Of a stretch of 64,000 nucleotides of DNA, positions 1 through 64,000 are shown one piece after another. A program made the translations under genes and the position numbers. Source of the stretch: Saprospiraceae bacterium (GTDB lineage Bacteria; Bacteroidota; Bacteroidia; Chitinophagales; Saprospiraceae); contig OZ244968.1 of NCBI GenBank assembly GCA_965222645.1, forward strand, positions 5,386,008 to 5,450,007, written 5' to 3'. Under the pieces are notes generated by a model. It worked only from the letters and a program-made list of their open reading frames with translations. It was not told the origin of the DNA and searched no databases. Each line of letters starts with the position of its first letter. Positions within the stretch are counted from its first letter, which is position 1.

Positions 1-383
1 TCCCTCACTCTGTTTAGCATTATTTTGCGACTAAGCCAATATTCCTCAATGCTCCAGAAGGCAGCTAGACTGGTGAGAAAAGTAATTGTAGCAGTTACTA
101 CTAATGCCCAATCAGATATCCATTCATTTTTATCTTTAAAGGCTAAGAATACTGTAGCTACTCCCGACAGAAAAAACACAGTAATTCTAAGTAAATAGTG
201 CCAGAATTTTGCCTTTTTTACAGATATCGTGAGTTTCTCTATCTTCGCCAATGTTAGTTGCAGCATACTTTTGTAGTTTTCAGGTACACTTTCATGTTTC
301 ATAAGCTGTCGATATAGCGACTCTAATTTTCTCCGATCTTGTTTGAATTTGAGGAATTTATTTTTTCTAACTGGGGTTTCCAT
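1..383 (-). CDS. Partial ORF (C-terminus runs off the window): small two-TM membrane protein, SLATT/DUF4231-like
   Basis: Own translation of the minus strand from ATG (381-383), open to position 1: METPVRKNKFLKFKQDRRKLESLYRQLMKHESVPENYKSMLQLTLAKIEKLTISVKKAKFWHYLLRITVFFLSGVATVFLAFKDKNEWISDWALVVTATITFLTSLAAFWSIEEYWLSRKIMLNRVR. It has two hydrophobic helices followed by a W-x3-R segment. It is absent from the ORF track because it is truncated by the window edge. The family call is from pattern memory only. Confidence 0.4.
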   Translation of the reverse strand, partial: METPVRKNKFLKFKQDRRKLESLYRQLMKHESVPENYKSMLQLTLAKIEKLTISVKKAKFWHYLLRITVFFLSGVATVFLAFKDKNEWISDWALVVTATITFLTSLAAFWSIEEYWLSRKIMLNRVR

Positions 384-537
384 TCCAATTGATTTAATTC
401 GAAAACTATTTTGATGTTTGTAACCAGTGTAAAATATAGTATCCCAGCAAATGGAGTTCACTACCAATTTTAATTCCTTGTTTTCATTGATCTTGTGGAA
501 GTAGCCACCGATGTAGATGGTCAAATGATCCAAGTCT

Positions 538-2988
538 TTACTTCCCTGCCGGGTAGTACCTTTTTCGAACAATGTATGAGTCAAACTCTACTTCTACGCA
601 ACGATTTAAATGGCGGCTGTAGTCGTCATCCCCGGGTTGCATCCCAACTGTATCTCTATTGATTTCTTCTCGGGAAATATTTCCTCGATTCAAAATGTAT
701 TTTTCAACTGCTTCTATACGTGCGGCAGCTAGCAATTTGTTCCGTTGTGAATTACCAATATTGTCAGTATAACCGTGTAATATTATGCCACGGGGTTCGA
801 TTGAGTTTACTAGCTCATCTAATTTAGCTTGAGCCCTATCTGTCAGACTGGACTCACCGAATTCAAAGTGAATTGTGAGCTGGTGATGTGCCGGAGTAGG
901 TACCCGAGCCATTCTGCCTAGCAGATCTTCCTTGATCGACTCAATACCTTTTACTAATTCTTGAGTCATTGTATCGATCATTGTCTTGCTAAGCCACCGA
1001 TTCAAGACAATGGGTGTGTCCAGGGACAGTTCGAGATATCGGTCACCTAGCTTGTTTACTTCAGAGCTGAGTTTACTGACATGCCTGATTTCACTGGCGT
1101 TAAAAATGCTACCCAATGCTGCTGATGCTAGAGTACCAACTGCTGTCCTATGTGGTCCCGGAGTACTTGCCTCGCTTGAATTCTTAGCATAAATGACGAT
1201 AATTTCCTTATCTGGTGAAATCTTGTCTCTCAAGGGAACCAGGGTACTGTAGATGTCTCTCACCGTCGATAATCCTGAATTGTCATACGCCCCTCCATCG
1301 AAATACTCGCAACTATTCCACACTGCACTTGCGCTCATTACCGGAAACATTTGACTGAGATTAACAGCCTGGGCGATAGAAATTGATTTATTACTGGCAA
1401 TCATTGTAGCAAGTAAGTCTTCGTAAGGTACTAGAGCATCATTGTCTCTTGCTTTATCAATTAATTGTACTGGTGAAATGACACTACGAAGTTTTTTACT
1501 TACGTTGTATGTATTTGGCAGGAATAGGGGATGATCGTAATCTATCTTTACAGTTTTTTTTGTCACTATTGGAAATTGGGTGTCATAGCACATGGAGCAA
1601 GAATCTAGGCCGAAATCATACTTAAAGGCACTTGCCTCCTCGATCATTAGCTGATCATTGCGATTGGTTCTTCTGAATAAACAGAGTCCCCTTTGTATCG
1701 GATTGAAATAGAATAAACGCATTAAACTGGAACTGAAGAAATCTTTGTTGAAGAACTTTTTCATACCATTGATTAGTGTTTCGCCATTTGAGTTTATGTC
1801 TATTTGCGATCGTTTCGCAGAAACGAATAAACCGGCTCCAACAGAACTCCCGGACACTGTAGAAATAGCTAGACAGTTATCATAAAAGGATACTTTACTC
1901 ATAGTATCTAGCGTGGCTAGTATTGATCCAGTCCAAAAGCCAGCCCTAGAACCCCCACCCTGACCAGCTAGGAGATAAATTGGATTCCTATCAGTCTTTC
2001 TCTTTAAAAGCCAGCCCTCAATATATTCTCTAAGGCCTATCCGCTCAATGTTTTCAGCATTTAAAGTGGCAGTTTGTATTTTTTTAAAATTATGGTTTCC
2101 GTCAAAAGGAGATAGTGTAGTGACAAAGAGGAAGACGATTAAAATAATTAAGCCAATAAGAGAGTTCAAATTTTTAGCTGGATGAGAATGAATGCTGTTT
2201 TTTATCAAGGAATCAAACGTTGGTGAATTCGCATAGAGGTAGTAAATTAGGGAGAATAGAATCCTGATTGTCATAATAATTACCAGCGTTATGTCGAAAG
2301 GTGAAATACCTATTGTACCTGTAAACCACTGTGGCCAAAGGTGAGTTCCCAGCGCATATAAAATTACAAGTGCTAGGTTTAGAAAGGAAAGTTTTCTGAC
2401 AAAGCCATCGATTCTCTTTTTATTATCACTTGATTCAGAGTAATTCGGTGCCTGAAGTACATACATCAGAAACACAAAAGTAAAAATAAGTAATATTGCT
2501 ATGCAGGCTAGATTTAGTAGAAAATTACCAGCATTAGACCAAGACTGTACCACAATGTATGTTGCAAGAAGAAGTGGAAAAATATAAGTGGTGCTAACGA
2601 TAATGCCGTCCTTACTGTATGCTTTTTTTCTGCCTACTTCTATGCCCTGTTTTTCTTTATTGAAATAATATCGCCTAATTGTAGCAAAACGACTGCATCC
2701 GTAAAATGTGAAACTAATCATGCATAGATATAAGACGGTTATTAATGGTTTTGTAGCGCTAGCCAGGTAGTCATGTATCATGACTTTGGTTTGTGGAATT
2801 ATAAATAATAAGGCAGACAATGCTCCACATAGGGCAATATTTATCGCGACCGTTGAATTAAAGTCGATATTTTGGTACTCAATGGTGTTTTTCAACGGGA
2901 CACGATCATACGCTAGGTGATCCCTAAACATTCTCTTGAACCTCATGTGTGATTTACCTTGTTTTGACTGTTTTGATTGAGAACTCAT
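538..2988 (-). CDS. Polytopic-membrane patatin-like phospholipase with C-terminal OmpA-like domain
   Basis: 816 aa. The N-terminal ~300 aa contain many hydrophobic helices. Patatin motifs: GQGGGSRAG (oxyanion Gly-rich/Arg), GSSVG (GxSxG nucleophile) and FDGGAYDN (catalytic Asp-Gly-Gly). The C-terminus has the OmpA_C signature GYTDNIGNSQRNKLLAAARIEAV. Confidence 0.75.
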   Translation of the reverse strand: MSSQSKQSKQGKSHMRFKRMFRDHLAYDRVPLKNTIEYQNIDFNSTVAINIALCGALSALLFIIPQTKVMIHDYLASATKPLITVLYLCMISFTFYGCSRFATIRRYYFNKEKQGIEVGRKKAYSKDGIIVSTTYIFPLLLATYIVVQSWSNAGNFLLNLACIAILLIFTFVFLMYVLQAPNYSESSDNKKRIDGFVRKLSFLNLALVILYALGTHLWPQWFTGTIGISPFDITLVIIMTIRILFSLIYYLYANSPTFDSLIKNSIHSHPAKNLNSLIGLIILIVFLFVTTLSPFDGNHNFKKIQTATLNAENIERIGLREYIEGWLLKRKTDRNPIYLLAGQGGGSRAGFWTGSILATLDTMSKVSFYDNCLAISTVSGSSVGAGLFVSAKRSQIDINSNGETLINGMKKFFNKDFFSSSLMRLFYFNPIQRGLCLFRRTNRNDQLMIEEASAFKYDFGLDSCSMCYDTQFPIVTKKTVKIDYDHPLFLPNTYNVSKKLRSVISPVQLIDKARDNDALVPYEDLLATMIASNKSISIAQAVNLSQMFPVMSASAVWNSCEYFDGGAYDNSGLSTVRDIYSTLVPLRDKISPDKEIIVIYAKNSSEASTPGPHRTAVGTLASAALGSIFNASEIRHVSKLSSEVNKLGDRYLELSLDTPIVLNRWLSKTMIDTMTQELVKGIESIKEDLLGRMARVPTPAHHQLTIHFEFGESSLTDRAQAKLDELVNSIEPRGIILHGYTDNIGNSQRNKLLAAARIEAVEKYILNRGNISREEINRDTVGMQPGDDDYSRHLNRCVEVEFDSYIVRKRYYPAGK

Positions 2989-3089
2989 TTTATAGGAAAT
3001 ATTACCAATTAGTGATTTAGTAAGTTAGAAGTTTGATGGAGTTATTTGCTAAATAGGAGATAAGATTGTTAGAATCTATCGACAATTTT

Positions 3090-4841
3090 TCAATGTAGTA
3101 AGTATTTATCAGTAAAGTACTTCGCCAAAAATGCCTCCGCGTTGTTCCACATGAGGTTGTCAATGATTTCTGAAGTGGAGAGCCCAAATCTCAGTTTGTC
3201 GAAGTCTTTCAATCCTTCTGAAATACGTTTTTCCCAAAATACTATAAGGTCATCTCTAAACTGATTTATATAACTTCCATCGGGGTAGGTGTCTAAGGGA
3301 TTTATTACACCATCGAAATCTGTACCCAGACAAATATGGAAGTATATCTTTCTATCGTTTACTACTCTGGCGAGGTGTAGTACCTGATTGAGGAATATGG
3401 CACATGAAACTGGCCTCAAAATAGACCTGATTTGTTCGATCTCTGAGTTGATTTTAGCGATTCTAGCCTTTACTTTTTCTATTTTGTTTGCTTGCGAACT
3501 TCCTTTAAGTCTCATCAATTTTTTCTCATTTCTCGAGAGTTTTAGATACCTTTTACCAAGTGATCGTTTTGTTTCCTTGTAGGTGTTGATATCCTTATTG
3601 TTGAGAAGTATTTCTTCTGAGCCGATTTTGGTAAAATTATTCTCGCTAAAAGCAGGCAGCGTTTTACCCAGAATACGTTTCTCGTCCAGCATGACTCCAA
3701 TCAGGCCGTCACTATCCACTATTTCTCTAATCTCATCATCATATAAATTGAGTGGACTTGTATTCACTGTATCTAGAAATGCCTGACCGTTACTTTTCTC
3801 GTCTTGCCTGGGTTTTTTGCTAAATTTTTGTTTGACGAACTTCCGGGCAGAGGGCCTTCCCGATACCGCAGTATGGCTCTGAATGATTGGAATATGATCT
3901 CCGTTCTTCTTTCTCTCTTTTACCAAATCATGGTACCAAATTCTCGCTGCTGGACTCATGTGTTTTGTATCAATCAATACTCTCCTGGGAGATCTTTCCA
4001 GAAGTAGTTTAATTAATTTTTCTCCATATTTATTTACGCCGAGCTTAAAATATCTATTACCAGATCCACTTTGATTAAAAATACCTGAGGGTACGCTGGG
4101 CGAATGCCCGCAAAACAAGTTGTAAAAATGGTGGCCAAATGTTATGAAAAACAGTGGGTAATCTTTCTTGTAGGCTCTGATATTTATTGAAACTTCTGTC
4201 AATAATCGATCCATTATTTGAGAACTTTCCTTCCGAGACTCTCTTTCTAGATCAACCTGCTCACCAACAGTATTTTTTGATATGAAGGAATGACATCCCT
4301 CGACGGTGAGTATTACGGAAGTGACTTTGGGATCTTTTAGATTTTTTTTGATGTCATTGTACTTGGAAACTATTTGATAGGATTTACCAGGACTGAATCG
4401 ATTGGGGAGTCCTTGATTATCGATCAATGCAGCCGTTTCCTTTATGAGGTCCGGATAATACTGAAATCCCTTGTTTTGTATTCTTTTTACTGAAATTAAA
4501 CTGATGCCTATCACTGAGGCAATCATTTTAAGAGGATCGGCAAGCAGGAATAGATTGGCTGGTATTACTACACCAGCATTTACCTGGGTAAACCCTTGTT
4601 CGATCGGGTATAAGCCCGTACAAACGCATCGAAAACCTCCCTTGTAATAGGCAGAGAAATGGGATTGATTTCGGTGAATTAGTTCATAAGTGAGCGTGTT
4701 TACAATCCAATCATACTTTTTGTTGGAAAGATCTGTCTTAGAGATAGCGGTCCAGTGATCCGGATTAGGGGGCTGTTTGGTGTCCGGATTGGTGGAGTAG
4801 TATGGCTTTATCGTGTTGTGGCAATGTAGGTCAAAGAACAT
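3090..4841 (-). CDS. Peptidase M19 (membrane dipeptidase)-like TIM-barrel metallohydrolase with a Lys-rich coiled-coil insertion
   Basis: 583 aa. The order of motifs matches my memory of renal-dipeptidase family blocks: N-terminal FDLHCH (family has HxD), LTVEGCHSF, ITFGHHFYNL, LIDTKHMS, IIQSHTAVSG, GLIGVMLD, CLGTDFDG, and terminal NNAEAFL. A ~90 aa K/E-rich insert (KRYLKLSRNEKKLMRLKGSSQANKIEKVKARIAKINSEIEQIR) precedes the last blocks. Confidence 0.45.
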   Translation of the reverse strand: MFFDLHCHNTIKPYYSTNPDTKQPPNPDHWTAISKTDLSNKKYDWIVNTLTYELIHRNQSHFSAYYKGGFRCVCTGLYPIEQGFTQVNAGVVIPANLFLLADPLKMIASVIGISLISVKRIQNKGFQYYPDLIKETAALIDNQGLPNRFSPGKSYQIVSKYNDIKKNLKDPKVTSVILTVEGCHSFISKNTVGEQVDLERESRKESSQIMDRLLTEVSINIRAYKKDYPLFFITFGHHFYNLFCGHSPSVPSGIFNQSGSGNRYFKLGVNKYGEKLIKLLLERSPRRVLIDTKHMSPAARIWYHDLVKERKKNGDHIPIIQSHTAVSGRPSARKFVKQKFSKKPRQDEKSNGQAFLDTVNTSPLNLYDDEIREIVDSDGLIGVMLDEKRILGKTLPAFSENNFTKIGSEEILLNNKDINTYKETKRSLGKRYLKLSRNEKKLMRLKGSSQANKIEKVKARIAKINSEIEQIRSILRPVSCAIFLNQVLHLARVVNDRKIYFHICLGTDFDGVINPLDTYPDGSYINQFRDDLIVFWEKRISEGLKDFDKLRFGLSTSEIIDNLMWNNAEAFLAKYFTDKYLLH

Positions 4842-5074
4842 GTGTCAATGATTTTATAGTATTATTAAAAATATTAGTCAATTCCAGATATGCTTGTCTT
4901 GGAATGCTTTCACATGAAACTAGTGCAGAGAAGTGACCTGTTATTGTACTCAGCAAAAGGAGTGATTGGAGTCAATCACCAGAGTGATAGCGTGATCATC
5001 GTAAAATCTGGGTTCTTAGGCACCAGATATTATACCATTTTGTAAGATTTTTAATGAGAAAGAGAATCCTCTTG

Positions 5075-5160
5075 CACACGCTTCGCCGCTTCGCCCACTT
5101 AACTCACATAGAAGAGCTATTCAAACGTCTTAGAAAAAATGCTGTTTAAATATAATTAAC
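5075..5160 (+). repeat. Intergenic repeat, TTAACTCACA family, subtype 1
   Basis: The sequence ...GCTTCGCCCACTTAACTCACATAGAAGAGCTATTCAAACGTCTTAGAAAAAATGCTGTTTAAATATAATTAA matches the copy at 9484-9565. Confidence 0.7.
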
Positions 5161-5308
5161 AGCACTTAAATATCAATGATTATACCCTTTACTTGCTTTT
5201 ATCGGCGATCTGTAATGTGCCAATGTTCTGATTATATTTCGATAATCTTAGGGTCTTATATATTTTCTTATATACAACATGAGATAGTCCACATTTACCA
5301 AAATTATC

Positions 5309-6628
5309 TCAGACCGGTTCCCCCGGATGCTTATATCCCTCCCGGTACTTGCGATACACCAGCGGTGCTGCTTTTTCATTATCCAATATATTCATCGTGT
5401 CATAGTCAACTTTTATTGTAGTGTCTGTACGATGCGCAATGTCGGCATAGATGGTAGCACAGGTTGCTTTAAAGCCGTCGTCGAAAGTTGCGGTGATCAG
5501 ATCTTGATTCTGTTGCCGCACTGCCTCAGAAAACTCTGTAAACATGTTTTCTATCACCATTTTTGCTTCTGCCATGTATTTGGGACCTCCTTGCGGAATG
5601 GTTGGATCGTGAAAAGTTTTGACATCGCCATCTGGCATAAATACTTCCCAACCCATGTCACCGGCAAAAATGGTGGCTTTAGGCGTCATATAATATACTC
5701 CAATTGCATGATGCTTTATTGGAGATATATATCCCCAGGTTTTGTGATTCCAGTTTACATTGAGATTTGCAAATGAAAACTGGACATCCAGTTCGCTGGG
5801 GTGCTCGCCTGCTCCAGACTGTGGTCTTTTTGCAAATGCAGAATAACTTGTGGGACTGTCCAGATCTAATACCTTGCGGATATTTTGATAATAATGGATT
5901 CCCCAGTCAGCCAAGATTCCTCTACCGAATGCATGTTGGGCCCTCCACCACGGTGATTTCCGGTCCGGCCATGTGCGGTAAGGCTCTTTAGGGGCTGGAC
6001 CACAAAATGTTTCATAATCTATGGAATCCGGAATTTCTACAGTAGGAGGATATCCATCGGGATTGTAAATATTAAAACTAACCTGGGTGACTTCTCCGAC
6101 TACTCCCGTAGCCAGGTAATCCTTTACTTCTTTATTGATTGGGCCATAAACACGGGGGAAATCGACGAGCACAATGTTATCTGCTTTTTCGTGTGCAGCT
6201 TTCATCGCTTGTGCCTCCCTAATGTCGTAACTGATTGGTTTTTCTAGCCATATGTCCAGCCCCTTTTCGCAGGCAGCAATAAATTGAAGGGCGTGCCAAT
6301 GGGTCGGTGTAGCAATGGCCACTGCTTGAAGACCTTCCAGGTCGTACATCTCCCTGTAATCATTAAAAAGCTTGGGAGTGGCACCAGTAGCTTGTGTCAC
6401 CAGATTTGATGCCGCATGAAGATTGTCCTCACTTACATCACAAATTGCAATTATATCGACCTCGCCAGATGATATGCCAAAACTGGCAAGGATCGACGAT
6501 CCCCACCAACCGGTACCGACGATCCCCATTTTTATTTTTTCTTTAATTTTACCATTGGAAATATACGGTGCTGCTATAAACGCACCGGATGCAAGTGAGG
6601 AATTTTTTAGGAAGCTTCGTCTTTTCAT
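5309..6628 (-). CDS. Gfo/Idh/MocA-family NAD(P)-dependent oxidoreductase with Tat-type signal
   Basis: 439 aa. N-terminus MKRRSFLKNSSLASGAFIAAP (twin-Arg-like), then the Rossmann motif GIVGTGWWG. Overall it resembles periplasmic Gfo/Idh/MocA proteins common in Bacteroidota and PVC. Confidence 0.8.
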   Translation of the reverse strand: MKRRSFLKNSSLASGAFIAAPYISNGKIKEKIKMGIVGTGWWGSSILASFGISSGEVDIIAICDVSEDNLHAASNLVTQATGATPKLFNDYREMYDLEGLQAVAIATPTHWHALQFIAACEKGLDIWLEKPISYDIREAQAMKAAHEKADNIVLVDFPRVYGPINKEVKDYLATGVVGEVTQVSFNIYNPDGYPPTVEIPDSIDYETFCGPAPKEPYRTWPDRKSPWWRAQHAFGRGILADWGIHYYQNIRKVLDLDSPTSYSAFAKRPQSGAGEHPSELDVQFSFANLNVNWNHKTWGYISPIKHHAIGVYYMTPKATIFAGDMGWEVFMPDGDVKTFHDPTIPQGGPKYMAEAKMVIENMFTEFSEAVRQQNQDLITATFDDGFKATCATIYADIAHRTDTTIKVDYDTMNILDNEKAAPLVYRKYREGYKHPGEPV

Positions 6629-6770
6629 TTATTAGCTGATTAATCATTTATTTCTGAAACTGTAGCTGGTTATTTTCGCACCAAGATTTCCATTATCAAA
6701 GTTGACTTGGTGAGATCTCAATTGGACAAGCTCCAGTTTTCTCTAAGATACTATTTTCTTCTTCCACGAT

Positions 6771-6828
6771 CAATTTATAATTCGCCAGACAGCTCCGCCC
6801 ACTTAACTCACAGATATGAATTATTCCT
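6771..6828 (+). repeat. Intergenic repeat, TTAACTCACA family, subtype 2
   Basis: CAATTTATAATTCGCCAGACAGCTCCGCCCACTTAACTCACAGATATGAATTATTC matches 9732-9795 (TCAATTTATATAGAACGCCAGACGGCTCCGCCCTCTTAACTCACAGACATGAATTATTC). Confidence 0.7.
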
Positions 6829-7427
6829 ACCTCGAAATGAAAAGAACCACGTACAGCGGTGTGAGAGGCGCACCCCGGTCTATTTATTGGCCGGGGCCGT
6901 CTACTCGATTCTCTGCAGGCTTTCCTCTTCAAGAAAATTTGAACCAACTTGATAGTAGTATATCCCAAGCTTTATTAAGTAATAACCTTACAATAGCAAG
7001 AATGTGTTAGTAATGAACAAAGTTTGTAAATGAGTATTTTTCTCTATCTGGTTTGGACTGCTTTAACTCTTTCATTAAGATAGTCTTTAATGTCACTTGG
7101 TAAATCCGAAAAGTCTGTTGAAACTCGTACTTCGAAAAAATCTTTTTTATCATTTTTCATAATACATGATTTTGATGATTAAATAATCAGATTATTTCCA
7201 ATTAAATATGGTTATTCTTCTCGGAATTTAATTGCTTATGCTTGCAGAGCACGGATTAGCATAGCCACAGTAGCGGATGAATCCAGCTCTAAGTTAAGTG
7301 ATTTCTATTATCCGCTATTGTGTGCTATGCAATGTTGGCAAGCGTTCCATACATAATTTAATATGTTGGTATGTAGATATTCAATTTTATTGCCTTAAGA
7401 GGTCATATTCTCGGTACAATTCTTTGT

Positions 7428-7952
7428 TCAATCCAATTGTACTTCAACATCAGATGACTCAGCAAATATTCTCTTTAGTACAACCCTACGATCCTCTTTT
7501 ATTTCAACAACTTGAGCTAACTCTATTGTGTCATTAAATTTAGTCATATAGAAATAATATCCATGAATATTTATTAACTCATCTAAATATTTTTCACGTA
7601 AGAAACCTAAATTTAAATTTACTCTATCTAGTTCCACCAAAAACACATTTAAATCAGAGGCATGATCCAGTGTTAGGTGTAGACCACCATCTTCTAAACG
7701 ACCATCTACGGTATCAGCAATATTGATATAATTTTCATAAATTCTAATGCTGTATTTTGTCAAATACGCACCTTTAGAATCATAGAACTCACATAGATGA
7801 CTTTTAAAATTTAAATAAATAATTGAAGCATCGATGTATATCATCTGCATTTGATTCCAATCAAACTTTGAACAATATATAAAGATTCGGCTATCTTTAA
7901 TATCATTCTTTGAAACACAATGGAGCAACACAATGAAATATATAATACTCAT
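7428..7952 (-). CDS. Hypothetical protein (no recognisable domain), translationally coupled to the upstream lipoprotein gene
   Basis: 174 aa ORF in a visibly AT-rich segment. Its ATG overlaps the TAA stop of 7952..9064 (TAATG). Confidence 0.5.
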   Translation of the reverse strand: MSIIYFIVLLHCVSKNDIKDSRIFIYCSKFDWNQMQMIYIDASIIYLNFKSHLCEFYDSKGAYLTKYSIRIYENYINIADTVDGRLEDGGLHLTLDHASDLNVFLVELDRVNLNLGFLREKYLDELINIHGYYFYMTKFNDTIELAQVVEIKEDRRVVLKRIFAESSDVEVQLD

Positions 7953-9064
7953 TAATTACAACAATTTTGTGATTGTCCTGGTAAAGCAGGAATAGGAGAT
8001 GGATTACCTAGATAATTGTCAGAAGGTACTTGCACATATCCACCTCCAAAACGTGTTTTGATTTCTTTCTCCACAGCTATTTCAAGATCACTTTCAATTA
8101 TATCAGATGCATTACTTAGTCTATATACTCTATCCAATCCAAAAACTCGAACAACGTCTTGCACGCCAGAATTTAAAGATGCCGCAAGATTATTTTTAAT
8201 TTCACATTCCTTCAGATTAGTAGAGAACTCTATATCTATCGATAGATAAAAATTATAGGACCTTAACTTAAGAACGTCATAGAACGAAAGTTTAATATTT
8301 GATAGTGAAGCACTGTACTTATTTGATCCAGTAGAATGCAATATAAAAGATTCACAGCTATATGGTAGTATGGTATTGCCTGTATTCTCATCATTCGTAA
8401 CACTTGTCCCTCCCCCAGATGGTGGTGGATCAGATCCTCCATAACATTCGATCCATTCATATACTTCGGTAGATGAACCATTATATGTACTTCCGACATA
8501 ATTTCCATTTACCCACCAGTCAGTATAATGATGTGTGGTAATGGTCAGCGTATGTAGCTCGCAATCACTTACATAAAGTAAAGCTAACTCACTCTCAGAG
8601 TACAACTTTGATTTGTACTCACCCTTTTCATAAACAGCTCTAAATTGCTGCTCTGTACTATTAAGATTGTACGCGATTATCGCCCCAGAATACTCCTCTT
8701 TTATTTTATCCCACTCGTTCTTTTTAAGTCTTTTAATTAACTTGTCTCTATATTTCGTACTTGGCCAAAGATGAAAATTTAAAGTTAATTTTTCACTAGT
8801 AGTAGGGTCTTTAATTTGGCCACTTACTTGGAATGCATCTTGATCCTGACTTGATCTTGCTTTGGCAGAATTACCAGAACTACTTGATTTAGTTTTAATG
8901 ATAGATTCAATTTCAAGTGATTCCAGTGGCCAAATTTCTCCAGTCTCTACTTTTTCCAAACTTGTTGCTTCTTCTCTACTAGGTTCAATTGGTTCCTTCT
9001 CACAACTTTGAGCAACAAGGACCACAAAAAGAATAAATAAAATCTTAAAAATATTTGATTTCAT
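7952..9064 (-). CDS. Hypothetical lipoprotein
   Basis: 370 aa. Signal peptide plus lipobox-like LVAQSC. Ser-rich linker, a Gly/Pro hinge (GGSDPPPSGGGTS) and C-terminal CCN. I recognise no family. Confidence 0.55.
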   Translation of the reverse strand: MKSNIFKILFILFVVLVAQSCEKEPIEPSREEATSLEKVETGEIWPLESLEIESIIKTKSSSSGNSAKARSSQDQDAFQVSGQIKDPTTSEKLTLNFHLWPSTKYRDKLIKRLKKNEWDKIKEEYSGAIIAYNLNSTEQQFRAVYEKGEYKSKLYSESELALLYVSDCELHTLTITTHHYTDWWVNGNYVGSTYNGSSTEVYEWIECYGGSDPPPSGGGTSVTNDENTGNTILPYSCESFILHSTGSNKYSASLSNIKLSFYDVLKLRSYNFYLSIDIEFSTNLKECEIKNNLAASLNSGVQDVVRVFGLDRVYRLSNASDIIESDLEIAVEKEIKTRFGGGYVQVPSDNYLGNPSPIPALPGQSQNCCN

Positions 9065-9483
9065 TACTGATGGTTTAAAATGATTTCCTGCCTCAATTTT
9101 ATTACTTAAGCAGGTTGGGGAATATCCCCGTCAGCATACATTTTTCATTCCAGCAATTTTGCTTGATTTCAGTTCTATCTCATTTTGTGAGTGCATTTTT
9201 TGTCAATTTCAGGTTGACAACATTTTGGTTTTGAACCGATTACAACATCAGTGCTTTCATTAAAATGCTTGCCTTTTATCTAATTAAAGAGCCTTACAAT
9301 GGCTAAGAGACGTGTGGTTTAAAACACGTCAAAGGTAGCTAGAAACCAAAATTTATTTTGTGTATGCGCATTCCGGACTTTTTCTTGGACTTTGTTTATG
9401 GTCTGTGCTTTCTCCTTTTTACATAATCGTTAAGACCAATTATTGGACCTATTTGCTGCACAAATTTCAAAAGGAATTCAACC

Positions 9484-9565
9484 CGCACAAAGCTCCGCTC
9501 ACTTAACTCACATAGGGGAGTTATTCAGACGTCTAAAAGAAATGATGCTTAAATATAATTAAATA
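9484..9565 (+). repeat. Intergenic repeat, TTAACTCACA family, subtype 1
   Basis: GCACAAAGCTCCGCTCACTTAACTCACATAGGGGAGTTATTCAGACGTCTAAAAGAAATGATGCTTAAATATAATTAAA matches 5075-5160. Confidence 0.7.
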
Positions 9566-9731
9566 AATTAATTATCAAAATAATATTCTGTATATATTTG
9601 TTTTTATTTTTTAGATGTGATTTATTATCCTGAATACTTCTATGCTTCGAATGCGTAGATTTGTTTTTGACGGGAGGCAGCTTGTAGATTCCTTTTTATT
9701 AGGATAACTATCATTTGAAAAATTGGGACAT

Positions 9732-9795
9732 CAATTTATATAGAACGCCAGACGGCTCCGCCCTCTTAACTCACAGACATGAATTATTCAAACGT
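9732..9795 (+). repeat. Intergenic repeat, TTAACTCACA family, subtype 2
   Basis: Matches 6771-6828 (see that entry). Confidence 0.7.
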
Positions 9796-9846
9796 TTTTT
9801 AATTTCGAAAAATCGAATGTAGTATTCGACAAAAGCCGAAGCCAAA

Positions 9847-10405
9847 TTAATTTACCTTCTCGATATCTTCCGCACCCATTTCCAAACAAAAGGTCTGATC
9901 TATTGAATCAAGGTGTATAATTATTTTGCAACCATTTCCCTGGCGGTATAGCACACCATTAAATCCGCGAAATGGTCCAGCCTTAATTCTTATGCTGTCG
10001 CCCACGTTGTATCGAGGAAGTCGCATATATTTTATAGCCTTTCTTCAGTGTATTTGATAAAGCGTCTATTTCTTCTTGTCTTATTATGGCCGGCCTTCCG
10101 TCTTTGTAAACAAAATTGACCATCCAGGGAAAACGATATATTTCAGATATTTGTTTATTCATTATGTTGACAAAAACATATCCGGGCAGCAGGGGAGCCT
10201 CAACTGTTTTTAAACGATCACTCCATTGCCGTCTTTCTTTCACTAGAGGCAGAAAGGATTGATAACGGTTGTTTATTAGTGCGTTATGGAATTTCTTCTC
10301 AGATCTGGACCGGGTATAGACGGCGTACCAATTACTTATAGGCTGGGAAATTGAGATTATTGGTCTCAGTGCAATCTCACTGGTTGTTTTGGTCGTTGTT
10401 TTCAT
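9847..10405 (-). pseudogene. UpxY/NusG-like transcription antiterminator, frameshifted between the NGN and KOW domains
   Basis: The 140-aa ORF (9983..10405) carries the NGN-like block NWYAVYTRSRSEKKFHNAL...LPLV...PLLPGYVFVN. The KOW-like block GDSIRIKAGPFRGFNGVLYRQGNGCKIIIHLDSIDQTFCLEMGAEDIEKVN* is read in the +1 frame from about 10003 down to the stop at 9847-9849. The shift is at a GGG/CCC run (10001-10003). Confidence 0.65.
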
Positions 10406-10559
10406 CTGGGTTTAATGGTCGTTAGTAGAATTATACCGTTGAGTTCATAGTCTTGGGAGTGGGTTTTGACATTATAGTTACTTGGAGATCGATTTTCGTT
10501 ACCGGCTTTGTAACACTTTTTTACAATTATTTTGTGTGAGATATTCTGAAAGATACTCC

Positions 10560-11030
10560 TCGATAGCTGGGGACCCAACTTCGCTTAAGCTTTGGTGGGC
10601 AGGCGTGGCGAGGTGTGGCAGACAAGGGGACCCGCCTTCGCCCTTTTTAAGCTTCTGTTTTCCCATACGAGATAAGCAAGTGCAGCTGTGGACAGCGTGA
10701 GGGCTTTGGCGGGCAGGCGCGGACCCCTTGGAGTATATCTATCCGTTTTATTGGCTGGGGGATCAGATCCTGGATCCCTCAGGCCATGGGTCTATTAGTC
10801 AATGGGTCCCGCCTTCGCCCTTTCTAAGCTTCTGTTTTCGCATGCGAGATGAGCAAGTGCAGCTGTGGACAGGGTGAGGGCTTTGGCGGGCAGGCATGGA
10901 CCCATTGGAGATGCCTATTTATTTTATTGGCTGGGGACCATAGACCATTGGGTCATGGACCCATTGGAGATACCTATTCATTTTTATCGGCTGGGGGTCA
11001 ATAGACCATTGGGTCACGGACCATGGCAGA
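10560..11030. repeat. Direct repeats (~178-bp period, about 2.5 copies) upstream of the DUF2142-like gene
   Basis: GGACCCGCCTTCGCCCTTT(T/C)TAAGCTTCTGTTTTC...GCAAGTGCAGCTGTGGACAG.GTGAGGGCTTTGGCGGGCAGGC..GGACCC.TTGGAG...TTATTGGCTGGGG occurs starting near 10627 and near 10804. There is a further partial copy at 10958-11030. Confidence 0.7.
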
Positions 11031-11271
11031 CCACGTATCGATCCAACACCATTCCGTACCTTGGGGTTGGTACTGTCAAATTATTCTGAGCTGCCTTTGA
11101 GTGAAGACAAAACATATCTTTTTTTTAAATGGCCACCTAGTGGACTGTAACAAATGAAACCGAAACATCAATTGCATTCTTTTGGGCCAGTACTTCATCA
11201 TCAAAAGCCTTACGTAGCTTTGGCTATGCGCGGTTTTGCTTTTTCGTCCTGACCCAAAATCTCTGAAATTT

Positions 11272-13155
11272 ATGAATCCGATTCATCAGTTACAGTCCAC
11301 TAGTCCACATCACTTCTTTGCCTTGACAAGCCTTCTCTTTGGACTTATCCTCATCTTTCTAACGCCTCCCTTTCAGGTCCCCGATGAAGTCAATCATTTT
11401 TACAGAGCTTATCAGATTGCAGATGGATATCCTATCGGTCAAAATCATGAAAATCGCCTCGGCGGATTTGTGCCTGCTTCGTTCATAGAGGTGGCAGAAC
11501 CCTTTCTCCACCTGCGGTGGCAAATGAATAGAAAAACATCTGCTGCTGTAATAAAAAGCAAATTAAGAACAGAACTAAATCCCAGTGAAAAGGTCTTTGT
11601 GGATTTTCCCAACACCGGGTTGTACAATCCGGTGTCCTATGTTCCACAGTCATCGGCTATATTTTTCTTGAAGGCCTTTAATCTACCACCTCTCATTATC
11701 CTTTATGGGGCACGTATTTTTACCCTCTTCTTTTGGATTTCTTCGATTGCCATTTGTATAAAATTTATTCCGGCTTATAAGTGGCTATTTACCTTCCTGG
11801 CCCTACTGCCTATGTCCCTCTATGTAAATATGTCCTTGAGTGCTGACGTGATGTCCAATATTCTGGCATTTATGTTTATTTCTTTTACACTTTACAGCAC
11901 TCAATCGAAGGATCTTTTTGGGAGGAAGGAGCTTCTCATGTTCTTAGCCGTGACTGTTCTTTTGGTATCCGCGAAAATCGTATATGCACCATTGGCGTTA
12001 CTTTTTTTGTTGATTCCGAAGGAGCGATTTATCAACACCCGGCATTTTTTTACTTATTTCTTTATTCTCGGACTAGCCGGTTTGCTTACTGCCCATTTCT
12101 GGTCGTCTATCATTGACTCTATTTATATCCCTTACGCTGAATACAATCCGGATCATCGGGACTGGATTGATTTAATGCGTTGTGCCAATATGGATGATCA
12201 GATGAATTTGATTTATAAAAATTTCATGTATCCTGTCAAAGTATTTAGCAACTCCATGGTACAGACATTTGACATGTATTTTTACGGGTACATTGGCACG
12301 TTTGGTTGGCTTGATGCAAAAATGCCCAGGTGGTTGGTGCATCTCAGCTACATCGTCCTGATTTTTGTGGCTCTGTTTGATGTCTCGGCTAGAGGAATAC
12401 TAGGATTTAAACATAATGCTATCCTGTTGATCGCTCTTGTCATCTCCACTTTTCTGTTGCTTTTATCTCAATTACTTACCTGGGAGTGTGTGGGGAGTGA
12501 CGTTATTAAAACGATTCAGGGGAGATATTTTATCCCGATTTTTCCATTGCTTTTTTTAATAATCAATGGGATATTTAGATCTCCAGAGCCTTTGCAGAAA
12601 ATGGTTAAATATGTTGCAGTTATTTTTTCTACGGCTTTACTCTTCTTGTCTTGTATTGTGATCTACAAGAGATATTACGTTTATTCTTCATACGAAATTA
12701 CGACTCTCACATGCGACGCTGAGGACGTGGTGTCCCCCCATGGTTTGGCGACAACCCTCCCTGATGTTTTTCTTGGAAATGCAGATAAACGAACTGAAGA
12801 ACGGTCGAGATCGGGAAGGTACTCGTTGATGCTTGGATCTGGCAGTTCCTTCGGGTTCACACATCGTTATTATGGTGCTCGATATGGCGATATAATCCAG
12901 GTGGAGGTTTATCGACTTGGGAATTCCGGGAGTGTCGTTATTTCGGGAAATGCCGGTAAGGACTTTTATGTGGGTTCAAACGAAGCCACAGAGACAGATG
13001 AAGATGGATGGGAGAGGCTTTCTTATTCTTATACTATTGAGGAAGATATGGGGGGAAAGGAAATAGGAATATATGTGTTTAATAAATCTGAACCGGGTTA
13101 TTTCGATGATTTTTCCGTTACGATTTTAAAGAAGAGGACTTTTATGGGGTTTTGA
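11272..13155 (+). CDS. Polytopic membrane protein, DUF2142-like (GT-C-type glycosyltransferase-like), with C-terminal soluble beta-rich domain
   Basis: The motif PPFQVPDEVNHFYRAYQIADG follows TM1, with more than 10 hydrophobic helices after it. The C-terminal ~150 aa are non-membrane. I prefer ATG 11272 over the track's TTG 11236, because 11160-11250 is a copy of a dispersed repeat module. Confidence 0.5.
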   Translation: MNPIHQLQSTSPHHFFALTSLLFGLILIFLTPPFQVPDEVNHFYRAYQIADGYPIGQNHENRLGGFVPASFIEVAEPFLHLRWQMNRKTSAAVIKSKLRTELNPSEKVFVDFPNTGLYNPVSYVPQSSAIFFLKAFNLPPLIILYGARIFTLFFWISSIAICIKFIPAYKWLFTFLALLPMSLYVNMSLSADVMSNILAFMFISFTLYSTQSKDLFGRKELLMFLAVTVLLVSAKIVYAPLALLFLLIPKERFINTRHFFTYFFILGLAGLLTAHFWSSIIDSIYIPYAEYNPDHRDWIDLMRCANMDDQMNLIYKNFMYPVKVFSNSMVQTFDMYFYGYIGTFGWLDAKMPRWLVHLSYIVLIFVALFDVSARGILGFKHNAILLIALVISTFLLLLSQLLTWECVGSDVIKTIQGRYFIPIFPLLFLIINGIFRSPEPLQKMVKYVAVIFSTALLFLSCIVIYKRYYVYSSYEITTLTCDAEDVVSPHGLATTLPDVFLGNADKRTEERSRSGRYSLMLGSGSSFGFTHRYYGARYGDIIQVEVYRLGNSGSVVISGNAGKDFYVGSNEATETDEDGWERLSYSYTIEEDMGGKEIGIYVFNKSEPGYFDDFSVTILKKRTFMGF

Positions 13156-13624
13156 CCCATATGTCGTACCTGACGGCACGATCATTAGGTACGTCGTAGG
13201 GAGTTACCTGCATGTCGTACCTACGGCACGAGCAGGGCCGGCGAATGTAAATTCGCCTTTGACTGCGTGTGGGTTTGAGATAGCCTCCACGTAGTGTTGT
13301 GCCGGTGAATGTAAATTCGCCTTTGACTGCCGATCTATGGTAGGAGTTACCTGCATAATGTACCTACGGCAGGATCATTAAGTCATCGTCTGGAGTTATA
13401 TGCATCTCGTACCTACGGCACGATCATTAAGTCAGCGTTTGGAGTTACCAACATGTCGTACCTACGGCACGAGCAGGGCCGGCGAATGTAAATTCGCAGA
13501 TGTCTCAATGCGGGTCTGTGATAGTCTTTTATGGTAGTGTTGTGCCGGTGAATGTAAATTCGCCTTTGACTCAATGCTGGGTCTGGAGTTACCGACGTTG
13601 GTGTCTGCCGTGACAGTTAAAGTC
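13156..13624. repeat. Cluster of REP-like hairpin repeats between convergent genes
   Basis: Two alternating motifs. ATGTCGTACCTACGGCACGA occurs about 5 times (near 13160, 13207, 13350, 13395, 13445). GCCGG(C/T)GAATGTAAATTCGCC occurs 4 times (near 13237, 13300, 13478, 13543) and contains a GGCGAAT/ATTCGCC 7-bp stem. Confidence 0.75.
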
Positions 13625-15556
13625 TTACTGGCTGATTGTAATCATGTCGAGAAAGAGTACACTATCGTCGATGGCTTCTAAGACAATGTCTACGACCTGT
13701 CCCTCTGCAAGATTGATCCGCACCGGATATTCGGAAAAGCGTGAATGCGATATTTTCCTCGGATCTAGCTCCTGATTAAGATGGATGGATTCACCACTGG
13801 AAATAGTGCAGTTTAGAGCTGGATCTTCCCGGATATTATTAGACTGCTTTCTAAGGCTAAATTTTATTTCATGAATCCCTGATGATAGTTTTGTGCTGCA
13901 CTTCACTGTCTTGGTGGTTCCTGTTCCCCCGGCATCTGAAATTTTGATGCTTTGCTTTATAGTAGAGAGCGAATCGTAGTTGGGGTAACCTCGGTAAAAG
14001 AGTTTATTTGACGGGAGGATGATGGTGCCATTGAGCCAGGATTTAATTCTTATTTTATTGGGAAGGTGTGCTCTATAACTAAAATTATAAGAGTCACTGG
14101 ATAGTTTGTATTTGCACATCTCACTATCGGCTAGCTTAAATGGAGCACCGTCTTTAATTAAGATTCTCCCGAATTGCCTAACCCTGGTTGGAAATGTGTC
14201 GAGCCACATATCCCTTATCAGAAAGATCTTATCATTTTCAAATACTGCTTCCGCTAATTTTATATTGCGGTAGACTGCATTGTCATGAGGGGTAGCAATT
14301 ACAAGGTCAGGGTTTACTGCTGAATTGACATATGAATTCCAGTAATCACCTATCAATCCGATTTTCCCGAGGCTTTCCAATTCCTGTACTGTGGTACGTA
14401 TTGCTTTTGCTACACCATTTCGGTAAAAATTTTCCAACGCACTGGATACGGACAAGAGTGAACAAACCAGGAGGGAGACCGCCATCCATTTCGGCAGACC
14501 TGGGTGGCTATCTAAATGTGCTAATAGCCATAATGCAGCAGAGATAAAAAGACAACTGAAATATCTTCTTCCCATTTCATTTAAATAAACCCAGTTTACC
14601 GTAAATAGTATTACCGCTGTAAGGATGAGCGTGACAAACAAAATACTCGTCAGGGTATTGTGCAAATGTGTTGTACCTTTTTTTCTTCTACCTGTTTTCA
14701 CGTAGAAGAAATAGGAGGCGAGTGTTGTTATTATTGCAATCCAGAATACACCCTGCACACTGCTTTCAGATCTAAACAACAAGATCCGTTTGACGGATGC
14801 CCAGATTATTTCCAATCCATTTCCTATTTCGGATAAAGTGCTTAGTCTAAACGAACTGTAGGAATTGCTAGGGATCCCCTGAAGTTTAGCAAATATTATA
14901 AAAGACCCAACAAGTATAATGGAGGAAATAATCCATAACTTATACTCCGTTCGATTTTTTATTCTTTTTAATATTTGAGGATTGCTGAATAATAGACCCA
15001 GAACAATTGCTGCCACATAGATTATTCCAAAGTCTGAAACCCAGATGAGTATTGCTGTTGCCAATGCGGTGCATGCCATCCAATAGTATTGGGAATTATT
15101 TCCTTGAACTTGTTTTACTTTCTTTAGGCAGTAAAGAATTATTCCAAAAAAACTGAATTGGATACCAAAGGGATACAAAAGAAATTCTACAAATTGCCAC
15201 GGAGGCAAAAACCAGATCAGATACAAGAATATGCGTAGGTATCGGTTCTTAATAAAAGAGGAGAATGAAAGTACCCCAAGGAGCAGGATGCCATAGTGTG
15301 TCAGTGAGGTTACCAAGATTAACGGAATACCTGAAAGCTTATTGACCATATATGCAACTATAGGAATGAGATTTCCTCCTCGGTCTTGCCCCCAACAGTA
15401 CAGATCTTGAGGTAATTGAAGATGATGGGCCATTAGAATACTCAATGCACTGTCGGAATTCAAAAGAGGGGAGTAGTAAAAGGAAAAGTGAGCAAACGAA
15501 ATTCCAAGGACCAGAATGAAAACGAAGACCTCTCCCGAATTTCTCTTGTGAGACAT
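13625..15556 (-). CDS. Polytopic membrane protein (GT-C/ArnT-like, putative) with C-terminal soluble beta-rich domain
   Basis: 643 aa. About 12 hydrophobic helices in the first ~380 aa, then a soluble C-terminal half. The architecture parallels the convergent gene 11272..13155. No catalytic motif was confidently recognised. Confidence 0.4.
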   Translation of the reverse strand: MSHKRNSGEVFVFILVLGISFAHFSFYYSPLLNSDSALSILMAHHLQLPQDLYCWGQDRGGNLIPIVAYMVNKLSGIPLILVTSLTHYGILLLGVLSFSSFIKNRYLRIFLYLIWFLPPWQFVEFLLYPFGIQFSFFGIILYCLKKVKQVQGNNSQYYWMACTALATAILIWVSDFGIIYVAAIVLGLLFSNPQILKRIKNRTEYKLWIISSIILVGSFIIFAKLQGIPSNSYSSFRLSTLSEIGNGLEIIWASVKRILLFRSESSVQGVFWIAIITTLASYFFYVKTGRRKKGTTHLHNTLTSILFVTLILTAVILFTVNWVYLNEMGRRYFSCLFISAALWLLAHLDSHPGLPKWMAVSLLVCSLLSVSSALENFYRNGVAKAIRTTVQELESLGKIGLIGDYWNSYVNSAVNPDLVIATPHDNAVYRNIKLAEAVFENDKIFLIRDMWLDTFPTRVRQFGRILIKDGAPFKLADSEMCKYKLSSDSYNFSYRAHLPNKIRIKSWLNGTIILPSNKLFYRGYPNYDSLSTIKQSIKISDAGGTGTTKTVKCSTKLSSGIHEIKFSLRKQSNNIREDPALNCTISSGESIHLNQELDPRKISHSRFSEYPVRINLAEGQVVDIVLEAIDDSVLFLDMITISQ

Positions 15557-17786
15557 ATTTAATTTATAGAATATTCATCTACACTGCAAATGTGAAATAT
15601 ATGCTCTGCAATGCCGGCTCATGCAATGATAGAAAAACATTTCTTCTTTCCGGATTAACATATGTAAATAAAATGGGGGTGATTCTTGATCGATTTCGCC
15701 AAGGGCGGGGCGAGGTATGGTGTACCTCGAAGTCAGAAGCTTGCGCGTGAAGTGGGTGAACTACTGCATCCTTGGTGAGCAACAATTATAATTACTTTTC
15801 TTTTTTGTGACTAAAAATGTCCTTTCCCACTTTTTGTCAGTCCCGACGATATCTGTCGGGATGGGTCATTCTTGAGCGATCCCGCCAAGGGCGGGGCGAG
15901 GTACTGTGTACCTCGAAGTGAAATGAACCACGTACAGTGGGTGGGTGAGCTCCTACATCCTCGGTGACCCACATCTTGGGTCTTCACTAGATTTTATAAG
16001 TGATTTCTTCCGCTTTTTTCTTGATAAAAAAGCTAGCAAAAAATCAAGACTGTGAATGATGGCCTAACATCCTGTAAGCTCTTGCTTACCCACGTGCAAT
16101 CAGAGCCGTTCGGCATATTCATACTGAGCCTACTCTTTTTACCGAGGACTATGCCTCACTACGCTGATTGCTTCTTTGCTTACCTTCAGAGCAACAGGCT
16201 GTTTGGCCACCATTCAAGGTCGATCAAAGGGATTGCCATATGGTATAGCTCGGGATCATTTCTTGCGTGCGTGACTGCTTTGAATGATAGCTTAGAATTC
16301 CTCTTCAACGAAATAGATTATTTTTGGAATGTCTAGAAAAGGTGATTTCAAAGTCCCCCAACAAGTTCTTACTGCTGGCCTTTGATCCGTGAGCCAGGCT
16401 CTGACTTCCTTAGTGGAGAAGTCTATTGCTTGTGATCAGATTTTGTCTGCATTTATGCTCCTTAGCTCTTTTCCGCTGGATAAAATCTAACGCTACAACC
16501 GAAGTGTGGGCCCCCACCTACGGATGCGAAGTCGGAGTCATCAAAACTATTTTAGGACTTTTATGCCAGCGCTCCCAAAGACCTTTGAAAAAGGTCTAAT
16601 CCCGGCCTTATTTTTTTTAGTGATAAAATGCCAAAAAACCGTTAAGAACTTTAAAGAGTTTGAACGAGTAGAATTTTCATCGAAAGATCAAACTTGAATA
16701 AAAGCAATCCAATATAGTACGTCAGGATTTATGTGAGTTTTTAAAGTTTAGGTTTTTTGGGATTTTATTGCGTTAGGAAAAAAATATAGCCGGCGATTTT
16801 GTCAAACTTTTGTCGCCAAAAGTTTGCCCTACCGGAGGTAGAATATTTTTATTGTATGTTCTTTCAAAATTCCGCTGGATAAAATCTAACGCTACAACCC
16901 AAGTGTGGGGCCCCACCTACGGATGCGAAGTCGGAATCCATAGGATTTTTTTCGAGTGCCTTTCACCCTTTTTGTCCTATTTTAACGGCAAAATATCTAA
17001 GGCGAGGTAGGCACGCTCCTGATGTCTGTAGGCGGACTCGTCGTGGGGTTGATGAGCTGTCTTATATTGAATGATGTTCACCCTATTAATTCTTGCTGGA
17101 TAAAATCTAACGCAACAACACAAGGTGTGGGGCACCACCTGCGGATGCGAAGTCGGGGTCAGGGAAGTGGGAAAGAAGGGAAGTAGGGATTCCCAAGCCC
17201 GGAGCGAATCGAAGATCAACCGAAGCGAGATCCCGATATCAACCGGAAGGAGATCGTCGGGTCGTTGGGAGTGAAGGGATTGGTTAGCCCGGAAATAATT
17301 ATTCATTCTTTTTTGTGACCAAAAAAAGAAACAAAAAAGTCTTTCTCTGTAGATCTTTTGCCTAATAGGCCAAACCCACCCGCTCGTGATCCCAGCCGTT
17401 CGCTTTTTAGATCATCACTTTGTTGCGCTTGATCGGAAGATGAGATGCCTACCTTCTTTTATGTCCCCATATGCTCACTTCGGCATCACTCCTCTACCTT
17501 GCACTCTTTGTCCTATTTTAACGGCAAAATATCTAAGGTGCTGTAGGCATGCTCCGCATACCTTGAGGAGGACTCGTCGTCGGGTTCTTGAGTTGTCTTA
17601 TAGTGGTTGTTATACATCCATTGACTTTTCTACTAGACTACGTAGGATTAATCATGGGGGATCATGTAAGTTTGGTAGTAGGGTAATTGGGCCACTGATA
17701 AAATCTAACGCCTCGATCCAGGTGAGAGACCAGAATCTATGGATGCGAATTCGAAGTCTACAAATTATTTTGGAATACAGTCTTAT
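15557..17786 (+). repeat. Gene-free mosaic repeat block A (modules M1, M9, M3, M4, M2, M7, M8, M5)
   Basis: Shares modules with blocks B and C. The M1 hairpin module CGCCAAGGGCGGGGCGAGGTAC...GTACCTCGAAGT is at ~15684 and ~15868. 16168-16860 is nearly identical to 20990-21680. M2 (TTTGTCCTATTTTAACGGCAAAATATCTAAGG...) is at 16971 and 17517. M3 (...CTACGGATGCGAAGTCGG) is at ~16473, 16872, 17094 and 17695. The only ORFs here are repeat-derived. Confidence 0.8.
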
Positions 17787-18956
17787 TTACCAGGAAGATA
17801 TTTCAATTCCGGGATAGAAAGCACCCCAGGAAAACCAGAAGCCCATAAACTGAGTTGGTAATTCCAGGGTAGCGCTATTTTCGTTGCCATTCAGTGGTTT
17901 TCCCAAAAGATCATATTTGATGCCATCGCTGTCCATTAATATTGCCGGAAATTCATTTTCCAATAACGAGAATTCTCGATCACCCCCATCAAAAGCCACG
18001 ATAAAATTTTTGGATTTACTACGCACTACAATCAGATTAACATCACCCAGCTGCTCCCGGATCATTTCCATTTTCTCCAATTCTTCACCGAAAGTATAGA
18101 CCCGATTTACCCGTTGACCCAGAACTCCAAGTACTCGCTGCTTTAAGTCCAACCGGCTGTCTTTCGTGGTGATTGGAAATATCAGCCGCTCCTGGTTGGT
18201 CCGGTAATCTCCATAGGGATAATCTCCATAAGGATTATCAAAACCGGTCGACCTGGTCATGATTGTTCCTTCCGGATATGCAGATCGAAATGTCTCAAAG
18301 GTCGTTTCTACCATGCTGTAGATTTTGGCCTTCGCACCTACGAGCTTGCCATTTACACAGTCCAGTCTTTGTTGGGACCAGATACTTTCCGTAGATCTGT
18401 CATAAGGCATCAAATTGGTATTGTACAACAATCCGGACACTCCAAACGTCGTTTCTTCGCCCTGCACGACTCGATTCCAGGCGATCCCGGTGCCAGTCAA
18501 TGGGCAGTATGTGACCGCGAATTTTTTGGTTGCAAGCTCATCGTTGACTATTTCATGATGATCTAAAATACCTATTGGATAAGCCCTCACCTGGTCCTCT
18601 GCTCGCATGACGAGAACAAGATCTTCGTCATCTGGAAACTCGGCATTGCTGGCAATCGTGAATTGGGGATTGTCGATGGATGGTATCCCATCCTTCCCCG
18701 GACCTCCATCAAATACCTGATCAATGGGTATCAACCAGCCATTAGACGTATTTACAGATCCTCCCGGTGAAGGTGTGACAGTCTTGGACTTTGAGCAAGA
18801 AATTATCAGGGGGACCACGATGATGATGAACCACCTCATTACCGGAGGAGCCACTTTGAAGCTAATTACATTTTTCCAGGACAGCATTATTAATTCGGAA
18901 AGGGCAAAAACTTGCTTTAAAAAATTAAAAACTCGATACAAAAAAGATCTATGCAA
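17787..18956 (-). CDS. DUF3179-domain lipoprotein
   Basis: Contains DGIPSIDNPQF and other DUF3179-like blocks. The likely true start is the internal MRWFIIIVVPLIISCS (ATG near 18839), which gives a lipoprotein signal. Confidence 0.6.
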   Translation of the reverse strand: MHRSFLYRVFNFLKQVFALSELIMLSWKNVISFKVAPPVMRWFIIIVVPLIISCSKSKTVTPSPGGSVNTSNGWLIPIDQVFDGGPGKDGIPSIDNPQFTIASNAEFPDDEDLVLVMRAEDQVRAYPIGILDHHEIVNDELATKKFAVTYCPLTGTGIAWNRVVQGEETTFGVSGLLYNTNLMPYDRSTESIWSQQRLDCVNGKLVGAKAKIYSMVETTFETFRSAYPEGTIMTRSTGFDNPYGDYPYGDYRTNQERLIFPITTKDSRLDLKQRVLGVLGQRVNRVYTFGEELEKMEMIREQLGDVNLIVVRSKSKNFIVAFDGGDREFSLLENEFPAILMDSDGIKYDLLGKPLNGNENSATLELPTQFMGFWFSWGAFYPGIEISSW

Positions 18957-19245
18957 TTTCCTCCTTCTCGTCAGTTTCTACTAAAAGTTTTTTAAATGCC
19001 TTTCTGAATTCTCGCCAACTAAACTTTCTATCCTTATCCTGATCCAGCTCGCGTATCAACTTCTTTGCGACGATTGCCGATAGGAAATTGCTTATTTCTG
19101 CCTCTGAAATTAAATTCTTAAGCTCGGTCGATGACAGATAACCGTCACCGTTCTTATCAAAAAAGTGAAATGCTTGTTCCGGATTATCAAAACTCTGTGT
19201 GATGAGAATCTTGATCTTGTTTAGAATTTCTTTCTTACCAGCCAC
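18949..19245 (-). CDS. EF-hand calcium-binding protein
   Basis: 98 aa with a canonical EF loop DKNGDGYLSSTE and a second degenerate loop DQDKDRKFSWREF. Confidence 0.7.
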   Translation of the reverse strand: MAGKKEILNKIKILITQSFDNPEQAFHFFDKNGDGYLSSTELKNLISEAEISNFLSAIVAKKLIRELDQDKDRKFSWREFRKAFKKLLVETDEKEEIA

Positions 19246-19328
19246 TTGGATTTACTTTTATTATGAAACGCCAAGATACGACATTACACATCAATATGTT
19301 GCCCCTCTACCCGTCTCTTTATTGCATT

Positions 19329-20792
19329 CTAGGCATTGTAAGTGGTGGAAGCCGTACCACCGCCTCGACCAGTCCAGTCAGTATGAAAGAATTCGCCTTT
19401 CGGCTTATCTAACCGCTCGTATGTATGTGCTCCGAAATAGTCTCTTTGAGCCTGGAGCAGATTGGCAGGTAATCGCGCTGTGCGATATCCGTCGTAGTAT
19501 GTCAAGGCAGATGCAAATGCGGGGACGGGAATGCCCTGAGCTATAGATGTGCTAACGACATTCCTCCAGCTGGTCTGGGCATCTGACAGTTTTTCCTGAA
19601 AATAACTGTCCAAAAGCAGATTGTTAAGATTTCGATCTTTATCAAATGCGTCTTTGATATTTTTCAAAAAGACCGATCGAATAATGCATCCCCCTCTCCA
19701 CACTTGTGCAATTGCCCCATAATTTAGACTCCAGCCATATTCCTTTGCAGCTTCACGCATCAATACAAATCCCTGGGCGTAGGAAATTATTTTAGATGCC
19801 AAAAGGGCTTGACGTATATCCTCGACGAAGACTTTTTTATCTCCATTAAATACCGGACTAGGCCCATCTAAAATCTTGGATGCATTTAGGCGCTCTTCTT
19901 TTTGTGCTGATATGCACCGTGCAAACACCGCTTCTCCTATCATCGTAAGAGGTATACCCAGATCAAGAGCGGTTATCGCAGTCCACTTTCCCGTTCCCTT
20001 TTGCCCTGCCGTATCCAGGATTTTTTCGAGTAAGGGCTCTCCATTTTCCTTGTACCCCAGTATGTCACTTGTGATCTCGATGAGATAACTATTTAACTCT
20101 CCCTGATTCCATGCTGCAAAAACATGATGCATTTCCTCGGCTGACATTTTTAACAACACTTTCATGATATAATACGCTTCACAAATCAGCTGCATATCTC
20201 CATACTCAATCCCATTATGTACCATTTTTACAAAGTGGCCCGCACCATTTTCTCCAATCCAATCACAACAGGGCTCACCATTTACTTTGGCAGAAATTGC
20301 TTGCAAGATCGGTTTTACCATTGGCCATGCTTCTCTTGATCCACCCGGCATAATGGACGGACCAAGAAGTGCACCTTCTTCACCGCCAGATACCCCTGTA
20401 CCAATATAAAGCATGTCCTTGCTCTCCAGCAGTTGCGTCCTCCTGTTTGTATCGGGAAAATGAGTATTCCCACCATCGATTAGAATATCTCCTTTTTCGA
20501 GAAGTGGGCAGAGTTTTTCTATCATTTCATCCACTGCTGCTCCTGCTTTAATCATCATTATGATTTTTCGGGGACGTTCAATCGATTGGACAAATTCCTG
20601 GAGGTCATCCGAACCACGAAAGTTTTTATTCACACCTCGACCATTTATGAATTTTTGGACAATGCCTTCTTCAATGCCAGGCACTGTGCGGTTGTACACA
20701 GAGACAGTAAAACCTTTTGATTCCATATTTAAGGCCAGGTTTTCTCCCATTACAGCCAGGCCTATAACACCGATATCTGATTTATCTTTCAT
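19329..20792 (-). CDS. gnd: 6-phosphogluconate dehydrogenase, decarboxylating
   Basis: 487 aa. GVIGLAVMGENLALN NAD(P)-binding start. Conserved blocks IDGGN, GTGVSGGEEGA, GAGHFVKMVHNGIEYGDMQLI, KGTGKWT, RDYFGAHTYER. Confidence 0.95.
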   Translation of the reverse strand: MKDKSDIGVIGLAVMGENLALNMESKGFTVSVYNRTVPGIEEGIVQKFINGRGVNKNFRGSDDLQEFVQSIERPRKIIMMIKAGAAVDEMIEKLCPLLEKGDILIDGGNTHFPDTNRRTQLLESKDMLYIGTGVSGGEEGALLGPSIMPGGSREAWPMVKPILQAISAKVNGEPCCDWIGENGAGHFVKMVHNGIEYGDMQLICEAYYIMKVLLKMSAEEMHHVFAAWNQGELNSYLIEITSDILGYKENGEPLLEKILDTAGQKGTGKWTAITALDLGIPLTMIGEAVFARCISAQKEERLNASKILDGPSPVFNGDKKVFVEDIRQALLASKIISYAQGFVLMREAAKEYGWSLNYGAIAQVWRGGCIIRSVFLKNIKDAFDKDRNLNNLLLDSYFQEKLSDAQTSWRNVVSTSIAQGIPVPAFASALTYYDGYRTARLPANLLQAQRDYFGAHTYERLDKPKGEFFHTDWTGRGGGTASTTYNA

Positions 20793-23633
20793 TTTCTAAT
20801 ATTGAATTTTTCACTAGAAAGGCGATTGCCATATTTCTTCCGTTTTTTCACCACACAATGTATAAATTATATCCTCTTTTCCACTTTTTTGGAAACTAAA
20901 TGTTATTCTTTATTTTTTGTGATCAAAAAAGAAGTGAAAAAGTATTGCAATAAGGATTTTCGCTTATTTCTTGATCATTCTTAAGTGATCTTCTTTGCTT
21001 ACCTTCAGAGCAACAGGCTGTATGGCCACCATTCAAGGTCGATCAAAGGGATTGCCAGGTGGTATAGCTCGGGATCATTTCTTGCGTGTATGACTGCTTT
21101 GAATGATAGCTTAAAATTCCTCTTCAACGAAATAGGTTATTTTTGGAATGTTTAGGAAGGTGGTTTCAGAGTCCCCCAGGAAGTTCCACTACTGGCCTTT
21201 GATCCCTGAGCCAGGCTCTAACTTTCATAGTGGTGAAGTCTATCACTTGTGATCTGATTTTGTCTGTATTCATGCTCCTCAACTCTTTTCTGCTGGGTAA
21301 AATCTCACGCTGCGACCCAAGTGTGGGACCCCACCTACGGATGCAAAGTCGGTGGCATCAAAACTATTTTAGGACTTTTATGCGAGCGCTCTCAAAGACC
21401 TTTGAAAAAGGTCTAATCCCGGCCTTATTTTTTTTAGTGATAAAATGCCAAAAAACTGTTAAGAACTTTAAAGTGTTTGAACGATTAGAACTTTCATCGA
21501 AAATCTAACGTGAATAAAAGCAATCCGATATAGTACATCAGGATTTATGTGAGTTTTTAAAGTTTAGGTTTTTTGGGCTTTTATTGCGTTAGGAAAAAAA
21601 TATAGCCGGTGGTTTTATCAAACTTTTGCCACCAAAAGTTTGCCCTGCCGGAGGCAAGAATGCATTTAGTGGTTTGTCACATTATTCGCCAAAAGACACC
21701 GTAGCCTCTTTATCCAGATCGTAGCCACCAACAACTTGGATGTCAGGAATGGCAGCCTCAAACAGGCTAAGAAGTTGAATTCCTACTTACTTTTAGGCCC
21801 CAAGGCTCACTTCGGCATCACTCTTTTACCTCACCCTTTTTGTCCTATTTTAACGGCAAAATATCTAAGGTGCTGTAGGCATGCTCCGCATACCTGTCGG
21901 ATGACTCTCCACTTTTTGACAATATCATTCATTCTTTTTTGTGACCAAAAAAGAACCAAAAAAGGTCTTTCGCTGAAGATCTTTTGCCTACTAGGCCAAA
22001 CCCACCCGCTCGTGATCCCAGCCGTTCGGTTTTTCGATCATCACTTTGTTGTGCTTGACCGGAAGTTGATATGCCTGTCTTCTTTTACGTTCCCAAATGC
22101 TCACTTCGGCATCACTCCTTTACCTTGCACTCTTTGTCCTATTTTAACGGCAAAATATCTAAGGCGATGTAGGCATGCTCCGCATGCCTGGTTGGTCGCT
22201 CGCTGTAGGGTTTATATGCAGTTTAATATGGACTGTTGTTCATCTCATTACTTCTTATAGACAAATCAGACGGAATACATTTGTGATCTCCGCCTAAGGA
22301 TGCGAAGTCGAGGTCATCAAAACTATTTTAGGACTTTTATGCGAGCGCTCCCAAAGACCTTTGTAAAAGGTCTAATCCCGGCCTTATTTTTTTTAGTGAT
22401 AAAATGCCAAAAAACCGTTAAGAACTTTAAAGTGTTTGAACGAGTAGAACTTTCATTGAAAATCTAACTTGAATAAAAGCAATAGGATATAGTACGTCAA
22501 GATTTAAGTGAGTTTTTAAAGTTTAGGTTTTTTGGGCTTTTATTGCGTTAGGAAAAAAATGTAGCCGGTGGTTTTATCAAACTTTTGCCAACAAAAGTTT
22601 GCCCTGCCGGAGGCAAGAATGCATTTAGCGGTTTGTGACATTATTCGCCAGAAGATACCATAGCCTCTGTATCCAGATCGTAGCCACCAACAACTTGGAT
22701 GTCAGGAATGGCAGCCTCAAACAGGCTAAGAAGTTGAATTCCTACTTACTTTTAGGCCCCAAGGCTCACTTCGGCATCACTCCTTTACCTTGCCCTCTTT
22801 GTCCTACCTTAACGGCAAAATATCTAAGGCGATGTAGGCATGCTCCGCATGCCTGGTTGGTCGCTCGCTGTAGGGTTTATATGCAGTTTAATATGGACTG
22901 TTGTTCATCTCATTACTTCTTATAGACAAATCAGACGGAATACATTTGTGATCTCCGCCTAAGGATGCGAAGTCGAGGTCATCAAAACTATTTTAGGACT
23001 TTTATGCGAGCGCTCCCAAAGACCTTTGAAAAAGGTCTAATCCCGGCCTTATTTTTTTTAGTGATAAAATGCCAAAAAACCGTTAAGAACTTTAAAGTGT
23101 TTGAACGAGTAGAACTTTCACCGAAAATCTAACTTTGAGTAAAAGCAATCCGATATAGTACGTCAAGATTTATGTGAGTTTTTAAAGTTTAGGTTTTTTG
23201 GGCTTTTATTGCGTTAGGAAAAAAATATAGCCGGTGGTTTTATCAAACTTTTGCCAACAAAAGTTTGCCCTGCCGGAGGCAAGAATGCATTTAGCGGTTT
23301 GTGACATTATTCGCCAGAAGACACCGTAGCCTCTGTATCCAGATCGTATCCACCAACAACTTCGATGTCAGGAATGGCAGCCTCTAACAGGCTAAGAAGT
23401 TGAATTCCTACTTACTTTTAAGCCTCAAGGCTCACTTCGGGATCACTCTTTTACCCCACCCTTTTTGGCTATTTTAACGGCAAAACATCAAAGGTGCTGT
23501 AGGCATGCTCCGCATACCTTTAGGATGACTCGTAATTGGGTTGATGAGTAGGTTTTGTTAATATTTTGGCTTATAATCACTTGATATTAATGCAATGTCT
23601 TTTGTTGATCAAGTCCATTTGATGAAATTCTCT
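20793..23633 (+). repeat. Gene-free mosaic repeat block B, including about 3 tandem ~665-bp units (M3-M4-M2)
   Basis: The M2 anchor TTTGTCCTA(T/C)(T/C)TTAACGG is at 21838, 22133, 22798 and 23463 (variant), giving spacings of 295, 665 and 665. GGATGCGAAGTCG is at ~21339, 22301 and 22964. An extra M5+M2 insert lies at 21900-22260. The left part, 20990-21680, duplicates 16168-16860. Confidence 0.85.
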
Positions 23634-24908
23634 CTACACAGTAAATCTGCCTTTATAAGCCCATAGGCCCAGTGCGGGATTTGAGATAAAATAAATCTCT
23701 TCTCCGGAGGGCAATGTATTAAACCCGTCTAGCAGGGTTCCGAGATCATACTTTTCGAGCATTTTATTGAGATCGGCATAGCGATAGTGTACGCTTTCGA
23801 TTTCCTCCCTGGTGAGATTTCCAGGGCAGTATGTGATTGAAAATCGACCCTCGCTGCTGGAATGCATAATATGTGCAGCTGCGCTTAAATTATTGCGTAG
23901 ATCTTGATTTTCTTCCAAAGCTTTTAATGTGGCTGGAGTACCGCAATAGCCATATTTTCTAATAAGTCTGTCTATCTCGCTGTCCTCACCAAATTCGGAT
24001 AGTCCAGGTGCCAGTACGATAAGCTCCCCATTATCGGCCATCGCCAATCTCGTGCGATAAATACTTTTATTACCCAACCAGGTAGTTTTGAATTCGGCAG
24101 GATCTAAATAAACAATAACTTTTTCCAATGGCTGGTCAAACAAAGTAAAATTGACCTTTAGAGATAATTCGGCTGCCAAATGAAAAACTTCAACCGTGTC
24201 TCCGATGAACAATCCCCGGGTTACCAATTTACCATCCTCACTTAGAGCAACGACCGTCAATATATAAACGACTGGTAATTCTTTAATAAAATGATCAGAT
24301 GCATAATTCAATAAATCCCTAACAGGATTTTTTGCCCGTCCCAACACGTTTTCAATACCAAATGCGGCACCAACAAAGTGGCTCTGATTTATTCCCGCTG
24401 AGCCACCGGTGCCGACAAAGAGATTTTTATTGTAATTGGCCATACCCATAACTTCGTGGGGAACAACCTGGCCAACAGATAGGATGAGATCATGACCTCC
24501 AGAATAAATTAAATTATTTAATTGCGCAGGCCAATCCGACTCGACCAGGCCTCCTGTCATCTCTTTGACCTGTTCTCCCGGGATGGTGCCTACTGTTACG
24601 ACATCGTTTCTCCAATCATGAACACGAAATAACTCATGGGGGATGCCGGGATACATTTTATCTATCTCTGTGGCCGTCATAGGTTTGTGTGTACCCAGTG
24701 CCGGCATGATGTCCGTCAGAGCGCGGTCATAATGTTCGTGAATAAAAGTCGTAATCAATCCTGCGCCAGAGTGTAGTCTGGTAATATCAGGAGGTACGGC
24801 GATCACCTTTTTTCGAGCGCCCAACTTTTCCAAAGTGGAAAAAACAGCATTTTTGATATCCTCTCGCGATAAATCTGTTGTGCTACTTCCTGTTTGATAA
24901 TAAATCAT
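23634..24908 (-). CDS. LarA-like (lactate racemase N-terminal domain / DUF2088) protein
   Basis: 424 aa. The N-terminal region ...KKVIAVPPDITRLHSGAG... and overall length resemble DUF2088/LarA-family proteins found next to sugar-acid kinases. Motif memory only. Confidence 0.5.
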   Translation of the reverse strand: MIYYQTGSSTTDLSREDIKNAVFSTLEKLGARKKVIAVPPDITRLHSGAGLITTFIHEHYDRALTDIMPALGTHKPMTATEIDKMYPGIPHELFRVHDWRNDVVTVGTIPGEQVKEMTGGLVESDWPAQLNNLIYSGGHDLILSVGQVVPHEVMGMANYNKNLFVGTGGSAGINQSHFVGAAFGIENVLGRAKNPVRDLLNYASDHFIKELPVVYILTVVALSEDGKLVTRGLFIGDTVEVFHLAAELSLKVNFTLFDQPLEKVIVYLDPAEFKTTWLGNKSIYRTRLAMADNGELIVLAPGLSEFGEDSEIDRLIRKYGYCGTPATLKALEENQDLRNNLSAAAHIMHSSSEGRFSITYCPGNLTREEIESVHYRYADLNKMLEKYDLGTLLDGFNTLPSGEEIYFISNPALGLWAYKGRFTV

Positions 24909-24939
24909 TCTATTTATATCCCTAATCTGAAAAAACTGA

Positions 24940-26019
24940 TTACCTTTTTACACGTGCATTTCCTTCCCAAATACTCCACACCATTTCTTCATCGGTGGGA
25001 CGAGCATAGTCGGTAAATAGCGTTGTGGCCAGTGCCCCGGTAGCCCATCCAAACTGTGCCCACTTTTCCGCTTCCCAATCTCTGAGGATAGCATACAAAA
25101 CACCTCCGACAAATCCATCACCTCCCCCAATTCTATCTAAAATCTCGATTTTCCTTGGCTCAATTACATGCCATTTGTCACCTTCACTAAGTATTGCACC
25201 CCAAAGATGTTCATTGGCACTTACCACTTGCCGCAACGTCGTGGCAAAAACAGAGGCTCCCGAAAATTTAGCCTTAGCACGGCCAATCATTTCTTTGAAT
25301 CCATCTATTTTTGACTTTAGGCCTTCCCCACCGGCTGGCGGACCCTCAATACCCAAGCACAATTGAAAATCCTCTTCATTCCCAACGAGTATGTCTGCCA
25401 AGGAGGCAATTTCGGTAAATATCGCATGAAGCTCTTCCTTCCTGCCCTTCCAAAAAGAAGCCCGGTGATTTAGATCAAAGGAAATCAGTGATCCGTATTT
25501 TTTTGCCGTTCTGGCGATTTCAAGACAAAACTTACTTGTATCTTTTGAAAGTGCCCCGATAAGACCGGACAAGTGAACAATCTGTACTCCTTCGGAGCCG
25601 AAAATCCGATCCAGGTCAAAATCACCGGCCTTCAGTGATCGGCCCACTTCACCCGCTCGATCGTTCTGAACTCGTGGACCGCGAGTGCCAAATCCACAAT
25701 CTGCAATGTTGATTTGATGGCGATATCCCCAGGGACCTCCCTGTTCTACTTCTGGTCCTTCAAAATCCATATGTCTTGCTCCCAGATCACTCTTGATGTA
25801 ATCTGCTATCGGACTGTGCTTTACGAATGCCGTCAGCACTTTTACCGGAAGACCTAGAAAAGAGGAAACACTTGCAACATTTGATTCTGCGCTGGTTGCG
25901 TGCATTTTAAACAGGTCACTACTGTACACCGGCTGCCTATCATAGGGTGTAAGTCGGATGCCCATACTTGTGGCTACCAACAGGGAGTATTGACAATCTC
26001 GTTTCAATGTTAAGCTCAT
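24940..26019 (-). CDS. PfkB-family sugar kinase (2-dehydro-3-deoxygluconokinase-like)
   Basis: 359 aa. C-terminal PfkB signature DRIGGGDGFVGGVLYAIL, and an NxxE-like LVGNEEDF. Confidence 0.8.
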   Translation of the reverse strand: MSLTLKRDCQYSLLVATSMGIRLTPYDRQPVYSSDLFKMHATSAESNVASVSSFLGLPVKVLTAFVKHSPIADYIKSDLGARHMDFEGPEVEQGGPWGYRHQINIADCGFGTRGPRVQNDRAGEVGRSLKAGDFDLDRIFGSEGVQIVHLSGLIGALSKDTSKFCLEIARTAKKYGSLISFDLNHRASFWKGRKEELHAIFTEIASLADILVGNEEDFQLCLGIEGPPAGGEGLKSKIDGFKEMIGRAKAKFSGASVFATTLRQVVSANEHLWGAILSEGDKWHVIEPRKIEILDRIGGGDGFVGGVLYAILRDWEAEKWAQFGWATGALATTLFTDYARPTDEEMVWSIWEGNARVKR

Positions 26020-26452
26020 TCTATTTTTTAGATTTTATGTGACTGATAATCGCGATTCTTCATAAGGGGATTCTGAAAAAAATTGAAGTGGTAAATAAAT
26101 AAAATATCTTAGTAAGATGACCCAAATCCTTATACGATTTTTCCGTCCGGGGACTTGAAGGGCAAATCCGTGCTTGCCTTTTACATTCGACTAGTGAGGT
26201 TACTCCGGAAATTGCCAATTTCACAAAATGAGTCAATTTTGGATGAGATTTTCACTTTTTTGAGATCGGCTGATGCCTGTGTATCAGGCGATTGAAGAAA
26301 ATGAAAATATTCCTGCCTGGCATGCCTCCAGGCAGACAGGGCCAAAAGAGCCATTTTTGATTTGGCAACCTTTTCGGATTTCTATAGACTTTCCAAACTC
26401 AATTATCACTTTTTTCAAATCGCTCCGCGGGTCAGTTGAAAAAAAAGTATGC

Positions 26453-27454
26453 TCATGCTGCATAGTCAATCTTGTAAGTTCTTTGGTTTTTTACACAAGA
26501 GAAAACCCTACCTACGATCTTGTTACGTATAGCGTTTAAGACCAACATTTTGTTTTTACCTTGTCTGACCTTCCGGATATAGTACGCCTTCATCTCTGGA
26601 TTGTTTCTCACCGAGCTTACAGCGCACATATGTAAGATTGTCTTGAGTGTTTTGTTTGCCATGGGATGGACTTTGGTTCTTCCCCTAAGACTCGATCCTG
26701 AGCTGAATTCGAAGGGAGCAATACCTGCAAAAGATGCCAATTGCTTGGCATTGCTAAAACGTGTAAATCCCCTGGTGTAGACCAGAAGATATGTCGCCGC
26801 AACAAATCCAACGGATTTTACCGAGGTGGCAAGTTCATACTTGACCTTAAGGTCTTCGTTTGATCTGATGGCCTTGAGAATCTTCACCTCTAGAGCTTTT
26901 AGTTCCTCTTTCAAAGCTTCTAAACTCTTGCTACAAGCTTGATGAAGGGCTTCCGATTCACTGACTAACCCAACACTTTTGAGCTCCTTAATCGGCTTGC
27001 TTAAAGACAGTAGTGAGGTCTGTAGTCTTTCTCTAAGTGACAGATAATCAGATATTTGAAGCAGTGCTTTGTCCATCTGTTCATAGGACTTTGCCTTGTC
27101 CTGGTTGCGAAAGGCATAGCTCAGTATGCGTTCAGCATCAATCTCGTCACTTTTTCCCCTTTGGATCCCTCCTGACCACTTTATTTGAACTGGAGTTTCA
27201 ACCCAGACAAATGCTTCCTTTGATTGAAGATAGGTAACCAATAGCCGATGATAAATACCGGTGTTTTCCAAACAGATCAAAGTACTGTTCATTTTCAGCC
27301 CCTGCTTCTTCATCCAATTATACAGTTTATCGAATCCACCTAAATTGTTGGCAAAGCAGGCTTTTCTCACGCTTCGATCAGCTGTATTCTCGCCCAAGGC
27401 TAGATCTATTTTCCTTTTCGATACATCGATGCCCATAATTGAGTCCCATTTCAT
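26453..27454 (-). CDS. IS110-family transposase/recombinase (DEDD RuvC-like N-terminus + Tnp C-terminal domain)
   Basis: MGIDVSKRKIDLAL start and ...LENTGIYHRLL..., with C-terminal SVGFVAATYLL...FSNAKQLASFAGIAPFEFSSGSS..G.TKVHPMANK..K..LHM.A blocks typical of IS110/IS1111. Confidence 0.9.
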   Translation of the reverse strand: MKWDSIMGIDVSKRKIDLALGENTADRSVRKACFANNLGGFDKLYNWMKKQGLKMNSTLICLENTGIYHRLLVTYLQSKEAFVWVETPVQIKWSGGIQRGKSDEIDAERILSYAFRNQDKAKSYEQMDKALLQISDYLSLRERLQTSLLSLSKPIKELKSVGLVSESEALHQACSKSLEALKEELKALEVKILKAIRSNEDLKVKYELATSVKSVGFVAATYLLVYTRGFTRFSNAKQLASFAGIAPFEFSSGSSLRGRTKVHPMANKTLKTILHMCAVSSVRNNPEMKAYYIRKVRQGKNKMLVLNAIRNKIVGRVFSCVKNQRTYKIDYAA

Positions 27455-27485
27455 TTTAATACCTTTAATTGTTTAGAAATTAGCC

Positions 27486-27648
27486 AAATGTCTAAGCATA
27501 CATCTGCGGTCTAATTCCCTGATAATAGGCCTTGGTGCCTCAATTTCTATCTGGACTCTGGATGTAAGATTCACTGAAGGACTAAATCCGAAAATAGGTC
27601 CTTAACCTTTGAGTAAGCTCTAGGTCCCTTCAGTGAAGCTTAGACATT
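27486..27648 (-). ncRNA. Candidate IS110 bridge/seek-type guide RNA (structured leader upstream of the recombinase)
   Basis: Nested inverted repeats: AATGTCTAAGC (27487-27497) pairs with GCTTAGACATT (27637-27647); TTCACTGAAGG (27570-27580) pairs with CCTTCAGTGAA (27626-27636); TACATC (~27499) pairs with GATGTA (~27561). The position is 5' of the recombinase, as in the IS110 subgroup. Confidence 0.35.
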
Positions 27649-27704
27649 CGACGATCGCAAGATCACAACTTTTTTGCTGATGCAAGTCTAAGGGAGTAGG
27701 CTCG

Positions 27705-28529
27705 CTAGTCCAGATCTACGGATCGATATGCTGCAATGAGGGCTGACTCTCCTTCGAGGCCGTCGATAAAATTACCGTGTTCCATACCCAAAATGCCACG
27801 ATATCCCTTATTGTGGATATGTTTAAAGATGTTTTGGTAATTGATCTCGCCCGTGGTGGGTTCGTTTCTTCCGGGATTATCACCGATTTGAAAATAGCCA
27901 ATCTCATCCCAAGCATTATCCATATTGGGGATCAGGTTGCCCTCTTCAATCTGTTGATGATAGATATCAAATAGAATCTTACAGGAAGGGCTATCCACTG
28001 CCCGGCAAATAAAATAACTTTGAGGGATGGTAGTCAGAAAGACTCCGGGGTGATTATAGAAATTGAGGGGCTCCAGCACCATGACAAGGCCATGTGGTTC
28101 GAGAAGTGCAGCGGCTCTCTTCAAGGTTTCGATGACGTGTGCTGTCTGGTATCCAATTTTTACCTTCAGATCCAGCCGGCCAGGTATAGTGGTCATCCAA
28201 GTTGCATTTACGCGCTTTGCCACATCTATGGAGGACTTGATATCATCGAGAAATGCTTGCCTCAAGGATTGATCTGCAGTCGTAATTGTGGGTTGATTAC
28301 TTCTCACTCTTCCTCCTACAAAGACACCCATTCGCATTCCCAGCTGGGCCAAAGTTTGTCCTATTTTGTCCTGCAGCGATTTTTCCTTCCGTTTGAGATT
28401 ATTGTCTTCAAATGCAGTAAAGCCCTGGTCCGCCATAAACTTGATTTGGTCGATGGGGTCTGCACCGGCATGATGTCTAAACATCCCTAGATGGGGAGCA
28501 AAGGCCATTTTAAACTTTTGAATGATCAT
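27705..28529 (-). CDS. Xylose-isomerase-like TIM-barrel protein (hydroxypyruvate isomerase family)
   Basis: 274 aa. Shows the N-terminal FAPHLGMF..., ...LEPLN..., ...FDIYHQQ...GN and ...GYRGILGMEH pattern typical of Hyi-like sugar-phosphate isomerases/epimerases. Confidence 0.7.
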   Translation of the reverse strand: MIIQKFKMAFAPHLGMFRHHAGADPIDQIKFMADQGFTAFEDNNLKRKEKSLQDKIGQTLAQLGMRMGVFVGGRVRSNQPTITTADQSLRQAFLDDIKSSIDVAKRVNATWMTTIPGRLDLKVKIGYQTAHVIETLKRAAALLEPHGLVMVLEPLNFYNHPGVFLTTIPQSYFICRAVDSPSCKILFDIYHQQIEEGNLIPNMDNAWDEIGYFQIGDNPGRNEPTTGEINYQNIFKHIHNKGYRGILGMEHGNFIDGLEGESALIAAYRSVDLD

Positions 28530-28971
28530 AGTTCGTTTTTTCTTTAGGACAACCGTTTTTTGTAATCACCTTATCCTGATAGGTACCTCAAATGCAAGGC
28601 CTGGCCAGCCCCACAAGATCTCAAAAAGTTGAGATCCCAGAATGAAAACAGCGAAAAATTCTTTAGCTGGAATCAATTTTCCAACAGCATTCTTAGCCCC
28701 CTTAGGGTAGAAAAATGATTTTCAAGATTACAATGATGTGCCTTTATTTGAATGATCGAGTGATGGAAACAAGAAAATCTCATGAGCTTATCGAGACATA
28801 GGACGTGACACTCTGGCTACACAAAAATAACCAATGCTAATAAGAAACTGTGACGACAGTGGGATGCCTAAAGTATTTGTGGAAATCTCTATGTTTATGG
28901 CCGATAGAACGGAAAAGTCCTCGAGCCATGGGTGATGTAAATGAGAGTCATCAAATTAAATCAGACGAACA

Positions 28972-30195
28972 ATGCTTGAAAAGGTAATGGAGAATTGGCC
29001 GGAAGAACTGGATCTCAGGAATGAAGAACATGCGGACTTAATCAATAATACTGTTGATTCAATAATAAACCAGGGATACGGTATTGCGAGAATTGAGGCT
29101 ATGGAAGAGGAGCTGCTCACGAAAGGTGACTATGCATCGGTCATTCTTCCACTTTCACTAAAAATTGCGAAGTCTAAAATCATCGCGTCGAAGGTTGCTA
29201 AACCATTATTTATTTCGATCATTTTTGCCATTTACAAGGAGCATAATAGAATTCGAAAAAACGACGAGCATCCACATGGAGAAGACTTTCTTGTCAGAAA
29301 AGTGAGTCAAATTGAATGGTTATTCGGTGATAATTCCAATATCAACTGGGAGCTTGTGGTAGTCGACGACGGTTGCCCGGAAAACAGTGGAAAAATTGCC
29401 CAGGCTATTGTAGACAAGTACAATCTCAATGACCGGGTGCGGGTCGTATATCTCAAGGATGCGATCGCCCATAAGTATCCTCCTGCCAGGTCATTGCAAT
29501 CAACTGGAGATAGCCAGAAGGGCGGATCGATAATTTACGGGATGTGGGATGTAGTGAGAGAGAAGAAAGGGGAACATCACACCGTCGTTTATACCGATGC
29601 AGATCTGTCTACACATTTGGGTCAATTGATGCTATTAGTCGAGCCTTTGCTGTATGGGGACAAGTTGTGTGCCATAGGATCGAGGAGGGAGTCAAAATCA
29701 GTCGTTATTAAAAAGGGTGCACGAAATAATCGTGGTAAGCTTTTTATTTATTTGTGGAAGAGGCTGATTCCCAATTTAGGAAATATCATAGACACCCAGT
29801 GTGGATTTAAGGCATTCAGGGCTGAGATAATACCAGAGATAATTGATGACTTGATTGAGAAGCGATTTGCTTTTGATATCGAATTACTTGTCAAAACGGA
29901 ATTGCTCAGAGAACAATCTATAGTAAAAATTCCAATTGCATGGATCGACAGTGACGAAGCTTCTACGACCACAGATCTGCAACCTTATTTGCCTATGTTG
30001 AAGGCCATTGTGAAGATGAGTAGAAAATACTTTCCCTACGAGACAGGTGCGGAAGAATTTGCCGGGTTTATTGATTCACTTGATGTGGATAAATTCAATA
30101 AAATTCTGGATAATATACCACAGGAAATTGTGGGGAGAAATCCCAGCGAGTTTACTCAATACGATGAGGTCCGAGCAGCAGATTTTAGAATTTAA
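28972..30195 (+). CDS. Family 2 glycosyltransferase (dolichyl-phosphate beta-glucosyltransferase-like) with N-terminal extension
   Basis: 407 aa. VVVDDGCPENSG (DxD-region Rossmann) and YTDADLS, followed by a QCGFKAF catalytic-loop-like block. Confidence 0.75.
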   Translation: MLEKVMENWPEELDLRNEEHADLINNTVDSIINQGYGIARIEAMEEELLTKGDYASVILPLSLKIAKSKIIASKVAKPLFISIIFAIYKEHNRIRKNDEHPHGEDFLVRKVSQIEWLFGDNSNINWELVVVDDGCPENSGKIAQAIVDKYNLNDRVRVVYLKDAIAHKYPPARSLQSTGDSQKGGSIIYGMWDVVREKKGEHHTVVYTDADLSTHLGQLMLLVEPLLYGDKLCAIGSRRESKSVVIKKGARNNRGKLFIYLWKRLIPNLGNIIDTQCGFKAFRAEIIPEIIDDLIEKRFAFDIELLVKTELLREQSIVKIPIAWIDSDEASTTTDLQPYLPMLKAIVKMSRKYFPYETGAEEFAGFIDSLDVDKFNKILDNIPQEIVGRNPSEFTQYDEVRAADFRI

Positions 30196-31903
30196 ATAGA
30201 CCGTACTTTCGCTACTAAATCCATCGCCAGGTGCCACCTCATTTTCTTATTTCACAACCAATGATTTAATCCTTTTTTCACTTTTTTGGCACCCGCCTTT
30301 CAGGCCACGCCGGCAGGGCAAAAAGTGGAGCATTCTTGAGCGATCCCGCCAAGGGCGGGGCGAGGTACTGTGTACCTCGAAGTGAAATGAACGTCGTACA
30401 ATGAGTGAGCTCCTGCATCCTTGGTGAGCAACAATTTTAATTATTTTTCTTTTTTGTGACCAAAAAAGAAACAAAAAAGTCTTTCGCTTTCGTGCCTCGT
30501 CCGATAATTATCTATACAGCTGAAGCCGATCTTTTTCGCCATCTCTTCATCATTAAAAGCCTTATGTAGCATGGCTATACGCGGTTTTACTTCTTCGATA
30601 TGACAAAAAATATCTGGCTTGATCTGTACATTTAATTACCAGACGAAACACTGGATCTTTTGCCTAATAGGCCAAACCCACCCCGCTCGTGATCCCAGCC
30701 GTTCGCTTTTTAGGTCATCACTTTGTTGCGCTTGATCGGAAGATGAGATGCCTACCTTCTTTTACGTCCCCAAATGCTCACTTCGGCATCACTCCTTTAC
30801 CTTGCAGTCTTTGTCCTATTTTAACGGCAAAATATCTAAGGCGAGGTAGGCACGCTCCGCATGCCTGTAGGGGGACTCGTCGTGGGGTTCGGGAGTTTCT
30901 TATATTGAATGATGTTCACCCTATTAATTCTTGCTGGAACAAATCTAGGGCTACAACACAAGGTGTGGGGCACCACCTGCGGATGCGAAGTCGGGGTCAG
31001 GGAAGTGGGAAAGAAAGGAGGTAGGGATTCCCAAGCCCGGAGCGAATCGAAGATCACCGAAGCGAGATACCGATATCCACCGGAAGGAGATCGTCGGGTC
31101 GTTGGGAGTGAAGGGATTGGTTAGCCCGGAAATAATTATTCATTCTTTTTTGTGACCAAAAAAGAACCAAAAAAGTCTTTCTCTGTAGTGCCTCGTCCGA
31201 TAATTATCTATACAGGTGAAGCCGATCTTTTTCACCATCTCTTCATCAGTAAAAGCCTTGTGTAGCGCCACTATACTCGGTTTTACTTCTTCGACATGAC
31301 AAAAAATATCTGGCTTGATCTGTACATCTAATTACCAGACGAAACACTGGATCTTTTGCCTAATAGGCCAAAGCCATCCCACTCGAGATCTCAGCCGTTC
31401 GCTTTTTGCCGGTCATTTTATTATTTGTGATCAAAAGGTGACATTTATACCTTTTTTTTACCGATCCTCCTGCACACTTCGGCATCGCTCCTCTACCTTG
31501 CACTCTTTGTCCTATTTTAACTGCAAAATATCTAAGGCGATGTAGGCACGCTCCGCATGCCTGTTGGATCACTCGAGTTGTAAAGTGTTATATTGTGTTA
31601 TTTGAATTTTATCAACCCCATCCAATCCTCTTGTAAACACAATTGTGAGGACTCACCTCCGGACGCGTAGTTGGGGTTTACAAATTATTTTGTGACTTTT
31701 AGGGTGAGTCGAACCGAAAGACCTTTGCTAAAAGGTCTCATTCCGGTATTTCAAATTTTAGTTAAGAATGGTCATATGCATGCTGATGACGGTATCTTTA
31801 TTATTGGGCTCCGGGGCCCGGATTTGATAGTAGATCACGTTTTTTATCAAAAAATTGACTAAAAACACACGTTAAAAATCTATTTTGGAAATTCTAGGAA
31901 AAA
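30196..31903 (+). repeat. Gene-free mosaic repeat block C (M1, M5, M6, M2, M7, M3, M8; ~697-bp internal duplication)
   Basis: M1 is at 30332-30480. The M2 anchor is at 30809 and 31506 (spacing 697). M6 (GTGCCTCGTCCGATAATTATCTATACAG...ACCAGACGAAACACTG) is at 30488-30655 and 31188-31355. M7+M3+M8 at 30877-31145 is near-identical to 17033-17310. Confidence 0.85.
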
Positions 31904-33562
31904 ATGATGATAGCATATAGTTCTTGCCTTGGTCGTTCATTAATGCCATTTAAGTATTTACTCCTTTTAGGTATCCTGATGGCTTGTAATCGGGTGAGCA
32001 AAAATGGCGATGCAGCCCGGACAGTCGAAAAGCCCAATATTCTGTTTGCATTTGCCGATGATTGGGGAAAGTATGCAAGCTGTTATCAAGGCATTGACGG
32101 GCCCCGGTCGATAAATGCCTTATTCAACACACCTAATGTAGATCGGATAGCAAACGAAGGTATACTTTTTAAGCACGCTTTTGTCAATGCACCATCCTGT
32201 ACACCCTGCCGGAGTTCCCTACTTTCTGGTCAGCATTTTTTTCGCACGGGTAGAGGAGCAATTTTGCAAGGTGCTGAGTGGGATGAATCTATTCCAACTT
32301 TCCCGTTACTCCTGCACAACAGCGGGTACCATATCGGCTATACCTACAAAGTCTGGTCTCCAGGTAAACCCCCTGATGCCGGTTATGGAGGAGTTAAAAA
32401 TCGATTTCAACGGGCAGCTCAATTCAATAATTTTAGCCAGCATGTTGCAAAATTTATGGATGAGGATGGAAAGAGTTTGGAGGAAGCCAAAGGGGTTTTG
32501 TATGAGGAGGTCCGGAATAATTTCCAGGATTTTTTAGATGCAAGGGAGCACGACCAACCTTTTTGCTACTGGTGGGGTCCGACGAATGTCCATCGAAAGT
32601 GGATCTATGGTTCCGGAGAGCGATTTTGGAACCTGGATCCGGAAAAACTAAAGGGGAAAATGCCCTCTTTTCTCCCCGATGTCGATACAGTCCGCACTGA
32701 TTTTGCAGATTATTTAGGCGAGATCATGGCTTTTGATGCAGGATTAGGACTTCTTTTGTCCATCCTTGAGGATCGAGGTGAATTGGATAATACTCTGATA
32801 GTAGTGAGTGGAGATCACGGATTTCCTGGCATGACCAATGGCAAATGCAATCTTTATGACTTTGGAGTGCAAGTGCCATTAGTAGCAAGATGGCCCGGTG
32901 TGATTGGTTCCCGTCGTAAAGTGGAAGATTTTGTCAGTCTCCCTGACCTGGCACCTACTTTTCTTGAGGCCGCTGGCGTAGCTCTCCCAAAAGAGATGAC
33001 ATCCCGAAGTCTGATGGGTATTTTCAGGAGTGGTAACAATGGTCAGATTGAGGATGATCGTGACTATGTTATCACAGGAAGAGAAAGACATGTGCGAATG
33101 GCACGTGCAGGCGCACTGCCCTATCCTCAACGTGCAATCCGGACGAAGGAGTTTTTATACATTATTAATTTCGAACCCGACCGGTATCCCATGGGAGATC
33201 CCCTGGGAGTCGATGACAACAATTATGTTCCCGACATCAATGAACTTACCAATAATACGTTTCATGCATTTGGTGATTATGATGCAAGCCCGAGTAAAGC
33301 ATGGATTGTAGCACACCGAAGGGAACCGGATAATAAAAAGTATTTTCAGTTTGCATTTGGAAAAAGGCCAGCTGAAGAATTATTTGAGATAAGAACAGAT
33401 TCCGATCAGGTGATCAATCTGGCTGGCGATCCCCAATACGAGGAAGTGAGGAAGAAACTTAGAAATCAATTAATGGATGTATTGTCTGGTACCGGAGATC
33501 CAAGGGTCATATCTGATGTAATTCCGTACGAGCATCCACCTTTTGCAGGAGAGGAAGAATGA
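31904..33562 (+). CDS. Sulfatase (formylglycine-dependent, S1 family)
   Basis: 552 aa. Signal/lipoprotein start (LLLLGILMAC), FADDWG, Cys-type FGly motif SCTPCRSSLLSGQ, and downstream SGDHG. Confidence 0.9.
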   Translation: MMIAYSSCLGRSLMPFKYLLLLGILMACNRVSKNGDAARTVEKPNILFAFADDWGKYASCYQGIDGPRSINALFNTPNVDRIANEGILFKHAFVNAPSCTPCRSSLLSGQHFFRTGRGAILQGAEWDESIPTFPLLLHNSGYHIGYTYKVWSPGKPPDAGYGGVKNRFQRAAQFNNFSQHVAKFMDEDGKSLEEAKGVLYEEVRNNFQDFLDAREHDQPFCYWWGPTNVHRKWIYGSGERFWNLDPEKLKGKMPSFLPDVDTVRTDFADYLGEIMAFDAGLGLLLSILEDRGELDNTLIVVSGDHGFPGMTNGKCNLYDFGVQVPLVARWPGVIGSRRKVEDFVSLPDLAPTFLEAAGVALPKEMTSRSLMGIFRSGNNGQIEDDRDYVITGRERHVRMARAGALPYPQRAIRTKEFLYIINFEPDRYPMGDPLGVDDNNYVPDINELTNNTFHAFGDYDASPSKAWIVAHRREPDNKKYFQFAFGKRPAEELFEIRTDSDQVINLAGDPQYEEVRKKLRNQLMDVLSGTGDPRVISDVIPYEHPPFAGEEE

Positions 33563-33839
33563 CGAATGACGAATGACGAATGACGAATGACGAGTTACGA
33601 ATGATGAATGACGAATTACGAGTTACGAATGACGAATTACGAATTACGAATTGCGAATTGCGAATTACGAATTACGAATGACGAATTGCGAATTACGAAT
33701 TACGAATTGCGAATGACGAGTGACGAATTGCGAATGACGAATTGCGAATGACGAATTACGAATGACGAGTGACGAGTTACGAATGATGAATGACGAATTA
33801 CGAGTTACGAATGACGAATTACGAATTACGAATTACGTG
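33560..33839. repeat. Heptanucleotide microsatellite, about 40 copies of T(G/T)(A/G)CGA(A/G)
   Basis: Begins at the sulfatase TGA stop (TGACGAA TGACGAA TGACGAA TGACGAA TGACGAG TTACGAA ...) and ends ...TTACGAA TTACGTG. An 8-unit sub-pattern (TGACGAG TTACGAA TGATGAA TGACGAA TTACGAG TTACGAA TGACGAA TTACGAA) occurs near both ends. Confidence 0.95.
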
Positions 33840-33844
33840 GTGGA

Positions 33845-34294
33845 CTACAGCCCCATCTCTGTGATACGTCTTTTCTGTTCGTTTAGACTGATGTCTTCAA
33901 CGTGTGTGGCGATCCACCACTGATTACCACAGGGATCTTTCACACCACCATATCGCTCACCAGCGTGATGCATGGTCATTGGCTCCATAATCTCTGTTCC
34001 CCCTGCTCGGATGGCCCTTTTGAAAACATCGTCACAATTCTCCACGTAAATGTATAATGCTGCTGTCATTGATTCATCCTGTTCACGGGGTTCACCCATC
34101 ATGATCATGGAGTCACCAATTTTCATTTCCACATGCATAATACTTCCATCTGTCCTGTTTACCTTTGATATGACACTACCTTCAAATACCGTCGAGATAA
34201 ACTCTATTAAGTTATCGACTTTTTTAACCATTAGGTATGTCGTGATCGTATGGAATCCGTTGCGTTTAAAATTAACAGCTGGCATTTTTGTCAT
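33845..34294 (-). CDS. VOC-family (glyoxalase/bleomycin-resistance fold, PhnB-like) protein
   Basis: 149 aa. Shows the ...HVEMKIGDSMIMMGE... and ...ERYGGVKDPCGNQWWIA pattern typical of PhnB/VOC proteins. Confidence 0.7.
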   Translation of the reverse strand: MTKMPAVNFKRNGFHTITTYLMVKKVDNLIEFISTVFEGSVISKVNRTDGSIMHVEMKIGDSMIMMGEPREQDESMTAALYIYVENCDDVFKRAIRAGGTEIMEPMTMHHAGERYGGVKDPCGNQWWIATHVEDISLNEQKRRITEMGL

Positions 34295-34374
34295 TTTTTT
34301 TACTATTTTGAATAACGAAGTTGGACCCTATTCCAATTATGGATGGGTGAATAAAATTAATAATTTAACAACAA

Positions 34375-35052
34375 ATGATGTCTTTTAAAAGCTACTTCGG
34401 TTTCGCTATATTATTTCTGTTTGAATTTGGCATTGTTTTCAGTCAAAAGTCAGCCAGTTTACTTGATCCGGACAATGTGATGCCCGTTAATGTTGAGATT
34501 TCCAGTGTTGTTTACGAAGGGAAAAAGGCGATGTTTGTACAACCATTGCAAGTAGAGTCTGAGGCTAAATTTGTAAAATTAAAAGAGATAGAATTTGAAA
34601 ATGGAATCATAGAGCTAGACCTTGCGGGAAGTCCCTCTGCCACTGCAGGAGCACAAGCACGAGGCTTCGTGGGAGTTTGTTTTCGCATTGATTCCGACAA
34701 TTCGAAATTCGAATGCTTTTATCTTCGACCCACTAATGGACGAGCGGAAGATCAATTGAGAAGAAATCATTCAGCACAATATATATCTTATCCTGATTTT
34801 CCCTGGTTCAAGTTGAGAAAGGAGACCCCCGGCAAGTACGAAAGCTATGTCGATCTGGTTCCGGGACAATGGACTAAAGTCAAGATTTCTGTGCAAGGGA
34901 CGACGGCAAAACTATTTGTGCATGGCAATGAGCAACCTACTTTGATTGTAAATGACCTAAAACACGGAGCGGGGACAAAGGGCTCTGTTGGTTTATGGGT
35001 AGGGCCTGGCACAGACGGACACTTTGCAAATGTCCATATAAAGAATCAGTGA
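34375..35052 (+). CDS. Secreted concanavalin-A-like/DUF1080-like jelly-roll protein
   Basis: 225 aa. Signal peptide. The C-terminal GSVGLWVGPGTDGHFANVHIKN resembles the terminal strand of DUF1080/LamG-type domains. Confidence 0.4.
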   Translation: MMSFKSYFGFAILFLFEFGIVFSQKSASLLDPDNVMPVNVEISSVVYEGKKAMFVQPLQVESEAKFVKLKEIEFENGIIELDLAGSPSATAGAQARGFVGVCFRIDSDNSKFECFYLRPTNGRAEDQLRRNHSAQYISYPDFPWFKLRKETPGKYESYVDLVPGQWTKVKISVQGTTAKLFVHGNEQPTLIVNDLKHGAGTKGSVGLWVGPGTDGHFANVHIKNQ

Positions 35053-35219
35053 TCCATCGCTTTGGCTGGCATCTATTGATCATGGTGACATCCCAGGCTA
35101 GTCGCAGGAGACACTTAGAATTCTTTGCGAGGGTATGTTAAGTGCAAAATAAAGTTTCCACATATTCCGTCTAATTACGGGACCACTCTTCTTTTTAAGA
35201 TTTCCATGCATTTATTGTT

Positions 35220-37658
35220 ATGAGAGCAATAACTATACTATTGATTTTTGTTGGACTTAAGGGCACCTATGGTCACATCAATGCCCAAACCCACGATTGG
35301 ATCCGAACAAATCCAGGGGGAGGCGGTGCTTATAGTACAATTGGAGCTAGTGTATCAGGAATAATTATCGCGGGCAGTGATTTGTCTGGTGCATACCGTA
35401 GCGTCGATGGCGGTCAAACCTGGGATGTGATAGGTGCTAGTAGAGGTCTTACAATAACTCATGTGAGCGGGGTAGGTTTCGATCGCGTCGATGGTGATAA
35501 AATATATATCGGTACTGAATCCGGCATTTTCCGAAGCACTGATGGCGGGGACATGGTGGTCAGTGTTTTGGATGGAGGATATATTACGGATATCGAATTT
35601 GGGACTGCTCAATCTTCCACCGGTTATGCCACATGGCATCCGCAATATAATTCTAATAATGGAGTGATATTTAAATCAACGGATGATGGATTAAATTGGG
35701 CTCAAGTCAGTACCGATATTCCGGCTGGACTTCGAATCTTGAAAATCGTCGTAAATCCTTCAAATGTTGATACTGCCTATATGCTAACGGGAAATGGCAG
35801 GTTTGCTCCTTGTGGGCCAGCTGAGGTTTTCCGTACAGTAAATGGCGGTATAAATTGGGTAAATATTACAGAAAATCTACCTGAAATACTGGACATCGCT
35901 GTTGATCAGTCGGATCCTCAAAATATATTTATTACAACAATGAATGCCAACTGTAACGCACAGTATTATTGGACGGATTTGGATGGGCAAATTTTTAAAA
36001 GTACTAATGGGGGAACGAGCTGGGGTGATGCTTTATCAGCTTATACGGGTGTGATTTTTATCGAAAATACAGGTACGATCAGACTTGTTGATCCCCGTGA
36101 GCCATATCCTTGGGTGGCATCTGCCGGTACATGGACTTCAACAGACGGTGGAGTCACTTTTTCTAAAACAGGTGATGTAAATAATTGGGATACTTTTTTT
36201 AATGGGCAATTATTTCATTCTTACGGCATTAGTTTTAATGGAATTTGTAAGACCCTGGGGGAGGATCTGTCAAATCCCGCAAATTTTTATTGGGTTAATA
36301 TTCAGTATGTATTTGGGAGTAACGATTTTGGGACGACCTTTAACAACTTGTTCACTAAAGAGTCTCCCATGGGATGGAGTAGCAGGGGCTTTGACAATGT
36401 CAATATGCAAGACATTTGTATTCAAGAATCGGATCCTGAGTTGATTTATATCGGGTATTTTGATATTGGATTATGGCGTAGCGATGACCGTGGGCAGACC
36501 TGGAATAGTTGTAATCCAGAAATGTACACTGGCAATTGGGATGGGAAAGGAGGTAATTGTGCAACTGTTATCGCTGATCCTGACCGCGAAAATGTCGTAT
36601 GGGCATCGATGTCTCCAAACCAGGAAGGACAATCTCCCACTTACCTCCTAAGGAATGAAAGCAAAGGAGATATAAATGGTTGGTCATTGGCAAATCTTGG
36701 GTTACCAGATGTAGAAGTTATGGGTCTTGCTTTAAATCGTCACAGTAATCAAAATAGCCGTACTCTGTATGTGACCGGAGATGGTGATGTTTATAAGAGT
36801 ACAGATGATGGCTTGAATTGGTCTAAGGTATGGGACTGCAACGGATGTCGTTTTACTGCCGTGGATGAGATGGATTCCAGCCTTATATATGCAGGAGGAG
36901 AAGTTGGAATAATGCGGTCCAGGGATGCAGGAGTTAATTGGGATGACGTTAGTCATCCGGAGATGAAGGCCACACCAGGTCGTCAGTACTGGGATCGAAC
37001 TTATGACGGGGTTTTTGACATAAAACCGGACCCGAATTTTTCTGGAGTTCTTTACGTGACAGCTATTGGCTCAAATAAGGGTTTGTATAAGAGTGAAGAT
37101 GTAGGTGATACCTGGGAAAAAGTTCTTACAGATGACTATTTGAGGAAGGTAGAAATTGTACCGACAGATTCAGATATGATTTACGCAACCTCTTCAAGTT
37201 CGTTTACAGCCGGTGGCTACAATATAGAGTCCAAAGGCATCCAATTTTCTGATGATGGAGGATTAACCTGGACTCAGCAAAATCAGAACATGCCATGGCC
37301 ATTTGCCCTTGCGGTAGAGGTGGACCATACCACATCACCACTGGTTTTTGTCGGGTCACCAGGTACGGGATTTCAGAAATCAGCTGTCCCTCTTTCTACC
37401 AATTCACATATAGTCACTACTGAAGATTGCGTTGAACTTTTTCCCAATCCGTTTGAGAATTACATTGTTGTAGATGGCGTTTTAGATAATTTTGAATTAA
37501 AGATTTTTGATATTTCGGGAAACCCGGTCGGAGATTATTCCGGATCCAGCAATCCGGTAGTTTTAAATCTTGGAAATCTGGGTGTGGGTGTCTATTTTTT
37601 ATCGGTCCAACATAACTTGAAAGGGCAATTAGGTGTTTACATGATGATTAAAAATTAA
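35220..37658 (+). CDS. BNR/Asp-box repeat beta-propeller protein (GH74/sortilin-Vps10-like) with T9SS C-terminal sorting domain
   Basis: 812 aa. At least 10 Asp-boxes (SVDGGQTW, STDDGLNW, TVNGGINW, STNGGTSW, STDGGVTF, SDDRGQTW, STDDGLNW, SRDAGVNW, SEDVGDTW, SDDGGLTW). The C-terminal LFPNPFENYIVV...GVYFLSV... is a Por/T9SS CTD. Confidence 0.8.
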   Translation: MRAITILLIFVGLKGTYGHINAQTHDWIRTNPGGGGAYSTIGASVSGIIIAGSDLSGAYRSVDGGQTWDVIGASRGLTITHVSGVGFDRVDGDKIYIGTESGIFRSTDGGDMVVSVLDGGYITDIEFGTAQSSTGYATWHPQYNSNNGVIFKSTDDGLNWAQVSTDIPAGLRILKIVVNPSNVDTAYMLTGNGRFAPCGPAEVFRTVNGGINWVNITENLPEILDIAVDQSDPQNIFITTMNANCNAQYYWTDLDGQIFKSTNGGTSWGDALSAYTGVIFIENTGTIRLVDPREPYPWVASAGTWTSTDGGVTFSKTGDVNNWDTFFNGQLFHSYGISFNGICKTLGEDLSNPANFYWVNIQYVFGSNDFGTTFNNLFTKESPMGWSSRGFDNVNMQDICIQESDPELIYIGYFDIGLWRSDDRGQTWNSCNPEMYTGNWDGKGGNCATVIADPDRENVVWASMSPNQEGQSPTYLLRNESKGDINGWSLANLGLPDVEVMGLALNRHSNQNSRTLYVTGDGDVYKSTDDGLNWSKVWDCNGCRFTAVDEMDSSLIYAGGEVGIMRSRDAGVNWDDVSHPEMKATPGRQYWDRTYDGVFDIKPDPNFSGVLYVTAIGSNKGLYKSEDVGDTWEKVLTDDYLRKVEIVPTDSDMIYATSSSSFTAGGYNIESKGIQFSDDGGLTWTQQNQNMPWPFALAVEVDHTTSPLVFVGSPGTGFQKSAVPLSTNSHIVTTEDCVELFPNPFENYIVVDGVLDNFELKIFDISGNPVGDYSGSSNPVVLNLGNLGVGVYFLSVQHNLKGQLGVYMMIKN

Positions 37659-37701
37659 TCTCAGTTTTTTATCTGGTATAGTGACTTGCAAAGCTATCTT
37701 G

Positions 37702-38700
37702 CTATCTCACAAATTTAACCGGAATGGTGGCCAGATATACATCTGTGCTCCCTTCGTGTGACGAATAATAGGACATGTAAATTCTGTTTTTTTCATATAA
37801 AATACCTGGATAGCTTGTATCGCCTCCGCTTGGTAATTTATAGAGTTCTTCAAATATCCCATGCATATCACCCAAAAGGAGTGCTGTATAATTTCCTTCT
37901 TCGTGGTACCTTCTGCTTCCTGCGAGAATGTGTTTATTGTCGAGGATAATGTAATCCGGACCACCGAGTCTAAAATTAGCTTGGGCCCATGTCCAATCGA
38001 TGTAAGGAGGTGGACTGACTCCCCAATATCCCAATTTATCTTCCTCCTCTCTACGGATTAGGATAGCCATGTTTTCATTATCAAAAAACCGAATTGTGGC
38101 TTCATTGGGTCTACCGGATAATTTTAATTTTTTGATCAAAGAAAAGTGAATGCCATCTCGCGAACTTACTAACGAGGCTGATTTATCTCTACCTTGATAG
38201 ACAACTCCATAAGCTATTGCATTGTGCCATGTCACCCGCCACAGCCAGTCTCGACCTGAGTGAATCGTAGAATCCAGGACTATGGGTTGCATGCTAGAAA
38301 ATGAGTCCCCACCTGGGGCAGAAAACGCCACATGTGTCTGCTGAGATAGTAATTCCTTGCCTTGATATTCCGACCCACCAATCAGCACCATGATTCTACC
38401 ACCCGGCATTACGCATAGTTTGGGATCCCTCAAATCATATTTATCACTTTCAAACTGATGGTGTAGTATCCATGTCTTTGCATCATCAGAAACTATGATT
38501 TTGATCGCCCCATTTTTTCCATATACATGTCTTTCTCCTGATCTAAATGCACAATAATAATTATCATTAAATTTAATTAGTGACGTGAAGGCATTGTGAT
38601 TGCCGTCCGAATAAATTTTTTGCACTTCGATTTGCTCATCTACACAACCCTTATAGGTGAGAAGCGTGAGGACAAGTACTAGGGAAGATATTGTATTCAT
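37702..38700 (-). CDS. Sialidase-like (BNR_2-type) six-bladed beta-propeller protein, putative glycosidase
   Basis: 332 aa with a signal peptide. Blocks ...FRSGERHV..., ...DLRDPKL... and ...SYPG...YMSYYSSHEG... recall exo-alpha-sialidase-like hypothetical proteins. Weak call. Confidence 0.4.
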   Translation of the reverse strand: MNTISSLVLVLTLLTYKGCVDEQIEVQKIYSDGNHNAFTSLIKFNDNYYCAFRSGERHVYGKNGAIKIIVSDDAKTWILHHQFESDKYDLRDPKLCVMPGGRIMVLIGGSEYQGKELLSQQTHVAFSAPGGDSFSSMQPIVLDSTIHSGRDWLWRVTWHNAIAYGVVYQGRDKSASLVSSRDGIHFSLIKKLKLSGRPNEATIRFFDNENMAILIRREEEDKLGYWGVSPPPYIDWTWAQANFRLGGPDYIILDNKHILAGSRRYHEEGNYTALLLGDMHGIFEELYKLPSGGDTSYPGILYEKNRIYMSYYSSHEGSTDVYLATIPVKFVR

Positions 38701-38706
38701 TTAAAC

Positions 38707-40449
38707 CTAATGATTTAGTCGACGTAAGCCGATTTCTCTTATTTCAACCTTAGTATTTTCCGATTTACGAACCATTTGTAATGTGAGTTTGTAGTTCTTT
38801 TTATCCAGGTTGAAGGTGTCGATTACCAAAAGTGTCCATTCTTTTGTCCCAAAATCTACGTGCATTTTAGAGCTGTAGTCGTCGACCTGAATTAAAAAGT
38901 CACTGTCACCCTTACCTGAATCGCGCCCAATAAGTATAGCTTCATATTGTCCAGCTGCAGCGGTGTTTATTTCCCAGGTGATCTTTCCACCAGGAGTCCA
39001 TTTGGCAAGCCAATCCCCGTCTACTCCCCTTGGGTGAGTGCCAATCCGCTCACCGGTGAGACCACGGTGACCTGTGTATTCCAGGGTGCCACGAGCGATG
39101 CCATGGTGGGGTTTGATATAGACAGGATTTTCCTCAGGATGTCCAACGGGAATTGGTAATGGAGTCAGACGATATTCTGAAGAAATGGATTGCCACCAGT
39201 TATTGTACTGATTCTTTAAATCCGCAAAAACTTCCGGATGCTGTTTGGCGAGGTCAATGTTTTCACCCGGATCTTTTTCCAGATCATATAGATGCTCACC
39301 ATTTATCATTTTCCAATTATCTTTTCTTACTACTCCCCCTGGAAAGGGTAGATCGGTGCCCAATGTGGACAAGTCGTATTTCTGTAAAAAAGTTCGGTCT
39401 ATTTTTTCCGTTTTGTTTTCCAAAAGAGGCAAAAGGGATATGCCATCGATTTTTGGATCCGACTCCATTCCTAAGATATCAGTCACAGTGGGCACGAGAT
39501 CGATATGAGCTGCAACGTGATCGATTGTTCTGCCCCCCTGCCAATTATTCTTCCATTGCCAATAATTTTGTGTGCGAATACCCCCTTCGTAGATTGTAAA
39601 TTTTTGATCTCTCAATCCTGCGTTATACCTCATTTGATCCTGGGCTACCTTCCAACCATTAATAGGGCCATTGTCACTTATAAAAACAATGATCGTGCTT
39701 TCCTCCAGTTCCTGTTTTCTAAGCTCAAAGACGATTTTGCCAATATTTTCATCGATATTTTCGATCATTCCATATACTCTGGAAGTGCGTTCGTCAAGGC
39801 CCATGGAAAGAAATTTACTAAAATAGGTACTGTCTATAAAAAGGGGAGTGTGAGGGGCATTGAATGACAGAAAACAGAAAAAGGGGGTGCCATAGTTTGT
39901 GGACATAAAATCAAGAGCATGATCTGTAAGGACATCCGAAATATATCCTTTGGTTTTTTGACCGAGTCCATTTTTTTCGAGGACGGCATCATAATAGTCG
40001 GAGGTGTGGCCCGTTCGAAACCCAAGAAATTCATCAAATCCTTGAGCATTTGGGGTGCTGGGGTAATATTCACCCAAATGCCATTTGCCAAAAATTCCAG
40101 TTCGATATCCCTTTTCCTTCAAAATTTCGGCCAGTGTGACTTCTTGAGGATTAATAGTTTCGTAACCGTTAGTTACACTATGTACACCGGTACGCTGGTG
40201 GTATTTACCTGTAAGAAGGCTGGCACGAGTGGGAGCACATACCGGTGATACATAGAAGTGTGAAAAATTGATGCTTTCTGAGGCCCACTGGTCAAGATTC
40301 GGAGTCTGGATGTGGGGATTTCCTGAGTGAGATACATCTCCAAAACCCATATCGTCCACCATGATGAGTAGGATGTTTGGCGTCCTCGAGGTGTGATCAA
40401 CCGTACGGCAATTACAAAAAATCATGAAGATAAAAAGTAGAACTCGCAC
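38707..40449 (-). CDS. Sulfatase (formylglycine-dependent, S1 family) with C-terminal beta-sandwich
   Basis: 580 aa (GTG start). MVDDMGFGD, FGly motif SPVCAPTRASLLTGK, GKWHLG, SDNGP. Confidence 0.9.
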   Translation of the reverse strand: MRVLLFIFMIFCNCRTVDHTSRTPNILLIMVDDMGFGDVSHSGNPHIQTPNLDQWASESINFSHFYVSPVCAPTRASLLTGKYHQRTGVHSVTNGYETINPQEVTLAEILKEKGYRTGIFGKWHLGEYYPSTPNAQGFDEFLGFRTGHTSDYYDAVLEKNGLGQKTKGYISDVLTDHALDFMSTNYGTPFFCFLSFNAPHTPLFIDSTYFSKFLSMGLDERTSRVYGMIENIDENIGKIVFELRKQELEESTIIVFISDNGPINGWKVAQDQMRYNAGLRDQKFTIYEGGIRTQNYWQWKNNWQGGRTIDHVAAHIDLVPTVTDILGMESDPKIDGISLLPLLENKTEKIDRTFLQKYDLSTLGTDLPFPGGVVRKDNWKMINGEHLYDLEKDPGENIDLAKQHPEVFADLKNQYNNWWQSISSEYRLTPLPIPVGHPEENPVYIKPHHGIARGTLEYTGHRGLTGERIGTHPRGVDGDWLAKWTPGGKITWEINTAAAGQYEAILIGRDSGKGDSDFLIQVDDYSSKMHVDFGTKEWTLLVIDTFNLDKKNYKLTLQMVRKSENTKVEIREIGLRRLNH

Positions 40450-40474
40450 GATATTTTTTTAATATAATTAGTTT

Positions 40475-41764
40475 TCAGAAGCTTTGCCGTTCTTCAAACA
40501 TAGTGATCGCTTTATACAGAACTCCAGCTGATCCCCGGAATGTACCTGATCCTTTTGGTTTGTTATCAATAGTATACCACTCAAAAAAACCGTTGTTGTC
40601 TTTTACTCGCTTTACCATGGGCAATATTTCCTGGTAAGCTTCATCGATAAAACCATTTTTAATCAATTGTTGAATCATCCGGCCCCCAAACCAGGTCCAG
40701 TCTCCCCCGTTTTGGTAGCCATAGGGATACATGCTTTTATTTTTAAAAAATCCTTCGGGGTAGGGAGGATGCATAGTCAGACCGATCGACCCTGCACCGG
40801 ACATCTTGACGTTTGCCTGCATTCGCTGAAGCGCGGTTCTAATTTCGGTTTTTGTGAGAAGACCTGCTTCGATTGCCACTGCGGTGCCTCCGTGATAATA
40901 GATTTTGTTTTCATCGAAGTCATCCGGAAAGGGCGAGCCGTTTAAATATATATGTGGCCTAAATTTTTGATTTTCTTGGTCCCATAAATGCTTCCGTGCA
41001 TTTTCTGCAATTTTATTTCTGATTGACTTCCATTTTTCTATTGTGCGAGGTAGAATTTCCATCATGTTATCTAGCGCAATAAGGAACATGGAATTGTCGT
41101 ATATATCGATAGCGTAATGTGTGTCATCGGTAAAATATACGCCCCAGTCATGCTCAGGCTGTACATCCCCCCAGTCGGCGGTTGTAGCACCCCATAATAG
41201 TCCGTATTTTTCATTGTAACGATGCTGCATGAGAAAATCCATTGACGATTCCAGCCGGTCACCTACTTCGATACTTCCAACTACTTCGTTTAAAATGGAA
41301 TAGTCACCCTTCGCTTTTATGTATTTATACACTGTCTGCACGAGTGATGATTCTTGATCCGTTTCCACAGTATTCTTGTGACCTGCATACCGAGGCTCTT
41401 CCTCACTATAGATATAGTCATATCCATGTCCCGAAAGTTTGTCCTTTGGGATATATCCGTCAATTATGTTACCGTCATCTCCCTGCATTCTAAAAAAGAC
41501 GATTAGATTTTCTTTTAGAACTGCCGCGTCGAATACTTCAGCAGAGAGATCGATAAAGGTATTGTAATCACGAATCCAAATTTCTCCATAACCATCTCCG
41601 GCATTAAATCCGGTTTTAATGATTTCCAGCGCCTTTTTTTTGGTAAATTTAAAGTATTCTTTGATTGACTCATGAGATATATTTGCGGAATCCTCTGAAG
41701 GTACCTTGCAATAAATACTGCTGATCATGAAAATGAGCAGGATCTGAATGCGAATATTGTTCAT
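40475..41764 (-). CDS. Six-hairpin (alpha/alpha)6 glycoside hydrolase-like protein (GDE_C/GH63-like)
   Basis: 429 aa with a signal peptide. Blocks GEIWIRDYNTF, LLWGATTADWGD, YHGGTAVA and YQNGGDWTWFGG are typical of (alpha/alpha)6 barrel glycosidases. The family was not resolved. Confidence 0.45.
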   Translation of the reverse strand: MNNIRIQILLIFMISSIYCKVPSEDSANISHESIKEYFKFTKKKALEIIKTGFNAGDGYGEIWIRDYNTFIDLSAEVFDAAVLKENLIVFFRMQGDDGNIIDGYIPKDKLSGHGYDYIYSEEEPRYAGHKNTVETDQESSLVQTVYKYIKAKGDYSILNEVVGSIEVGDRLESSMDFLMQHRYNEKYGLLWGATTADWGDVQPEHDWGVYFTDDTHYAIDIYDNSMFLIALDNMMEILPRTIEKWKSIRNKIAENARKHLWDQENQKFRPHIYLNGSPFPDDFDENKIYYHGGTAVAIEAGLLTKTEIRTALQRMQANVKMSGAGSIGLTMHPPYPEGFFKNKSMYPYGYQNGGDWTWFGGRMIQQLIKNGFIDEAYQEILPMVKRVKDNNGFFEWYTIDNKPKGSGTFRGSAGVLYKAITMFEERQSF

Positions 41765-41952
41765 ATAAATACTACAGTTTTGCCGTTTCTATCCAGACTT
41801 TTCTAAGATCAGTCTAGGTGGATTCAGGTCCGCTTCTTCCGTTCTTATATTGGAACCTTGCCGGCTTTTACCTTCATTACCGAATCGATCTTTTCTGATC
41901 AGATTTTTCCCGATCGCCATGCTCTTTGCCCACACCTCCAAAACCAAATTGG

Positions 41953-44900
41953 TTACCTTTTCATGTAAAATTCATCTAAATTCATTATCGAATTTATTAT
42001 CAATGTCAATGATGCCAATTTTGGGGCTTCGATATTTTTAGGTGGTGGATACTGACCAATCTTCACAAATGTGTTTGCAGCATCAATTTCTGATTCGAAT
42101 CTTGATTTTTCCTCAACATACAATTTCAACAGGTCACTTTTAGTCTTTTTGGAAATAGGTTTGCCACAGAGCCGGAAGTAAGCTTCTTCCACTGATTTTT
42201 CAGCATTCTCATTCTTTGCGAGCAGATCTTCAGCCAGCAGACGCGAGATTTCCACAAATTGTGGATCATTAAGCAGTACCAATGCTTGCAGGGGTGTATT
42301 TGTTTCTTGCCTCTTTACAGTACAAACACTTCGTGTTGGTGCATCAAAAATTTCCATGGCAGGATGCATGGAAGTACGACGCACAAAAGTGTAGATGCTC
42401 CTCCGGTATCTTGCGGATGCACTGTCAGGAAAGTACTCACGCAAAATATGGGTACTACTTGTTTTTTCTCTCCATAGTCCCCTGGGTTGCCAGGGCTTTA
42501 CGCTGGGACCTCCAACTGAAGAATTAAAGGCTGTTGTAGCTGCAAGGGCTTGATCTCGAAGCATTTCTGCTGTGAGCCGCATAGTTGGTCCACGTGACAA
42601 AAAGATATTTTCGGGATCTTTTTTCTGTTTGATAGAATCTGCTTGAGATGACTGACGGTATGTGTGAGACGTAACAATCTCTTTTATGAGGAATTTGATG
42701 TTCCAACCGGATTCTGCGAGTTGTGATGCCAAATAATCTAACAATTCAGGATGGGTAGGTAATTGTCCCTGCATACCAAAGTCATGTGGGGTTGCGACAA
42801 TTCCCCTTCCAAAAAAATGTTGCCACAGGCGATTTGCAATTACGCGGCTTGTCAGAGGATTTTTGGGATGGACAAGCCATTTGGCAAATCCCAGTCGATT
42901 TTTGGGCAAAGAGTCCGGAAAACTCAATATGGCCTCAGGTGTTCCCGGCTGGACCAAGTCACCCGGCTGGTTGTAGTTTCCACGAATCAAAATATTTGTG
43001 GGTCTTTGTTCTTTTACATCTTGCATGACCATTACTTCAGGAGCAGAATCCAGAATATCAAAGCATCTTTTTTCAAGTACATCGATTTCAGCTTCTACAG
43101 GATGTGGGTTGTGACTCAGATACCATTCTCTCTTTTCCTGCTCTGAAAAAGTAGAAGCATCGAGTTGTGTTTCTGACAAATGCCGGATTTCCAAAGTACT
43201 GAGGACCCGCCTGTACAGATAAAAATCATCCAGCATACCTTCAAAAATGCCATACTCACCCGTAAACGCGCGATAGCTTCTTCCTAAGCGCAGTGGAGTG
43301 TTTGATTTTTCTTTATTAAATGAGATCGGATAAATACTGCGCTGCAATTGATCTCTGTCAACTGCTGTTTTTTGTTTTATGCCATCAATAAAAATGCTTA
43401 CCCCACCAGCCTTTCCCGACCCGTCATAGGTAAACGCCAAATGGCTCCATTTTTTTACGGGAATTTGATTTGTAGATCTCACAACAAGGTGATCATGTGG
43501 TAACGCATGGATAAGTCTTAGTAAAGGCCTATTCAATGAATCCAGGATAAAATCCCAACCACGCCAGAACACCCCTTTAGGTCCGCTATTACCAACGAGT
43601 TGTTGTGTTGTCCTTCTTTCAGACGGATGCACCCAAATCGCTCCTGAAAAAGATTGATGAAAGTCAAATAATCCTACATCCCTTATATTAATGTATTCGA
43701 AGTCACTGTTGAAAAATGCGACACTACCACGAGCACTTTGCAAAGTTTCGACTCCTTCAGCCGCATACGTATCTGATCTGCTATCTACCTGACCAGACCC
43801 AATCTTGCTAAGTGAAAGATAGATTTGAAGATCCTTATTTAATTGACTTTTTATTTTCTTTGAAGAAATTTCAGTAGTGGAAAGGTCAATGCCGGCCCTG
43901 ATTTTATCAAGACTATTTTTTCTTTTTTGGATTTCGTTTTTTATTGAATCCAGGGTGAGTTTCGATTTATCATTTGGCAGTAATAAATTGGGCCCACTGT
44001 TTCCATCATCGCCCGTCAGACCAACTTCATCAACCTGATTAAAAAAAGCAAATAGCTGATAATAATCCCTCATGCTAACCGGATCATATTTATGATCGTG
44101 ACACCTGGCGCATTCCATCGTCATGCCCAGGAAAGCAGTACCTGTGGTAATAACCCGGTCGTGGGCATATTCCATCATGTATTCTTGATCGACAATACCA
44201 CCTTCTGCAGTGGTGGGATGATTTCGGTTGAAACCGGTGGCAATTAATTGTTTGTTACTGGGATTTGGAAGCAGATCTCCGGCGAGCTGGTCTATGATAA
44301 ATTTATCAAATGGTAAATTCTCTTTAAACGCATTGATCACCCAATCCCGCCAGGGCCACATGGATCTGTATCCGTCAGAATGCAATCCCTGTGAATCAGC
44401 ATATCTTGATACATCTAGCCAACCCAGGGTCATGTGCTCGGCATAAGCATCCGTGCTGAGAAGATGGTCAACCCAATGAGTATAATTTTCAAGTGAGGGA
44501 TTTTTTACAAATCTTTCAACATCCTCAGGCATTGGGGGAAGACCTGTGAGATCTAGTGTGACTCTTCTGATGAGCGTGTAGGGATCGGCCAACCCGGATG
44601 GATTGAGATTGATTTCCCCCAGCTTTTTCTTGACAAAAGCATCAATCGGCATATCATCCTGCTGATTTTTTATCAAGGGAATTTCAGGGTGACTTATTGG
44701 CGAGAATGCCCAGTGTTTTTCAAATTGCTCTCCCTGTTCGATCCATTTTTTTATAAGGGCCTTTTCATAATTGTTGAGAAATAATTTGCTTTTAGGGGGC
44801 GGCATAACAGATTCTTCCTCCTCACTAATAATGCGCTTCCATAGTATACTTTTTTTCGGATTAGATCTTACAAGAATTGGCTTACTGCCTTCTGATCGAT

Positions 44901-45126
44901 AATTAAGAACCTCATCTTCGATGTCCAATCTTAAGTCACCTTCCCGGGCTGCTTCATCCGGGCCGTGGCAATTATAACACCTGTCGGCCAATAGTGGCCG
45001 AATGTGAAAATTGTAGCTGATTTCATTGGGAATTTTTTTTCCGTCTATTTCTTCAGGTTGATCAGAATAACATCCCAGGCAGAGAACCAGAATCGAAATA
45101 CACGGTATATAAAATTCTTTCACCAC
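41953..45126 (-). CDS. PSCyt1 / DUF1549 (PSCyt2) / LamG / DUF1553 (PSD1) multidomain protein
   Basis: 1057 aa (GTG start), lipoprotein-like start. N-terminal heme motif CYNCHGPDEAAREGDLRLD, DUF1549-type CARCHDHKYDP, a central jelly-roll insert, and a DUF1553-like C-terminus. It is the classic partner of the downstream DUF1501 gene. Confidence 0.85.
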   Translation of the reverse strand: MVKEFYIPCISILVLCLGCYSDQPEEIDGKKIPNEISYNFHIRPLLADRCYNCHGPDEAAREGDLRLDIEDEVLNYRSEGSKPILVRSNPKKSILWKRIISEEEESVMPPPKSKLFLNNYEKALIKKWIEQGEQFEKHWAFSPISHPEIPLIKNQQDDMPIDAFVKKKLGEINLNPSGLADPYTLIRRVTLDLTGLPPMPEDVERFVKNPSLENYTHWVDHLLSTDAYAEHMTLGWLDVSRYADSQGLHSDGYRSMWPWRDWVINAFKENLPFDKFIIDQLAGDLLPNPSNKQLIATGFNRNHPTTAEGGIVDQEYMMEYAHDRVITTGTAFLGMTMECARCHDHKYDPVSMRDYYQLFAFFNQVDEVGLTGDDGNSGPNLLLPNDKSKLTLDSIKNEIQKRKNSLDKIRAGIDLSTTEISSKKIKSQLNKDLQIYLSLSKIGSGQVDSRSDTYAAEGVETLQSARGSVAFFNSDFEYINIRDVGLFDFHQSFSGAIWVHPSERRTTQQLVGNSGPKGVFWRGWDFILDSLNRPLLRLIHALPHDHLVVRSTNQIPVKKWSHLAFTYDGSGKAGGVSIFIDGIKQKTAVDRDQLQRSIYPISFNKEKSNTPLRLGRSYRAFTGEYGIFEGMLDDFYLYRRVLSTLEIRHLSETQLDASTFSEQEKREWYLSHNPHPVEAEIDVLEKRCFDILDSAPEVMVMQDVKEQRPTNILIRGNYNQPGDLVQPGTPEAILSFPDSLPKNRLGFAKWLVHPKNPLTSRVIANRLWQHFFGRGIVATPHDFGMQGQLPTHPELLDYLASQLAESGWNIKFLIKEIVTSHTYRQSSQADSIKQKKDPENIFLSRGPTMRLTAEMLRDQALAATTAFNSSVGGPSVKPWQPRGLWREKTSSTHILREYFPDSASARYRRSIYTFVRRTSMHPAMEIFDAPTRSVCTVKRQETNTPLQALVLLNDPQFVEISRLLAEDLLAKNENAEKSVEEAYFRLCGKPISKKTKSDLLKLYVEEKSRFESEIDAANTFVKIGQYPPPKNIEAPKLASLTLIINSIMNLDEFYMKR

Positions 45127-45138
45127 AGATTTTAGGAG

Positions 45139-46275
45139 TTATGTCAGAAGATCTGTCACCACATGGCCATGCACATCTGTGAGGCGAAATCTTCTTCCCT
45201 GGTACTTATAGGTAAGATTTTCGTGGTCTATACCTAAAAGGTGCAAAATCGTCGCCTGGAAATCGTGCACATGCACAGGATTGTCGATGATATTGTAACT
45301 AAAATCATCAGTCAATCCGTATGTAAGTCCCTTTTTTACACCACCGCCGGCCATCCATATGGTAAAGCAACGTGGATGATGATCTCTTCCAAAATCATTT
45401 TTTGTCAATTTGCCTTGTGAATAGACGGTTCGACCAAATTCTCCTCCCCAGATTACCAGGGTATCATCCAGCATACCCCTCTGTTTGAGATCGATGATCA
45501 AGGCTGCCGATGCTTGATCCGTCTGTCTGGAAAGCCTGGGGATTTGCCCTGGCAGGTTACCATGATGGTCCCATCCCCGGTGATACAGCTGGATAAACCG
45601 CACGTCATTTTCGGCTAATTTCCGGGCGAGCAGACAATTTGCGGCATAAGTGCCCGGAACTTTGCTATCAGGTCCGTATAAGTCAAAAATATGATCTGGT
45701 TCCTTTGAAACATCGAGTGCCTCTGGTACTGATGTTTGCATGCGAAAAGCCATCTCGTATTGATTTATTTTGGAGATTATACCAGGGTCTTTCCAGTCTC
45801 GAGCGTTTTGTCGCTGAATATTTATGATTTTTTCCAACTGATTTTTTCGTGCTTCATATGAAAGTCCGTCTGGATTACCGAGATATAATATTGCATTTTT
45901 TCCAGCTCTAAATTGTACTCCTTGATAGTGGGATGGGAGAAAACCATTCCCCCACAGGCGATTGTAAAGGGGTTGCCCTCCACCACCGGCACCTTGAGAA
46001 AGTAGGACACAGAAAGAAGGAAGGTTTTCATTTTCACTCCCGAGACCATAGGTCACCCATGATCCGATGCTGGGTCTTCCCGGCAGTTGGGATCCAGTTT
46101 GGATAAAAGTCACCGCCGGATCATGGTTTATCGCTTCCGTGTACATTGATTTTACAAAACATAATTCGTCGACAATCTGAGCAGTATGAGGCATTAACTC
46201 ACTGACCCATGCGCCGGAGTCTCCATGTTGCGAAAAGTTGTAGGGGGACGAAACCACTGGGAGTTCTGTTTGTCC
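45139..46275 (-). pseudogene. DUF1501 (sulfatase-fold) protein, C-terminal fragment, separated from its N-terminus by IS66
   Basis: The sequence from ...ELPVVSSPYNFSQHGDSGAWVSELMPHTA...SMYTEAINHDPA... to ...GRDHHP... matches DUF1501. The first 14 codons of the track ORF (45139..46317) are IS-end sequence, not gene. Confidence 0.85.
46268..46275. repeat. 8-bp target-site duplication (left copy), GTTTGTCC
   Basis: Identical octamer at 48662-48669, directly abutting the IS66 terminal inverted repeats. Confidence 0.9.
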
Positions 46276-46344
46276 GTAAGCGTCTAGTGATGAGCGTATT
46301 GTCTGCCTGGATATCATTGTTAATCTTTGTGGAAAAGTGCAAAG

Positions 46345-46638
46345 ATGGCCAGACAGAAAAAAGAAGATGTATTCCCATTAATAAAAGGTGTGTTGGAGGG
46401 GCAGATAAGCAAGGAAGACTTTTGTGAATTGACCAATCTGAAGCTATCGAGCTATCAGTATTGGTTGAGGAGATATCAGAATGAAGTGATGAGTAACGGC
46501 TCTTTTGTGCGAGTAAAGACAAATAAAGTGAGGGATCTGCCTTGCAGCGTTGAGATCAGCATAAATCAAGATATAACGATACGTTTTTCACAACTGGTGC
46601 CCCCAGATTATTTACTTAAGCTTATCGAGCAGAAATGA
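46345..46638 (+). CDS. tnpA: IS66 accessory protein TnpA (orf1)
   Basis: Small ORF (ATG 46345; the track starts at TTG 46327) whose TGA overlaps the tnpB ATG (ATGA at 46635-46638). Confidence 0.7.
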   Translation: MARQKKEDVFPLIKGVLEGQISKEDFCELTNLKLSSYQYWLRRYQNEVMSNGSFVRVKTNKVRDLPCSVEISINQDITIRFSQLVPPDYLLKLIEQK

Positions 46639-47000
46639 TAGGGTTATCCACCACGCACCGGTATTACATGTATCGCCATCCCACAGATATGAGAAAGAGC
46701 TTTACGGGGTTAGCAGGTTTGGTGATCAATGAGATGGGAGTAGATCCATTGCAGGGAGATGCCTACCTATTTGTAAATAAGCGTCGTACGTTAATAAAGG
46801 TATTGATATGGGACCGTACAGGTTTTGTGATCTACTATAAGAAATTATCGTCCGGGACATTTGAGTTGCCGAGTTGGAAAGAAAAAGGATCATCGAAAGA
46901 AATAGAAATTCCGACACTACTGATGATGCTGGAAGGAGTACACATAAAAAGTGCAAAACTACGCAAGCGTTATAGGGGCAAGGTAGCTAAAAGGGCGTAG
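46635..47000 (+). CDS. tnpB: IS66 Orf2-like protein TnpB
   Basis: 121 aa. MYRHPTDMRKSFTGLAGLV...GDAYLFVNKRRTLIKVLIWDRTGFVIYYKKL is the conserved IS66 TnpB core. Confidence 0.9.
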   Translation: MIGLSTTHRYYMYRHPTDMRKSFTGLAGLVINEMGVDPLQGDAYLFVNKRRTLIKVLIWDRTGFVIYYKKLSSGTFELPSWKEKGSSKEIEIPTLLMMLEGVHIKSAKLRKRYRGKVAKRA

Positions 47001-47075
47001 AAATAAATCGAATAAATAGGAAATATTTTTTGTAAATATTATAAAATAATTGCATGTATTTTTGTAAATTAAAGT

Positions 47076-48611
47076 GTGGAAAGAGTACGACCAACATATG
47101 AGGAATTGGTTGAAATCAATGCTGCACATGTACAACAAATAAATACACAGACACAGCAAATAAGTGTACAGACACAACAAATAAATGCACATGTACAGCA
47201 AATCGCATTACTTAAATACGAATTAGAACAATTAAAAAAAGCCATTACCGGTCCTAGATCAGAACGATTTATCCCAACGGATACAGATCAAGTTTTACTC
47301 TTTGCAGAAGAAAATACCTCAGATGATGAGATGCCTGATCAGAACCAGACAGAGGTAAAAACACTTAAGAAGAAAAAAAGAGGCAAGCGACCTAAGATGC
47401 CTACCCATCTTCCAGTGGATGAAATCATCGTCGAACCGGAAATAGATACATCTCAAATGGAAAGGATAGGGCAGTATGAGAGCTGGAAGTATACCATCAT
47501 ACCCCCGGAAATCAAAATCATAAAAACCATTCGCCCCAAGTATAAAGACGAGCAGGATAGCATTCATATCGCTGATCTAAATGAAGCCTTCCCCAAGACC
47601 AACTTTGATGCTTCTATGATCGCGTACATGATCATTCAAAAGTTTATGTATCATCTACCTGTTTATCGGCAGGTTAAGATGTTTGCAATGTTTGGGCTGT
47701 CATTTTCAAGATCTACGCTGAACAGCAGAGTAATAAAAGGAGCCGCAAAACTAAAATTACTCTATGAACTGCTTAAAACCATGGCTCTTCAATCAAATTA
47801 CTTACAGGCCGATGAATCGTCCATCCCAGTACTCACCAGAGATAAACCAGGAAGTGCCCTAAAAGGATGTGTGCTGATTAAACTAGCTCCCAAAGAAAAA
47901 TTGGTCGTATTTGATTATATAAAAACTAAAGAAAAGGTAAATATTTTAGGAGGCCTGAATGGGTTTAGTGGTCATCTGCAGGTAGATGGTAATGTCTCCT
48001 ATGAAACGAAAGGAAGACAAGTAGATGTTACCCTCATGCATTGCATGGTCCATAGCCGACGTAATTTTTTTGAAGCAAGAGATTACAATAGAAAAAAAGC
48101 AGACCATATGTTGGGACTAATCAGTCAGCTCTATGACATTGAAAGAAAATGTAAAGAAGACAACCTGGATCCCGAGCAAATACGCCAACGAAGACAAAGT
48201 GATTCAATCCCTGTGCTCAATGACATCAAGAAGTGGCTGGAAGATAATATCCAACCCAATCTACCCACTAATCCCCTACAGCAAGCAATTAACTATATGC
48301 TCAAAAGATGGGATGGTCTAATCGAATACACCAAAGATGGCAATTTACAACCTGATAATAATTTGATCGAAAATCAAATACGTCCCTTGGCATTGGGCCG
48401 AAAAAATTATCTTTTTTGTGGCTCACATGATGGTGCTCGCATGGCAACCATCGCCTATAGTCTGATCGCAACTTGCAAACTCAATGGTATCGACCCTTTC
48501 CGGTGGCTCATTTATGCATTCAATCACATTGATGGGCATGACATCAATAAGCTACATCAACTATTACCCATTGAGAAAAACAAACAGATATTCAAGCAAA
48601 CCATTGCTTGA
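47076..48611 (+). CDS. tnpC: IS66-family DDE transposase TnpC
   Basis: 511 aa (GTG start). N-terminal Gln-rich coiled coil/leucine zipper. Blocks ...LPVYRQ..., ADESSIPVL, LQVDGN..Y, ...HCMVHSRRNF.EA, and NLIENQIRPLALGRKNYLF.GSH.GA. Confidence 0.92.
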   Translation: MERVRPTYEELVEINAAHVQQINTQTQQISVQTQQINAHVQQIALLKYELEQLKKAITGPRSERFIPTDTDQVLLFAEENTSDDEMPDQNQTEVKTLKKKKRGKRPKMPTHLPVDEIIVEPEIDTSQMERIGQYESWKYTIIPPEIKIIKTIRPKYKDEQDSIHIADLNEAFPKTNFDASMIAYMIIQKFMYHLPVYRQVKMFAMFGLSFSRSTLNSRVIKGAAKLKLLYELLKTMALQSNYLQADESSIPVLTRDKPGSALKGCVLIKLAPKEKLVVFDYIKTKEKVNILGGLNGFSGHLQVDGNVSYETKGRQVDVTLMHCMVHSRRNFFEARDYNRKKADHMLGLISQLYDIERKCKEDNLDPEQIRQRRQSDSIPVLNDIKKWLEDNIQPNLPTNPLQQAINYMLKRWDGLIEYTKDGNLQPDNNLIENQIRPLALGRKNYLFCGSHDGARMATIAYSLIATCKLNGIDPFRWLIYAFNHIDGHDINKLHQLLPIEKNKQIFKQTIA

Positions 48612-48661
48612 AACTTAATCCAGTGCCATTTATTACTATACGTAGATTGCAGGACGCTTAC

Positions 48662-48669
48662 GTTTGTCC
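48662..48669. repeat. 8-bp target-site duplication (right copy), GTTTGTCC
   Basis: See 46268-46275. Confidence 0.9.
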
Positions 48670-48951
48670 TGCAGACATTCCTGTGAGACGCTGGCCTTTA
48701 CGTACAGAGTCTGGCAGGTTTTGACCATGAAATTTTTTGATCGTTGGCTTGTGATCAAAAAGATCCAATTGAGAAGGTGCTCCACTCTGAAAGAGATAAA
48801 TCACTCGTTTGACCTTGGCTGGAAAGTGGGTCGTAGGTGGAGAAGCCCGGGCCGGATTTAGAAGCCCGGACAAGGTAAGTGCACCTAATCCAAGAGTTGT
48901 TTTGCTCAAGAAATCCCGGCGGCTGAATGGTTTATAATTATCGCATTCCAT
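48662..48951 (-). pseudogene. DUF1501 protein, N-terminal fragment (Tat signal)
   Basis: The sequence is MECDNYKPFSRRDFLSKTTLGLGALTLSG...VIYLFQSGAPSQLDLFD...RLTGMSAGQ|. Removing the IS and one TSD copy joins ...GMSAGQT to ELPVVSSPYNF in frame. Confidence 0.85.
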
Positions 48952-49169
48952 GGTGAGTTATTCTCTCGACTACAAATTTAACGAATAGCGATGGGAGCTT
49001 AGATCTGGATTGAAGAAGGGAATTTTTAAGGCTGGCAAAGTTTGCACAGGATATCAGAGGTAATATCAACTACTTATTTGCTAGCTCAGTTGTAATATGA
49101 ATCTCTGGTGGCTAGCTTTCTCACCGCCCTGAGTAAATGCACCTGGTAGCCATGTACCTGATAATGTGA

Positions 49170-52100
49170 TAATAAAAGGCTCATGGTCGGTGATCGGACG
49201 GATCGATTTACCTCGATTGTTTCTAAGGGGAGGTTTGATGCGTAGGGAATATACATTATCATTTAGGATAGTATTAATTTTCATCGCCACGTTTCACACA
49301 TCAGAAGTTGCGGAACAAGGTGCTCGTCATCGGTGATCGGACGGATCGATTTACATCAATTGTTTCTAAGGGAGAATTACCGCGTACGGTACGCGTACGA
49401 ATATGTAACAGATAATCAATGTAATATACATCTTAGATATATTAATGTAAACTTTTTATCGATCACTTTTCACAAACCAGAAAATCAGAACAACTGCCTC
49501 AGTAGCCATTGAGCCTTGTTAAGTTTAGCAATCTTAATCTCACTGGGGAGAAATTGTACGTACGGTACGCGCACGAATATGTAGCAGATAATCAAGGGAA
49601 TATACATTATGATGTAAGTTGATATTAATTTTTATGCTCGCGTTTCACGCATCAGAAGCTAGTTAACGAGGAGCCCATCATCGGTGACCGTACGGATCGA
49701 TTTACATCAATTGTTTCTAAGGGGAGAATCGCATGCGTACGGTACGCGTACGAATATATCACAGAATATCAAGGGAATATACATTATCATTTAGGATAGT
49801 ATGAATATTCATTGCCACGTTTCACACATCAGAAGTTGCAGAACAAGGTGCTAGTCGTTGGTGATCGGACGGATCGTTTCACTGCTATAGTTTCACTGGA
49901 GAGAATTGCCGCGTACGGTACGCGTACGAATATGTAACAGAATATCAGTTGAATATACATCATGAAGTAAATTAATATGAATTTTCATGGCCACGTTTCA
50001 CACATCAGAAGTTGCGGACAAGGTGCTCGTCATCGGTGATCGGACGGATCGATTTACCTCGATTGTTTCTAAGGGAGAATTGCCGCGTACGGTACGCGTA
50101 CGAATATATCTCAGAATATCAAGGGAATATACATTATGATATAAATTGATATTAATTTTTATTGCCACGTTTCACACATCAGAAGTTGCGGAACAAGGTG
50201 CTCGTCATCGGTGATCGGACGGATCGTTTCACTACTATCGTTTCACTGTAGAGAATTGTTGCGTACGGTACGCGTACGAATATATAGCAGAATATCAGTT
50301 GAATATACATTATGATATAAATTGATATTAATTTTCATTGCCACATTTCACACATCAGAAGTTGCGGAACAAGGTGCTCGTCGTCGGTGATCGGACGGAT
50401 CGATTTACTGCTATAGTTTCACTGGAGAGGATTGCATGCGTACGGTACGCGTACGAATATGTAGCAGATAATCAAGGGAATATACATTATGATGTAAGTT
50501 GATATTAATTTTTATGCTCGCGTTTCACGCATCAGAAGCTAGTTAACGAGGAGCCCATCATCGGTGACCGTACGGATCGATTTACATCAATTGTTTCTAA
50601 GGGGAGAATCGCATGCGTACGGTACGCGTACGAATATATCACAGAATATCAAGGGAATATACATTATCATTTAGGATAGTATGAATATTCATTGCCACGT
50701 TTCACACATCAGAAGTTGCAGAACAAGGTGCTAGTCGTTGGTGATCGGACGGATCGTTTCACTGCTATAGTTTCACTGGAGAGAATTGCCGCGTACGGTA
50801 CGCGTACGAATATGTAACAGAATATCAGTTGAATATACATCATGAAGTAAATTAATATGAATTTTCATGGCCACGTTTCACACATCAGAAGTTGCGGACA
50901 AGGTGCTCGTCATCGGTGATCGGACGGATCGATTTACCTCGATTGTTTCTAAGGGAGAATTGCCGCGTACGGTACACGTACGAATATATCTCAGAATATC
51001 AAGGGAATATACATTATGATATAAATTGATATTAATTTTTATTGCCACGTTTCACACATCAGAAGTTGCGGAACAAGGTGCTCGTCATCGGTGATCGGAC
51101 GGATCGTTTCACTACTATCGTTTCACTGTAGAGAATTGTTGCGTACGGTACGCGTACGAATATATAGCAGAATATCAGTTGAATATACATTATGATATAA
51201 ATTGATATTAATTTTCATTGCCACATTTCACACATCAGTAGTTGCGGAACAAGGTGCTCGTCGTCGGTGATCGGACGGATCGATTTACTGCTATAGTTTC
51301 ACTGGAGAGGATTGCATGCGTACGGTACACGTACGAATATGTAGCAGATAATCAAGGGAATATACATTATGATGTAAGTTGATATTAATTTTTATGCTCG
51401 CGTTTCACGCATCAGAAGTTAGTTAACGAGGAGCCCATCATCGGTGATCGGACGGATCGATTTACATCAATTGTTTCTAAGGGGAGAATCGCATGCGTAC
51501 GGTACGCGTACGAATATATCACAGAATATCAAGGGAATATACATTATCATTTAGGATAGTATGAATATTCATTGCCACGTTTCACACATCAGAAGTTGCA
51601 GAACAAGGTGCTAGTCGTTGGTGATCGGACGGATCGTTTCACTGCTATAGTTTCACTGGAGAGAATTGCCGCGTACGGTACGCGTACGAATATGTAACAG
51701 AATATCAGTTGAATATACATCATGAAGTAAATTAATATGAATTTTCATGGCCACGTTTCACACATCAGAAGTTGCGGACAAGGTGCTCGTCATCGGTGAT
51801 CGGACGGATCGATTTACCTCGATTGTTTCTAAGGGAGAATTGCCGCGTACGGTACGCGTACGAATATATCTCAGAATATCAAGGGAATATACATTATGAT
51901 ATAAATTGATATTAATTTTTATTGCCACGTTTCACACATCAGAAGTTGCGGAACAAGGTGCTCGTCATCGGTGATCGGACGGATCGTTTCACTACTATCG
52001 TTTCACTGTAGAGAATTGTTGCGTACGGTACGCGTACGAATATATAGCAGAATATCAGTTGAATATACATTATGATATATATTGATATGAATTTTCATTG

Positions 52101-52525
52101 CCACGTTTCACACATCAGAAGTTGCGGAACAAGGTGCTCGTCATCGGTGATCGGACGGATCGTTTCACTACTATCGTTTCACTGTAGAGAATTGTTGCGT
52201 ACGGTACGCGTACGAATATATAGCAGAATATCAGTTGAATATACATTATGATATATATTGATATTAATTTTCATTGCCACGTTTCACACATCAGAAGTTG
52301 CGGAACAAGGTGCTCGTCGTCGGTGATCGGACGGATCGATTTACTGCTATAGTTTCACTGGAGAGGATTGCATGCGTACGGTACGCGTACGAATATGTAG
52401 CAGATAATCAAGGGAATATACATTATGATGTAAGTTGATATTAATTTTTATGCTCGCGTTTCACGCATCAGAAGTTAGTTAACGAGGAGCCCATCATCGG
52501 TGATCGGACGGATCGATTTACATCA
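49170..52525. repeat. Tandem ~176-bp satellite, left arm (about 19 units; three near-identical 880-bp five-unit higher-order repeats)
   Basis: The core GTACGGTACGCG (within GCGTACGGTACGCGTACGAATAT) is at 49384, 49560, 49737, 49913, 50087, 50263, 50440, 50617, 50793, 50967, 51143, 51320, 51497, 51673, 51847, 52023, 52199 and 52376. Spacing is 174-177. Five unit types a-e recur with period 880 (49560, 50440, 51320). Units at the left edge (49170-49560) are degenerate. Confidence 0.95.
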
Positions 52526-52601
52526 TTAGCTATGATGCAGGAACGATCCTTGTTTGACAATCTGCTTCCAAAGCACTATCTTGGTTACCTAAATAGGATA
52601 C

Positions 52602-52832
52602 ATGCCCACGTATTTCATAGTGGATGGGGTTAAGATTGAACTGTACTACAATGATCACAATCCACCCCATTTCCATGCAAGAATTGCTGAACATGATGCA
52701 ATCATAAGTATCGAAATGGCTGAAATCTTGCATGGAACTCTACCCTCTAATAAAATCTCATTCATCAAGAAGTGGGCTGAGGAAAACAGGACAACATTGC
52801 AGGCAATATGGAACGAACTAAGAAAGAAATAG
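52602..52832 (+). CDS. DUF4160-domain protein (putative toxin-antitoxin-like module component)
   Basis: 76 aa, with the family hallmark ...YYNDHNPPHFHARI... Confidence 0.8.
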   Translation: MPTYFIVDGVKIELYYNDHNPPHFHARIAEHDAIISIEMAEILHGTLPSNKISFIKKWAEENRTTLQAIWNELRKK

Positions 52833-53359
52833 GTTTAAAGGCCTACCGTAGAATCCCACGAATCATCAAGATCACCAAGGTCAGGGATTTCAAGATCTAC
52901 TGTGCCTTCAACACAGGCGAATACAAGATCATCAATTTCACCAAGTTTTTCGAACGATGGAACTTGAAGAAAACAGATTTTGCCTATCCCCTACTTAAAC
53001 CATCAAGATTCAGGAAGGTCAAGCTGATTAACGGCACCCTAAGCTGGCCTGACATAAAAAAGACCATCAAAATCGGTAGCGGACAAGAGTTCGAAACATA
53101 TCTTGATCTCGATCCCGTCGTACTCTACGAATCAAGTGAAGATGATCATAAAGCCAATCAGAGATACAAGATCGGCCAACTTCTAAAAAGCGCTAGACTT
53201 GATGCTGGTCTTACTCAGCAACAACTCGCAATCCGCTCTGGCACCACTAAGAACTACATATCCCGCATCGAGAATAATAGATCTGACATTGAACTACGAA
53301 CTTTAAGGAAGATCGTAGAGATTGGACTAGGAAAAAACCTCGAAATCGCCGTAACTTAA
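52808..53359 (+). CDS. DUF2442-like N-terminal domain fused to an XRE-family helix-turn-helix DNA-binding domain
   Basis: 183 aa. The N-terminal half (IIKITKVRDFKIYCAFNTGEYKIINF...GTLSWPD) is DUF2442-like. The C-terminal LLKSARLDAGLTQQQLAIRSGTTKNYISRIENNRSDIELRTLRKIVEIGLG is a Cro/C1-type HTH. Overlaps the DUF4160 ORF by 25 nt. Confidence 0.75.
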   Translation: MERTKKEIGLKAYRRIPRIIKITKVRDFKIYCAFNTGEYKIINFTKFFERWNLKKTDFAYPLLKPSRFRKVKLINGTLSWPDIKKTIKIGSGQEFETYLDLDPVVLYESSEDDHKANQRYKIGQLLKSARLDAGLTQQQLAIRSGTTKNYISRIENNRSDIELRTLRKIVEIGLGKNLEIAVT

Positions 53360-53486
53360 AGCAGCATTGCTCGGCATCATGACGCCATCTCCTCTTGCAC
53401 CAATTAACCACCTCACTTAGTTGATCTGCGTTCAACCGATTATCAATTCGTCAACAAAAGTAACGAGACGGAGCATATGCCCAAAA

Positions 53487-55115
53487 CGATTGTTTCTAAG
53501 GGAGGTTTGATACGTACGGTACGCGTACGAATATGTAGGAGATAATCAAGGGAATATACATTATGATGTAAGTTTATATTAATTTTTATGCTCGCGTTTC
53601 GCGCATCAGAAGTTAGGAAACGAAGGGCCCATCATCGGTGATCAGCTGGATCGATTTACCTCGATTGTTTCTAAGGGGAGGTTTGATGCGTACGGTACGC
53701 GTACGAATATATCACAGAATATCAAGGGAATATACATTATCATTTAGGATAGTATTAATTTTCATTGCCACGTGTCACACATCAGAAGTTGCGGAACAAG
53801 GTGCTCGTCATCGGTGATCGGACGGATCGATTTACTGCTATAGTTTCACTGGAGAGAAATGCATGCGTACGGTACGCGCACGCATATATTACAGAATATC
53901 AATTGAATATACATAATTATATAAATTAATATGAAATCTTATGCTCGCGTTTCACCAGCAGAAGGTAGTTAACGAGGGGCCCATCATCGGTGATCGGACG
54001 GATTGATTTACATCAATTGTTTCTAAGGGAGAATTGCCGCGTACGGTACGCGTACGAATATGTAACAGAATATCAGTTGAATGTACATAATGAAGTAAAT
54101 TAATATGAATTTTCATGGCCACGTTTCACACATCAGAAGTTGCGGAACAAGGTGCTCGTCGTTGGTGATCGGACGGATCGATTTACTGCTATAGTTTCAC
54201 TGGAGAGAAATTGTGCGTACGGTACGCGTACGAATATATAGCAGAATATCAGTTGAATATACATTATGATATAAATTTTTATTAATTTTCATTGCCACGC
54301 TTCACCCATCAGAAGTTGTGGAACAAGGTGCTCGTCATCGGTGATCGGACGGATCGATTTACATCAATTGTCTCTAAGGGAGAACTACCGCGTACGGTAC
54401 GCGTATGAATATATTCTAGAATATCAATTGAACATACATAATGATATAAATTAATATGAAATCTCATACTCGCGTTTCACGCATCAGAAGGTAGTTAACT
54501 TGGGGCCCGTCATCGGTGATCGGACGGATCGATTTACCTCGATTGTTTCTAAGGGGAGGTTTGATGCGTACGGTACGCGTACGAATATATCACAGAATAT
54601 CAAGGGAATATACATTATCACTTAGGATAATATTAATTTTCATTGCCACGCTTCACCCATCAGAAGTTGCGGAACAAGGTGCTCGTCGTTGGTGATCGGA
54701 CGGATCGTTTCACTGCTATAGTTTCACTGGAGAGAAATGCATGCGTACGGTACGCGTACGAATATATTACAGAATATCAATTGAATATACATAATGATAT
54801 GAATTAATATGAATTTTTGTGCTCGCATTTCACCCATCTGAAGGTAGTTAACGAGGGGCCCATCATCGGTGACCGTACGGATCGATTTACATCAATTGTC
54901 TCTAAGGAAGAACTGCCGCGTACGGTACGCGTACGAATATGTAGCAGTTAATCAATTGAACATACATAATGATATAAATTAATATGAATTTTTATGCTCG
55001 CGTTTCACCCATCAGAAGGTAGTTAACGAGGGGCCCATCATCGGTGATCGGACGGATCGATTTACTTCGATTGTTTCTAAGGGGGTTTGCTGCGTACGGT
55101 ACGCGTACGAATATG
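53487..55115. repeat. Tandem ~176-bp satellite, right arm (10 more-diverged units)
   Basis: The same core is at 53514, 53690, 53867, 54041, 54217, 54392, 54568, 54745, 54920 and 55094. Spacing is 174-177. Units resemble types a, b, c and e of the left arm, plus an additional type. Confidence 0.95.
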
Positions 55116-55208
55116 TTACTAAAGTTCAGCTACTTATAGATAGATCATATACTATATATGCAAATACACCAACTGCTGGCTCGTAATCAGGATGAAAATC
55201 CCCTTCAA

Positions 55209-55448
55209 TCAACCCATCTCTGGCAACGCCTCAAACTCCTTCCGCTTGCTTTCAAACCACTCCTGCATCGCCACAGGTGATTTCATCAATTCCTGCATCT
55301 GCTGCATCGCTTGCAAATGATCTGTATCACCCTGCTCAAACATCTCTCTCCCATGTTCTTTACTCATTTCAGCCATTTCGTCGAATGTCGATGCAACAAA
55401 TTCTTTTTCACAGGCACCACCTAGTTGTCGGCATGTCATTTTTTTCAT
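55209..55448 (-). CDS. DUF1059-family small protein
   Basis: The 79-aa version starts MKKMTCRQLGGACEKEF...MSKEHG...MQELMKSP.AMQEWFESKRKEFEALPE. The track's 119-aa form adds 40 codons that overlap the 3' end of the upstream gene. Confidence 0.7.
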   Translation of the reverse strand: MKKMTCRQLGGACEKEFVASTFDEMAEMSKEHGREMFEQGDTDHLQAMQQMQELMKSPVAMQEWFESKRKEFEALPEMG

Positions 55449-55515
55449 CTTAGTAGACTTTAGATTTATTCCGTGATTCGAAATTACAATTTTCGTATTA
55501 GTCTCTTCTATCCGT

Positions 55516-58224
55516 TTAAATCGGCACGTTCGATAATTCATAAATGGTACCCTGGTAAGCACCTTCAAATTGATTACCGTTTTTATCCTCTAGCTGGTAT
55601 AAGATTTCAACTATCCAGGTGGGTGACAGATCCGGAATTTCCAGCATCACGGTTTTATTGTCGTTTACAAATTTAATCTCGCTGATGTCAAGAGATTTTT
55701 CATCGTATCGATCAGAGCCATACCGGCGGGATCGTTTTAGCTGCCACGTATTTATTTGAAAGTTATTGCGATCGATTTTCAACGGATCAATTGGCTCACT
55801 AAAGGTGATTTCGATTCCATCCATCCATGTATTGATCGCCAAAGGAAGGTTTAGAGGCTTTTTCTCATCGTAATTTATGCGATATAATCCACCTGTCTGA
55901 AGCATCTGACTAGTAGCCCATGCCGACATACCACAGATATATAGCTGGCCATCAGAAGGATTAAATCGGCCTCTGATAAGTCCGGTCGGACATTGTGGAA
56001 TAGGTAATTCAATGATTCCCCCCTGCTCTTTGTTTTTTATTTTTTCTTTAAGTACTAAAAATATTTTCCCATATCCATATGACAAACTCAATAACGAATT
56101 ATTTAAGGGACCCCAAAGATCTGTTTTTGCCCAAAGCAACTCTGCAGGAGATCTGTCATATCTCATGTCAACCCAGCACAAGGGCATTTCCATGGCTTTA
56201 TCACTCGTATCCTGTGGTGCACCATATCCCCACATATTGCCATAAAACTTTCCTGGCAATACACGGTTTATCCGGTTCATTGGATTCCAATAGCCCTCCT
56301 GGTCTGTCACATAAAACGATCCATCCGGATTTAAACAAACTCCATTTGCAGCCCGGAAACCATTTGCCAGAATTTCGGATTCTGTTCCGTCTGAGCTGAC
56401 CTTTATCAAAGTGCCATGCTGGGGCACGAGAGATGTTCGGGCATGCCTTCCACTCTTTGCGTAATAAAAATTTCCTTCGTCATCAACTTGTAATCCCATT
56501 GCAAATTCGTGAAAATGTTCCGTGACCTGGTGATCATTATTAAAACTTTCGTAGAAATCAATAATTTCATCACCGTTGAGATCGTGCAGTCTTACAATCT
56601 GATCCCGACAAGTGACGTACGTTTGGTTTTTAAAAACTTTTATCCCCAACGGCTGAAACATTCCTGTTGCAATTCTCTGCCAATTTATTTCACCAGTTAT
56701 ATTATTTATTTTTTCTATTTTCCAAACTTCCCCATCGATAGTGCAGACGAGTGCATCTCTTCCATCGTTGATAAAATCTATACCTGTCGGCCTTATTCTG
56801 CTTTGCCATCTATTGTTGAGTGGAAGAGAAAAGATGTCAAGCGATAATGCCCTCTCACTATCCATATTGATAATATTGCTGCTTAGGGATTCAGAATTTG
56901 TTTTCTTTCCACCCTGAGTGTATTTTCTTAAATCCTCAATTGCACCCGATGAATATTCTTCATCTGATGCGATCTCCTCCTTAGACATCAGAATTTTAAT
57001 TTTGTCGCTATTTGCCGGTTCGATTACCAATACATGATACCCATCTTCAATTTTCACGGTTGCATTTAGTGCAATCATTTTTACTTTAAAATGCTCCGGA
57101 AGAATTCGCATTGATAGAGTCCTGGAAACATTAGATGCATTAATTGTACGGGTAATGACAGATTGATTGGCTATTGTATCAAGGCTGTACATTTCCAGAA
57201 TTGATGCTTTTCCTACTGTGTATTTGAGGATGACATTTCCGTTGTGATGATACAGGCCTTTATAATGAGCCCAGTCCCGAGGTAAGGGTCCGAATGGCCG
57301 TCCATCTAAACCTCTTATTCTCGGATCTTGAAAACTTCCCGTAAGTGGATTTGCCCAACCCGGTGTGATCGGGTTTGCAGCTAGAAGATTCCCCTTGGTA
57401 CGGGGATAGACATTGTGTTGGTCATCTAATAGTATGCTTTCCCAATCTATAAATCCTTTACCGGTCCAGATTCCTGCCAAGCGTAAAAGGTCGTGATCGA
57501 AGCACGCAAAAGTCTCGCCTGCGGCTATACCGCCTGGTCCTCCGTCAAGTCGCATCGCTATGCCCTTGTAAGCAAAGTTTACATCGCTATAATCTTCGTT
57601 AGGCAACGGTGCTCTCCCACCGGAAATCTTTTTCTGAGAATCATTGTCATCGGCGATTTCATAACATTGAACCAAGAAATTGCCGTAATCCATATCGGAC
57701 CATGGGTGATAGTCTTTTGGAGGAGGACCAATGGTATCCCCTTTTGGAAGTTGAGCAAGGTACTCTGCTGTAATCTCAGTATAAGACTCAGATTGATACT
57801 CTTTTATAAACTCCTCCCTTATAAAATGAATTACATCATATTTCTCGAGTGGCGAGAGATGTACTTGAGGAGGCATCTGACCAAACCCTTGAGTTAAGAC
57901 TTTATAAATACTGTGAGGATCAGAGCCCTTTTTAAACTCATCTTCCCAAAATTTTCGAGAATTCGGAAGTGAGCCCGGTTGTTCAGAATCGCCGTGACAA
58001 GCATAGCATGTGTTCCGGTATATAGTCTGTCCCCGAAAATACTTACTCCGATCGTTATCGCGCAAAAAGGCGGCATGGTCAAGACGATTTTCATATTCTG
58101 GTAGATCAACGGATTTTAGGATATACTGATCCCCGGGAAGAATACGGTTGGAATCTACATTTTCTGCACAGGCCCAAATCATCAACAGAAATGCTGGAAT
58201 CAGTAGCAATTTCGATTTATCCAT
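55516..58224 (-). CDS. Cytochrome-c-domain protein fused to beta-propeller (sugar dehydrogenase-like) region
   Basis: About 902 aa from ATG 58224 (MDKSKLLLIPAFLLMIWAC lipoprotein-like). Heme motif CYACHGD followed by ...GFGQMPP. The C-terminal two-thirds is beta-rich, with NGD..ID and GF....G blocks reminiscent of SGL/PQQ-type propellers. Confidence 0.55.
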   Translation of the reverse strand: MDKSKLLLIPAFLLMIWACAENVDSNRILPGDQYILKSVDLPEYENRLDHAAFLRDNDRSKYFRGQTIYRNTCYACHGDSEQPGSLPNSRKFWEDEFKKGSDPHSIYKVLTQGFGQMPPQVHLSPLEKYDVIHFIREEFIKEYQSESYTEITAEYLAQLPKGDTIGPPPKDYHPWSDMDYGNFLVQCYEIADDNDSQKKISGGRAPLPNEDYSDVNFAYKGIAMRLDGGPGGIAAGETFACFDHDLLRLAGIWTGKGFIDWESILLDDQHNVYPRTKGNLLAANPITPGWANPLTGSFQDPRIRGLDGRPFGPLPRDWAHYKGLYHHNGNVILKYTVGKASILEMYSLDTIANQSVITRTINASNVSRTLSMRILPEHFKVKMIALNATVKIEDGYHVLVIEPANSDKIKILMSKEEIASDEEYSSGAIEDLRKYTQGGKKTNSESLSSNIINMDSERALSLDIFSLPLNNRWQSRIRPTGIDFINDGRDALVCTIDGEVWKIEKINNITGEINWQRIATGMFQPLGIKVFKNQTYVTCRDQIVRLHDLNGDEIIDFYESFNNDHQVTEHFHEFAMGLQVDDEGNFYYAKSGRHARTSLVPQHGTLIKVSSDGTESEILANGFRAANGVCLNPDGSFYVTDQEGYWNPMNRINRVLPGKFYGNMWGYGAPQDTSDKAMEMPLCWVDMRYDRSPAELLWAKTDLWGPLNNSLLSLSYGYGKIFLVLKEKIKNKEQGGIIELPIPQCPTGLIRGRFNPSDGQLYICGMSAWATSQMLQTGGLYRINYDEKKPLNLPLAINTWMDGIEITFSEPIDPLKIDRNNFQINTWQLKRSRRYGSDRYDEKSLDISEIKFVNDNKTVMLEIPDLSPTWIVEILYQLEDKNGNQFEGAYQGTIYELSNVPI

Positions 58225-58235
58225 ACAACGCAAAA

Positions 58236-59012
58236 CTACTTAGCGATCCAACCGGCATCGACAGTCACCATTGATCCAACCATATACGATGATGCATCAC
58301 TGGAAAGAAAGATTGCGGCACCCTGGATTTCCTTTAATTCTCCCCATCTACCCAATGCCGTCGCACCGACTACGAATTTTTTGGCTTCTTCCGTTTCTGC
58401 GATCGGAATATTCATTTCTGTGAGAAAAGGACCAGGACAGATCGCATTTACATTTATGTTAAATGGGGCTAGTTCTAAACCTAGGGCTCTCGTCATTTGT
58501 ATTACTGCCCCTTTACTTGACGCATAGGGAGTTCGATTTGCCATGCCTACAAGACCCAGGGTACTGGAAATGTTAATGATTTTACCCGATTTATTTTTTT
58601 TCATAAATGGTACGACGGCTCTCGAAGCCAACCAAATACCATCTACATTCACATCCATTACTTTTCTGAATTCCTCCCACTTTAACTCATCGATGGGGCC
58701 GCGAATGTTTATTCCCGCATTATTTATTAGAATATCAATCCGCCCAAATTGTTTGTACACTTTTTTGACTACTCGATTTATGGCTGCTTCATTCGTTACG
58801 TCGGCAGCAAAGAAAAAAGAATCCGCACGATAATTCTCTGTAAGTTGTTCGGCTGCTAATTTGCCCTCCTTGTGATTACGATTTACTATTACGGTCGTGC
58901 AACCTGCTGATGCCAATCCCGCTGCCATTGCCAGTCCGAGTCCTTTACTTCCGCCGGTGATAATGGCAACACGATTTTTTAGATTAAATAATTTGATGCC
59001 AGGTAGCTTCAT
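58236..59012 (-). CDS. Short-chain dehydrogenase/reductase (SDR), gluconate-5-dehydrogenase/FabG-like
   Basis: 258 aa. TGGSKGLGLAMA (TGxxxGxG), NNAG, the catalytic S...YASSKGA (YxxxK), and PG.F.T. Confidence 0.9.
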   Translation of the reverse strand: MKLPGIKLFNLKNRVAIITGGSKGLGLAMAAGLASAGCTTVIVNRNHKEGKLAAEQLTENYRADSFFFAADVTNEAAINRVVKKVYKQFGRIDILINNAGINIRGPIDELKWEEFRKVMDVNVDGIWLASRAVVPFMKKNKSGKIINISSTLGLVGMANRTPYASSKGAVIQMTRALGLELAPFNINVNAICPGPFLTEMNIPIAETEEAKKFVVGATALGRWGELKEIQGAAIFLSSDASSYMVGSMVTVDAGWIAK

Positions 59013-59198
59013 ATCAGTCTATTTGATTTTTAGATTATTCGTTTATTTCATACAGTTCTTTGCATGATACAAAAAATATTCTGGTCGGTATACACCGATG
59101 GTGATGTCCATCAATCTGTCATAAATCACACGTCATCAAAAATGGGCCTTATCAATCCGGTGATGCTGAAAACATTTCCATTCAGATCGATATAGTCA

Positions 59199-61715
59199 CT
59201 ATTGTTTTTCTGCAGAAGGTCTTTTTGCTGCCTCATGTGCAAGCAGATCAGGTACACTCCAAGGTTGCACTCTGCCTTGTGTGCGATGTCTTAAAAAAGA
59301 AATTGTAGAAGGTCGAACAGGACCTGCGTTGTGACCCCACTCACATCGAATGTAAGTCAGAATCGATGCAATCGTTCTGTCATCGAGTATGGAATGGGAC
59401 GGCATAACCGGTAATATCTCAGGACTTTGGTAGATTTTGCCATTTACCTCAATTTTTCCTTCGATGCCATGCAAAACAAGTAGAGCCAATCGCGACGAAT
59501 CTCCTAAAACCCATTCCGAATCCACCACAGGAGGTGCAAACCGACTCAATCCTTCTCCCTCCACACCGTGACATGATGCACACGAAGTCATATAATGCTG
59601 TCTGCCCAGATTGAAAAGCGCCTGCTCGTCGCTGTTGAGTTCGACAGTTCCCTGCGGATCTTTTTCGGGTACATGGCCTGGCCACGAAAACATTGTGGAT
59701 AACTTCTTTAATCTTTTGGAAACTGGAGGATCATGTTCAAAATCAATTTCGAAGATTGCCGGAGCTTTTGATAGCTTTATTGGTGGTCGATCTGATACTT
59801 TACCTAGCGATAACCCCCTCACCATCGCTCTCTGTTGAGGATCCAACTCGTTCTCGGTAGGAATCATGCGATCAAACAAATCCTCAATTTCATTTACTGC
59901 ACCTTTTCTAAAGATTGCAATACTCAACATTTCAATAAAAACTTCTGAAATCGAAATATCTATCGAATTATTATGTCTAAGAATATAATTGAACATTTCA
60001 AATTCGTCGTTTTCCAGGCTGCTTAATAGGGCATCTCGAAAAAGTCCCTTGTCACCTTCCCTCTGTAAAAGCCTGAACAGAAAGGGGATTTTTTCCTTTT
60101 TTGGGAGTATTCCTGCAGTTAATGCACATTGGAGTGTCAGGGGTTCGCTGGATAAATCATAACGGGTAATAAATTTCCTGATAATTTCCAGCGACTCCCT
60201 GTCAGAAAAGTTTTTTTCCAGCAAGCGAAGTGCCACGGACTGAACAATGGGTTCATTAATATCCAATATTCGTTGACATATTTCTTTTGTAAGGATCGAA
60301 AGCCCATCCAGGACATATAATGCATGGATTTTTCCAAGGTACTCTTTTTCATTTTCGAGGAATGCCACGAGATCTGAATAAATGGTAGTATCTCCCGATT
60401 CTACCAATAATCTCTGCGCAAGATCACGATACCAACCATCATCACTGGAGAGTAATTTTATGAGCTGATTTAAATCGGGCTTAGCTGAGATTTTGAGCGG
60501 AGGATTTTCGAAATCTTTTGGAACAATCCGCCAAATTCGACCCAAATGAATATGCTTATCAAGCCCCCGTTCTAATATTTGTTCTCTCAGATATTCGGAA
60601 ATATATGGACCGTGTTCAATTATACCGCGGTACATGTCTGCAATATAAAGTGCACCGTCAGGACCCGATGTGAAGGCAACCGGACGAAATCGCTCATCAG
60701 TTGATGCCAGGAATTCAACTTTGTCGTACGCTGCTTCAGCAGATAAAACGACACCGCTGTAATCCACGATATTTCTCTTGACAAGATTTCCAGCGGGTTC
60801 AGCCACAAATACATTTCCACGAAATTGCGGTAGTGCCGTGCCGCGATAGACGAAAGGTGAACAAGCTGAAGTGAATTCAATAAGTTTTCCTTCCTCGTCT
60901 AAGGTTCCGTCTATATATCCTCTATTTGTCGCGGGATTTGACCTGCCGGGATGGATTGCACGGTCTATGGTAAGTCCGTGATCTATTCCGGTTGTGGCGA
61001 TGTGGTTCCGGTTGCGAGATAAATAATTGGGCGGTACGAGGTCGGCGTGCAATTGAGACCAGTTGTAATTGTAAAACAACCTTCCATGATCATCATGGCT
61101 GATACCAAATTGTCCCCGAAATTCGGTCTCCGCCCTGACCCATATATTTTGTTTCAAGCGGTATCTCGCGGTAGATTTGGCGCTGTAGTACCAGTTGTCA
61201 ATACCCCTCCACAATCCATTGGGAGAGTGCTCCACAAGACCATTGCCTCCATAAGTGGAATCGATTAGGATTTTTCGATCAGCCCGAAGATCTCCGTCAA
61301 GATCCGGCACATACCAGAGGGGCAATTGCTCGGCCACGAGTATTCCATCGCTCACAAGAGCAATCGATCTGGGAAGAACAAGGCTATCCAGGAAGACAAT
61401 TGATTGATCCATGCGACCATCTTGATCTTTGTCTATCAGGACGGAAATTCGACCGACGGGATCGCCTTCTCCAGTCCCGTCGATGTCAGGCATGAATCCC
61501 CTCATTTCTACCACCCAGAGCCGACCACGTTTATCGAAAGTGATGGCCACGGGCTCCTCAACCATCGGTTCTGCAGCTACAAGCTGGATATCCACATTTT
61601 CAGCCAATTGGAAAGTGCTCAATTCCTCTTCGGGAGAATTCACAGGGGCAATCTCCGAACGACACCCAAAAAACAGGAAAGCAGCAAGCATGAAAATGCC
61701 CAAGCGAGAAAGCAT
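59199..61715 (-). CDS. PVC-type membrane-bound dehydrogenase domain + HEAT-like repeats + C-terminal cytochrome c (CxxCH) protein
   Basis: 838 aa, lipoprotein start (FLFFGC). N-terminal F.L.....I.LVAAEP.V..PVAI.FD..GRLWVVEM..Y block, helical repeats in the middle, and C-terminal CASCHGVEG...MP heme-binding domain. Confidence 0.75.
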   Translation of the reverse strand: MLSRLGIFMLAAFLFFGCRSEIAPVNSPEEELSTFQLAENVDIQLVAAEPMVEEPVAITFDKRGRLWVVEMRGFMPDIDGTGEGDPVGRISVLIDKDQDGRMDQSIVFLDSLVLPRSIALVSDGILVAEQLPLWYVPDLDGDLRADRKILIDSTYGGNGLVEHSPNGLWRGIDNWYYSAKSTARYRLKQNIWVRAETEFRGQFGISHDDHGRLFYNYNWSQLHADLVPPNYLSRNRNHIATTGIDHGLTIDRAIHPGRSNPATNRGYIDGTLDEEGKLIEFTSACSPFVYRGTALPQFRGNVFVAEPAGNLVKRNIVDYSGVVLSAEAAYDKVEFLASTDERFRPVAFTSGPDGALYIADMYRGIIEHGPYISEYLREQILERGLDKHIHLGRIWRIVPKDFENPPLKISAKPDLNQLIKLLSSDDGWYRDLAQRLLVESGDTTIYSDLVAFLENEKEYLGKIHALYVLDGLSILTKEICQRILDINEPIVQSVALRLLEKNFSDRESLEIIRKFITRYDLSSEPLTLQCALTAGILPKKEKIPFLFRLLQREGDKGLFRDALLSSLENDEFEMFNYILRHNNSIDISISEVFIEMLSIAIFRKGAVNEIEDLFDRMIPTENELDPQQRAMVRGLSLGKVSDRPPIKLSKAPAIFEIDFEHDPPVSKRLKKLSTMFSWPGHVPEKDPQGTVELNSDEQALFNLGRQHYMTSCASCHGVEGEGLSRFAPPVVDSEWVLGDSSRLALLVLHGIEGKIEVNGKIYQSPEILPVMPSHSILDDRTIASILTYIRCEWGHNAGPVRPSTISFLRHRTQGRVQPWSVPDLLAHEAAKRPSAEKQ

Positions 61716-61827
61716 AGTACAATATTAATTCATTAGACGGCCACTTCAAAAACTTCTGTAATTTGATATTGAAACCGGGTAAAATGAATGGGAGAGTACA
61801 AATACCTGCAATAATTTTCTTGATATT

Positions 61828-62247
61828 GTGCGTAACAAATGGAATGATTTGGAAGATATCCAATCCAGGGAAGACATCGATAAAGTGGTGAGAAGCTTCT
61901 ACAAGCTTCTTCTTGCAGATGAAATCATGAGACCGATCTTTGTTGACATTGCCAGGTTAGATCTTGAAAAGCATTTTCCGCATTTGATAGATTTCTGGCA
62001 CAGCATTCTGTTTTATACCGGTGCCTACAGGAAGAATGTAATGGAGATTCATATTGATCTCAATAAGAAGGTAACCTTAAAACCCGAGCACTACCGCCTA
62101 TGGACTATGTATTTTGAGCAGGCTGTCAGGGATAGTTTCTATGGACCCAGAAGTGACCTGGCAGTGGAAAGAGCGAGGAGTATTGCCCAACTCATGGAAT
62201 TTAAGATTTCTGAGCTCACCGGCCCGTCTGAATCTCCGTCAGAATAG
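61828..62247 (+). CDS. Group III truncated hemoglobin-like globin
   Basis: 139 aa (GTG start). Contains ...VVRSFYKLLLADEIMRPIF... and ...HLIDFWHSILFYTGAYRKNVMEIHIDLNKK..L.PEHY..W..YF. Resembles trHb group III proteins. Confidence 0.6.
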   Translation: MRNKWNDLEDIQSREDIDKVVRSFYKLLLADEIMRPIFVDIARLDLEKHFPHLIDFWHSILFYTGAYRKNVMEIHIDLNKKVTLKPEHYRLWTMYFEQAVRDSFYGPRSDLAVERARSIAQLMEFKISELTGPSESPSE

Positions 62248-62402
62248 AGTTTGTCGAATTAGGGCAGTAAATTTTTTCGAAAATTTGTGGTAGTGGTGGT
62301 TCGCTTACGTCATAGGATATGACATGGTCATAGGTAATAGCTTGGTATGGATTAAACAGTAGTCTACCACCCTTATAGCCTACAACCATTTGTTAATAAT
62401 TG

Positions 62403-62432
62403 AGCCGGGTCTTTCCCAAGATCCGGCTTTTT
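62403..62432 (+). terminator. Rho-independent terminator
   Basis: AGCCGGGTCT (62403-12) pairs with AGATCCGGCT (62419-28): a 10-bp stem with one G-U, a 6-nt loop TTCCCA, followed by a T-run. It lies ~155 nt downstream of the globin stop. Confidence 0.6.
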
Positions 62433-62653
62433 CATTCTTTGGTATAATGTAAACCACCGTGGAGGTCCTGCTGGTTCCATTAGATGGCAGATATTGTCAC
62501 CATACTAATCTTGGAGCGGATCGCGTTTAATATAAGTCAGGGAATCGGAAATTATTTACTTTGCACTTGACAACTTCAACCCTACTATAGATTGATTCGA
62601 TGAACAACGGGCTTGGAAAAGCGCTTTTTAAAACTCAAGACAAATATTAGAGC

Positions 62654-63022
62654 ATGACAACAACAACTTCGACAACAGAATCACTACGGGAAGAGGTAGT
62701 CAACTGGGTGAAGAATAACAGATTTTCGGATATTAAGGCTAATCTGGAAGGGCACGCTATCCCTACATCATATTCCAAACCGGGTGAAGACCAACCCTAT
62801 GTTCCCGATGTGACTGGGATGAAATTGGGTGTAAAAAGCTACTTTGAAGTAGCAACTAAGGAGGAAAATCCGGAACGCAGTATTCGTAAGTGGAAGCTGT
62901 TAAGTACGCTCGCCGAAATGCGAAATGGTTCACTTTTTCTATTTGCTCCGAGGGGTCACAAGGCCTTTGTCACCAATGTAGTAAAAGAGAGAAATCTTAA
63001 GGCAAAAGTGATCAGTCTCTGA
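62654..63022 (+). CDS. Hypothetical protein
   Basis: 122-aa ORF with a Thr-rich start. No motif recognised. Convergent with the ferritin gene (6-nt gap). Confidence 0.45.
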   Translation: MTTTTSTTESLREEVVNWVKNNRFSDIKANLEGHAIPTSYSKPGEDQPYVPDVTGMKLGVKSYFEVATKEENPERSIRKWKLLSTLAEMRNGSLFLFAPRGHKAFVTNVVKERNLKAKVISL

Positions 63023-63028
63023 TATCAC

Positions 63029-63550
63029 TTACTCAGTTGTATCACTGGCAGCATTTATTTGATTATTGATGCTGCTAATCTCTTTGTCAATAAAATAGAG
63101 TGATTGCGGTCCGTCTCCGATCAGTCTTAGCTTGTCTAAAATACCTCTGATCATCACTTCTTCTTCTCGCTGTTCTGTCACATACCATTGCAGGAAGTTG
63201 TCCGTGCTGTGATCGTTTTCTGCCTGAGCCAACTCGACCAGGTGGTTGATCGCTTTGGTCACTTTTTGCTCATGCTTGTAGACGTCCTCGAAAATCGCCT
63301 GTATGTTGGCGAAATTATGGGGTGGTTTCTTTACCTGAGGTACAATTGATCTTCCATCCATTTCCAGGATATATTTGAAAATACGCATCATGTGATCATT
63401 TTCCTCCTCACTTTGTCGATAGAAGAAAAGTCCTGCACCCTCCATTCCCTGCTGCTCACACCAGGAGGCCATTGAAAGGTATAGAAAGGAAGCGTACGAT
63501 TCCATTTCAATCTGTTTGTTGAGTGCATCTTGCATTTTTTTTGACAGCAT
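63029..63550 (-). CDS. ftn: Ferritin (non-heme, Ftn-type)
   Basis: 173 aa. LNKQIEMESYASFLYLSMASW..., ...EEENDHMMRIFKY... and ...QWYVTEQREEE are ferroxidase-centre helices. Confidence 0.9.
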   Translation of the reverse strand: MLSKKMQDALNKQIEMESYASFLYLSMASWCEQQGMEGAGLFFYRQSEEENDHMMRIFKYILEMDGRSIVPQVKKPPHNFANIQAIFEDVYKHEQKVTKAINHLVELAQAENDHSTDNFLQWYVTEQREEEVMIRGILDKLRLIGDGPQSLYFIDKEISSINNQINAASDTTE

Positions 63551-63554
63551 AATT

Positions 63555-64000
63555 TCAGGTTGACTTTGATTTTTCCAAATGATTTAACATAGATTCACAT
63601 GCCTCGAACAGAAGATCGAATACATTTTGAAAATCCTGTGGTGTTCCGTGGTATGGATCTGGTACCTCGCGGTTCTCTGATGGATGAAGATAATTCATCA
63701 TCAAATGTAATTTTTCTTTCGCTTTCGGGTGTAGTCGGAGGATATCCTGGTAATTTTGGGCGTCCATGGCAACAATCAGGTCAGATTTTACCAGATCATC
63801 ATAGGTAACCCTCCGTGATCTTTGTGAAGAAATATCGATATCCCTGGCAGCAGCAGAATCAATAGATCTCTCATCAGGTGGGTTGCCTTCATGCCATCCT
63901 ATGGTACCGACAGAGTCAACCTCCCAATCCAGGTTTCGTTCTTCTATCAAGTGCCGTGTGATCCCTTCAGCGAGTGGAGACCTGCAAATATTTCCAAGGC
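63555..64000 (-). CDS. Low-molecular-weight protein-tyrosine phosphatase (N-terminus just beyond or at the window edge)
   Basis: Extending the track ORF upstream in frame gives ...LGNICRSPLAEGITRHLIEERNLDWEVDSVGT..., i.e. the CxGNxCRS P-loop. The DPY catalytic Asp region (VPDPYHG) is present. Confidence 0.85.
   Translation of the reverse strand, partial: LGNICRSPLAEGITRHLIEERNLDWEVDSVGTIGWHEGNPPDERSIDSAAARDIDISSQRSRRVTYDDLVKSDLIVAMDAQNYQDILRLHPKAKEKLHLMMNYLHPSENREVPDPYHGTPQDFQNVFDLLFEACESMLNHLEKSKST

Follow-up and report, generated by a model that had tools for sequence, protein, structure and literature searches.

A gene-free intergenic block of a Saprospiraceae genome is a nest of hairpin-forming repeats that includes an apparently undescribed structured element

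In the stretch of Saprospiraceae DNA analysed here (the window, 64 kb), the start of one minus-strand gene (13625-15556) and the end of another, a DUF3179 gene (17787-18956, minus strand), are separated by 2.2 kb in which no gene can be recognised (block A, 15557-17786). The question is what such a stretch is made of and what put it there. Module mapping and self-comparison describe it as a plus-strand array of at least eight types of repeat module (M1, the HPT element, M3, T-S, M2, a purine-rich module, the P head and Q), preceded at its 5' edge by ca. 120 nt of unique sequence (15557-15675), and we conclude that it is a nest of non-coding, hairpin-forming repeats lying head to tail, neither a gene nor a single element. 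The original prediction, made from the letters alone, was of a mosaic sharing modules with two distant blocks, and self-BLASTN bears this out, the modules common to the three blocks being 78-97% identical. Block B (20793-23633, plus strand) lies between the minus-strand genes for 6PGD (19329-20792) and Lar_N (23634-24908) and contains modules as in block A together with a 665-bp unit present about three times; block C (30196-31903, plus strand), flanked by two plus-strand genes, consists of M1, the unit P-(N insert)-Q-M2-M3 twice over and a T module that has diverged. The three blocks add up to 6779 bp, as against the ca. 6.8 kb predicted. The common plus orientation claimed for all copies also holds: sharing among the blocks is plus/plus throughout, and the whole 64-kb window rendered 298 non-self matches plus/plus and 0 minus. 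The co-orientation of three blocks is by itself weak evidence, with a chance of 1 in 4.

As had been expected, block A holds no credible gene, there being no Pfam match, no protein homologue, and frameshifts between near-identical copies. The ORFs inside the blocks gave no Pfam match beyond noise at E values up to 10, and the longest of them (174 aa) had no homologue among 5.8 billion proteins. Near-identical copies of block sequence differ by frameshifts, and one such frameshift separates copies of the small ORFs that follow M2, which were rejected as type I toxins; readings of the blocks as protein fragments lacked Pfam support. Rfam gave no matches in the window at the gathering threshold, chance matches only for the blocks and one HPT copy at E values up to 10, and none for the elements of 10 HPT loci. 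The blocks had no tRNA, phage or plasmid match, and tRNA-like and known-RNA readings were dropped after the RNA-family and tRNA searches. A CRISPR array was discarded, since the repeat units measure 60-700 bp and follow each other in irregular order. A scan of genome contigs with the M2 core returned four chance matches in unrelated taxa, the collection lacking either the source species or an assembly of its repeats, and a metagenome scan with the T-module core returned no match.

Two short minus-strand protein-like stretches, in the core of the N element and at 21666-21780, together with co-oriented arrays of hairpin sites reminiscent of attC arrays, might suggest that the blocks are a decayed prophage, insertion sequence, integron cassette array or set of pseudogenes. 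We regard this as very improbable, given the absence of Pfam matches, protein homologues and phage matches just described. Viral contigs yielded nothing with one search pattern and five chance-level matches of 18-20 nt with the other. Neither M3 nor HPT contains the attC cores RYYYAAC/GTTRRRY; M3 has ATCTAAC without a complementary GTTAGAT, the base of HPT is GAC/GTC, and no integrase is present in the window, so that an integron attC or CALIN array was rejected. Moreover, a high genome-wide copy number and discrete ends are a poor fit to local decay.

From its 5' side, block A begins with two copies of M1 (15676-15817 and 15862-15967; this and all following modules on the plus strand). The hairpin CGCC-AAG-GGCG predicted for M1 is present in both, at 15697-15707 and 15883-15893, while the second one, CGAGGTAC-TGT-GTACCTCG, which was thought to occur twice, is found as such at 15897-15915 and as a variant at 15711-15729, where it is followed by the junction AAGTCA at 15730. 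Contigs of the Logan collection have joints at 15732, within the first copy, and in other genomic copies the 82-nt core of the second (15869-15950) is swapped for AAAACTGC, with joints leading from 15868 to 15950/15951. After M1 comes a complete HPT element of 220 nt (16008-16228), discussed below, and then a low-copy spacer (16226-16470, depth ca. 1.4-3x) common only to block B (21045-21287). The duplication of ca. 690 bp that had been noticed between the two blocks was recovered (16171-16844 and 20990-21661), although at 91.3% identity it is not almost exact; the 330 bp at its 3' end appear again at 22290-22620 and 22955-23286.

The four M3 copies predicted for block A are present (from 16471, 16870, 17090 and 17688), and additional full or partial copies are found in blocks B and C. 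The first copy (16471-16539) is composed of GATAAAATCTAACGC, a small variable hairpin, CCTACGGATGCG and the tail AAGTCGG; the second spans 16870-16938 and the third 17088-17161; the fourth (17688-17760) is the most diverged, and its end lies 26 nt ahead of the DUF3179 stop codon. Between the first two lies T-S (16540-16860), which contains the hairpin GACCTTTGAAAAAGGTC and, at 16591-16609, a terminator-like hairpin with T8 after it. A palindrome of ca. 200 nt (arms 16598-16640 and 16751-16798; fold z=-4.8) also lies within T-S, which is among the modules of highest copy number, ca. 27-44x. The T-S body gives a weak minus-strand match to CM R1, the HPT model, and because of such matches orientation is mixed at the level of the HPT family.

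The first copy of M2 (16963-17066) carries an A/T hairpin (TATTTT-AACGGC-AAAATA), TCTAAGG and the GTAG-tagged hairpin GTAGGCAYGCTCCGCATGCC. Two copies were predicted in block A and two were found, spaced by 536 bp instead of 546, and the whole window has eight. The 3' part of M2 is complementary to M3, and M2 also pairs with the start of Q. A reading of M2 as a promoter (TTGTCC-16-TATCTA) was abandoned, M2 providing the 3' arm of a hairpin whose other arm is the Q start and also being the partner of M3; a sigma-70 scan gave 48 sites against a background of 34 +/- 6, which is not above it. The purine-rich module M8 (17162-17295) is 94-96% identical to 30998-31135, and the near-identity to block C noted previously extends over 17060-17337 and 30898-31174 at the same 94-96%. 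Next to it, the P head (17296-17348) is a variant of the HPT head, TTCTTTTTT-GTGACC-AAAAAAAGAA followed by CAAAAAA and GTC, and 17303-17348 gives a head-only match to CM R1 (E=0.007). Q and the second M2 copy occupy 17352-17602, with TAGATCTTTTGCC (17350-17362) complementary to GGCAAAATATCTA (17523-17535). For the P-Q-M2 units in the window, the match to R1 is confined to the head (E=3e-4 to 0.012). These 13-nt arms are complementary; the fold of the whole unit is no better than that of shuffled sequences (z=-0.69). The N element inserted in block C has imperfect inverted termini of 20 nt, and no target-site duplication is seen at its clean indel. Most modules are not independent bricks but the arms or termini of hairpin units longer than themselves.

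In short-read contigs of the same species, from runs assumed to be DNA (their type is listed as '?'), each module amounts to ca. 10-60 copies in the 6.2-Mb genome. In run X3, also assumed to be DNA, the unique flanks have depths of 25.2 and 25.7 and the modules of 143-1487. A typical unit is a hairpin of 20-200 nt with the junction motif A(A/G)GTC directly 3' of it. The blocks contain A[AG]GTC[AGT] 25 times on the plus strand and 8 times on the minus strand, compared with 9.3 +/- 3.1 in shuffled sequences, and the joints at which contigs pass into other genomic contexts fall no more than 1-3 nt from junction motifs, with examples at 15868, 16011, 16225, 21044 and 21352. Short-read contigs do not span the interiors of the blocks, as would be expected if a collapsed or expanded repeat had been produced by the long-read assembly. 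Such an artefact is nevertheless extremely improbable, since contigs of an independent run of the same species pass from the unique flanking genes into the block edges without differences (15000-15828, 17534-18500, 20300-21019 and 23486-24100) and independent runs contain every module at elevated depth; it could at most concern the number of 665-bp units in block B.

The comparison of syntenic loci that had been suggested as an insertion check was carried out for block B. PfkB, Lar_N and 6PGD are contiguous in three relatives (L011, L012 and L013), which do not have the block and in which the spacer between Lar_N and 6PGD is 45-88 bp; in the window this gap is 2841 bp. Judged by this comparison of gene order, block B is inserted DNA that splits a conserved PfkB-LarN-6PGD cluster, and the blocks are added DNA. 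No filled and empty site pair was found for any single unit, no target-site duplications were seen, no transposase or recombinase partner was identified, and the 64-kb window has no RAYT or Y1 gene. An IS110 in the window occupies a fixed site within another high-copy repeat family, and site-specific targeting of repeats therefore occurs in this genome.

One module with defined ends is the HPT element (name given here), which appears to be a hitherto undescribed family of structured elements of Bacteroidota and Fusobacteriota; no published description was found with sequence strings or repeat terms. In its architecture, an A/T head resembling a pseudoknot is followed by a variable long hairpin and the tail AGGTC. 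The head reads xyzCTTTTTT-CTTGAT-AAAAAAGx'y'z', then CAAAAA, then ATCAAGACTG, and the long hairpin begins directly after GACTG and closes directly before A[AGT]GTC. The copy in block A matches CM R1 over its full length (71.4 bits, E=4e-14), and copies from Aureibacter and Ilyobacter score 124.5 and 87.9 bits, respectively. Its stem S1 pairs 16012-16019 with 16026-16033 around the loop CTTGAT (16020-16025), for which ATCAAG is found at 16043-16048; 16020-16052 is an exact match to the head pattern, with none expected by chance. The arms of the long hairpin (16053-16069 and 16203-16219) are followed by the tail AGGTCG (16217-16222), and the DNA fold has a z of -4.38. Logan joints run up to 16011 and onward from 16225, that is, to the ends of the element, which are not inverted repeats of each other.

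The head pattern was found on more than 120 metagenome contigs, and the family also occurs on Cytophagales plasmids and in Ilyobacter. Across the family, 90.4% of cells are paired against 76.6% in shuffles (0/500), and double-change cells number 109 against 40. As RNAalifold on a MAFFT alignment recovered S1 alone, the long hairpin was tested as a named structure with an arm-swap control: the arms are complementary in 49% of the elements, and in 0.7% after swapping arms between elements. The 3 bp next to the A6/T6/A6 tracts covary, the tracts themselves being invariant. A change in the loop is matched by one in its pseudoknot partner, CTTGAT/ATCAAG being replaced by GTGACC/GGTC in the P heads of the window and GAC/GTC by GGC/GCC in Ilyobacter. 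The loop motifs AAACTC...CTCAAACAG and CTTAACG are conserved across phyla, which is unusual for purely selfish DNA and would agree with a functional RNA or a protein-binding site. Among isolated hairpin mismatches read on the model strand, 40 are A.C and 17 G.T (p=0.003); this asymmetry indicates that a specific folded strand is under selection, which could be RNA.

It is possible, then, that the units are structured non-coding RNA genes and the blocks tandem arrays of them. The strong covariation, the unpaired motifs kept across phyla, the invariant tracts beside covarying pairs and the joint change of loop and partner are all as such genes would have them; on the complement strand the mismatches become RNA-like (G.U 40 against A.C 17, G.A 52 against C.U 17), and a terminator-like hairpin with T8 occurs four times in T modules on the plus strand. 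The head on that complement, CUUGAU-UUUUUUG-xyzCUUUUUU-AUCAAG-AAAAAAGx'y'z', is a predicted H-type pseudoknot in which U.A-U triples could arise between the U6 loop and the invariant U6/A6 stem, and this would give a fold protecting a 3' end or binding a ligand or protein. We consider RNA genes rather unlikely nonetheless. No promoter was identified, and the elements are placed and oriented at random with respect to genes: the four arrangements with neighbouring genes occur 7, 12, 10 and 10 times, the 39 contexts comprising 12 convergent, 10 divergent and 17 tandem ones. The body and head of a related element reach 0-15x in four metatranscriptome assemblies, against ca. 50x for the adjacent gene, contig depth being a weak measure. 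In addition, tens of near-identical copies and shuffling of modules are atypical of RNA genes, and the strand asymmetry would also be expected from a specific single-stranded DNA intermediate. The 115 ORFs neighbouring HPT are spread over 101 Pfam families and include no recurrent transposase, and random orientation with varied neighbours is what dispersed selfish insertions predict. Adjacent elements on one contig are co-oriented in 10 of 12 pairs.

Alternatively, the host could keep the arrays for a role in DNA or transcription, as bidirectional terminators, insulators, nucleoid-protein sites or recombination hot spots like those suggested for NIMEs and BIMEs. The HPT hairpin, with an A-tract upstream and T-rich sequence downstream (consensus AAGGTCgtttt), is laid out like a bidirectional terminator, RNA contig depth falls at the head of one element (L037) in four runs, and promotion of recombination has been proposed for the NIME arrays of Neisseria (PMC1797815). 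Still, we find this role distinctly unlikely, because HPT is not enriched between convergent genes (12/39), 2-3 kb of stacked units far exceed what a terminator requires, and block B lies within a cluster kept compact in relatives, those closely related having no arrays at the same site.

The blocks had been likened to BIME mosaics, and the likeness stands in that they are intergenic, non-coding mosaics made of hairpin modules; it fails in that there are no alternating REPs and no RAYT in the window. High-copy extragenic palindromic units in mosaics are common to these blocks, the BIMEs of E. coli and the REPIN-RAYT system (PMC3733652, PMC3116915). Of the modules, the M2 hairpin (GTAGGCATGC-TCC-GCATGCC, tagged as GTAGGCATGC...GCATGCCTGTAG) would fit the description of a REP as an imperfect palindrome of 20-40 bp with a conserved GTAG (or CGTC) at its foot, the other modules not fitting it, and M3 resembles a REP doublet in holding an inverted partial copy of that hairpin (CCTACGGATGCG). 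On the other hand, the units here exceed theirs in length by a factor of 5-10 and the blocks are much larger, all copies are plus/plus with none inverted or alternating, no RAYT lies within the 64-kb window, and REP sequences are lineage-specific, whereas the head and tail of HPT are conserved across phyla. The NIME arrays, in which dRS3 repeats flank RS elements (PMC1797815), are a closer analogue than BIMEs. Both are kilobase intergenic arrays of many 50-200-bp repeat families with a short recurring junction motif, without coding capacity and of variable composition, in a repeat-rich genome with an IS110-type recombinase targeting repeats (PMC1797815), and here, too, different repeat families are joined at the motif, with contig joints at those points. 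They differ in their junctions, here a motif on one side only, A(A/G)GTC after a hairpin, and in Neisseria a 20-bp inverted repeat, ATTCCCN8GGGAAT, which is absent from the blocks (one 1-mismatch match at 57388, outside them, is at chance level). The units here are also longer and strongly hairpinned, the IS110 of the window sits in another repeat family, and the host is a Saprospiraceae-like member of the Bacteroidota.

Pneumococcal BOX, Neisseria Correia and cyanobacterial MITE elements are likewise small, non-autonomous, structured and modular intergenic repeats, and the inverted termini of N and the long palindrome of T-S are MITE-like; HPT differs from MITEs in having ends unlike each other and no visible target-site duplication. 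We know of no cognate transposase for HPT-type elements. It had been argued that assignment to a known IS, MITE or prophage with defined ends would overturn the mosaic interpretation; in part this is the case, since some modules do have defined ends (16011, 16225 and the termini of N) and behave like small non-autonomous elements, but they belong to no catalogued IS, MITE or prophage.

The best reading of these data, to which we give a probability of roughly 0.55, is that the blocks are non-autonomous repeats that fold as single strands and accumulate in intergenic nests. Units would be copied in trans while folded, through a single-stranded DNA intermediate handled by a HUH/RAYT-like or IS110-like enzyme, or else through RNA, and new units would preferentially insert next to copies already present. 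Tandem duplication, as of the 665-bp unit repeated about three times in block B, and recombination between shared modules may then have produced the mosaic, any effect on neighbouring genes being probably a by-product.

Triple-helix pseudoknots are found in telomerase RNA, SAM-II riboswitches and the ENE of PAN, MALAT1 and transposon RNAs. The HPT complement appears to share with them the arrangement of U-tract, U-tract and A-tract, the H-type topology and invariant 6-nt tracts beside covarying pairs, although its fold is a prediction from sequence and the same constraints could act on single-stranded DNA. As a tentative proposal, with the odds well against it, HPT would be a new class of structured, single-strand-acting element common to Bacteroidota and Fusobacteriota. 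Its functional strand would be the complement of the head-to-tail strand, and the triple-helix pseudoknot (U.A-U) on it would correspond in bacteria to the 3'-end protectors of the ENE type. If this were true, the element would be copied via its complement strand, as RNA or single-stranded DNA, and the blocks of the window would be NIME-like landing pads for HPT elements and their derivatives.

Detailed descriptions of kilobase mosaic repeat arrays come mainly from Neisseria, and their occurrence elsewhere had been denied (PMC1797815); a comparable architecture is now found in a Bacteroidota genome, where intergenic DNA has grown through the arrays and a conserved gene cluster has been interrupted by them. 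Short-read assemblies are broken at each copy, and the quality of metagenome-assembled genomes in such lineages is affected by this. HPT, with strong covariation and no Rfam entry, is a cross-phyla candidate for an RNA or single-stranded DNA function and for mobility, and its cultured hosts include Aureibacter, Persicobacter, Chondrinema and Ilyobacter.

Block A (15557-17786, between a 643-aa ORF and a DUF3179 gene), block B (20793-23633, between 6PGD and Lar_N) and block C (30196-31903, between a GT2-like gene and a sulfatase gene) are wide gaps separating confidently identified genes. By self-BLASTN, segments recur densely among blocks A, B and C at 78-97% identity, invariably plus/plus, and the whole window yields 298 plus/plus and 0 minus non-self matches, in agreement with the original prediction of common modules kept in one orientation. 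The predicted ~690-bp duplication is present, but its identity is 91% and not "almost exact"; M2 recurs in block A, although its two copies are spaced by 536 bp instead of 546 and additional copies exist; and M3, counted four times, has more copies. The remaining specific claims on the blocks were borne out as well. The absence of a credible gene from block A was likewise substantiated, since no ORF inside the blocks has a Pfam match, a search of 5.8 billion proteins returned no homologue of a 174-aa block ORF, and near-identical ORF copies are distinguished by frameshifts. Neither tRNAs nor Rfam families at threshold were found in the blocks, nor any phage match; the sole plasmid match, of 44 nt (16013-16056), led to the element family that we define here as HPT.

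The blocks are added DNA. The PfkB, Lar_N and 6PGD genes are contiguous in three relatives (L011, L012, L013), with a Lar_N-6PGD spacer of 45-88 bp and no HPT element at these loci; in the window their order is unchanged, yet the 2841 bp of block B separate Lar_N from 6PGD, so that the proposed comparison of syntenic loci identifies block B as an insertion. Logan contigs from runs of the same species (X1-X3) were placed on block A. Runs of '?' kind were taken as DNA because flank depths are uniform in X3, and the copy numbers rest on that. The unique flanks have depths of 25.2 and 25.7 in X3 and the modules sum to 143-1487, a depth ratio that gives ~6-60 module copies at >=90% identity; ratios in X1 and X2 were similar or higher. 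Contigs entering from unique genes end within an outermost module (at 15828 and 17534 in block A; at 21019 and 23486 in block B), and therefore the blocks are real and short-read assemblies break there. Recurrent joints to other contexts (to 16011; from 16225, 21044, 21352 and 15868) sit 1-3 nt past the motif A(A/G)GTC(G/A), the closing end of M1, the HPT unit, M3 and the T hairpin. The blocks hold 25 such motifs on the + strand and 8 on the - strand, against 9.3 +/- 3.1 in shuffles.

The modules are largely portions of longer hairpins. T-S contains a palindrome of ~200 nt (16598-16798), and 16460-16960 folds with z=-4.8; neither P-Q-M2 (z=-0.69) nor 17290-17775 (z=-0.97) folds better than shuffles. 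The start of Q (TAGATCTTTTGCC) is complementary to M2 (GGCAAAATATCTA), whose hairpin carries a GTAG tag and whose 3' part (CGCATGCCTGTAGG) is complementary to M3 (CCTACGGATGCG), which AAGTCGG follows. An insert of ~170 nt, N, is present twice in block C (30489-30653 and 31186-31349), with 20-nt imperfect inverted termini; it is a clean indel relative to blocks A and B and may represent an independent small structured element. Block B includes ~3 repeats of a 665-bp unit. A ~60-nt core of N was also found, 79% conserved, in a relative whose 6PGD is only ~79% identical in amino acids (L012:21030-21300, - strand), with termini of other sequence that keep their complementarity (GCTAGTGCAG...CTGCACTAGC).

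The 44-nt match lies between cas5d and cas7d on the Aureibacter tunicatorum plasmid pAT6, where a full HPT element (L010, 2996-3166) in the 243-bp cas5d-cas7d gap looks like an insertion within a type I-D CRISPR-Cas operon. The pattern CTTGATAAAAAAGN{9,12}ATCAAGACTG, taken from this match, was found in at least 120 metagenome contigs (>120 among the matches listed). HPT elements consist of a head, xyzCTTTTTT-CTTGAT-AAAAAAGx'y'z' followed by CAAAAA, ATCAAG (the complement of the loop) and ACTG; a 115-250-nt hairpin of variable sequence; and a tail, A[AGT]GTC[GA]. A covariance model constructed from such elements was used for scoring membership. The window element at 16008-16228 scored 71.4 bits over its full length (E=4e-14) and four window P heads 20-27 bits, head only (E=3e-4 to 0.012), while the Aureibacter plasmid reached 124.5 bits (E=7.5e-26) and two copies in Ilyobacter polytropus (Fusobacteriota) 87.9 (E=9.8e-18) and 40.2 bits (E=3.8e-07). 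The Ilyobacter elements, on pILYOP01, lie in opposite orientation at 1498-1669 (+) and 1745-1929 (-) of locus L134, 75 nt apart. BLAST placed HPT matches at 8 places on pILYOP01, and the family therefore crosses phylum boundaries; heads were also matched on Persicobacter and Chondrinema replicons. No Rfam family covering the element was found, nor any published account in a literature search by sequence string.

Across 29 elements, 90.4% of cells were paired versus 76.6% in shuffles (0/500) and 45-57% in slid controls, double-change cells numbered 109 versus 40 in shuffles (0/500), and all 9/9 hairpin-base pairs had changes on both sides. In 49% of 87 non-redundant elements, the 10 nt following GACTG showed complementarity of 9/10 or better to the 10 nt preceding a tail, compared with 0.7% when arms were swapped between elements. 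GGC/GCC replaces GAC/GTC in the Ilyobacter copy and GTGACC/GGTC replaces CTTGAT/ATCAAG in the window P heads; little or no variation is seen in the A6/T6/A6 tracts or in motifs such as AAACTC...CTCAAACAG. Isolated mismatches in the long hairpins, counted on the model strand in 35 cluster representatives, were A.C in 40 cases versus G.T in 17 (p=0.003), and pyrimidine-pyrimidine in 52 versus G.A in 17. On the complementary strand the predominant mismatches read as G.U and G.A, non-canonical pairs that folded single strands tolerate. These patterns point to selection that would act on one specific single strand, RNA or ssDNA. Judging from its sequence, the head on the complementary strand may form an H-type pseudoknot, with U6/U6/A6 tracts compatible with U.A-U triples.

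It is possible that the HPT and block units are functional RNA. In metatranscriptome contigs, a related element had a depth of 0-15x versus ~50x over the neighbouring gene, which argues, weakly, against an abundant stable RNA. At locus L037, a ~70-nt segment just upstream of an HPT head (4056-4127) has an RNA contig depth 2-3x that of the neighbouring gene and in metatranscriptomes is followed by four or more distinct sequences; it is therefore a separate transcribed repeat. HPT elements are intergenic, randomly oriented with respect to flanking ORFs (7, 12, 10 and 10 for four arrangements) and adjoined by diverse genes: the 115 neighbouring ORFs fall into 101 Pfam families, and no transposase recurs among them. 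Adjacent elements on one contig are co-oriented in 10/12 pairs, the tail directly follows the head on one contig (L127), and the element is the end point of many metagenome contigs. Such behaviour is characteristic of dispersed non-autonomous insertions and not of cis-regulators of particular genes; a host-level role of the blocks, for instance in termination or recombination, is possible.

Of the readings considered, the one with the best support takes the blocks to be nests of structured, non-autonomous repeats. As to the mechanism by which these spread, we infer that the blocks would have been enlarged through insertions beside copies already present, tandem duplications and recombination between modules in common. 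Among described architectures, Neisseria NIME arrays (PMC1797815) come closest, followed by the BIME/REP/REPIN systems (PMC3733652, PMC3116915), so that the BIME-like resemblance originally proposed holds only as the second closest. The dRS3 of NIMEs was not found for the blocks, the alternating REPs of BIMEs are absent, all window self-matches being plus/plus, and no RAYT occurs within the 64-kb window; since several defining features are thus missing, the blocks are not members of those families.

A Bacteroidota host is indicated by window genes encoding T9SS sorting domains, PSCyt/PSD1/DUF1501 proteins and sulfatases, and the closest relatives of the 6PGD are only ~80% identical, one being labelled Saprospiraceae. 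The genome is rich in repeats, with intergenic regions generally long and repetitive, and the window holds further dispersed and tandem families, IS66 and IS110. A 176-nt non-coding tandem repeat (~28 copies; 49244-52521 and 53489-55119) has a higher-order period of ~350 nt (78-83% matches) and no through-running ORF; its arrays lie on both sides of an HTH gene (52808-53359) and adjoin the IS66 element (46327-48611). The heptamer GAATTAC is repeated 40 times in tandem (33557-33837), beginning at the sulfatase stop codon (gene at 31904-33562). Other intergenic regions carry four + strand copies of a 60-nt motif (GCTCCGCCCACTTAACTCACA...; 5082-5141, 6786-6845, 9486-9545 and 9749-9808), one of which includes part of a 36-nt stretch in common with M1 (6828-6863), and tandem or near-tandem repeats with units of ~60-170 nt at 84-88% identity (10620-11022 and 13161-13571).

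The IS110-family element (~26379-27673, ~3-4 copies) interrupts, at one fixed position, another repeat of ~190 nt (26190-26378 and 27696-27720), for which contig depth gives ~50-100 copies per genome. Every copy of the IS110-family element has an identical left flank, and uninterrupted repeat copies read CCTTTTCGGAGTAGGCTCACTAG. The fixed position indicates, therefore, that an IS110-type recombinase targets repeats site-specifically in this genome, as in Neisseria, where the target is dRS3 in place of the ~190-nt repeat, and this targeting of repeats bears on the question of the mechanism behind the blocks.

Follow-up and report, generated by a model that had tools for sequence, protein, structure and literature searches.

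Locus Organization and Module Content

The window, i.e. the whole 64,000-nt stretch of Saprospiraceae DNA that was analysed, carries gnd and a larA-like gene separated by a gap of 2841 bp, compared with 28-190 bp in the congeners G007, G008, G001, and G003. Given that the orthologous larA-gnd spacers of these four congeners are without the intervening repeat block (block B), sequence comparison identifies the block as a lineage-specific insertion into this spacer, and the two genes that it now splits probably formed an operon before. The stretch next to gnd, which contains one TTTTTTGTGATCAAAAAA hairpin (20905-20930), is probably ancestral intergenic DNA. No open reading frame of 50 or more amino acids is present on the minus strand of the block, and a coding reading of the plus strand was rejected: the open reading frames found there are low-complexity read-through of repeats, the sole protein-like part of the block being a 34-aa gene fossil (module e). 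The modules and flanking features are summarized in Table 1.

Table 1. Features of the gnd/larA-like intergenic region (window positions; the + strand of the core copies is a moderately supported assignment).
Feature	Coordinates	Strand	Basis or remarks
gnd (6-phosphogluconate dehydrogenase), left flank	19329..20792	-	TIGR00873, 759 bits
Spacer upstream of gnd, mostly unique	20793..20989		1-3 copies genome-wide; congener gap 28-190 bp
Modules a + b (17 and 20 genomic copies)	20990..21287		Repeat comparison across genome
Module c (49 copies), including GUGGG-loop-CCCAC hairpin	21288..21356	-	Alignment with 5' ends of relatives' element
Hairpin hpB (AGACCTTT-GAA-AAAGGTCT), immediately 5' of core	21397..21415	+	Sequence; again at 22356 and 23021
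Structured core copy 1 (module d)	21414..21658	+	R2 covariance model, 161 bits; RNA fold z-score -4.2
Module e copy 1, fossil gene 3' end, peptide VGIQLLSLFEAAIPDIQVVGGYDLDKEATVSFGE*	21685..21786	-	tblastn
Module f (M2) copy 1, 52 genomic copies	21786..21900	+	Repeat search
Module g (M5), hairpin TTCTTTTTTG-TGAC-CAAAAAAGAA	21901..22091	+	Repeat search
Module f copy 2, where the 665-bp period begins	22092..22190	+	Repeat search
Module h copy 1 (6 genomic copies)	22191..22289	+	Genome-wide module count
Structured core copy 2	22373..22617	+	R2, 158.3 bits
Module e copy 2 (gene fragment)	22644..22745	-	tblastn
Module f copy 3	22757..22855	+	Repeat search
Module h copy 2	22856..22954	+	Repeat search, module count
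Structured core copy 3	23038..23283	+	R2, 156.2 bits
Module e copy 3 (gene fragment)	23310..23411	-	tblastn
Module f copy 4, terminal, f1-like variant; end of repeat block	23422..23552	+	Repeat search, coverage
Unique spacer past larA-like stop codon	23553..23633		Coverage ~1
LarA-family nickel-dependent putative hexonate epimerase, right flank	23634..24908	-	NF052594, 638.8 bits

Modules a and b are preceded at other loci by an additional conserved 70 nt, indicating that block B starts with a truncated copy. Alignment shows that module c corresponds, in reverse complement, to the ~70 nt at the 5' end of the second subfamily of the structured element discussed below, an assignment supported by matches of the R2 covariance model to the opposite strand of other arrays. 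A counterpart of hpB, whose stem changes are compensated, lies ahead of the element in G002, G003, G010, G012, and G001. The hairpin of module f copy 1 (AGGCATGC-TCC-GCATACCT) contains one mismatch.

Tandem Structure and Assembly Integrity

Between 21290 and 23530, three units lie head to tail with a period of 665/666 bp and 94-98% identity; block B is thus a tandem repeat in the sense of at least two head-to-tail copies at a constant period. This agrees with the three tandem units of ~665 bp proposed in a preliminary description of the sequence, as does the extra M5 + M2 insertion of ~295 bp that it placed in the first unit: M2 copies start at 21798, 22092, 22757, and 23422 (n = 4; steps of 294, 665, and 665), and the additional 294 bp consist of module g and the f copy following it. 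Two 300-nt repeat families found by repeat search start at 21511/22470/23136 (96% identity) and 21331/22290/22955, with start-to-start distances of 959 and 665/666, and units 2 and 3 are 98% identical across 300 nt (22092 vs. 22757). The tandem period is composed of f + h + d + e, every unit boundary is marked by an f (M2) copy, and f copies form the array edges on both sides. TRF, for which the longest period is 500, did not detect the repeats of block B. The GGATGCGAAGTCG anchors were found at 22298 and 22963, within ~1-3 nt of the positions first given for them, and all hairpins named earlier are present, including CAAACTTTTG-CCAC/CCAA-CAAAAGTTTG (21619, 22578, and 23244) and TGCC-GGA-GGCA; the T8 run, however, lies 13 nt past AGACCTTT-GAA-AAAGGTCT rather than 20.

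Contigs of two short-read runs stop at the block edges (21019/21022 and 23486), and the block being unspanned by short-read contigs is a point in favour of a single unit mis-assembled as three. Nevertheless, an assembly artefact is not obvious, and we consider it highly improbable: the units differ at specific positions, the first unit carries its own distinct insert, the terminal f copies are of different type, and the genome is assembled into 5 contigs at 99.4% completeness. Unitig depths, which gauge total genome copy number rather than the unit count at block B itself, also equal assembled copy numbers (4 vs. 4.3-5.3x; 12-16 vs. 15.9x; 4 vs. 4.95x).

Genome-Wide Distribution of Modules and DNA-Level Amplification

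At least 8 modules make up block B; they are found again at ~33 loci and occupy ~33 kb (~0.5%) of the 6.3-Mb genome, with copy numbers ranging from 6 to 52 per module. BLAST yielded 87 matches to block B in ~33 clusters, each on a single strand, and modules follow preferred orders (a b c d e f; g f; b c f) with one orientation within any locus. Stretches of 1.5-1.7 kb are common to block B and C1:5476082-5479407 (93-96% identity), an array 70 kb distant. By tblastn, the module e peptide is confined to 16 repeat copies plus the end of a single intact gene (467 aa, C1:3545686-3547086). The only recurrent flanking genes of the repeats in this genome are sulfatase-like paralogues.

Because the units carry a gene fossil together with long stretches common to another array, the block is best accounted for by amplification at the DNA level, as the preliminary description had held; a fossil in every unit, sharing over >1.5 kb, M2-bounded edges, and absence of the block from congeners all bear this out. 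Furthermore, a G.A mismatch in helix S1 is common to 15 of the 24 core copies of this genome, indicating that one slightly defective progenitor was copied.

A Conserved Fold in the Core Module

In this species, the core (module d) represents a 180-300-nt element with members in 10 of 14 genomes of the genus; a second family of the order has the element as well. The 3' 60 nt were compared over 39 distinct sequences: 96.7% of cells pair, and at 12 of 18 pairs both partners have changed. The observed value was matched in 0 of 500 shuffles, and pairing in slid controls was at most 50%. Over the full length (16 sequences), 18 of 28 pairs are compensatory and the covariation score is 0.454, compared with 0.169 for shuffled and no more than 0.134 for slid controls. 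Compensatory changes across species therefore lie above controls, as expected of a conserved structure, and RNA fold z-scores are -4.2 for the core's own copy and -3.3 for a relative. The 3' domain lies outside the rod and contains two covarying helices that stand in pseudoknot order, the T8 run is base-paired to an A7 run within helix P1, and internal loops CUGUAUGAGC / GCGAGUUUAU with tandem G.A are conserved in two families. With respect to strand, counts of G.U vs. A.C pairs are 16:3 and 20:11, while alifold energies are similar on both strands; assignment of the core to the + strand is moderately supported by these data. Neither tRNA nor tmRNA was found in the block, and Rfam 15 (E <= 1) gave no match in positions 19000-25000 and nothing relevant in six loci taken from relatives.

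The earlier view, based on substitutions that seemed to break stems, that no fold is conserved does not hold for the core module, where cross-species compensatory change is strong; the comparison behind that view covered only near-identical copies of one genome. As for the individual substitutions, GCATACCT does break a pair in M2, for which BLAST found no match in the searched congeners despite their carrying the core, but the central base of GTGGGGCCCCAC is a loop position, and relatives keep the hairpin around this variant as GUGGGGUACCCAC. The variant GTGGGGCACCAC is absent from the listed copies; if real, it would break a pair. Covariation had been put forward as a test between structured RNA and DNA-level amplification. 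The outcome for the core is the one said beforehand to favour a structured RNA, while the DNA-level origin of the tandem block still stands; a DNA-level origin of the block and a conserved fold of the core both hold, at different levels.

Element Copies in Related Genomes

Using the 3' model (R1), we detected 1-13 copies per genome in 10 of the 14 congeners. BLAST with the full G006 element gave 37 matches in G006 and 25 in G005, pieces included. Copies within a genome are 70-94% alike (those of Co_bin.39 were judged similar by eye), whereas copies of different species are much more divergent, BLAST recovering no more than short hairpin motifs. The copies occupy unrelated, non-syntenic loci, with no shared neighbours over 24 loci of the genus and G097 or over 11 loci of other genera and the second family. 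A single convincing match was obtained among 100 other Saprospiraceae genera. Compact 180-nt homologues occur in 3-4 copies in G142 and G207, which belong to another family, and the element is held at this copy number even in small genomes of 3-4 Mb. Overall, the element is distributed in the manner of a mobile family.

An exact 20-mer comprising hpB and flank had no match in 185,579 species genomes; a hairpin 24-mer matched Saprospiraceae MAGs as well as an unrelated Negativibacillus hairpin family. Searches of metagenomes with a 27-mer from the unique flank (for a sister strain) and with the conserved loop pair plus gap returned 0 matches each, and a search of the literature yielded nothing pertinent on intergenic hairpin repeats in Saprospiraceae.

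These observations bear on whether block B is an array of non-coding RNA genes, each unit expressing a structured RNA of ~245 nt for the host (a regulator, protein sponge, or RNP scaffold) whose dosage is raised by tandem and dispersed amplification. Covariation over the whole element, loop sequences common to two families, the excess of G.U over A.C pairs on the + strand, both fold z-scores, and retention of 3-4 copies in small genomes are all in keeping with such a role. We nonetheless regard it as unlikely, given that the element is missing from 4 of 14 congeners, its loci are non-syntenic, the S1 mismatch is common to most amplified copies, and the units include junk such as a gene fragment. 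By eye, moreover, there is no clear Bacteroidota -7 motif (TAnnTTTG) and no hairpin-plus-U-tract terminator beside the element, and the T8 run is engaged with the A7 run in P1.

Element Ends and Candidate Partner Enzymes

No terminal inverted repeats, target-site duplication, or exact empty site could be assigned to an individual element. Core ends in this genome lack terminal inverted repeats; the G005/G006 alignment contains a weak CAGTGGGT...ACCCACTG pair, the 3' arm of which lies downstream of the element's BLAST boundaries, and in the empty-site comparison of G006 with G005 the loci diverge past the shared gene. Among the genome's transposases are five of the Y2 (IS91-type) and six of the Y1 class, the latter located kilobases from the repeats and without similarity to them. 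No transposase with matching ends was found, the ends inspected being those of IS91-like (Y2) and IS110 copies, and BLAST placed no match to block B at or around the IS200-like, IS91-like, or IS110 loci that could designate an autonomous parent for a MITE. Y1, Y2, and RT genes were rejected as partners, being present but unlinked and without BLAST similarity to block B. TnpB (PF07282; 0 in this genome and 1 fragment, in G006, among 14 congeners, with no motif beside it) and IscB (NF040563; 0 of 15 genomes) were likewise rejected, as was membership of the omega RNA class, for which this genome has no cognate RuvC nuclease gene.

Propagation as a non-autonomous rolling-circle or single-stranded DNA transposon (IS91/Helitron-like or IS200-like), mobilized in trans by an HUH enzyme, would explain head-to-tail concatemers and captured flanking gene fragments through failed termination, with the f (M2) hairpin as 3' terminus. 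Module f ends nearly every array sub-unit, the structure is strand-specific, a gene fragment has been captured, tandem multimers occur with several different periods, both transposase types are encoded, and the IS91-like element carries a terminal hairpin too, 12 nt short of its own 3' end. However, the repeat modules have no sequence similarity to the ends of the IS91-like copies, no block B match falls at any Y1/Y2 locus, f usually continues through a conserved linker into module c instead of forming a sharp terminus, and M2 was not found in the searched congeners despite the presence of the core; we therefore rate this origin as improbable. An integron-like cassette array (CALIN), in which the units are cassettes joined by site-specific recombination at folded attC-like sites, has still less to recommend it. 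While co-oriented units ending in a folded, structure-conserved site are reminiscent of such arrays, the best integrase candidate, which was rejected, reached 110 bits against the TIGR02249 cut-off of 265 with the IntI-specific segment skipped, the hairpin is 24 nt compared with 57-141 nt for attC, RYYYAAC / GTTRRRY boxes are absent by eye, and the units are non-coding and nearly identical, leaving this reading a very slight chance.

Proposed Origin of Block B

In our assessment, block B is probably ~2.5 kb of non-coding mosaic repeat DNA that invaded a short larA-like/gnd spacer and was enlarged by duplication at the DNA level. The structured element would be the self-propagating seed of the arrays, acting as a small non-autonomous mobile element that must fold in a single-stranded form (RNA or ssDNA, probably of the + strand) to spread or persist, with the other modules and the gene fragment as passengers. 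Triplication may have proceeded via unequal homologous recombination, or via gene conversion involving M2 copies and the sister array at C1:5.476-5.481 Mb. Following separation from the larA-like gene, the gnd promoter would lie within the ~200 unique bp beside gnd.

Several observations fit this proposal less well. Uniform orientation and fixed module order are more readily explained by copying of one large composite than by separate insertions; internal loops conserved in two families look more like functional RNA than a selfish repeat; and no ends, duplications, empty site, or matching transposase were found. What is said here of the core's function and spread is inferred. Tentatively, and as a less probable reading, the core would represent a new class of strand-specific structured non-coding elements, with 180-nt relatives in a second family of the order, which seeds mosaic arrays as it proliferates; its features would be long-range helices that close a rod, a conserved internal loop with tandem G.A, and a 3' domain in which two covarying helices, in pseudoknot order, surround invariant U/A tracts. 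On this reading the core might act as an RNA, for instance as guide or scaffold for a mobile or defence system that has so far escaped recognition, or as an RNA that binds a protein.

Recent invasion and amplification of repeat modules would explain 2.8 kb of "dark" DNA between housekeeping genes, and the genome share of these repeats (~0.5%) bears on how these Saprospiraceae are annotated, assembled, and strain-typed. As a candidate for a new kind of structured nucleic-acid element in Bacteroidota, the core is well supported. Covariation supplies a concrete fold, and genomes with 1 to >30 copies allow RNA-gene and mobile-element behaviour to be compared.

Comparison with Known Repeat and RNA Systems

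To our knowledge, few non-coding RNAs have been characterised in Bacteroidota, and no counterpart of REP/BIME has been described there. Like the BIME/REP elements of E. coli and like NIME, block B is an extragenic block assembled from a few recurring short modules, many of them hairpin-forming, which occupy many dispersed loci and local arrays in one lineage. Assignment to REP/BIME was nevertheless rejected: modules measure 70-300 nt here compared with 20-150 nt in BIME/NIME, and they are co-oriented in one-stranded clusters, whereas BIME units alternate and REP units are imperfect palindromes of 20-40 nt associated with a RAYT (Y1) gene. Furthermore, neither a GTAG-type REP head nor dRS3 boundary repeats, as in REP and NIME, respectively, are visible by eye, Y1 transposase genes lie away from the repeats rather than linked to them, and, unlike in BIME/NIME, one module covaries over ~250 nt.

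The core resembles RNA-structured MITEs such as ERIC, Correia/CREE, RUP, and BOX in being non-coding, multi-copy, and of species-specific consensus, and in forming long rods between genes in either orientation. It differs in that no terminal inverted repeats, target duplications, or parent IS were found, and in having a 3' domain outside the rod, helices in pseudoknot order, and loops conserved across families. The NsiR1 array of Nostoc also consists of intergenic head-to-tail repeats that each contain a foldable RNA-sized element; block B units, however, are ten times longer, include a pseudogene fragment, show no promoter or terminator per unit by eye, and have modules spread over ~33 loci.

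With respect to guide-type RNAs, the genus encodes no TnpB or IscB apart from the one G006 fragment and the core has no Rfam match, which separates it from the omega RNAs of HEARO/IscB and TnpB, and IS110 copies in this genome sit within a different repeat family of ~180 bp, which separates it from IS110 bridge RNA. What the core shares with omega and bridge RNAs is a length of 180-300 nt, many copies per genome, a pseudoknot-type element, and a scaffold with a defined end, beyond which the sequence is unrelated.

Organization and insertion of block B

Block B, the repeat-rich gap between gnd and a larA-like gene (Table), is located in a 6.32-Mb genome of five contigs with 42.8% GC, in which the window corresponds to positions 5386008-5450007 of contig C1. 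A repeat search of the window resolved three head-to-tail units with spacings of 959 and 665/666 bp, units 2 and 3 sharing 98% identity. The recurring modules, designated a to h (including d, the structured core; e, a gene fossil; f, or M2; and g, or M5), are arranged as a b c d e f g f h d e f h d e f, where the tandem period is f+h+d+e and every boundary is marked by a copy of f. The preliminary description had reported three units with an exact 663-665-bp period and an extra ~295-bp M5+M2 in the first; the repeats were confirmed, the shorter spacing being as given here and the longer one including the insert, which measures 294 bp, and all hairpins that it quoted were found in the block B sequence. 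No credible coding frame, tRNA, or Rfam match at E <= 1 was detected in block B.

In four genomes of the same genus (G007, G008, G001, and G003), gnd comes immediately after the larA-like gene (gap 28-190 bp), and three other congeners carry one additional gene between the two. The gap in this genome spans 2841 bp, and its unique DNA is limited to ~200 bp beside gnd and ~80 bp beside the larA-like gene. By these comparisons, block B is an insertion, and the two unique stretches plausibly represent the ancestral spacer, now split. Compared with its copies elsewhere, which run on for 70 further conserved nucleotides, the module at the left edge is truncated. An empty site of a single element was not recovered when loci of G006 and G005 were compared, and two metagenome scans (a unique-flank 27-mer and a gapped conserved loop pair) gave no matches.

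Coordinates of block B, its flanks, and related features (window positions unless prefixed with C1)
Feature	Position	Strand	Evidence or remark
gnd	19329-20792	minus	TIGR00873, 759 bits; one flank of block B
LarA-family putative hexonate epimerase	23634-24908	minus	NF052594, 639 bits; other flank of block B
Block B gap	20793-23633		between gnd and larA-like gene
Core copies (d)	21414-21658, 22373-22617, 23038-23283		full-length model, 156-161 bits
300-nt repeat family, starts	21511, 22470, 23136		96% identity
Second 300-nt repeat family, starts	21331, 22290, 22955
M2 (f)	21798, 22092, 22757, 23422
Blocks A and C	15600-17780, 30196-31903		module vocabulary common with block B
Block A, one full core copy	16597-16842		full-length model, 155 bits
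Block A, partial reversed copy	16797-16939
M1 module	15862-15943
All-A/T hairpin	20905-20930, 21931-21956
IS110-family element	26200-27712		three genomic copies
Array similar to block B	C1:5476082-5479407		70 kb distant
Intact 467-aa gene	C1:3545686-3547086
IS91-like element	C1:498197-500629		2.43 kb; three identical further copies

Dispersal and DNA-level amplification

Short-read contigs flanking block B end at 21019/21022 and 23486 (two runs). Repeat unitig depth, which measures genome-wide total copies rather than unit number at block B itself, agrees with the assembled copy number (4.3-5.3x for 4 copies, 15.9x for 12-16, and 4.95x for another 4), so the repeats do not reflect assembly inflation, and an assembly artefact is a scarcely credible source of block B. 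Within this genome, a single 666-bp unit gave 87 BLAST matches, and the whole block matched ~33 clusters totalling ~33 kb, with all matches on one strand within each cluster. Module counts (f, 52; c, 49; d, 31-37; b, 20; g, 19; a, 17; e, 17; h, 6) are accompanied by a recurring grammar of 'a b c d e f', 'g f', 'b c f', and runs of 'c d'.

Modules also nest within one another, since the core element of relatives can carry M1 (CTTGAGCGATCC...GGCGAGGT-loop-ACCTCGAAG) as an insert (L125 in G003; L137 and L144 in G001). The all-A/T hairpin TTCTTTTTTG-TGAC-CAAAAAAGAA has ~41 genomic occurrences on both strands and extends to further genera and orders (G013, G014, G022, G037, and G038); one copy lies ~120 nt upstream of gnd, so that a role in regulation or protein binding is possible.

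Amplification at the DNA level, as initially proposed, is supported by three observations. Module e contains, on the minus strand, an open 34-codon frame with a terminal stop (...LFEAAIPDIQVVGGYDLDKEATVSFGE*), whose peptide matched by tblastn only 16 repeat copies and the true C-terminus of one intact gene, indicating a dead gene end copied with every unit; the fossil peptide derives from the last ~28 codons of that 467-aa gene or of a paralogue. Stretches of 1.5-1.7 kb of block B share 93-96% identity with the array 70 kb distant (Table), which indicates that movement or conversion between loci involves large composite pieces. Finally, a G.A mismatch in helix S1 of the element's 3' domain (GGTGG vs CCAAC), common to 15 of the genome's 24 3' hairpin copies, marks these as copied from a single progenitor that was itself slightly defective.

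Conserved fold of the core element

In BLAST searches against 40 relatives only short pieces of the unit, the hairpins, matched. Around these, the relatives have a repeated element, 250-450 nt long, of very different sequence with the same landmarks in the same order: hairpin hpB just 5' of the core, a 5' strand CC(R)G(C)CUU..., CUAUACUGUAUGAGC, a variable apical region, GCGAGUUUAUAG, UGUGACCG, and a 3' domain (GGYRG-UUUUGU-CAAACUUUUG-CYRC-CAAAAGUUUG-CCC-YRCY-GGA-RGYR). Searches with a covariance model built on the 3'-terminal 60 nt identified 32 copies in this genome, 1-13 in each of 10 of 14 congeners, and two in one other genus (G097); the remaining 99 sampled Saprospiraceae genera yielded weak single matches (E > 1e-4) in two only. 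The full-length model detected compact 180-nt homologues, 3-4 per genome, in G142 and G207 of another family of the same order, which retain the tandem-G.A loop with the neighbouring pair compensated. Negativibacillus and other Clostridia records (L041-L081) contain an unrelated dispersed hairpin family with the exact 24-mer CAAACTTTTG-N4-CAAAAGTTTG, an identity that is apparently convergent.

The preliminary view that no RNA fold is conserved was not borne out for the core, where compensatory change across species exceeds controls. In 39 distinct sequences of this 3'-terminal region, pairing extends to 96.7% of cells, and both sides have changed in 12 of 18 pairs, a level reached by 0/500 shuffles (slid controls pair at 32-50%). 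RNAalifold analysis of 16 full-length sequences gave a rod closed by two predicted long-range helices, with 18 of 28 pairs compensatory and a covariation score of 0.454, compared with 0.169 for shuffled and no more than 0.134 for slid controls; the copy in this genome adopts the same fold (z-score -4.2). Within the closing helix, the T8 run of this copy is base-paired to an A7 run, and a role as terminator tail was therefore rejected. Ratios of G.U to A.C pairs (16:3 and 20:11), with alifold energies alike on both strands, lean towards the plus strand as the folded one.

In the 3' domain, helix S1 forms between an upstream pentamer and the 'loop' of S2, a 10-bp hairpin, and both helices covary. 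Among the 39 sequences, one hairpin has four invariant central U-A pairs and five covarying outer pairs. Since no linker separates the 3' strands of S1 and S2, a full H-type pseudoknot was rejected, which leaves two candidate arrangements: a switch between two states, or a partial pseudoknot in which the invariant U and A tracts would form triples.

The full-length model also matches the opposite strand of 'b c' modules in other arrays (32-45 bits), and module c, read as its reverse complement, aligns to the initial 70 nt of the relatives' element, the hairpin GUGGGG-UA-CCCAC included. Module c is thus the reversed 5' end of a second subfamily of the element, which makes the canonical 'c d' junction (GAAGTCGG|RGTCATC) two elements head to head; the boundary after c, sharp and followed by several alternative modules, is an element terminus. 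The earlier claim that stem changes break pairing holds for the GCATACCT variant, which lies in M2 and breaks a pair, and fails for GTGGGGCCCCAC, where the central-base changes fall in the loop of the module c hairpin; GTGGGGCACCAC was not among the copies listed. BLAST detected no M2 in those congeners that were searched.

Mobilization and origin

This genome encodes six Y1 genes, five Y2 (IS91-type) genes, and several RT genes, and no block B BLAST match lies at or near any of them. The IS91-like element, which encodes a 293-aa tyrosine recombinase and a 447-aa Y2 transposase and whose 3' end consists of a hairpin (ATGTATGCC...GGCATACAT) then TCCTTTGAGTTA, has ends unlike the repeat modules, these being the only ends inspected among the Y1, Y2, and RT loci. 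A rolling-circle or ssDNA transposon, with the boundary module f as its terminus, is distinctly improbable. An integron-like array is more doubtful by far, no integron integrase having scored above cut-off. TnpB was absent from this genome, with one fragment among 14 congeners and no motif beside it, and IscB was found in neither. Each IS110 copy adjoins a separate ~180-bp repeat family (~30 copies) different from the block B repeats, which suggests targeted insertion into that repeat.

We consider it reasonably probable that composite repeat blocks were seeded by an element that is structured and non-autonomous, and that the blocks would then have spread and expanded through recombination and duplication, carrying passengers along. 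Arrays of RNA genes serving the host are an unlikely alternative. In relatives, the copies have no common neighbouring genes and occur in either orientation relative to their neighbours. Copies are 70-94% alike within a genome, and between species BLAST finds hairpin motifs only. Such lineage-specific bursts at unrelated loci are typical of mobile families; loops conserved across two families, in contrast, are typical of functional RNAs.

Follow-up and report, generated by a model that had tools for sequence, protein, structure and literature searches.

In this study, a non-coding array of about 5 kb, made up of ~28 tandem 176-bp units, was identified in the chromosome of a Saprospiraceae bacterium (Bacteroidota), within a 64-kb window, by which we mean the whole stretch of DNA analysed. 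This is a non-coding region of tandem repeats, specific to its lineage and of the satellite or VNTR type. Unequal homologous recombination between its units, together with gene conversion, makes the array expand, contract and change its unit order, which accounts for the 880-bp blocks, the hybrid unit and the differing unit orders of two strains described below. Our preferred reading, with a probability of roughly 40%, is that recombination drives this satellite or VNTR locus and that its unit is a putative protein-binding DNA module.

A scan of the window found the core GTACGGTAC[AG]CG 28 times on the + strand, and TRF reported a period of 176 with 18.6 copies at 49244-52521 and 9.3 copies at 53489-55119. 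Together these results confirmed the strictly phased array of the initial annotation, with 18 cores in a left arm and 10 in a right arm, at intervals of 174-177 bp. When a single mismatch was tolerated, the core 12-mer gave 38 matches on both strands, every one within the array, against a chance expectation of 0.04. Unit length was kept at 174-177 bp in all 32 units measured, despite divergence of up to 30%. The array starts at ~49176, unit-like sequence reaches ~55138, and unit alignment showed that a leading unit (49208-49383) has lost its core through deletion. The two arms are one array, split by an inserted cassette:

49176..52526, unstranded, left arm (TRF, core positions, unit alignment): a partial first unit, the core-less unit 49208-49383, then unit 49384-49559, which is strongly diverged, followed by higher-order blocks with 16 units in all and by 151 bp (52376-52526) from the 5' side of a broken unit
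53489..55138, unstranded, right arm (TRF, core positions, identity matrix): the 3' remainder of the broken unit, nine full, more diverged units, and the last core at 55094 with ~45 nt of degenerate sequence beyond it

A unit identity matrix and direct block comparison bore out the 880-bp period and the five unit types (a-e) proposed earlier, with three blocks anchored at 49560, 50440 and 51320:

49560..50439, unstranded, higher-order block 1, units a-e, 880 bp (3 of 880 positions differ from block 2; identity matrix)
50440..51319, unstranded, higher-order block 2, units a-e, 880 bp (identity matrix, block comparison)
51320..52375, unstranded, block 3, six units: a, b, c, d, an e/d hybrid (52023) and e (52199) (identity matrix, block comparison)

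Identity is 97-100% from block to block and 74-90% between neighbouring units inside a block, and the matrix also agreed with the homogenised centre, diverged edges and diverged right arm that had been described. The claim that the blocks differ by a few substitutions held in part: those quoted were found (block positions 9, 12, 99, 128 and 131), but block 3 is not a clean copy, since its fifth unit is the e/d hybrid and an additional e unit follows. Such an array might be produced by an assembly in which a repeat was expanded, collapsed or chimeric. With 99.7% identity between blocks 1 and 2, only reads longer than ~3 kb can fix exactly how many 880-bp blocks there are, and the contig of the second strain breaks within the array. 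However, the window is part of a single 6.23-Mb contig, most units can be told apart individually (74-93% identity), the sequence of the right arm and of both edges is in effect unique, and the second strain has the same junction and flank on an independent contig; we regard an artefact as highly improbable.

In this second strain, L002, the array occupies the same locus, with at least seven units before the contig ends. The flanking genes of the two strains are colinear (pS ~2.4%, pN 0.1-0.6%), while within the array only the 2.6 flank-proximal units are colinear and the unit order deeper in differs. These non-colinear interiors at ~2.4% synonymous divergence, between colinear flank units and genes, together with the hybrid unit of block 3, directly support the unequal-crossover dynamics suggested in the initial annotation, and the array is rearranging fast between two close strains. 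Unit types are 10-30% apart, and several are common to both strains at 93-98% identity, therefore the diversified array is older than the strain split. The array was absent from relatives at ~64% protein identity with the same right-flank synteny, and no homologue was found in representative genomes, JGI metagenomes, IMG/VR, plasmids or phages; it is single-locus within the window and lineage-restricted across the collections searched. Since it is known from one species, function has no comparative support.

What separates the arms is not the boundary of two arrays but an insertion of 962 bp placed precisely inside one unit, and its arrival is a later event than array formation:

52527..53488, + strand, mobile cassette within one unit, without target duplication (ends common to a mobile-element region of another genome, L021)
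52602..52832, + strand, DUF4160 gene of the cassette, 76 aa (Pfam PF13711, E=2.6e-15)
52808..53359, + strand, XRE-type HTH gene of the cassette, 183-aa ORF (Pfam HTH_3, E=9.5e-11; homologues ~174 aa)

The cassette ends, TTAGCTATGATG... and ...GCCCAAAACG, both also occur in L021, in a mobile-element region rich in tyrosine recombinases. These sharp, shared ends without target duplication, the division of units into a conserved part and variable "content", and the differing order between strains would be expected of a site-specific recombination array, in which each unit is a small cassette with a recombination site of the integron attC or Xer/dif type and DUF4160/HTH is a further cassette. A 13-nt minus-strand sequence, CATAATGTATATT, which appears to be identical with the XerC arm and central region of E. 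coli dif, points the same way, but the would-be XerD arm is mismatched. The inserted cassette lacks duplicated flanking sites of the unit type, and its ends are dissimilar to the unit; the unit carries neither a GTTRRRY/RYYYAAC pair nor an attC-like imperfect hairpin, and no integrase gene was found in 64 kb. The higher-order blocks and the hybrid unit are instead the mark of homologous exchange, and this explanation seems very unlikely to us.

Conservation along the unit is strongly non-uniform and is concentrated in two boxes, for which nucleotide diversity gave the following examples:

49384..49404, + strand, Box 1, near-invariant core GTACGGTACGCGTACGAATAT
49422..49431, + strand, Box 2, consensus GAATATACAT, the copy in this diverged unit being TAATATACAT

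Box 1 contains three GTACG pentamers with the dyad GCGTAC-G-GTACGC inside, and the first GAATAT follows it; the opening 12 nt of the box, used as anchor, are present 28 times, and the complete 21-mer is exact in most units. Box 2 lies ~38 nt past each core start and is followed by ~25 nt of AT-rich, sequence-variable DNA. Nucleotide diversity is 0.02 in Box 1 and 0.03 in Box 2, against an array mean of 0.20-0.21. Because units were defined by the 12-nt anchor, the conservation test on it is partly circular; the 9 nt after the anchor, not used for unit definition, have a diversity of 0.03 (P=0.001), while the permutation P for "any 9-nt window" is only 0.09. Both boxes are retained in the two most diverged units (w49384 and L002-153), whose bodies are 30-45% different. 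Three of ~6 recent point changes among the higher-order copies fall in the core; the core does mutate, yet it is kept from diverging in old units. On the other hand, biased gene conversion or a recombination hotspot could have conserved the boxes instead of selection.

The "protein-binding scaffold" of the initial annotation is compatible with these two near-invariant boxes. Under the preferred reading, the unit would be not a gene but a DNA module recognised by a sequence-specific binding protein. Within each 176 bp, three elements would share strand and phase, namely the GC-rich core, the GAATAT repeats (spaced at 11-12 bp, close to one helical turn) and the AT-rich tract, so that the array would offer ~28 regularly spaced copies of a putative composite binding site. 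Under selection, boxes and unit length would be maintained while the remainder of the unit drifts. Against this, the two colinear orthologous units differ between the strains at 6 positions in 454 bp (1.3%), not significantly less than the synonymous 2.4%, and no par, rep or regulator gene adjoins the array, the sole nearby DNA-binding gene being that of the later insertion. No parA/parB or sopA/sopB-type genes were present across the 64-kb window, and no canonical parS was found. No solo core copy lies upstream of any gene in 64 kb, and thus nothing points to a regulon.

A strong rival is a neutral satellite or VNTR, in which slippage or unequal recombination duplicated a local sequence that has since expanded, contracted and been homogenised without function, the boxes reflecting conversion or recombination hotspots or chance. 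The array is flanked as follows:

48658..48951, - strand, left flank, N-terminal fragment of a DUF1501 gene split by IS66 (46327-48611) (Pfam, box search)
55209..55448, - strand, right flank, small DUF1059-like ORF (weak Pfam match, E=0.0057, under the family cut-off), downstream of a DUF6797 cytochrome c gene (55516-58233)

The surroundings are rich in repeats and insertion sequences (IS66, IS110, a 7-bp microsatellite and further repeats). Quick turnover of units between strains, very recent block amplification (3 differences in 880 bp), restriction to one species with array-free relatives of the same right-flank synteny, tolerance of the 962-bp insertion, the want of partner genes nearby and the divergence of orthologous units at a near-neutral rate all suit this neutral account. 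It explains less readily why unit types far predate the strain split and why both strains kept a many-unit array despite the risk of recombinational deletion, or why the unit length is held across up to 30% divergence. It also sits poorly with two near-invariant boxes that remain where unit bodies have been replaced, and with cores that recent mutations strike while those of old units are not degraded. We consider it tentatively plausible, at somewhat worse than even odds.

No ORF of at least 80 aa was found in the array in any frame, and no ORF of at least 12 aa is common to all units, several having none; the longest array peptides had no Pfam match. The array contains no tRNA, and the Rfam scan of the window gave nothing that reached the gathering score, and inside units nothing at E up to 10. 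The earlier statement that the array is not CRISPR, rRNA, tRNA or coding is supported. We disfavour the further suggestion of an array of small transcripts. In this view, each unit might contain a small RNA gene whose promoter, activator-dependent or read by an alternative sigma factor, lies in the conserved box and the AT-rich region, or one long repetitive transcript might act as an unstructured RNA sponge. The conserved 57-nt upstream block, AT-rich stretch and ~95-nt body in distinct types resemble sRNA paralogue arrays with a shared promoter; weak sigma-70-like -35/-10 elements (TTAATA or TTCATA, N18, TATATT) occur on the minus strand of most units, and near-matches to the TAnnTTTG box, TAATTTTC (+ strand) and TATATTCG (- strand), each occur in about half of units. 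On the minus strand, the upstream DUF1059-like gene is followed by no terminator before the array begins, so read-through into the array is possible. However, the key TA or T is missing from the near-matches in roughly half of units, and no exact TAnnTTTG, the Bacteroidota -7 box, occurs in any unit on either strand, whereas boxes of real genes lie ~20 nt upstream. As for the possible contingency locus of the initial annotation, the neighbouring DUF1501 gene has a promoter box of its own (48980-48973), ~22 nt from the ATG and ~200 bp outside the array. Genuine small transcription units of the window are readily recognised by box and terminator, and its 665-bp repeats carry both, while the array has no intrinsic terminators beyond chance. 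The RNAalifold consensus was weak on both strands, without conserved structure or covariation, and mean folding z-scores of +0.5 to +1.6 indicated less structure than in shuffled sequence; among hairpins sought by hand, the best one is paired in just 65% of cells, no better than slid controls. Small RNA genes or an RNA sponge are therefore an unlikely explanation. Known tandem sRNA arrays (cyanobacterial NsiR1 x12, Listeria LhrC1-4, Pseudomonas RsmX) likewise have units of ~150-250 bp with a conserved upstream part and a variable body, but also a recognisable promoter, terminator hairpin and conserved fold per unit, none of which was found here.

Long-unit intergenic VNTRs or minisatellites of mostly unknown function are known in bacteria, such as mycobacterial MIRU, Wolbachia VNTR-105/141 and Enterococcus VNTRs. 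The initial description of the array as very unusual for a bacterium is thus fair for its size and higher-order organisation, but not for long-unit repeats as such. Like the present array, these VNTRs are intergenic and non-coding, with units of tens to more than 100 bp and copy number or arrangement differing between close strains; the array is much larger (28 copies, 5 kb), with an explicit higher-order repeat, two invariant boxes and unit types that predate the strain split. Enterobacterial REP/BIME elements also form intergenic arrays around short GC-rich palindromes, and BIMEs bind IHF and gyrase, but they are dispersed in hundreds of copies of alternating orientation with units of ~35-100 bp, whereas the array is confined to one locus and one orientation without solo copies. 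The alpha-satellite of eukaryotic centromeres shares a similar monomer length (171 bp against 176 bp), diverged monomers (74-90% here) in nearly identical multi-monomer blocks, a homogenised centre with diverged edges, a short near-invariant box in variable monomers (there the 17-bp CENP-B box), and unequal crossover with conversion; the array differs in measuring 5 kb rather than megabases, in lying on a bacterial chromosome without nucleosomes or kinetochore, and in its restriction to one species.

Plasmid centromeres (F sopC, 12 x 43 bp with the SopB-binding inverted repeat; parC and parS iteron clusters) are likewise head-to-tail non-coding repeats with one short dyad-symmetric motif per repeat in fixed phase, the architecture of a multi-copy protein-binding platform; here the unit is four times longer, in 28 copies, chromosomal and without the partition genes sought above. 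If the unit is indeed a protein-binding module, the array may act as a high-capacity binding platform, which would titrate a regulator or nucleate a nucleoprotein or chromosome-organising complex.

The 176-bp repeats of the window form a strictly phased, head-to-tail array. Tandem Repeats Finder identified period-176 arrays at 49244-52521 (18.6 copies, 81% matches) and 53489-55119 (9.3 copies), and the core GTACGGTAC[AG]CG occurs 28 times on the plus strand, 18 times to the left and 10 times to the right of an intervening gap, at a spacing of 174-177 bp. With at most one mismatch the 12-mer has 38 matches on both strands, all within the array, where 0.04 would be expected by chance, and unit length lies between 174 and 177 bp in 32 of the 32 units measured. 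Such strict-phase repetition of one unit, far above chance, is characteristic of a satellite or VNTR and bears out the phased array of about 176 bp described in the initial annotation. A unit-by-unit identity matrix showed that five unit types (a-e) recur as a block, with 97-100% identity between units 880 bp apart and 74-90% between neighbours; blocks of distinct monomers are far more alike than adjacent monomers, which is the hallmark of a higher-order repeat. The same annotation had proposed three 880-bp blocks, which stands for blocks 1 and 2 and has to be amended for block 3, where the fifth unit is a hybrid and is followed by an additional unit. Its claim of more diverged edges holds for the two leftmost units and for the whole right arm. 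With multi-unit block amplification and recombinant units, the locus behaves as a satellite. The features referred to here and below are as follows.

Features of the array, its insertion and its flanks (window coordinates where assigned; unit cores on the plus strand)
Left flank: PSCyt/PSD1 and DUF1501 (split by IS66)
46327-46638, 46635-47000, 47076-48611: tnpA, tnpB and tnpC ORFs of IS66
49208-49383: leading unit, without core
From 49384: strongly diverged unit
49560-50439: block 1, differing from block 2 at 3 of 880 positions
50440-51319: block 2, differing from block 1 at the same 3 positions
Block 3: first four units common to the other blocks; fifth unit (52023) an e/d hybrid; then an extra e unit (52199)
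52602-52832: DUF4160 gene, within the 962-bp insertion
52808-53359: XRE-type HTH gene, within the 962-bp insertion
Right flank: DUF1059-like ORF, DUF6797 cytochrome c, SDR, DUF7133

The copy number of about 28 is that assembled in one contig, and the proteins of the window are recorded on a single 6,228,811-bp contig; we regard an assembly artefact as the least probable of the explanations considered.

An insertion divides a single array into the two arms. One unit, which starts at 52376, is normal up to ...GATCGATTTACATCA (52526) and resumes at 53489 with ATTGTTTCTAAGG..., at the exact continuation point. The ends of the insertion, TTAGCTATGATG... and ...GAGACGGAGCATATGCCCAAAACG, are common to L021, an unrelated 2.35-Mb contig in which the same DUF4160/HTH pair lies amid tyrosine recombinases, a Y2 transposase and IS21; the conserved ends were also delimited as TTAGCTATGATG ... 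GAGACGGAGCATATGCYCAAAACG (window 52527-53488, L021 4700-6429). The homology with L021 ends exactly at the array junctions and a target duplication is absent, so a discrete mobile cassette entered a pre-existing array. The left end has ...CCAAAACG before it in L021, a context which suggests that the cassette was inserted by site-specific recombination at CG^TT. The 117-bp 3' terminal element of the cassette carries a minus-strand TAnnTTTG box (53462-53455) pointing antisense into the HTH gene. A type III toxin-antitoxin (ToxI-like) array was rejected, since the DUF4160/HTH insertion breaks a unit and has repeats on both sides, and a functional link between toxin-antitoxin genes and repeats was rejected because homologous DUF4160/HTH pairs at other loci (L019-L021) lack these repeats. 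An integron cassette array was rejected as well: the unit has no RYYYAAC/GTTRRRY inverted-repeat pair, the window has no integrase, and the insertion is not flanked by duplicated sites. That the repeats were assembled as a site-specific cassette array of some kind is highly improbable.

Other mobile and repeated sequences lie elsewhere in the window, and this stretch of the genome is repeat-rich overall. IS66 interrupts the DUF1501 gene (45139-48951), leaving a C-terminal part of 392 aa (45139-46317) and an N-terminal one of 97 aa (48658-48951), and several near-identical IS66 transposases are found in the same genome. An IS110-family transposase (DEDD_Tnp_IS110 and Transposase_20) lies at 26453-27454 amid carbohydrate- and sulfatase-type genes, a 7-bp microsatellite, (GAATTAC) x 40, occupies 33557-33837 directly after the stop of a sulfatase ORF (31904-33562), and the intergenic stretches 10620-11022 and 13195-13527 contain further short repeats, tandem or nearly so, of 61 bp x 2.1 and 49 bp x 2.7, together with 114-nt and 92-nt pairs spaced 177 and 241 bp.

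The proteins flanking the array have their best homologues in Saprospiraceae, phylum Bacteroidota, and a second strain was identified through one independent contig in ENA ERZ25072999 (L002, 42.7 kb), whose DUF6797 protein is identical to that of the window over all 902 residues present in L002. Its right flank is colinear into the array and the contig ends after about 7 units, thus at least about 7 units are present there. Synonymous divergence between the two strains is about 2.4% (32 of 1328 synonymous sites in three flanking genes), with pN of 0.1-0.6%. In a comparison covering this one other strain and one end of its array, colinearity extends over no more than the 2.6 units nearest the flank (6 differences in 454 bp); deeper in the array of L002 the order of unit types is changed, some units of the window are absent and one novel unit is present. 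The comparison with a related strain that the initial annotation had proposed thus reveals an array that is non-colinear beyond 2.6 units at a pS of about 2.4%, and an arrangement variable between close strains is what is expected of a satellite or VNTR. Units are gained and lost far faster than point substitutions accumulate. The unit types themselves are 10-30% apart and several of them are common to both strains, therefore the array is much older than the 2.4% strain split.

Beyond L002, no homologue of the unit came to light in the collections searched. In relatives about 64% identical in DUF6797 the synteny of the right flank is kept, MacB genes stand in the place of the array, and no unit similarity was found. 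The tandem-core pattern gave one chance match without a repeat (L001) in GTDB representative genomes and 14 loci in JGI metagenomes that have only the 12-mer in common, and there were no matches of the 21-mer in JGI metagenomes and none in IMG/VR or, by blastn, in plasmids and phages. An nhmmer unit profile run against every fetched locus and the remainder of the window detected no solo copies. L013 (JGI Ga0265306_10188958, 148-646), an unrelated metagenome contig, has a 173-bp x 2.9 tandem repeat with the palindrome CCGTACGGTACACGG in each unit; its likeness to the array is probably coincidental, with only the GTACGGTAC motif in common.

Over an alignment of 27 distinct units from both strains, nucleotide diversity per column averages 0.20 and falls to 0.02 in Box 1, GTACGGTACGCGTACGAATAT, and to 0.03 in Box 2, GAATATACAT, about 38 nt after the start of Box 1. 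The invariance of the Box 1 anchor is partly circular because this 12-nt anchor defined the units; the 9 nt following it, which were not used in the definition, show the same invariance (P=0.001 for this stretch; P=0.09 when any 9-nt window is considered). Box 1 consists of three GTACG pentamers, includes the dyad GCGTAC-G-GTACGC and has at its end GAATAT, a hexamer repeated 12 and then 11 bp further on, approximately one helical turn each, with the last copy being Box 2; approximately 25 nt of AT-rich, sequence-variable DNA follow. The dyad, a putative binding motif repeated from unit to unit as in partition centromeres of the sopC/parS type, is present in 28 of 29 units. A larger dyad around the core was rejected, the flanking inverted repeat of one unit pair being absent from other pairs. 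The two units that have diverged most, window 49384 and L002-153, keep both boxes intact; the rest of their sequence is largely different. Among about six independent recent point changes between higher-order copies, three are in the core, two of them G-to-A at CpG and the third T-to-C (GTACGGTACGCG to GTACGGTACACG at 50976 and 51329, in the cores of units 50967 and 51320, and GCGTACG to GCGCACG at 49572); therefore the core is mutable in the short term, yet undegraded in old units. The CpG changes may point to cytosine methylation (m5C) and deamination at the core.

Taken as a whole, the anatomy of the unit, with a dyad/pentamer core, helically phased direct repeats, an AT tract and one orientation throughout, is that of a predicted composite protein-binding site, and the persistence of an array prone to recombinational deletion, with phase and boxes held while the bodies of the units drift, suggests selection on a function at the DNA level. 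Our best reading, to which we give a probability of about 40%, is that the array comprises about 28 predicted binding modules serving for titration or as a nucleoprotein platform. Nearly as likely is a neutral satellite: no partner protein, regulon or comparative support speaks for a binding function, and the conservation of the boxes could be mimicked by biased conversion. A more specific, and more doubtful, form of the binding-module reading is a selectively maintained chromosomal protein-binding satellite, in which about 28 phased composite sites, each with the GTACG-pentamer dyad core and the helically phased GAATAT repeats, would recruit a particular DNA-binding protein or titrate it; the array would be renewed by unequal crossover, with the box and the 176-bp phase held by selection. 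If so, the locus would be the bacterial counterpart of alpha-satellite and its CENP-B box, or else a naturally occurring transcription-factor sponge of high capacity.

The array is non-coding. No ORF of at least 80 aa was found in any frame, no ATG-ORF of at least 12 aa is common to all units (several have none at all), and the longest unit peptides have no match in Pfam; the absence of an ORF conserved across units accords with a satellite or VNTR, and together with the Pfam result rules out a small-protein or type I toxin array. Rfam gave no match at gathering score over the window and none within the units at E up to 10, and ARAGORN found no tRNA gene, which rules out a known RNA family or a tRNA/rRNA array; in a CRISPR array unique spacers would alternate with repeats, and here the entire 176 bp repeats and such spacers are absent. 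The exclusion of rRNA, tRNA, coding and CRISPR identities in the initial annotation is thereby upheld. A stably folded RNA unit was also ruled out: the RNAalifold consensus on doubled unit alignments is weak on both strands, single-unit folds are inconsistent with one another, mean folding z-scores are +0.5 to +1.6 against dinucleotide shuffles, and the most promising hairpin built by hand (GCC/GCUC..GUUUC..GGAAC..GGU/GAGC) pairs in 65% of cells with covariation no better than in slid controls.

Promoters and terminators were considered in the same way. The Bacteroidota -7 box TAnnTTTG lies about 20 nt upstream of several genes of the window, e.g. at 48980-48973 before the DUF1501 ATG, and the array contains no exact copy in either orientation. 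Minus-strand sequence repeatedly shows a weak sigma-70-like -35/-10 pair, which is of doubtful relevance in Bacteroidota, where this is not the main promoter consensus; no consistent ECF or sigma-54 motif was seen by eye in the units, and terminator-like sites number 2 against 3.8 expected. A tandem array of sRNA genes is disfavoured on these grounds, with host-type promoter, terminator and covarying fold all missing from the unit. Allowing that activator-dependent promoters can match the consensus poorly, we consider an sRNA-gene array or a repetitive RNA unlikely. A second, unrelated repeat family occupies three ORF-poor gaps (15600-17700, 20900-23600 and 30300-31700), with units of about 665-696 bp that are partly tandem (22092/22757/23422; 30447/31143), no Rfam match and no convincing ORF. 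Every copy, including all the 665-bp repeats at 20.9-23.6 kb, combines TAnnTTTG boxes on the two strands with convergent terminators (hairpin plus T-run), so these copies resemble repeated small transcription units.

Neither ParA nor ParB domains are present among the 30 annotated ORFs and parS has no match beyond chance in the window, and a par-type centromere or partition site was rejected because par genes and parS are both lacking. A replication origin or terminus was rejected in the absence of a GC-skew switch, and a restriction-site cluster since the window outside the array shows no avoidance of GTAC, CGTACG or GATC. With a variable, non-coding tandem arrangement and higher-order structure on the one hand, and without the defining features of CRISPR, Rfam, tRNA, rRNA, sRNA, par, integron or type III toxin-antitoxin loci on the other, the locus is therefore classified as a bacterial satellite. 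It comes closest in form to alpha-satellite, with higher-order repeats and the CENP-B box; as regards possible function the nearest parallel is found in plasmid centromere arrays such as sopC, and as regards taxonomic context in long-unit bacterial VNTRs.

Eukaryotic centromeres are the textbook setting for long tandem arrays that are non-coding and have a higher-order structure. On bacterial chromosomes such arrays are seldom documented, one reason being that they collapse in short-read assemblies, and the literature searched contained no account of a bacterial array like this one. The array is an unusually large bacterial satellite with higher-order structure, and is not categorically new. 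Being small, completely sequenced and known in versions from two strains, it allows satellite dynamics, namely block amplification, hybrid units, diverged edges and insertion of a mobile cassette, to be read base by base. If the boxes prove to bind protein, Bacteroidota would have in this array a natural binding platform of many copies, open to study as a sponge for a regulator or as an element that organises the chromosome; if it is neutral, it shows that 5 kb of satellite DNA can be carried and continually renewed in a bacterial genome far beyond strain-level divergence.

Follow-up and report, generated by a model that had tools for sequence, protein, structure and literature searches.

How does a gene pair that encodes a DNA-binding protein come to lie inside a single unit of a tandem satellite? 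The satellite in question has a 176-bp unit and spans ~49190 to 55115 in the window (the whole 64-kb stretch of DNA that was analysed). It fills the gap between a DUF1501/PSD1/PSCyt operon and a cytochrome c/DUF6797 gene, and the DUF1501 gene of the operon is interrupted by IS66, 0.6 kb from the array. A preliminary description of this DNA left two alternatives for the pair: it landed in a pre-existing array, or the array was amplified around it as the binding substrate of its helix-turn-helix (HTH) protein. The former is favoured here, since a single unit is interrupted in phase and the empty site can be restored. The insert is most probably an integron cassette carrying a DhiTA-like toxin-antitoxin (TA) module, which entered an array that was already there at a site other than att (attG, a secondary site). 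The integron-cassette identity of the insert and the attC remnant that it carries were missed in the preliminary description.

The interrupted satellite unit

The satellite core GTACGGTACGCGTACG occurs 28 times (at most 3 mismatches) between 49384 and 55094. Core spacing is 174-177 bp throughout, with one exception, the step from 52376 to 53514, which measures 1138 bp. This gap had been read as a discrete cassette lying in phase inside a single unit, and our data confirm both the gap and the reading. By TRF, the 176-bp array extends to the left and to the right of the insert (49244-52521 and 53489-55114), with a further double period of ~350 bp. In a MAFFT alignment of all units, the left arm stops at ...GATTTACATCA (52525) and the unit resumes with ...ATTGTTTCTAAGGG. 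The interrupted unit thus consists of 150 bp on the left (52376-52525) and 25 bp on the right (53489-53513). Excision of 52526-53488 in silico gives a 175-bp unit with the exact 24-mer of intact units, GATTTACATCAATTGTTTCTAAGG; a degenerate motif of this 24-mer has 14 matches in all, every one of them within the array. No unit bases at the insertion junction are duplicated and none are lost.

The insert had been placed at 52526-53486, with a length of ~961 bp. Its left end stands; the right end has been moved to 53488 and the length becomes 963 bp, because the CG at 53487-53488 is assigned to the insert by homology to attC ends elsewhere. The cassette is single-copy, with only its self-match within the window. 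Neither a target-site duplication nor terminal inverted repeats were found at the insert ends, both of which the preliminary description had suggested looking for at 52526 and 53486; readings of the insert as an IS element, a MITE or a transposon were rejected on this ground. The coordinates of all features are collected in Table 1.

Table 1. Features of the insert and of the surrounding satellite, in window coordinates.
Feature	Position	Strand	Evidence
Satellite left arm	49190..52525	.	TRF, core spacing, MAFFT unit alignment
Probable integron-type gene cassette, 963 bp	52526..53488	+	Empty-site restoration; ends coincide with crossover points in homologues
Cassette 5' end TTAGCTATGATG, R' core right of the G|TT crossover	52526..52537	+	Identity to L001
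Promoter-like site TTGACA-17-TATCTT	52554..52582	+	Sigma-70-like consensus match only, 10/12 positions
Candidate palindromic operator GTTACCTAAATAGGATAC, 18 bp	52584..52601	+	Conserved related palindrome in homologues
Putative toxin gene, DUF4160 (DhiT-like), 76 aa	52602..52832	+	Pfam PF13711, E 2.6e-15
Putative antitoxin/repressor gene, 183 aa, N-terminal DUF2442-like and C-terminal XRE-type HTH	52808..53359	+	HTH_3, E 9.5e-11
attC remnant, long type, 129 nt	53360..53488	+	79% identity to L001 attC
Satellite right arm	53489..55115	.	TRF, core spacing, unit alignment, empty-site reconstruction
Satellite core, isolated form: CGTACGGTACGCGTACG

The left arm holds three higher-order copies of 880 bp (5 units each), which are 97.6-99.7% identical. 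The left part of the interrupted unit belongs to the amplified A subtype while its right part resembles the A' subtype, so that some shuffling after the insertion has to be assumed. Searches of genome contigs with the satellite pattern GGTACGCGTACG-N150-175-GGTACGCGTACG returned 5 single matches only. Four of these were in high-GC actinomycetes and were taken as chance; the fifth, in a Paludibacter MAG, proved to be an unrelated 177-bp repeat in 2 copies. The pattern was not found in viral contigs, and the satellite had no match in the plasmid collection. An Rfam scan of 48600-55600 at E<=1 gave a chance snoRNA match only.

The putative toxin-antitoxin module

The gene pair had been described as DUF4160 plus DUF2442-like/HTH and suspected to be TA-like, and both assignments are borne out. 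The putative toxin scores 56.8 bits against PF13711 (cut-off 23). Against the NCBIfam model toxin_DhiT it reaches 61 bits, which is under the equivalog cut-off of 100, and it is thus a member of the DhiT superfamily rather than an equivalog. The DUF4160 domain counts as a toxin/effector domain whose fold is unknown (PMC12065111). The antitoxin gene overlaps the toxin gene by 25 nt. Similarity of its N-terminal part to DUF2442 is marginal in the window protein (E 0.075, under threshold), and 18 of 41 family members match that domain, with a best E of 1.8e-5. The HTH domain resembles those of restriction-modification controller proteins, HipB and the 434 repressor.

It has been shown that DhiTA of Dickeya dadantii, a DUF4160/DUF2442 pair, is a type II TA system, experimentally validated, toxin-first and autoregulated (PMC8198452). 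As in DhiTA, the DUF4160 gene of the window comes first and overlaps a downstream DUF2442-like partner; unlike in DhiTA, the antitoxin has an extra C-terminal XRE HTH (family length ~174-183 aa), the toxin falls below the equivalog score and the resemblance to DUF2442 is weak. By analogy, the DUF2442-like domain would neutralise a toxic DUF4160 protein. A search of the PDB returned no relative of the toxin, PADLOC gave generic HTH matches only, and an exact-sequence look-up of both window proteins and of protein P0047 returned no record. No full-length homologue of the antitoxin was present in the plasmid collection, where the sole match was to the HTH domain (36% coverage) on a Desulfosarcina plasmid.

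The promoter-like site is the best sigma-70-like match in 51300-53700. Between its -10 element and the start codon of the toxin gene sits the candidate operator, an 18-mer which occurs once in the window, at 52584. A related palindrome (consensus GTACCTAATTAGGTAC), often with GTAC outer half-sites, is present in the 80 nt that precede the toxin ATG in no fewer than 30 of 63 homologous loci, compared to 0.2 expected from shuffles. This count follows a strict criterion; by eye, the palindrome is present in most of the remaining loci. The palindrome at the toxin start is probably the binding site of the XRE HTH of the antitoxin and would serve autorepression. Such conservation implies the same logic as the autoregulation of DhiTA, which was established by experiment there and is read from sequence here. 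With its own predicted promoter, the window cassette is, on the face of its sequence, self-sufficient.

Homologous pairs in cassette arrays

Relatives of the antitoxin are numerous (508 at E<=1e-3, mostly of 174 aa). Those with named hosts come from Saprospiraceae, Lewinellaceae, Phaeodactylibacter or "Bacteroidota". The homologous loci studied here comprise 80 metagenomic loci and several long contigs, with 83 loci entering the repeat and neighbour counts. A DUF4160 gene lies immediately 5' of the antitoxin gene in ~70 of 83 loci, and the pair is therefore a conserved two-gene module.

The first bases of an integron cassette complement the inverse core (R'') of its own attC. Alignment of the flanks of the closest relatives revealed this very arrangement: the boxes at the start recur, reverse-complemented, just past the antitoxin stop codon (CATAGCTAAC in L001; TATGGCTAAC in L010 and L011). 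Such complementarity between start and post-stop boxes is the signature of an integron cassette. We compared the GTT-anchored box that precedes the toxin gene by 75-120 nt with the AAC-anchored box no more than 12 nt from the antitoxin stop; cognate complementarity of at least 9/10 was found in 16 of 62 loci, versus 0.8% of non-cognate pairings. The box sequences themselves vary between cassettes, i.e., they covary. Thirteen short-type attCs were aligned (alignment A2). They share an invariant AAC...GTT and a stem that is 88% paired, with compensatory changes at 13 pairs, a result that 0 of 500 shuffles reach. A covariance model (R1) built from these 13 sites detects attCs outside the training set as well. 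Among them are a six-site array in L089 and, in L001, the attC of a HigBA-like cassette, which is of the long type.

The family thus occurs in co-oriented attC arrays (L001, L010, L044 and L089). There are three consecutive attCs in L010 and four in L044, and along both arrays the start of a cassette is complementary to the R'' that follows. In L089, a Saprospiraceae MAG, 6 co-oriented attC matches surround the pair, and in L001 the pair lies next to the HigBA-like cassette. The latter locus also contains a 430-bp tandem repeat with an attC match in each of its three copies. Recombinases that adjoin homologous arrays (L001 and L061) are fragmentary or XerC/D-like. Those of L001 reach 118-157 bits (integron-integrase cut-off 265), with matches that break at the IntI-specific segment; recombinases near the homologous arrays appear to be without the IntI-specific insertion.

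Contig ends are found near the pair in excess (17 of 64 in the first decile, KS p 0.03). As a sign of flanking satellites this excess was discarded, for it is better explained by repeated attCs that break assemblies; the contigs of L002 and L003 stop at the same base inside an attC. Locus L002 shares the 905-aa cytochrome c/DUF6797 neighbour with the window. This had hinted at synteny. However, the neighbour is 51% identical versus 70% for the antitoxin, and the L002 cassette is oriented opposite to it, so that the shared gene is no evidence of vertical inheritance.

Ends of the insert and the attC remnant

The first 12 bases of the window cassette, TTAGCTATGATG, are the same as the sequence that follows the crossover G in L001 (...CAAAACG|TTAGCTATGATG, in the upstream context ...CGCCAAAACG|TTAGCTATGATG). 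The corresponding start in L010 and L011 is CCG|TTAGCCATAATG. At its other end the cassette (...CCCAAAACG / ...GCCCAAAACG) matches the attC ends ...CAAAACG|TT of L001, L015 and L044. Since both ends match cassette or attC ends of homologues, both are at the G|TT cut point of integron integrases, with a start of the form TTRRRY... and a final G as in integron cassettes.

The attC remnant makes up the entire non-coding stretch at the right end of the cassette. It aligns over 120 nt (E 1e-22) with the attC at 11294-11430 of L001, which belongs to the second, HigBA-like cassette, scores 27.3 bits with R1 and carries an R'' (GGGATAGAAC) that complements its own cassette start (GTTCTATCCC). The window attC has kept its L''/L' stem and its 3' end ...GAGCATATGCCCAAAACG intact. 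Its R'' (~53366-53373) is degenerate, with CATTGCTC where CATAGCTAAC would be expected; it reads CATTGCT--C and the AAC triplet is missing. The folded bottom strand forms a long imperfect hairpin with no R box. No complementarity between the cassette start and its own R'' was found at k>=8, and the site thus lacks both the pairing AAC/GTT boxes and the start-complementary R'' of an intact attC. With filters off, R1 left the window attC unmatched, its best score (9.6 bits) falling elsewhere in the window. As the site is degraded and R1-negative, membership of the insert among integron cassettes rests on homology and on the positions of the junctions. We read the window attC as a decayed, immobilised site. 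R1 detected no second attC in the window. Tblastn found no tyrosine recombinase in the 64 kb, and the window has therefore no complete integron with adjacent IntI and attI. The cassette is an isolated single attC without a nearby integrase, inserted conservatively, for which the integron literature has the term "SALIN" (IntegronFinder 2.0, PMC9024848).

Proposed integration outside an integron

The favoured explanation would run as follows. The attC of a circular cassette would have recombined with TCA|ATTG, an ordinary sequence and no att site, within one satellite unit, under the action of an integron-type tyrosine recombinase presumably encoded elsewhere. The attC would have been cut at the canonical G|TT and the satellite target between A and A. 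This cut in attC would account for the present ends of the cassette, which starts with TTAGCTATG... and ends with ...CAAAACG. Conservative site-specific recombination of this kind would neither duplicate nor delete the unit at the junction, and the in-phase, duplication-free junctions would thus be explained by the integron-cassette identity. The hybrid R' at the right junction, which now reads G|ATTGTTT, and the decayed R'' with its lost AAC would then have stranded the cassette. The array would have continued to evolve after the insertion, as reflected in the near-identical 880-bp copies on the left side.

For IntI1, experiments have demonstrated the insertion of attC into a genome site (attG), and the targets follow a GWT consensus (10.1101/2022.09.11.507474, Loot et al. 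preprint). Unlike the IntI1 targets, the triplet on the left-arm haplotype (ACATCA) is AAT: the left junction reads A|TT, which gives a target CA|ATTG cut as A|AT, and G|AT is present in sister units only (CG|ATTG, GAT). The departure is small, and the GWT consensus is that of IntI1 and may not be that of the enzyme involved here.

Arrival by a route other than an integron (transposition, illegitimate or homologous recombination), with the match to attC ends being coincidental or inherited, has also been considered. The nearby IS66 element and the clear instability of the region are compatible with such an event, as are the defective R'' and the lack of an integrase in the window. However, the terminal repeats and target duplication of a transposed element are absent, and both ends fall exactly on a G|TT crossover that was defined independently in other loci. 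Import by homologous recombination, for its part, only moves the question to the donor genome. We judge this explanation to be very unlikely.

Alternatively, the satellite units themselves could be degenerate attC/attI-like sites or ORF-less cassettes in a cluster of attCs without integrase ("CALIN"), and the cassette would then have entered at a preferred site. The sequence of the insertion point is the same in all 28 units. The units contain ...GGAAC/TTAAC ~40 nt upstream of the junction, and ATTGTTTC at the junction itself, which makes a weak inverted repeat, and duplicated tiny cassettes do exist, as seen in the tandem repeat of L001 with its attC match per copy. Nevertheless, the attC model with filters off gave nothing significant in the array; the best match had an E of 1.3 and was in an AT-rich part. 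Single strands of the unit show no folding advantage over shuffles (z -0.04 and -0.60), and the GTT of the unit that comes closest to the observed junction stands 4 nt to its right. The outer ends of the array (49190 and 55115) are away from the unit position of the junction, and the 174-177-bp period with its higher-order structure is better matched by unequal crossing-over than by the capture of cassettes. An origin of the units as att sites or empty cassettes is therefore improbable in our view.

The satellite and the HTH protein

According to the second alternative of the preliminary description, amplification took place around the cassette and the resulting array serves the HTH protein as a multi-copy binding substrate (a sink, or a partition-like or iteron-like array). 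What makes the idea attractive is the location of the HTH gene in an array with a GC-rich palindrome, CGTACGCGTACG, in each unit. In addition, GTAC half-sites are common in the operator of the family, and three GTAC motifs are present within the satellite core. One homologous pair, L048, has identical short tandem repeats to its left and right: one (GGTCATTGAT)n+(GGAATTTG)n block precedes it and a second copy follows.

Against this, the operator is inside the cassette: neither the operator core CTAATTAG nor the full palindrome occurs in the satellite with up to 4 mismatches to the window 18-mer. The family consensus finds matches there only at 5 mismatches, in AT-rich DNA and at chance level. 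As an array of cognate binding sites for the HTH protein, the satellite thus finds no support. The in-phase interruption of one unit speaks for an array that predates the insertion, and neither the outer ends of the array nor the recent 880-bp amplification is related to the position of the cassette. An association of homologous pairs with flanking repeats, which the preliminary description had proposed to look for, did not materialise. No satellite was found at ~80 metagenomic pairs, and in 81 of 83 loci the pair has no repeat with a period of 30 bp or more next to it; the apparent exceptions are L041, where the repeat is a CRISPR array, and L048. Amplification of the satellite as a binding substrate is thus extremely unlikely, and a DNA-binding protein with "its" palindrome array is an over-interpretation that can be removed.

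Comparison with known systems

Secondary-site (attG) recombination is known to yield isolated cassettes (10.1101/2022.09.11.507474; PMC9024848; PMC4889954), and the aadB cassette in RSF1010 is cited in the secondary-site literature as a precedent for insertion outside an integron. The window case resembles these secondary-site or SALIN cassettes in its one attC and its integrase-less, attC-less surroundings, and in a conservative crossover at the G|TT of attC that left the target unduplicated. The decay of its attC after the insertion would agree with the "domestication" predicted in the secondary-site work. Unlike the SALIN precedents, it is a natural case on a probable Saprospirales (Bacteroidota) chromosome, as judged from the gene content and from the names given to the homologues, and its target lies within a tandem satellite. 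The 27 uninterrupted paralogous units on the same molecule represent empty-site controls, a built-in control that is rarely available. The mechanism is already known, and the novelty is therefore limited to a new instance, with a TA family as integron cargo, another host lineage and a satellite as target. As such, the locus would document, in nature and to the nucleotide, the integration of an integron cassette at a place that is not an integron.

TA cassettes have been described in sedentary chromosomal integrons, e.g., those of Vibrio (PMC4889954). Like these, the window cassette has its own predicted promoter, and its homologues stand among co-oriented cassettes with similar attCs (L001, L010, L044 and L089). 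It differs in the TA family and the phylum, and in its position outside any array. The results point to a very common, unnamed DUF4160 / DUF2442-HTH family that travels as integron cassettes; it has at least 508 relatives, and those with a named host are mostly Saprospirales/Bacteroidota. They also suggest how cassettes fare once stranded: R'' decays, while the genes, the promoter and the operator stay intact.

To our knowledge, complete integrons are almost unrecorded in complete Bacteroidota genomes. The arrays reported here place attC cassettes in a phylum with few catalogued integrons. A broader model would be that Saprospirales and the Bacteroidota related to them have large attC arrays that are run by a non-canonical, XerC/D-like tyrosine recombinase without the IntI-specific domain, and that self-expressed DhiTA-like TA cassettes escape from them into non-coding repeats, with long satellites as tolerated or even preferred landing pads; we offer it as a speculation that is unlikely to hold. 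As to landing-pad preference, long satellites possibly present many identical weak sites together.

Structure of the satellite array

In the left arm of the 176-bp satellite, between 49560 and 52200, the units are grouped into a higher-order repeat of five units (880 bp), present in three copies with a mutual identity of 97.6-99.7%, and one additional unit lies at 52023. A higher-order satellite of this centromere style is unusual for a bacterial chromosome. The right arm (53489-55115) is more divergent and less regular than the left. Irregularities also mark the left edge of the array (49190-49560): a deletion between ...GATGCGTA and GGGAATATAC (around position 49243) has removed the palindromic core from the first unit, and the unit at 49384-49559 is strongly divergent from every other unit.

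Genomic settings of homologous putative toxin-antitoxin loci

Among roughly 80 loci with homologues, only one pair besides that of the window was found embedded in repeats. This pair (L048, 1077-2450) is located between two copies of one composite short-repeat block, in which (GGTCATTGAT)n precedes (GGAATTTG/GGAGTTT)n; this locus shows no visible attC boxes. A CRISPR array with a 36-bp repeat (GTTGTAGCTGCCTTTATTTTGAAAGGTAAAAACAAC) and a period of about 66 bp was detected approximately 300 bp upstream of the pair at L041 (4191-4951). A Lewinellaceae MAG (L091, 9840-10620) carries a solitary antitoxin gene, without a DUF4160 gene, inside a glycosyltransferase cluster; the operator-like palindrome is retained, and the gene is flanked by direct repeats of about 55 bp (AATCATTTCA...CCAACGCCAAAAAyTTCC...CTCCCA). 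This arrangement suggests an insertion or duplication history of another kind.

The closest homologue (70% identity) was found at L002 (9724-10564), together with L003. Here the start codon of the toxin has been lost (GGATACGCCCCC vs GGATACATGCCC) and the 5' part of the cassette is absent, its place being taken directly by the 3'-terminal portion of a RibD_C gene. The two assemblies, which are independent, stop at the identical base, 39 nt inside attC.

In the cassette array of L001, a tandem repeat of 430 bp (positions 1-1002; 2.3 copies, 98% identity) was identified, and an attC match scoring 27-32 bits was obtained in all three registers (1-142, 431-572, and 861-1002). This repeat looks like a tiny cassette that was tandemly duplicated inside the array. 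In the regions 2221-3024 and 11527-13577, the same locus encodes two copies of a XerC/D-like recombinase (99% identical), one of which is followed by a gene for an IS91-family (Y2) transposase, just past the end of the cassette array. The recombinase and the IS91-family gene probably represent a separate mobile element and not the integron integrase.

Many homologues were recovered on short contigs whose length (0.9-1.4 kb) is close to that of a single cassette (L014, L022, L031, L040, L052, L057, L064, L067, and L090). Contig ends are enriched close to the pair, with 17 of 64 falling into the first decile (KS p 0.03). Both observations are consistent with assemblies having broken at repeated attC sites that flank the pair on either side.

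Other features of the window

Within 45139-48951, a DUF1501 gene is split by an IS66 element, and a microsatellite with a 7-bp period (GAATTAC x 40, 33557-33837) is located between two ORFs.

Components of the IS66 element and of the DUF1501 gene that it splits (window positions)
Feature	Position	Strand
DUF1501 gene, remainder	45139-46317	-
IS66 orf1	~46345-46637	
IS66 TnpB	46635-47000	
IS66 transposase	47076-48611	
DUF1501 N-terminal fragment, 97 codons, with Tat signal (SRRDFL)	48661-48951	-
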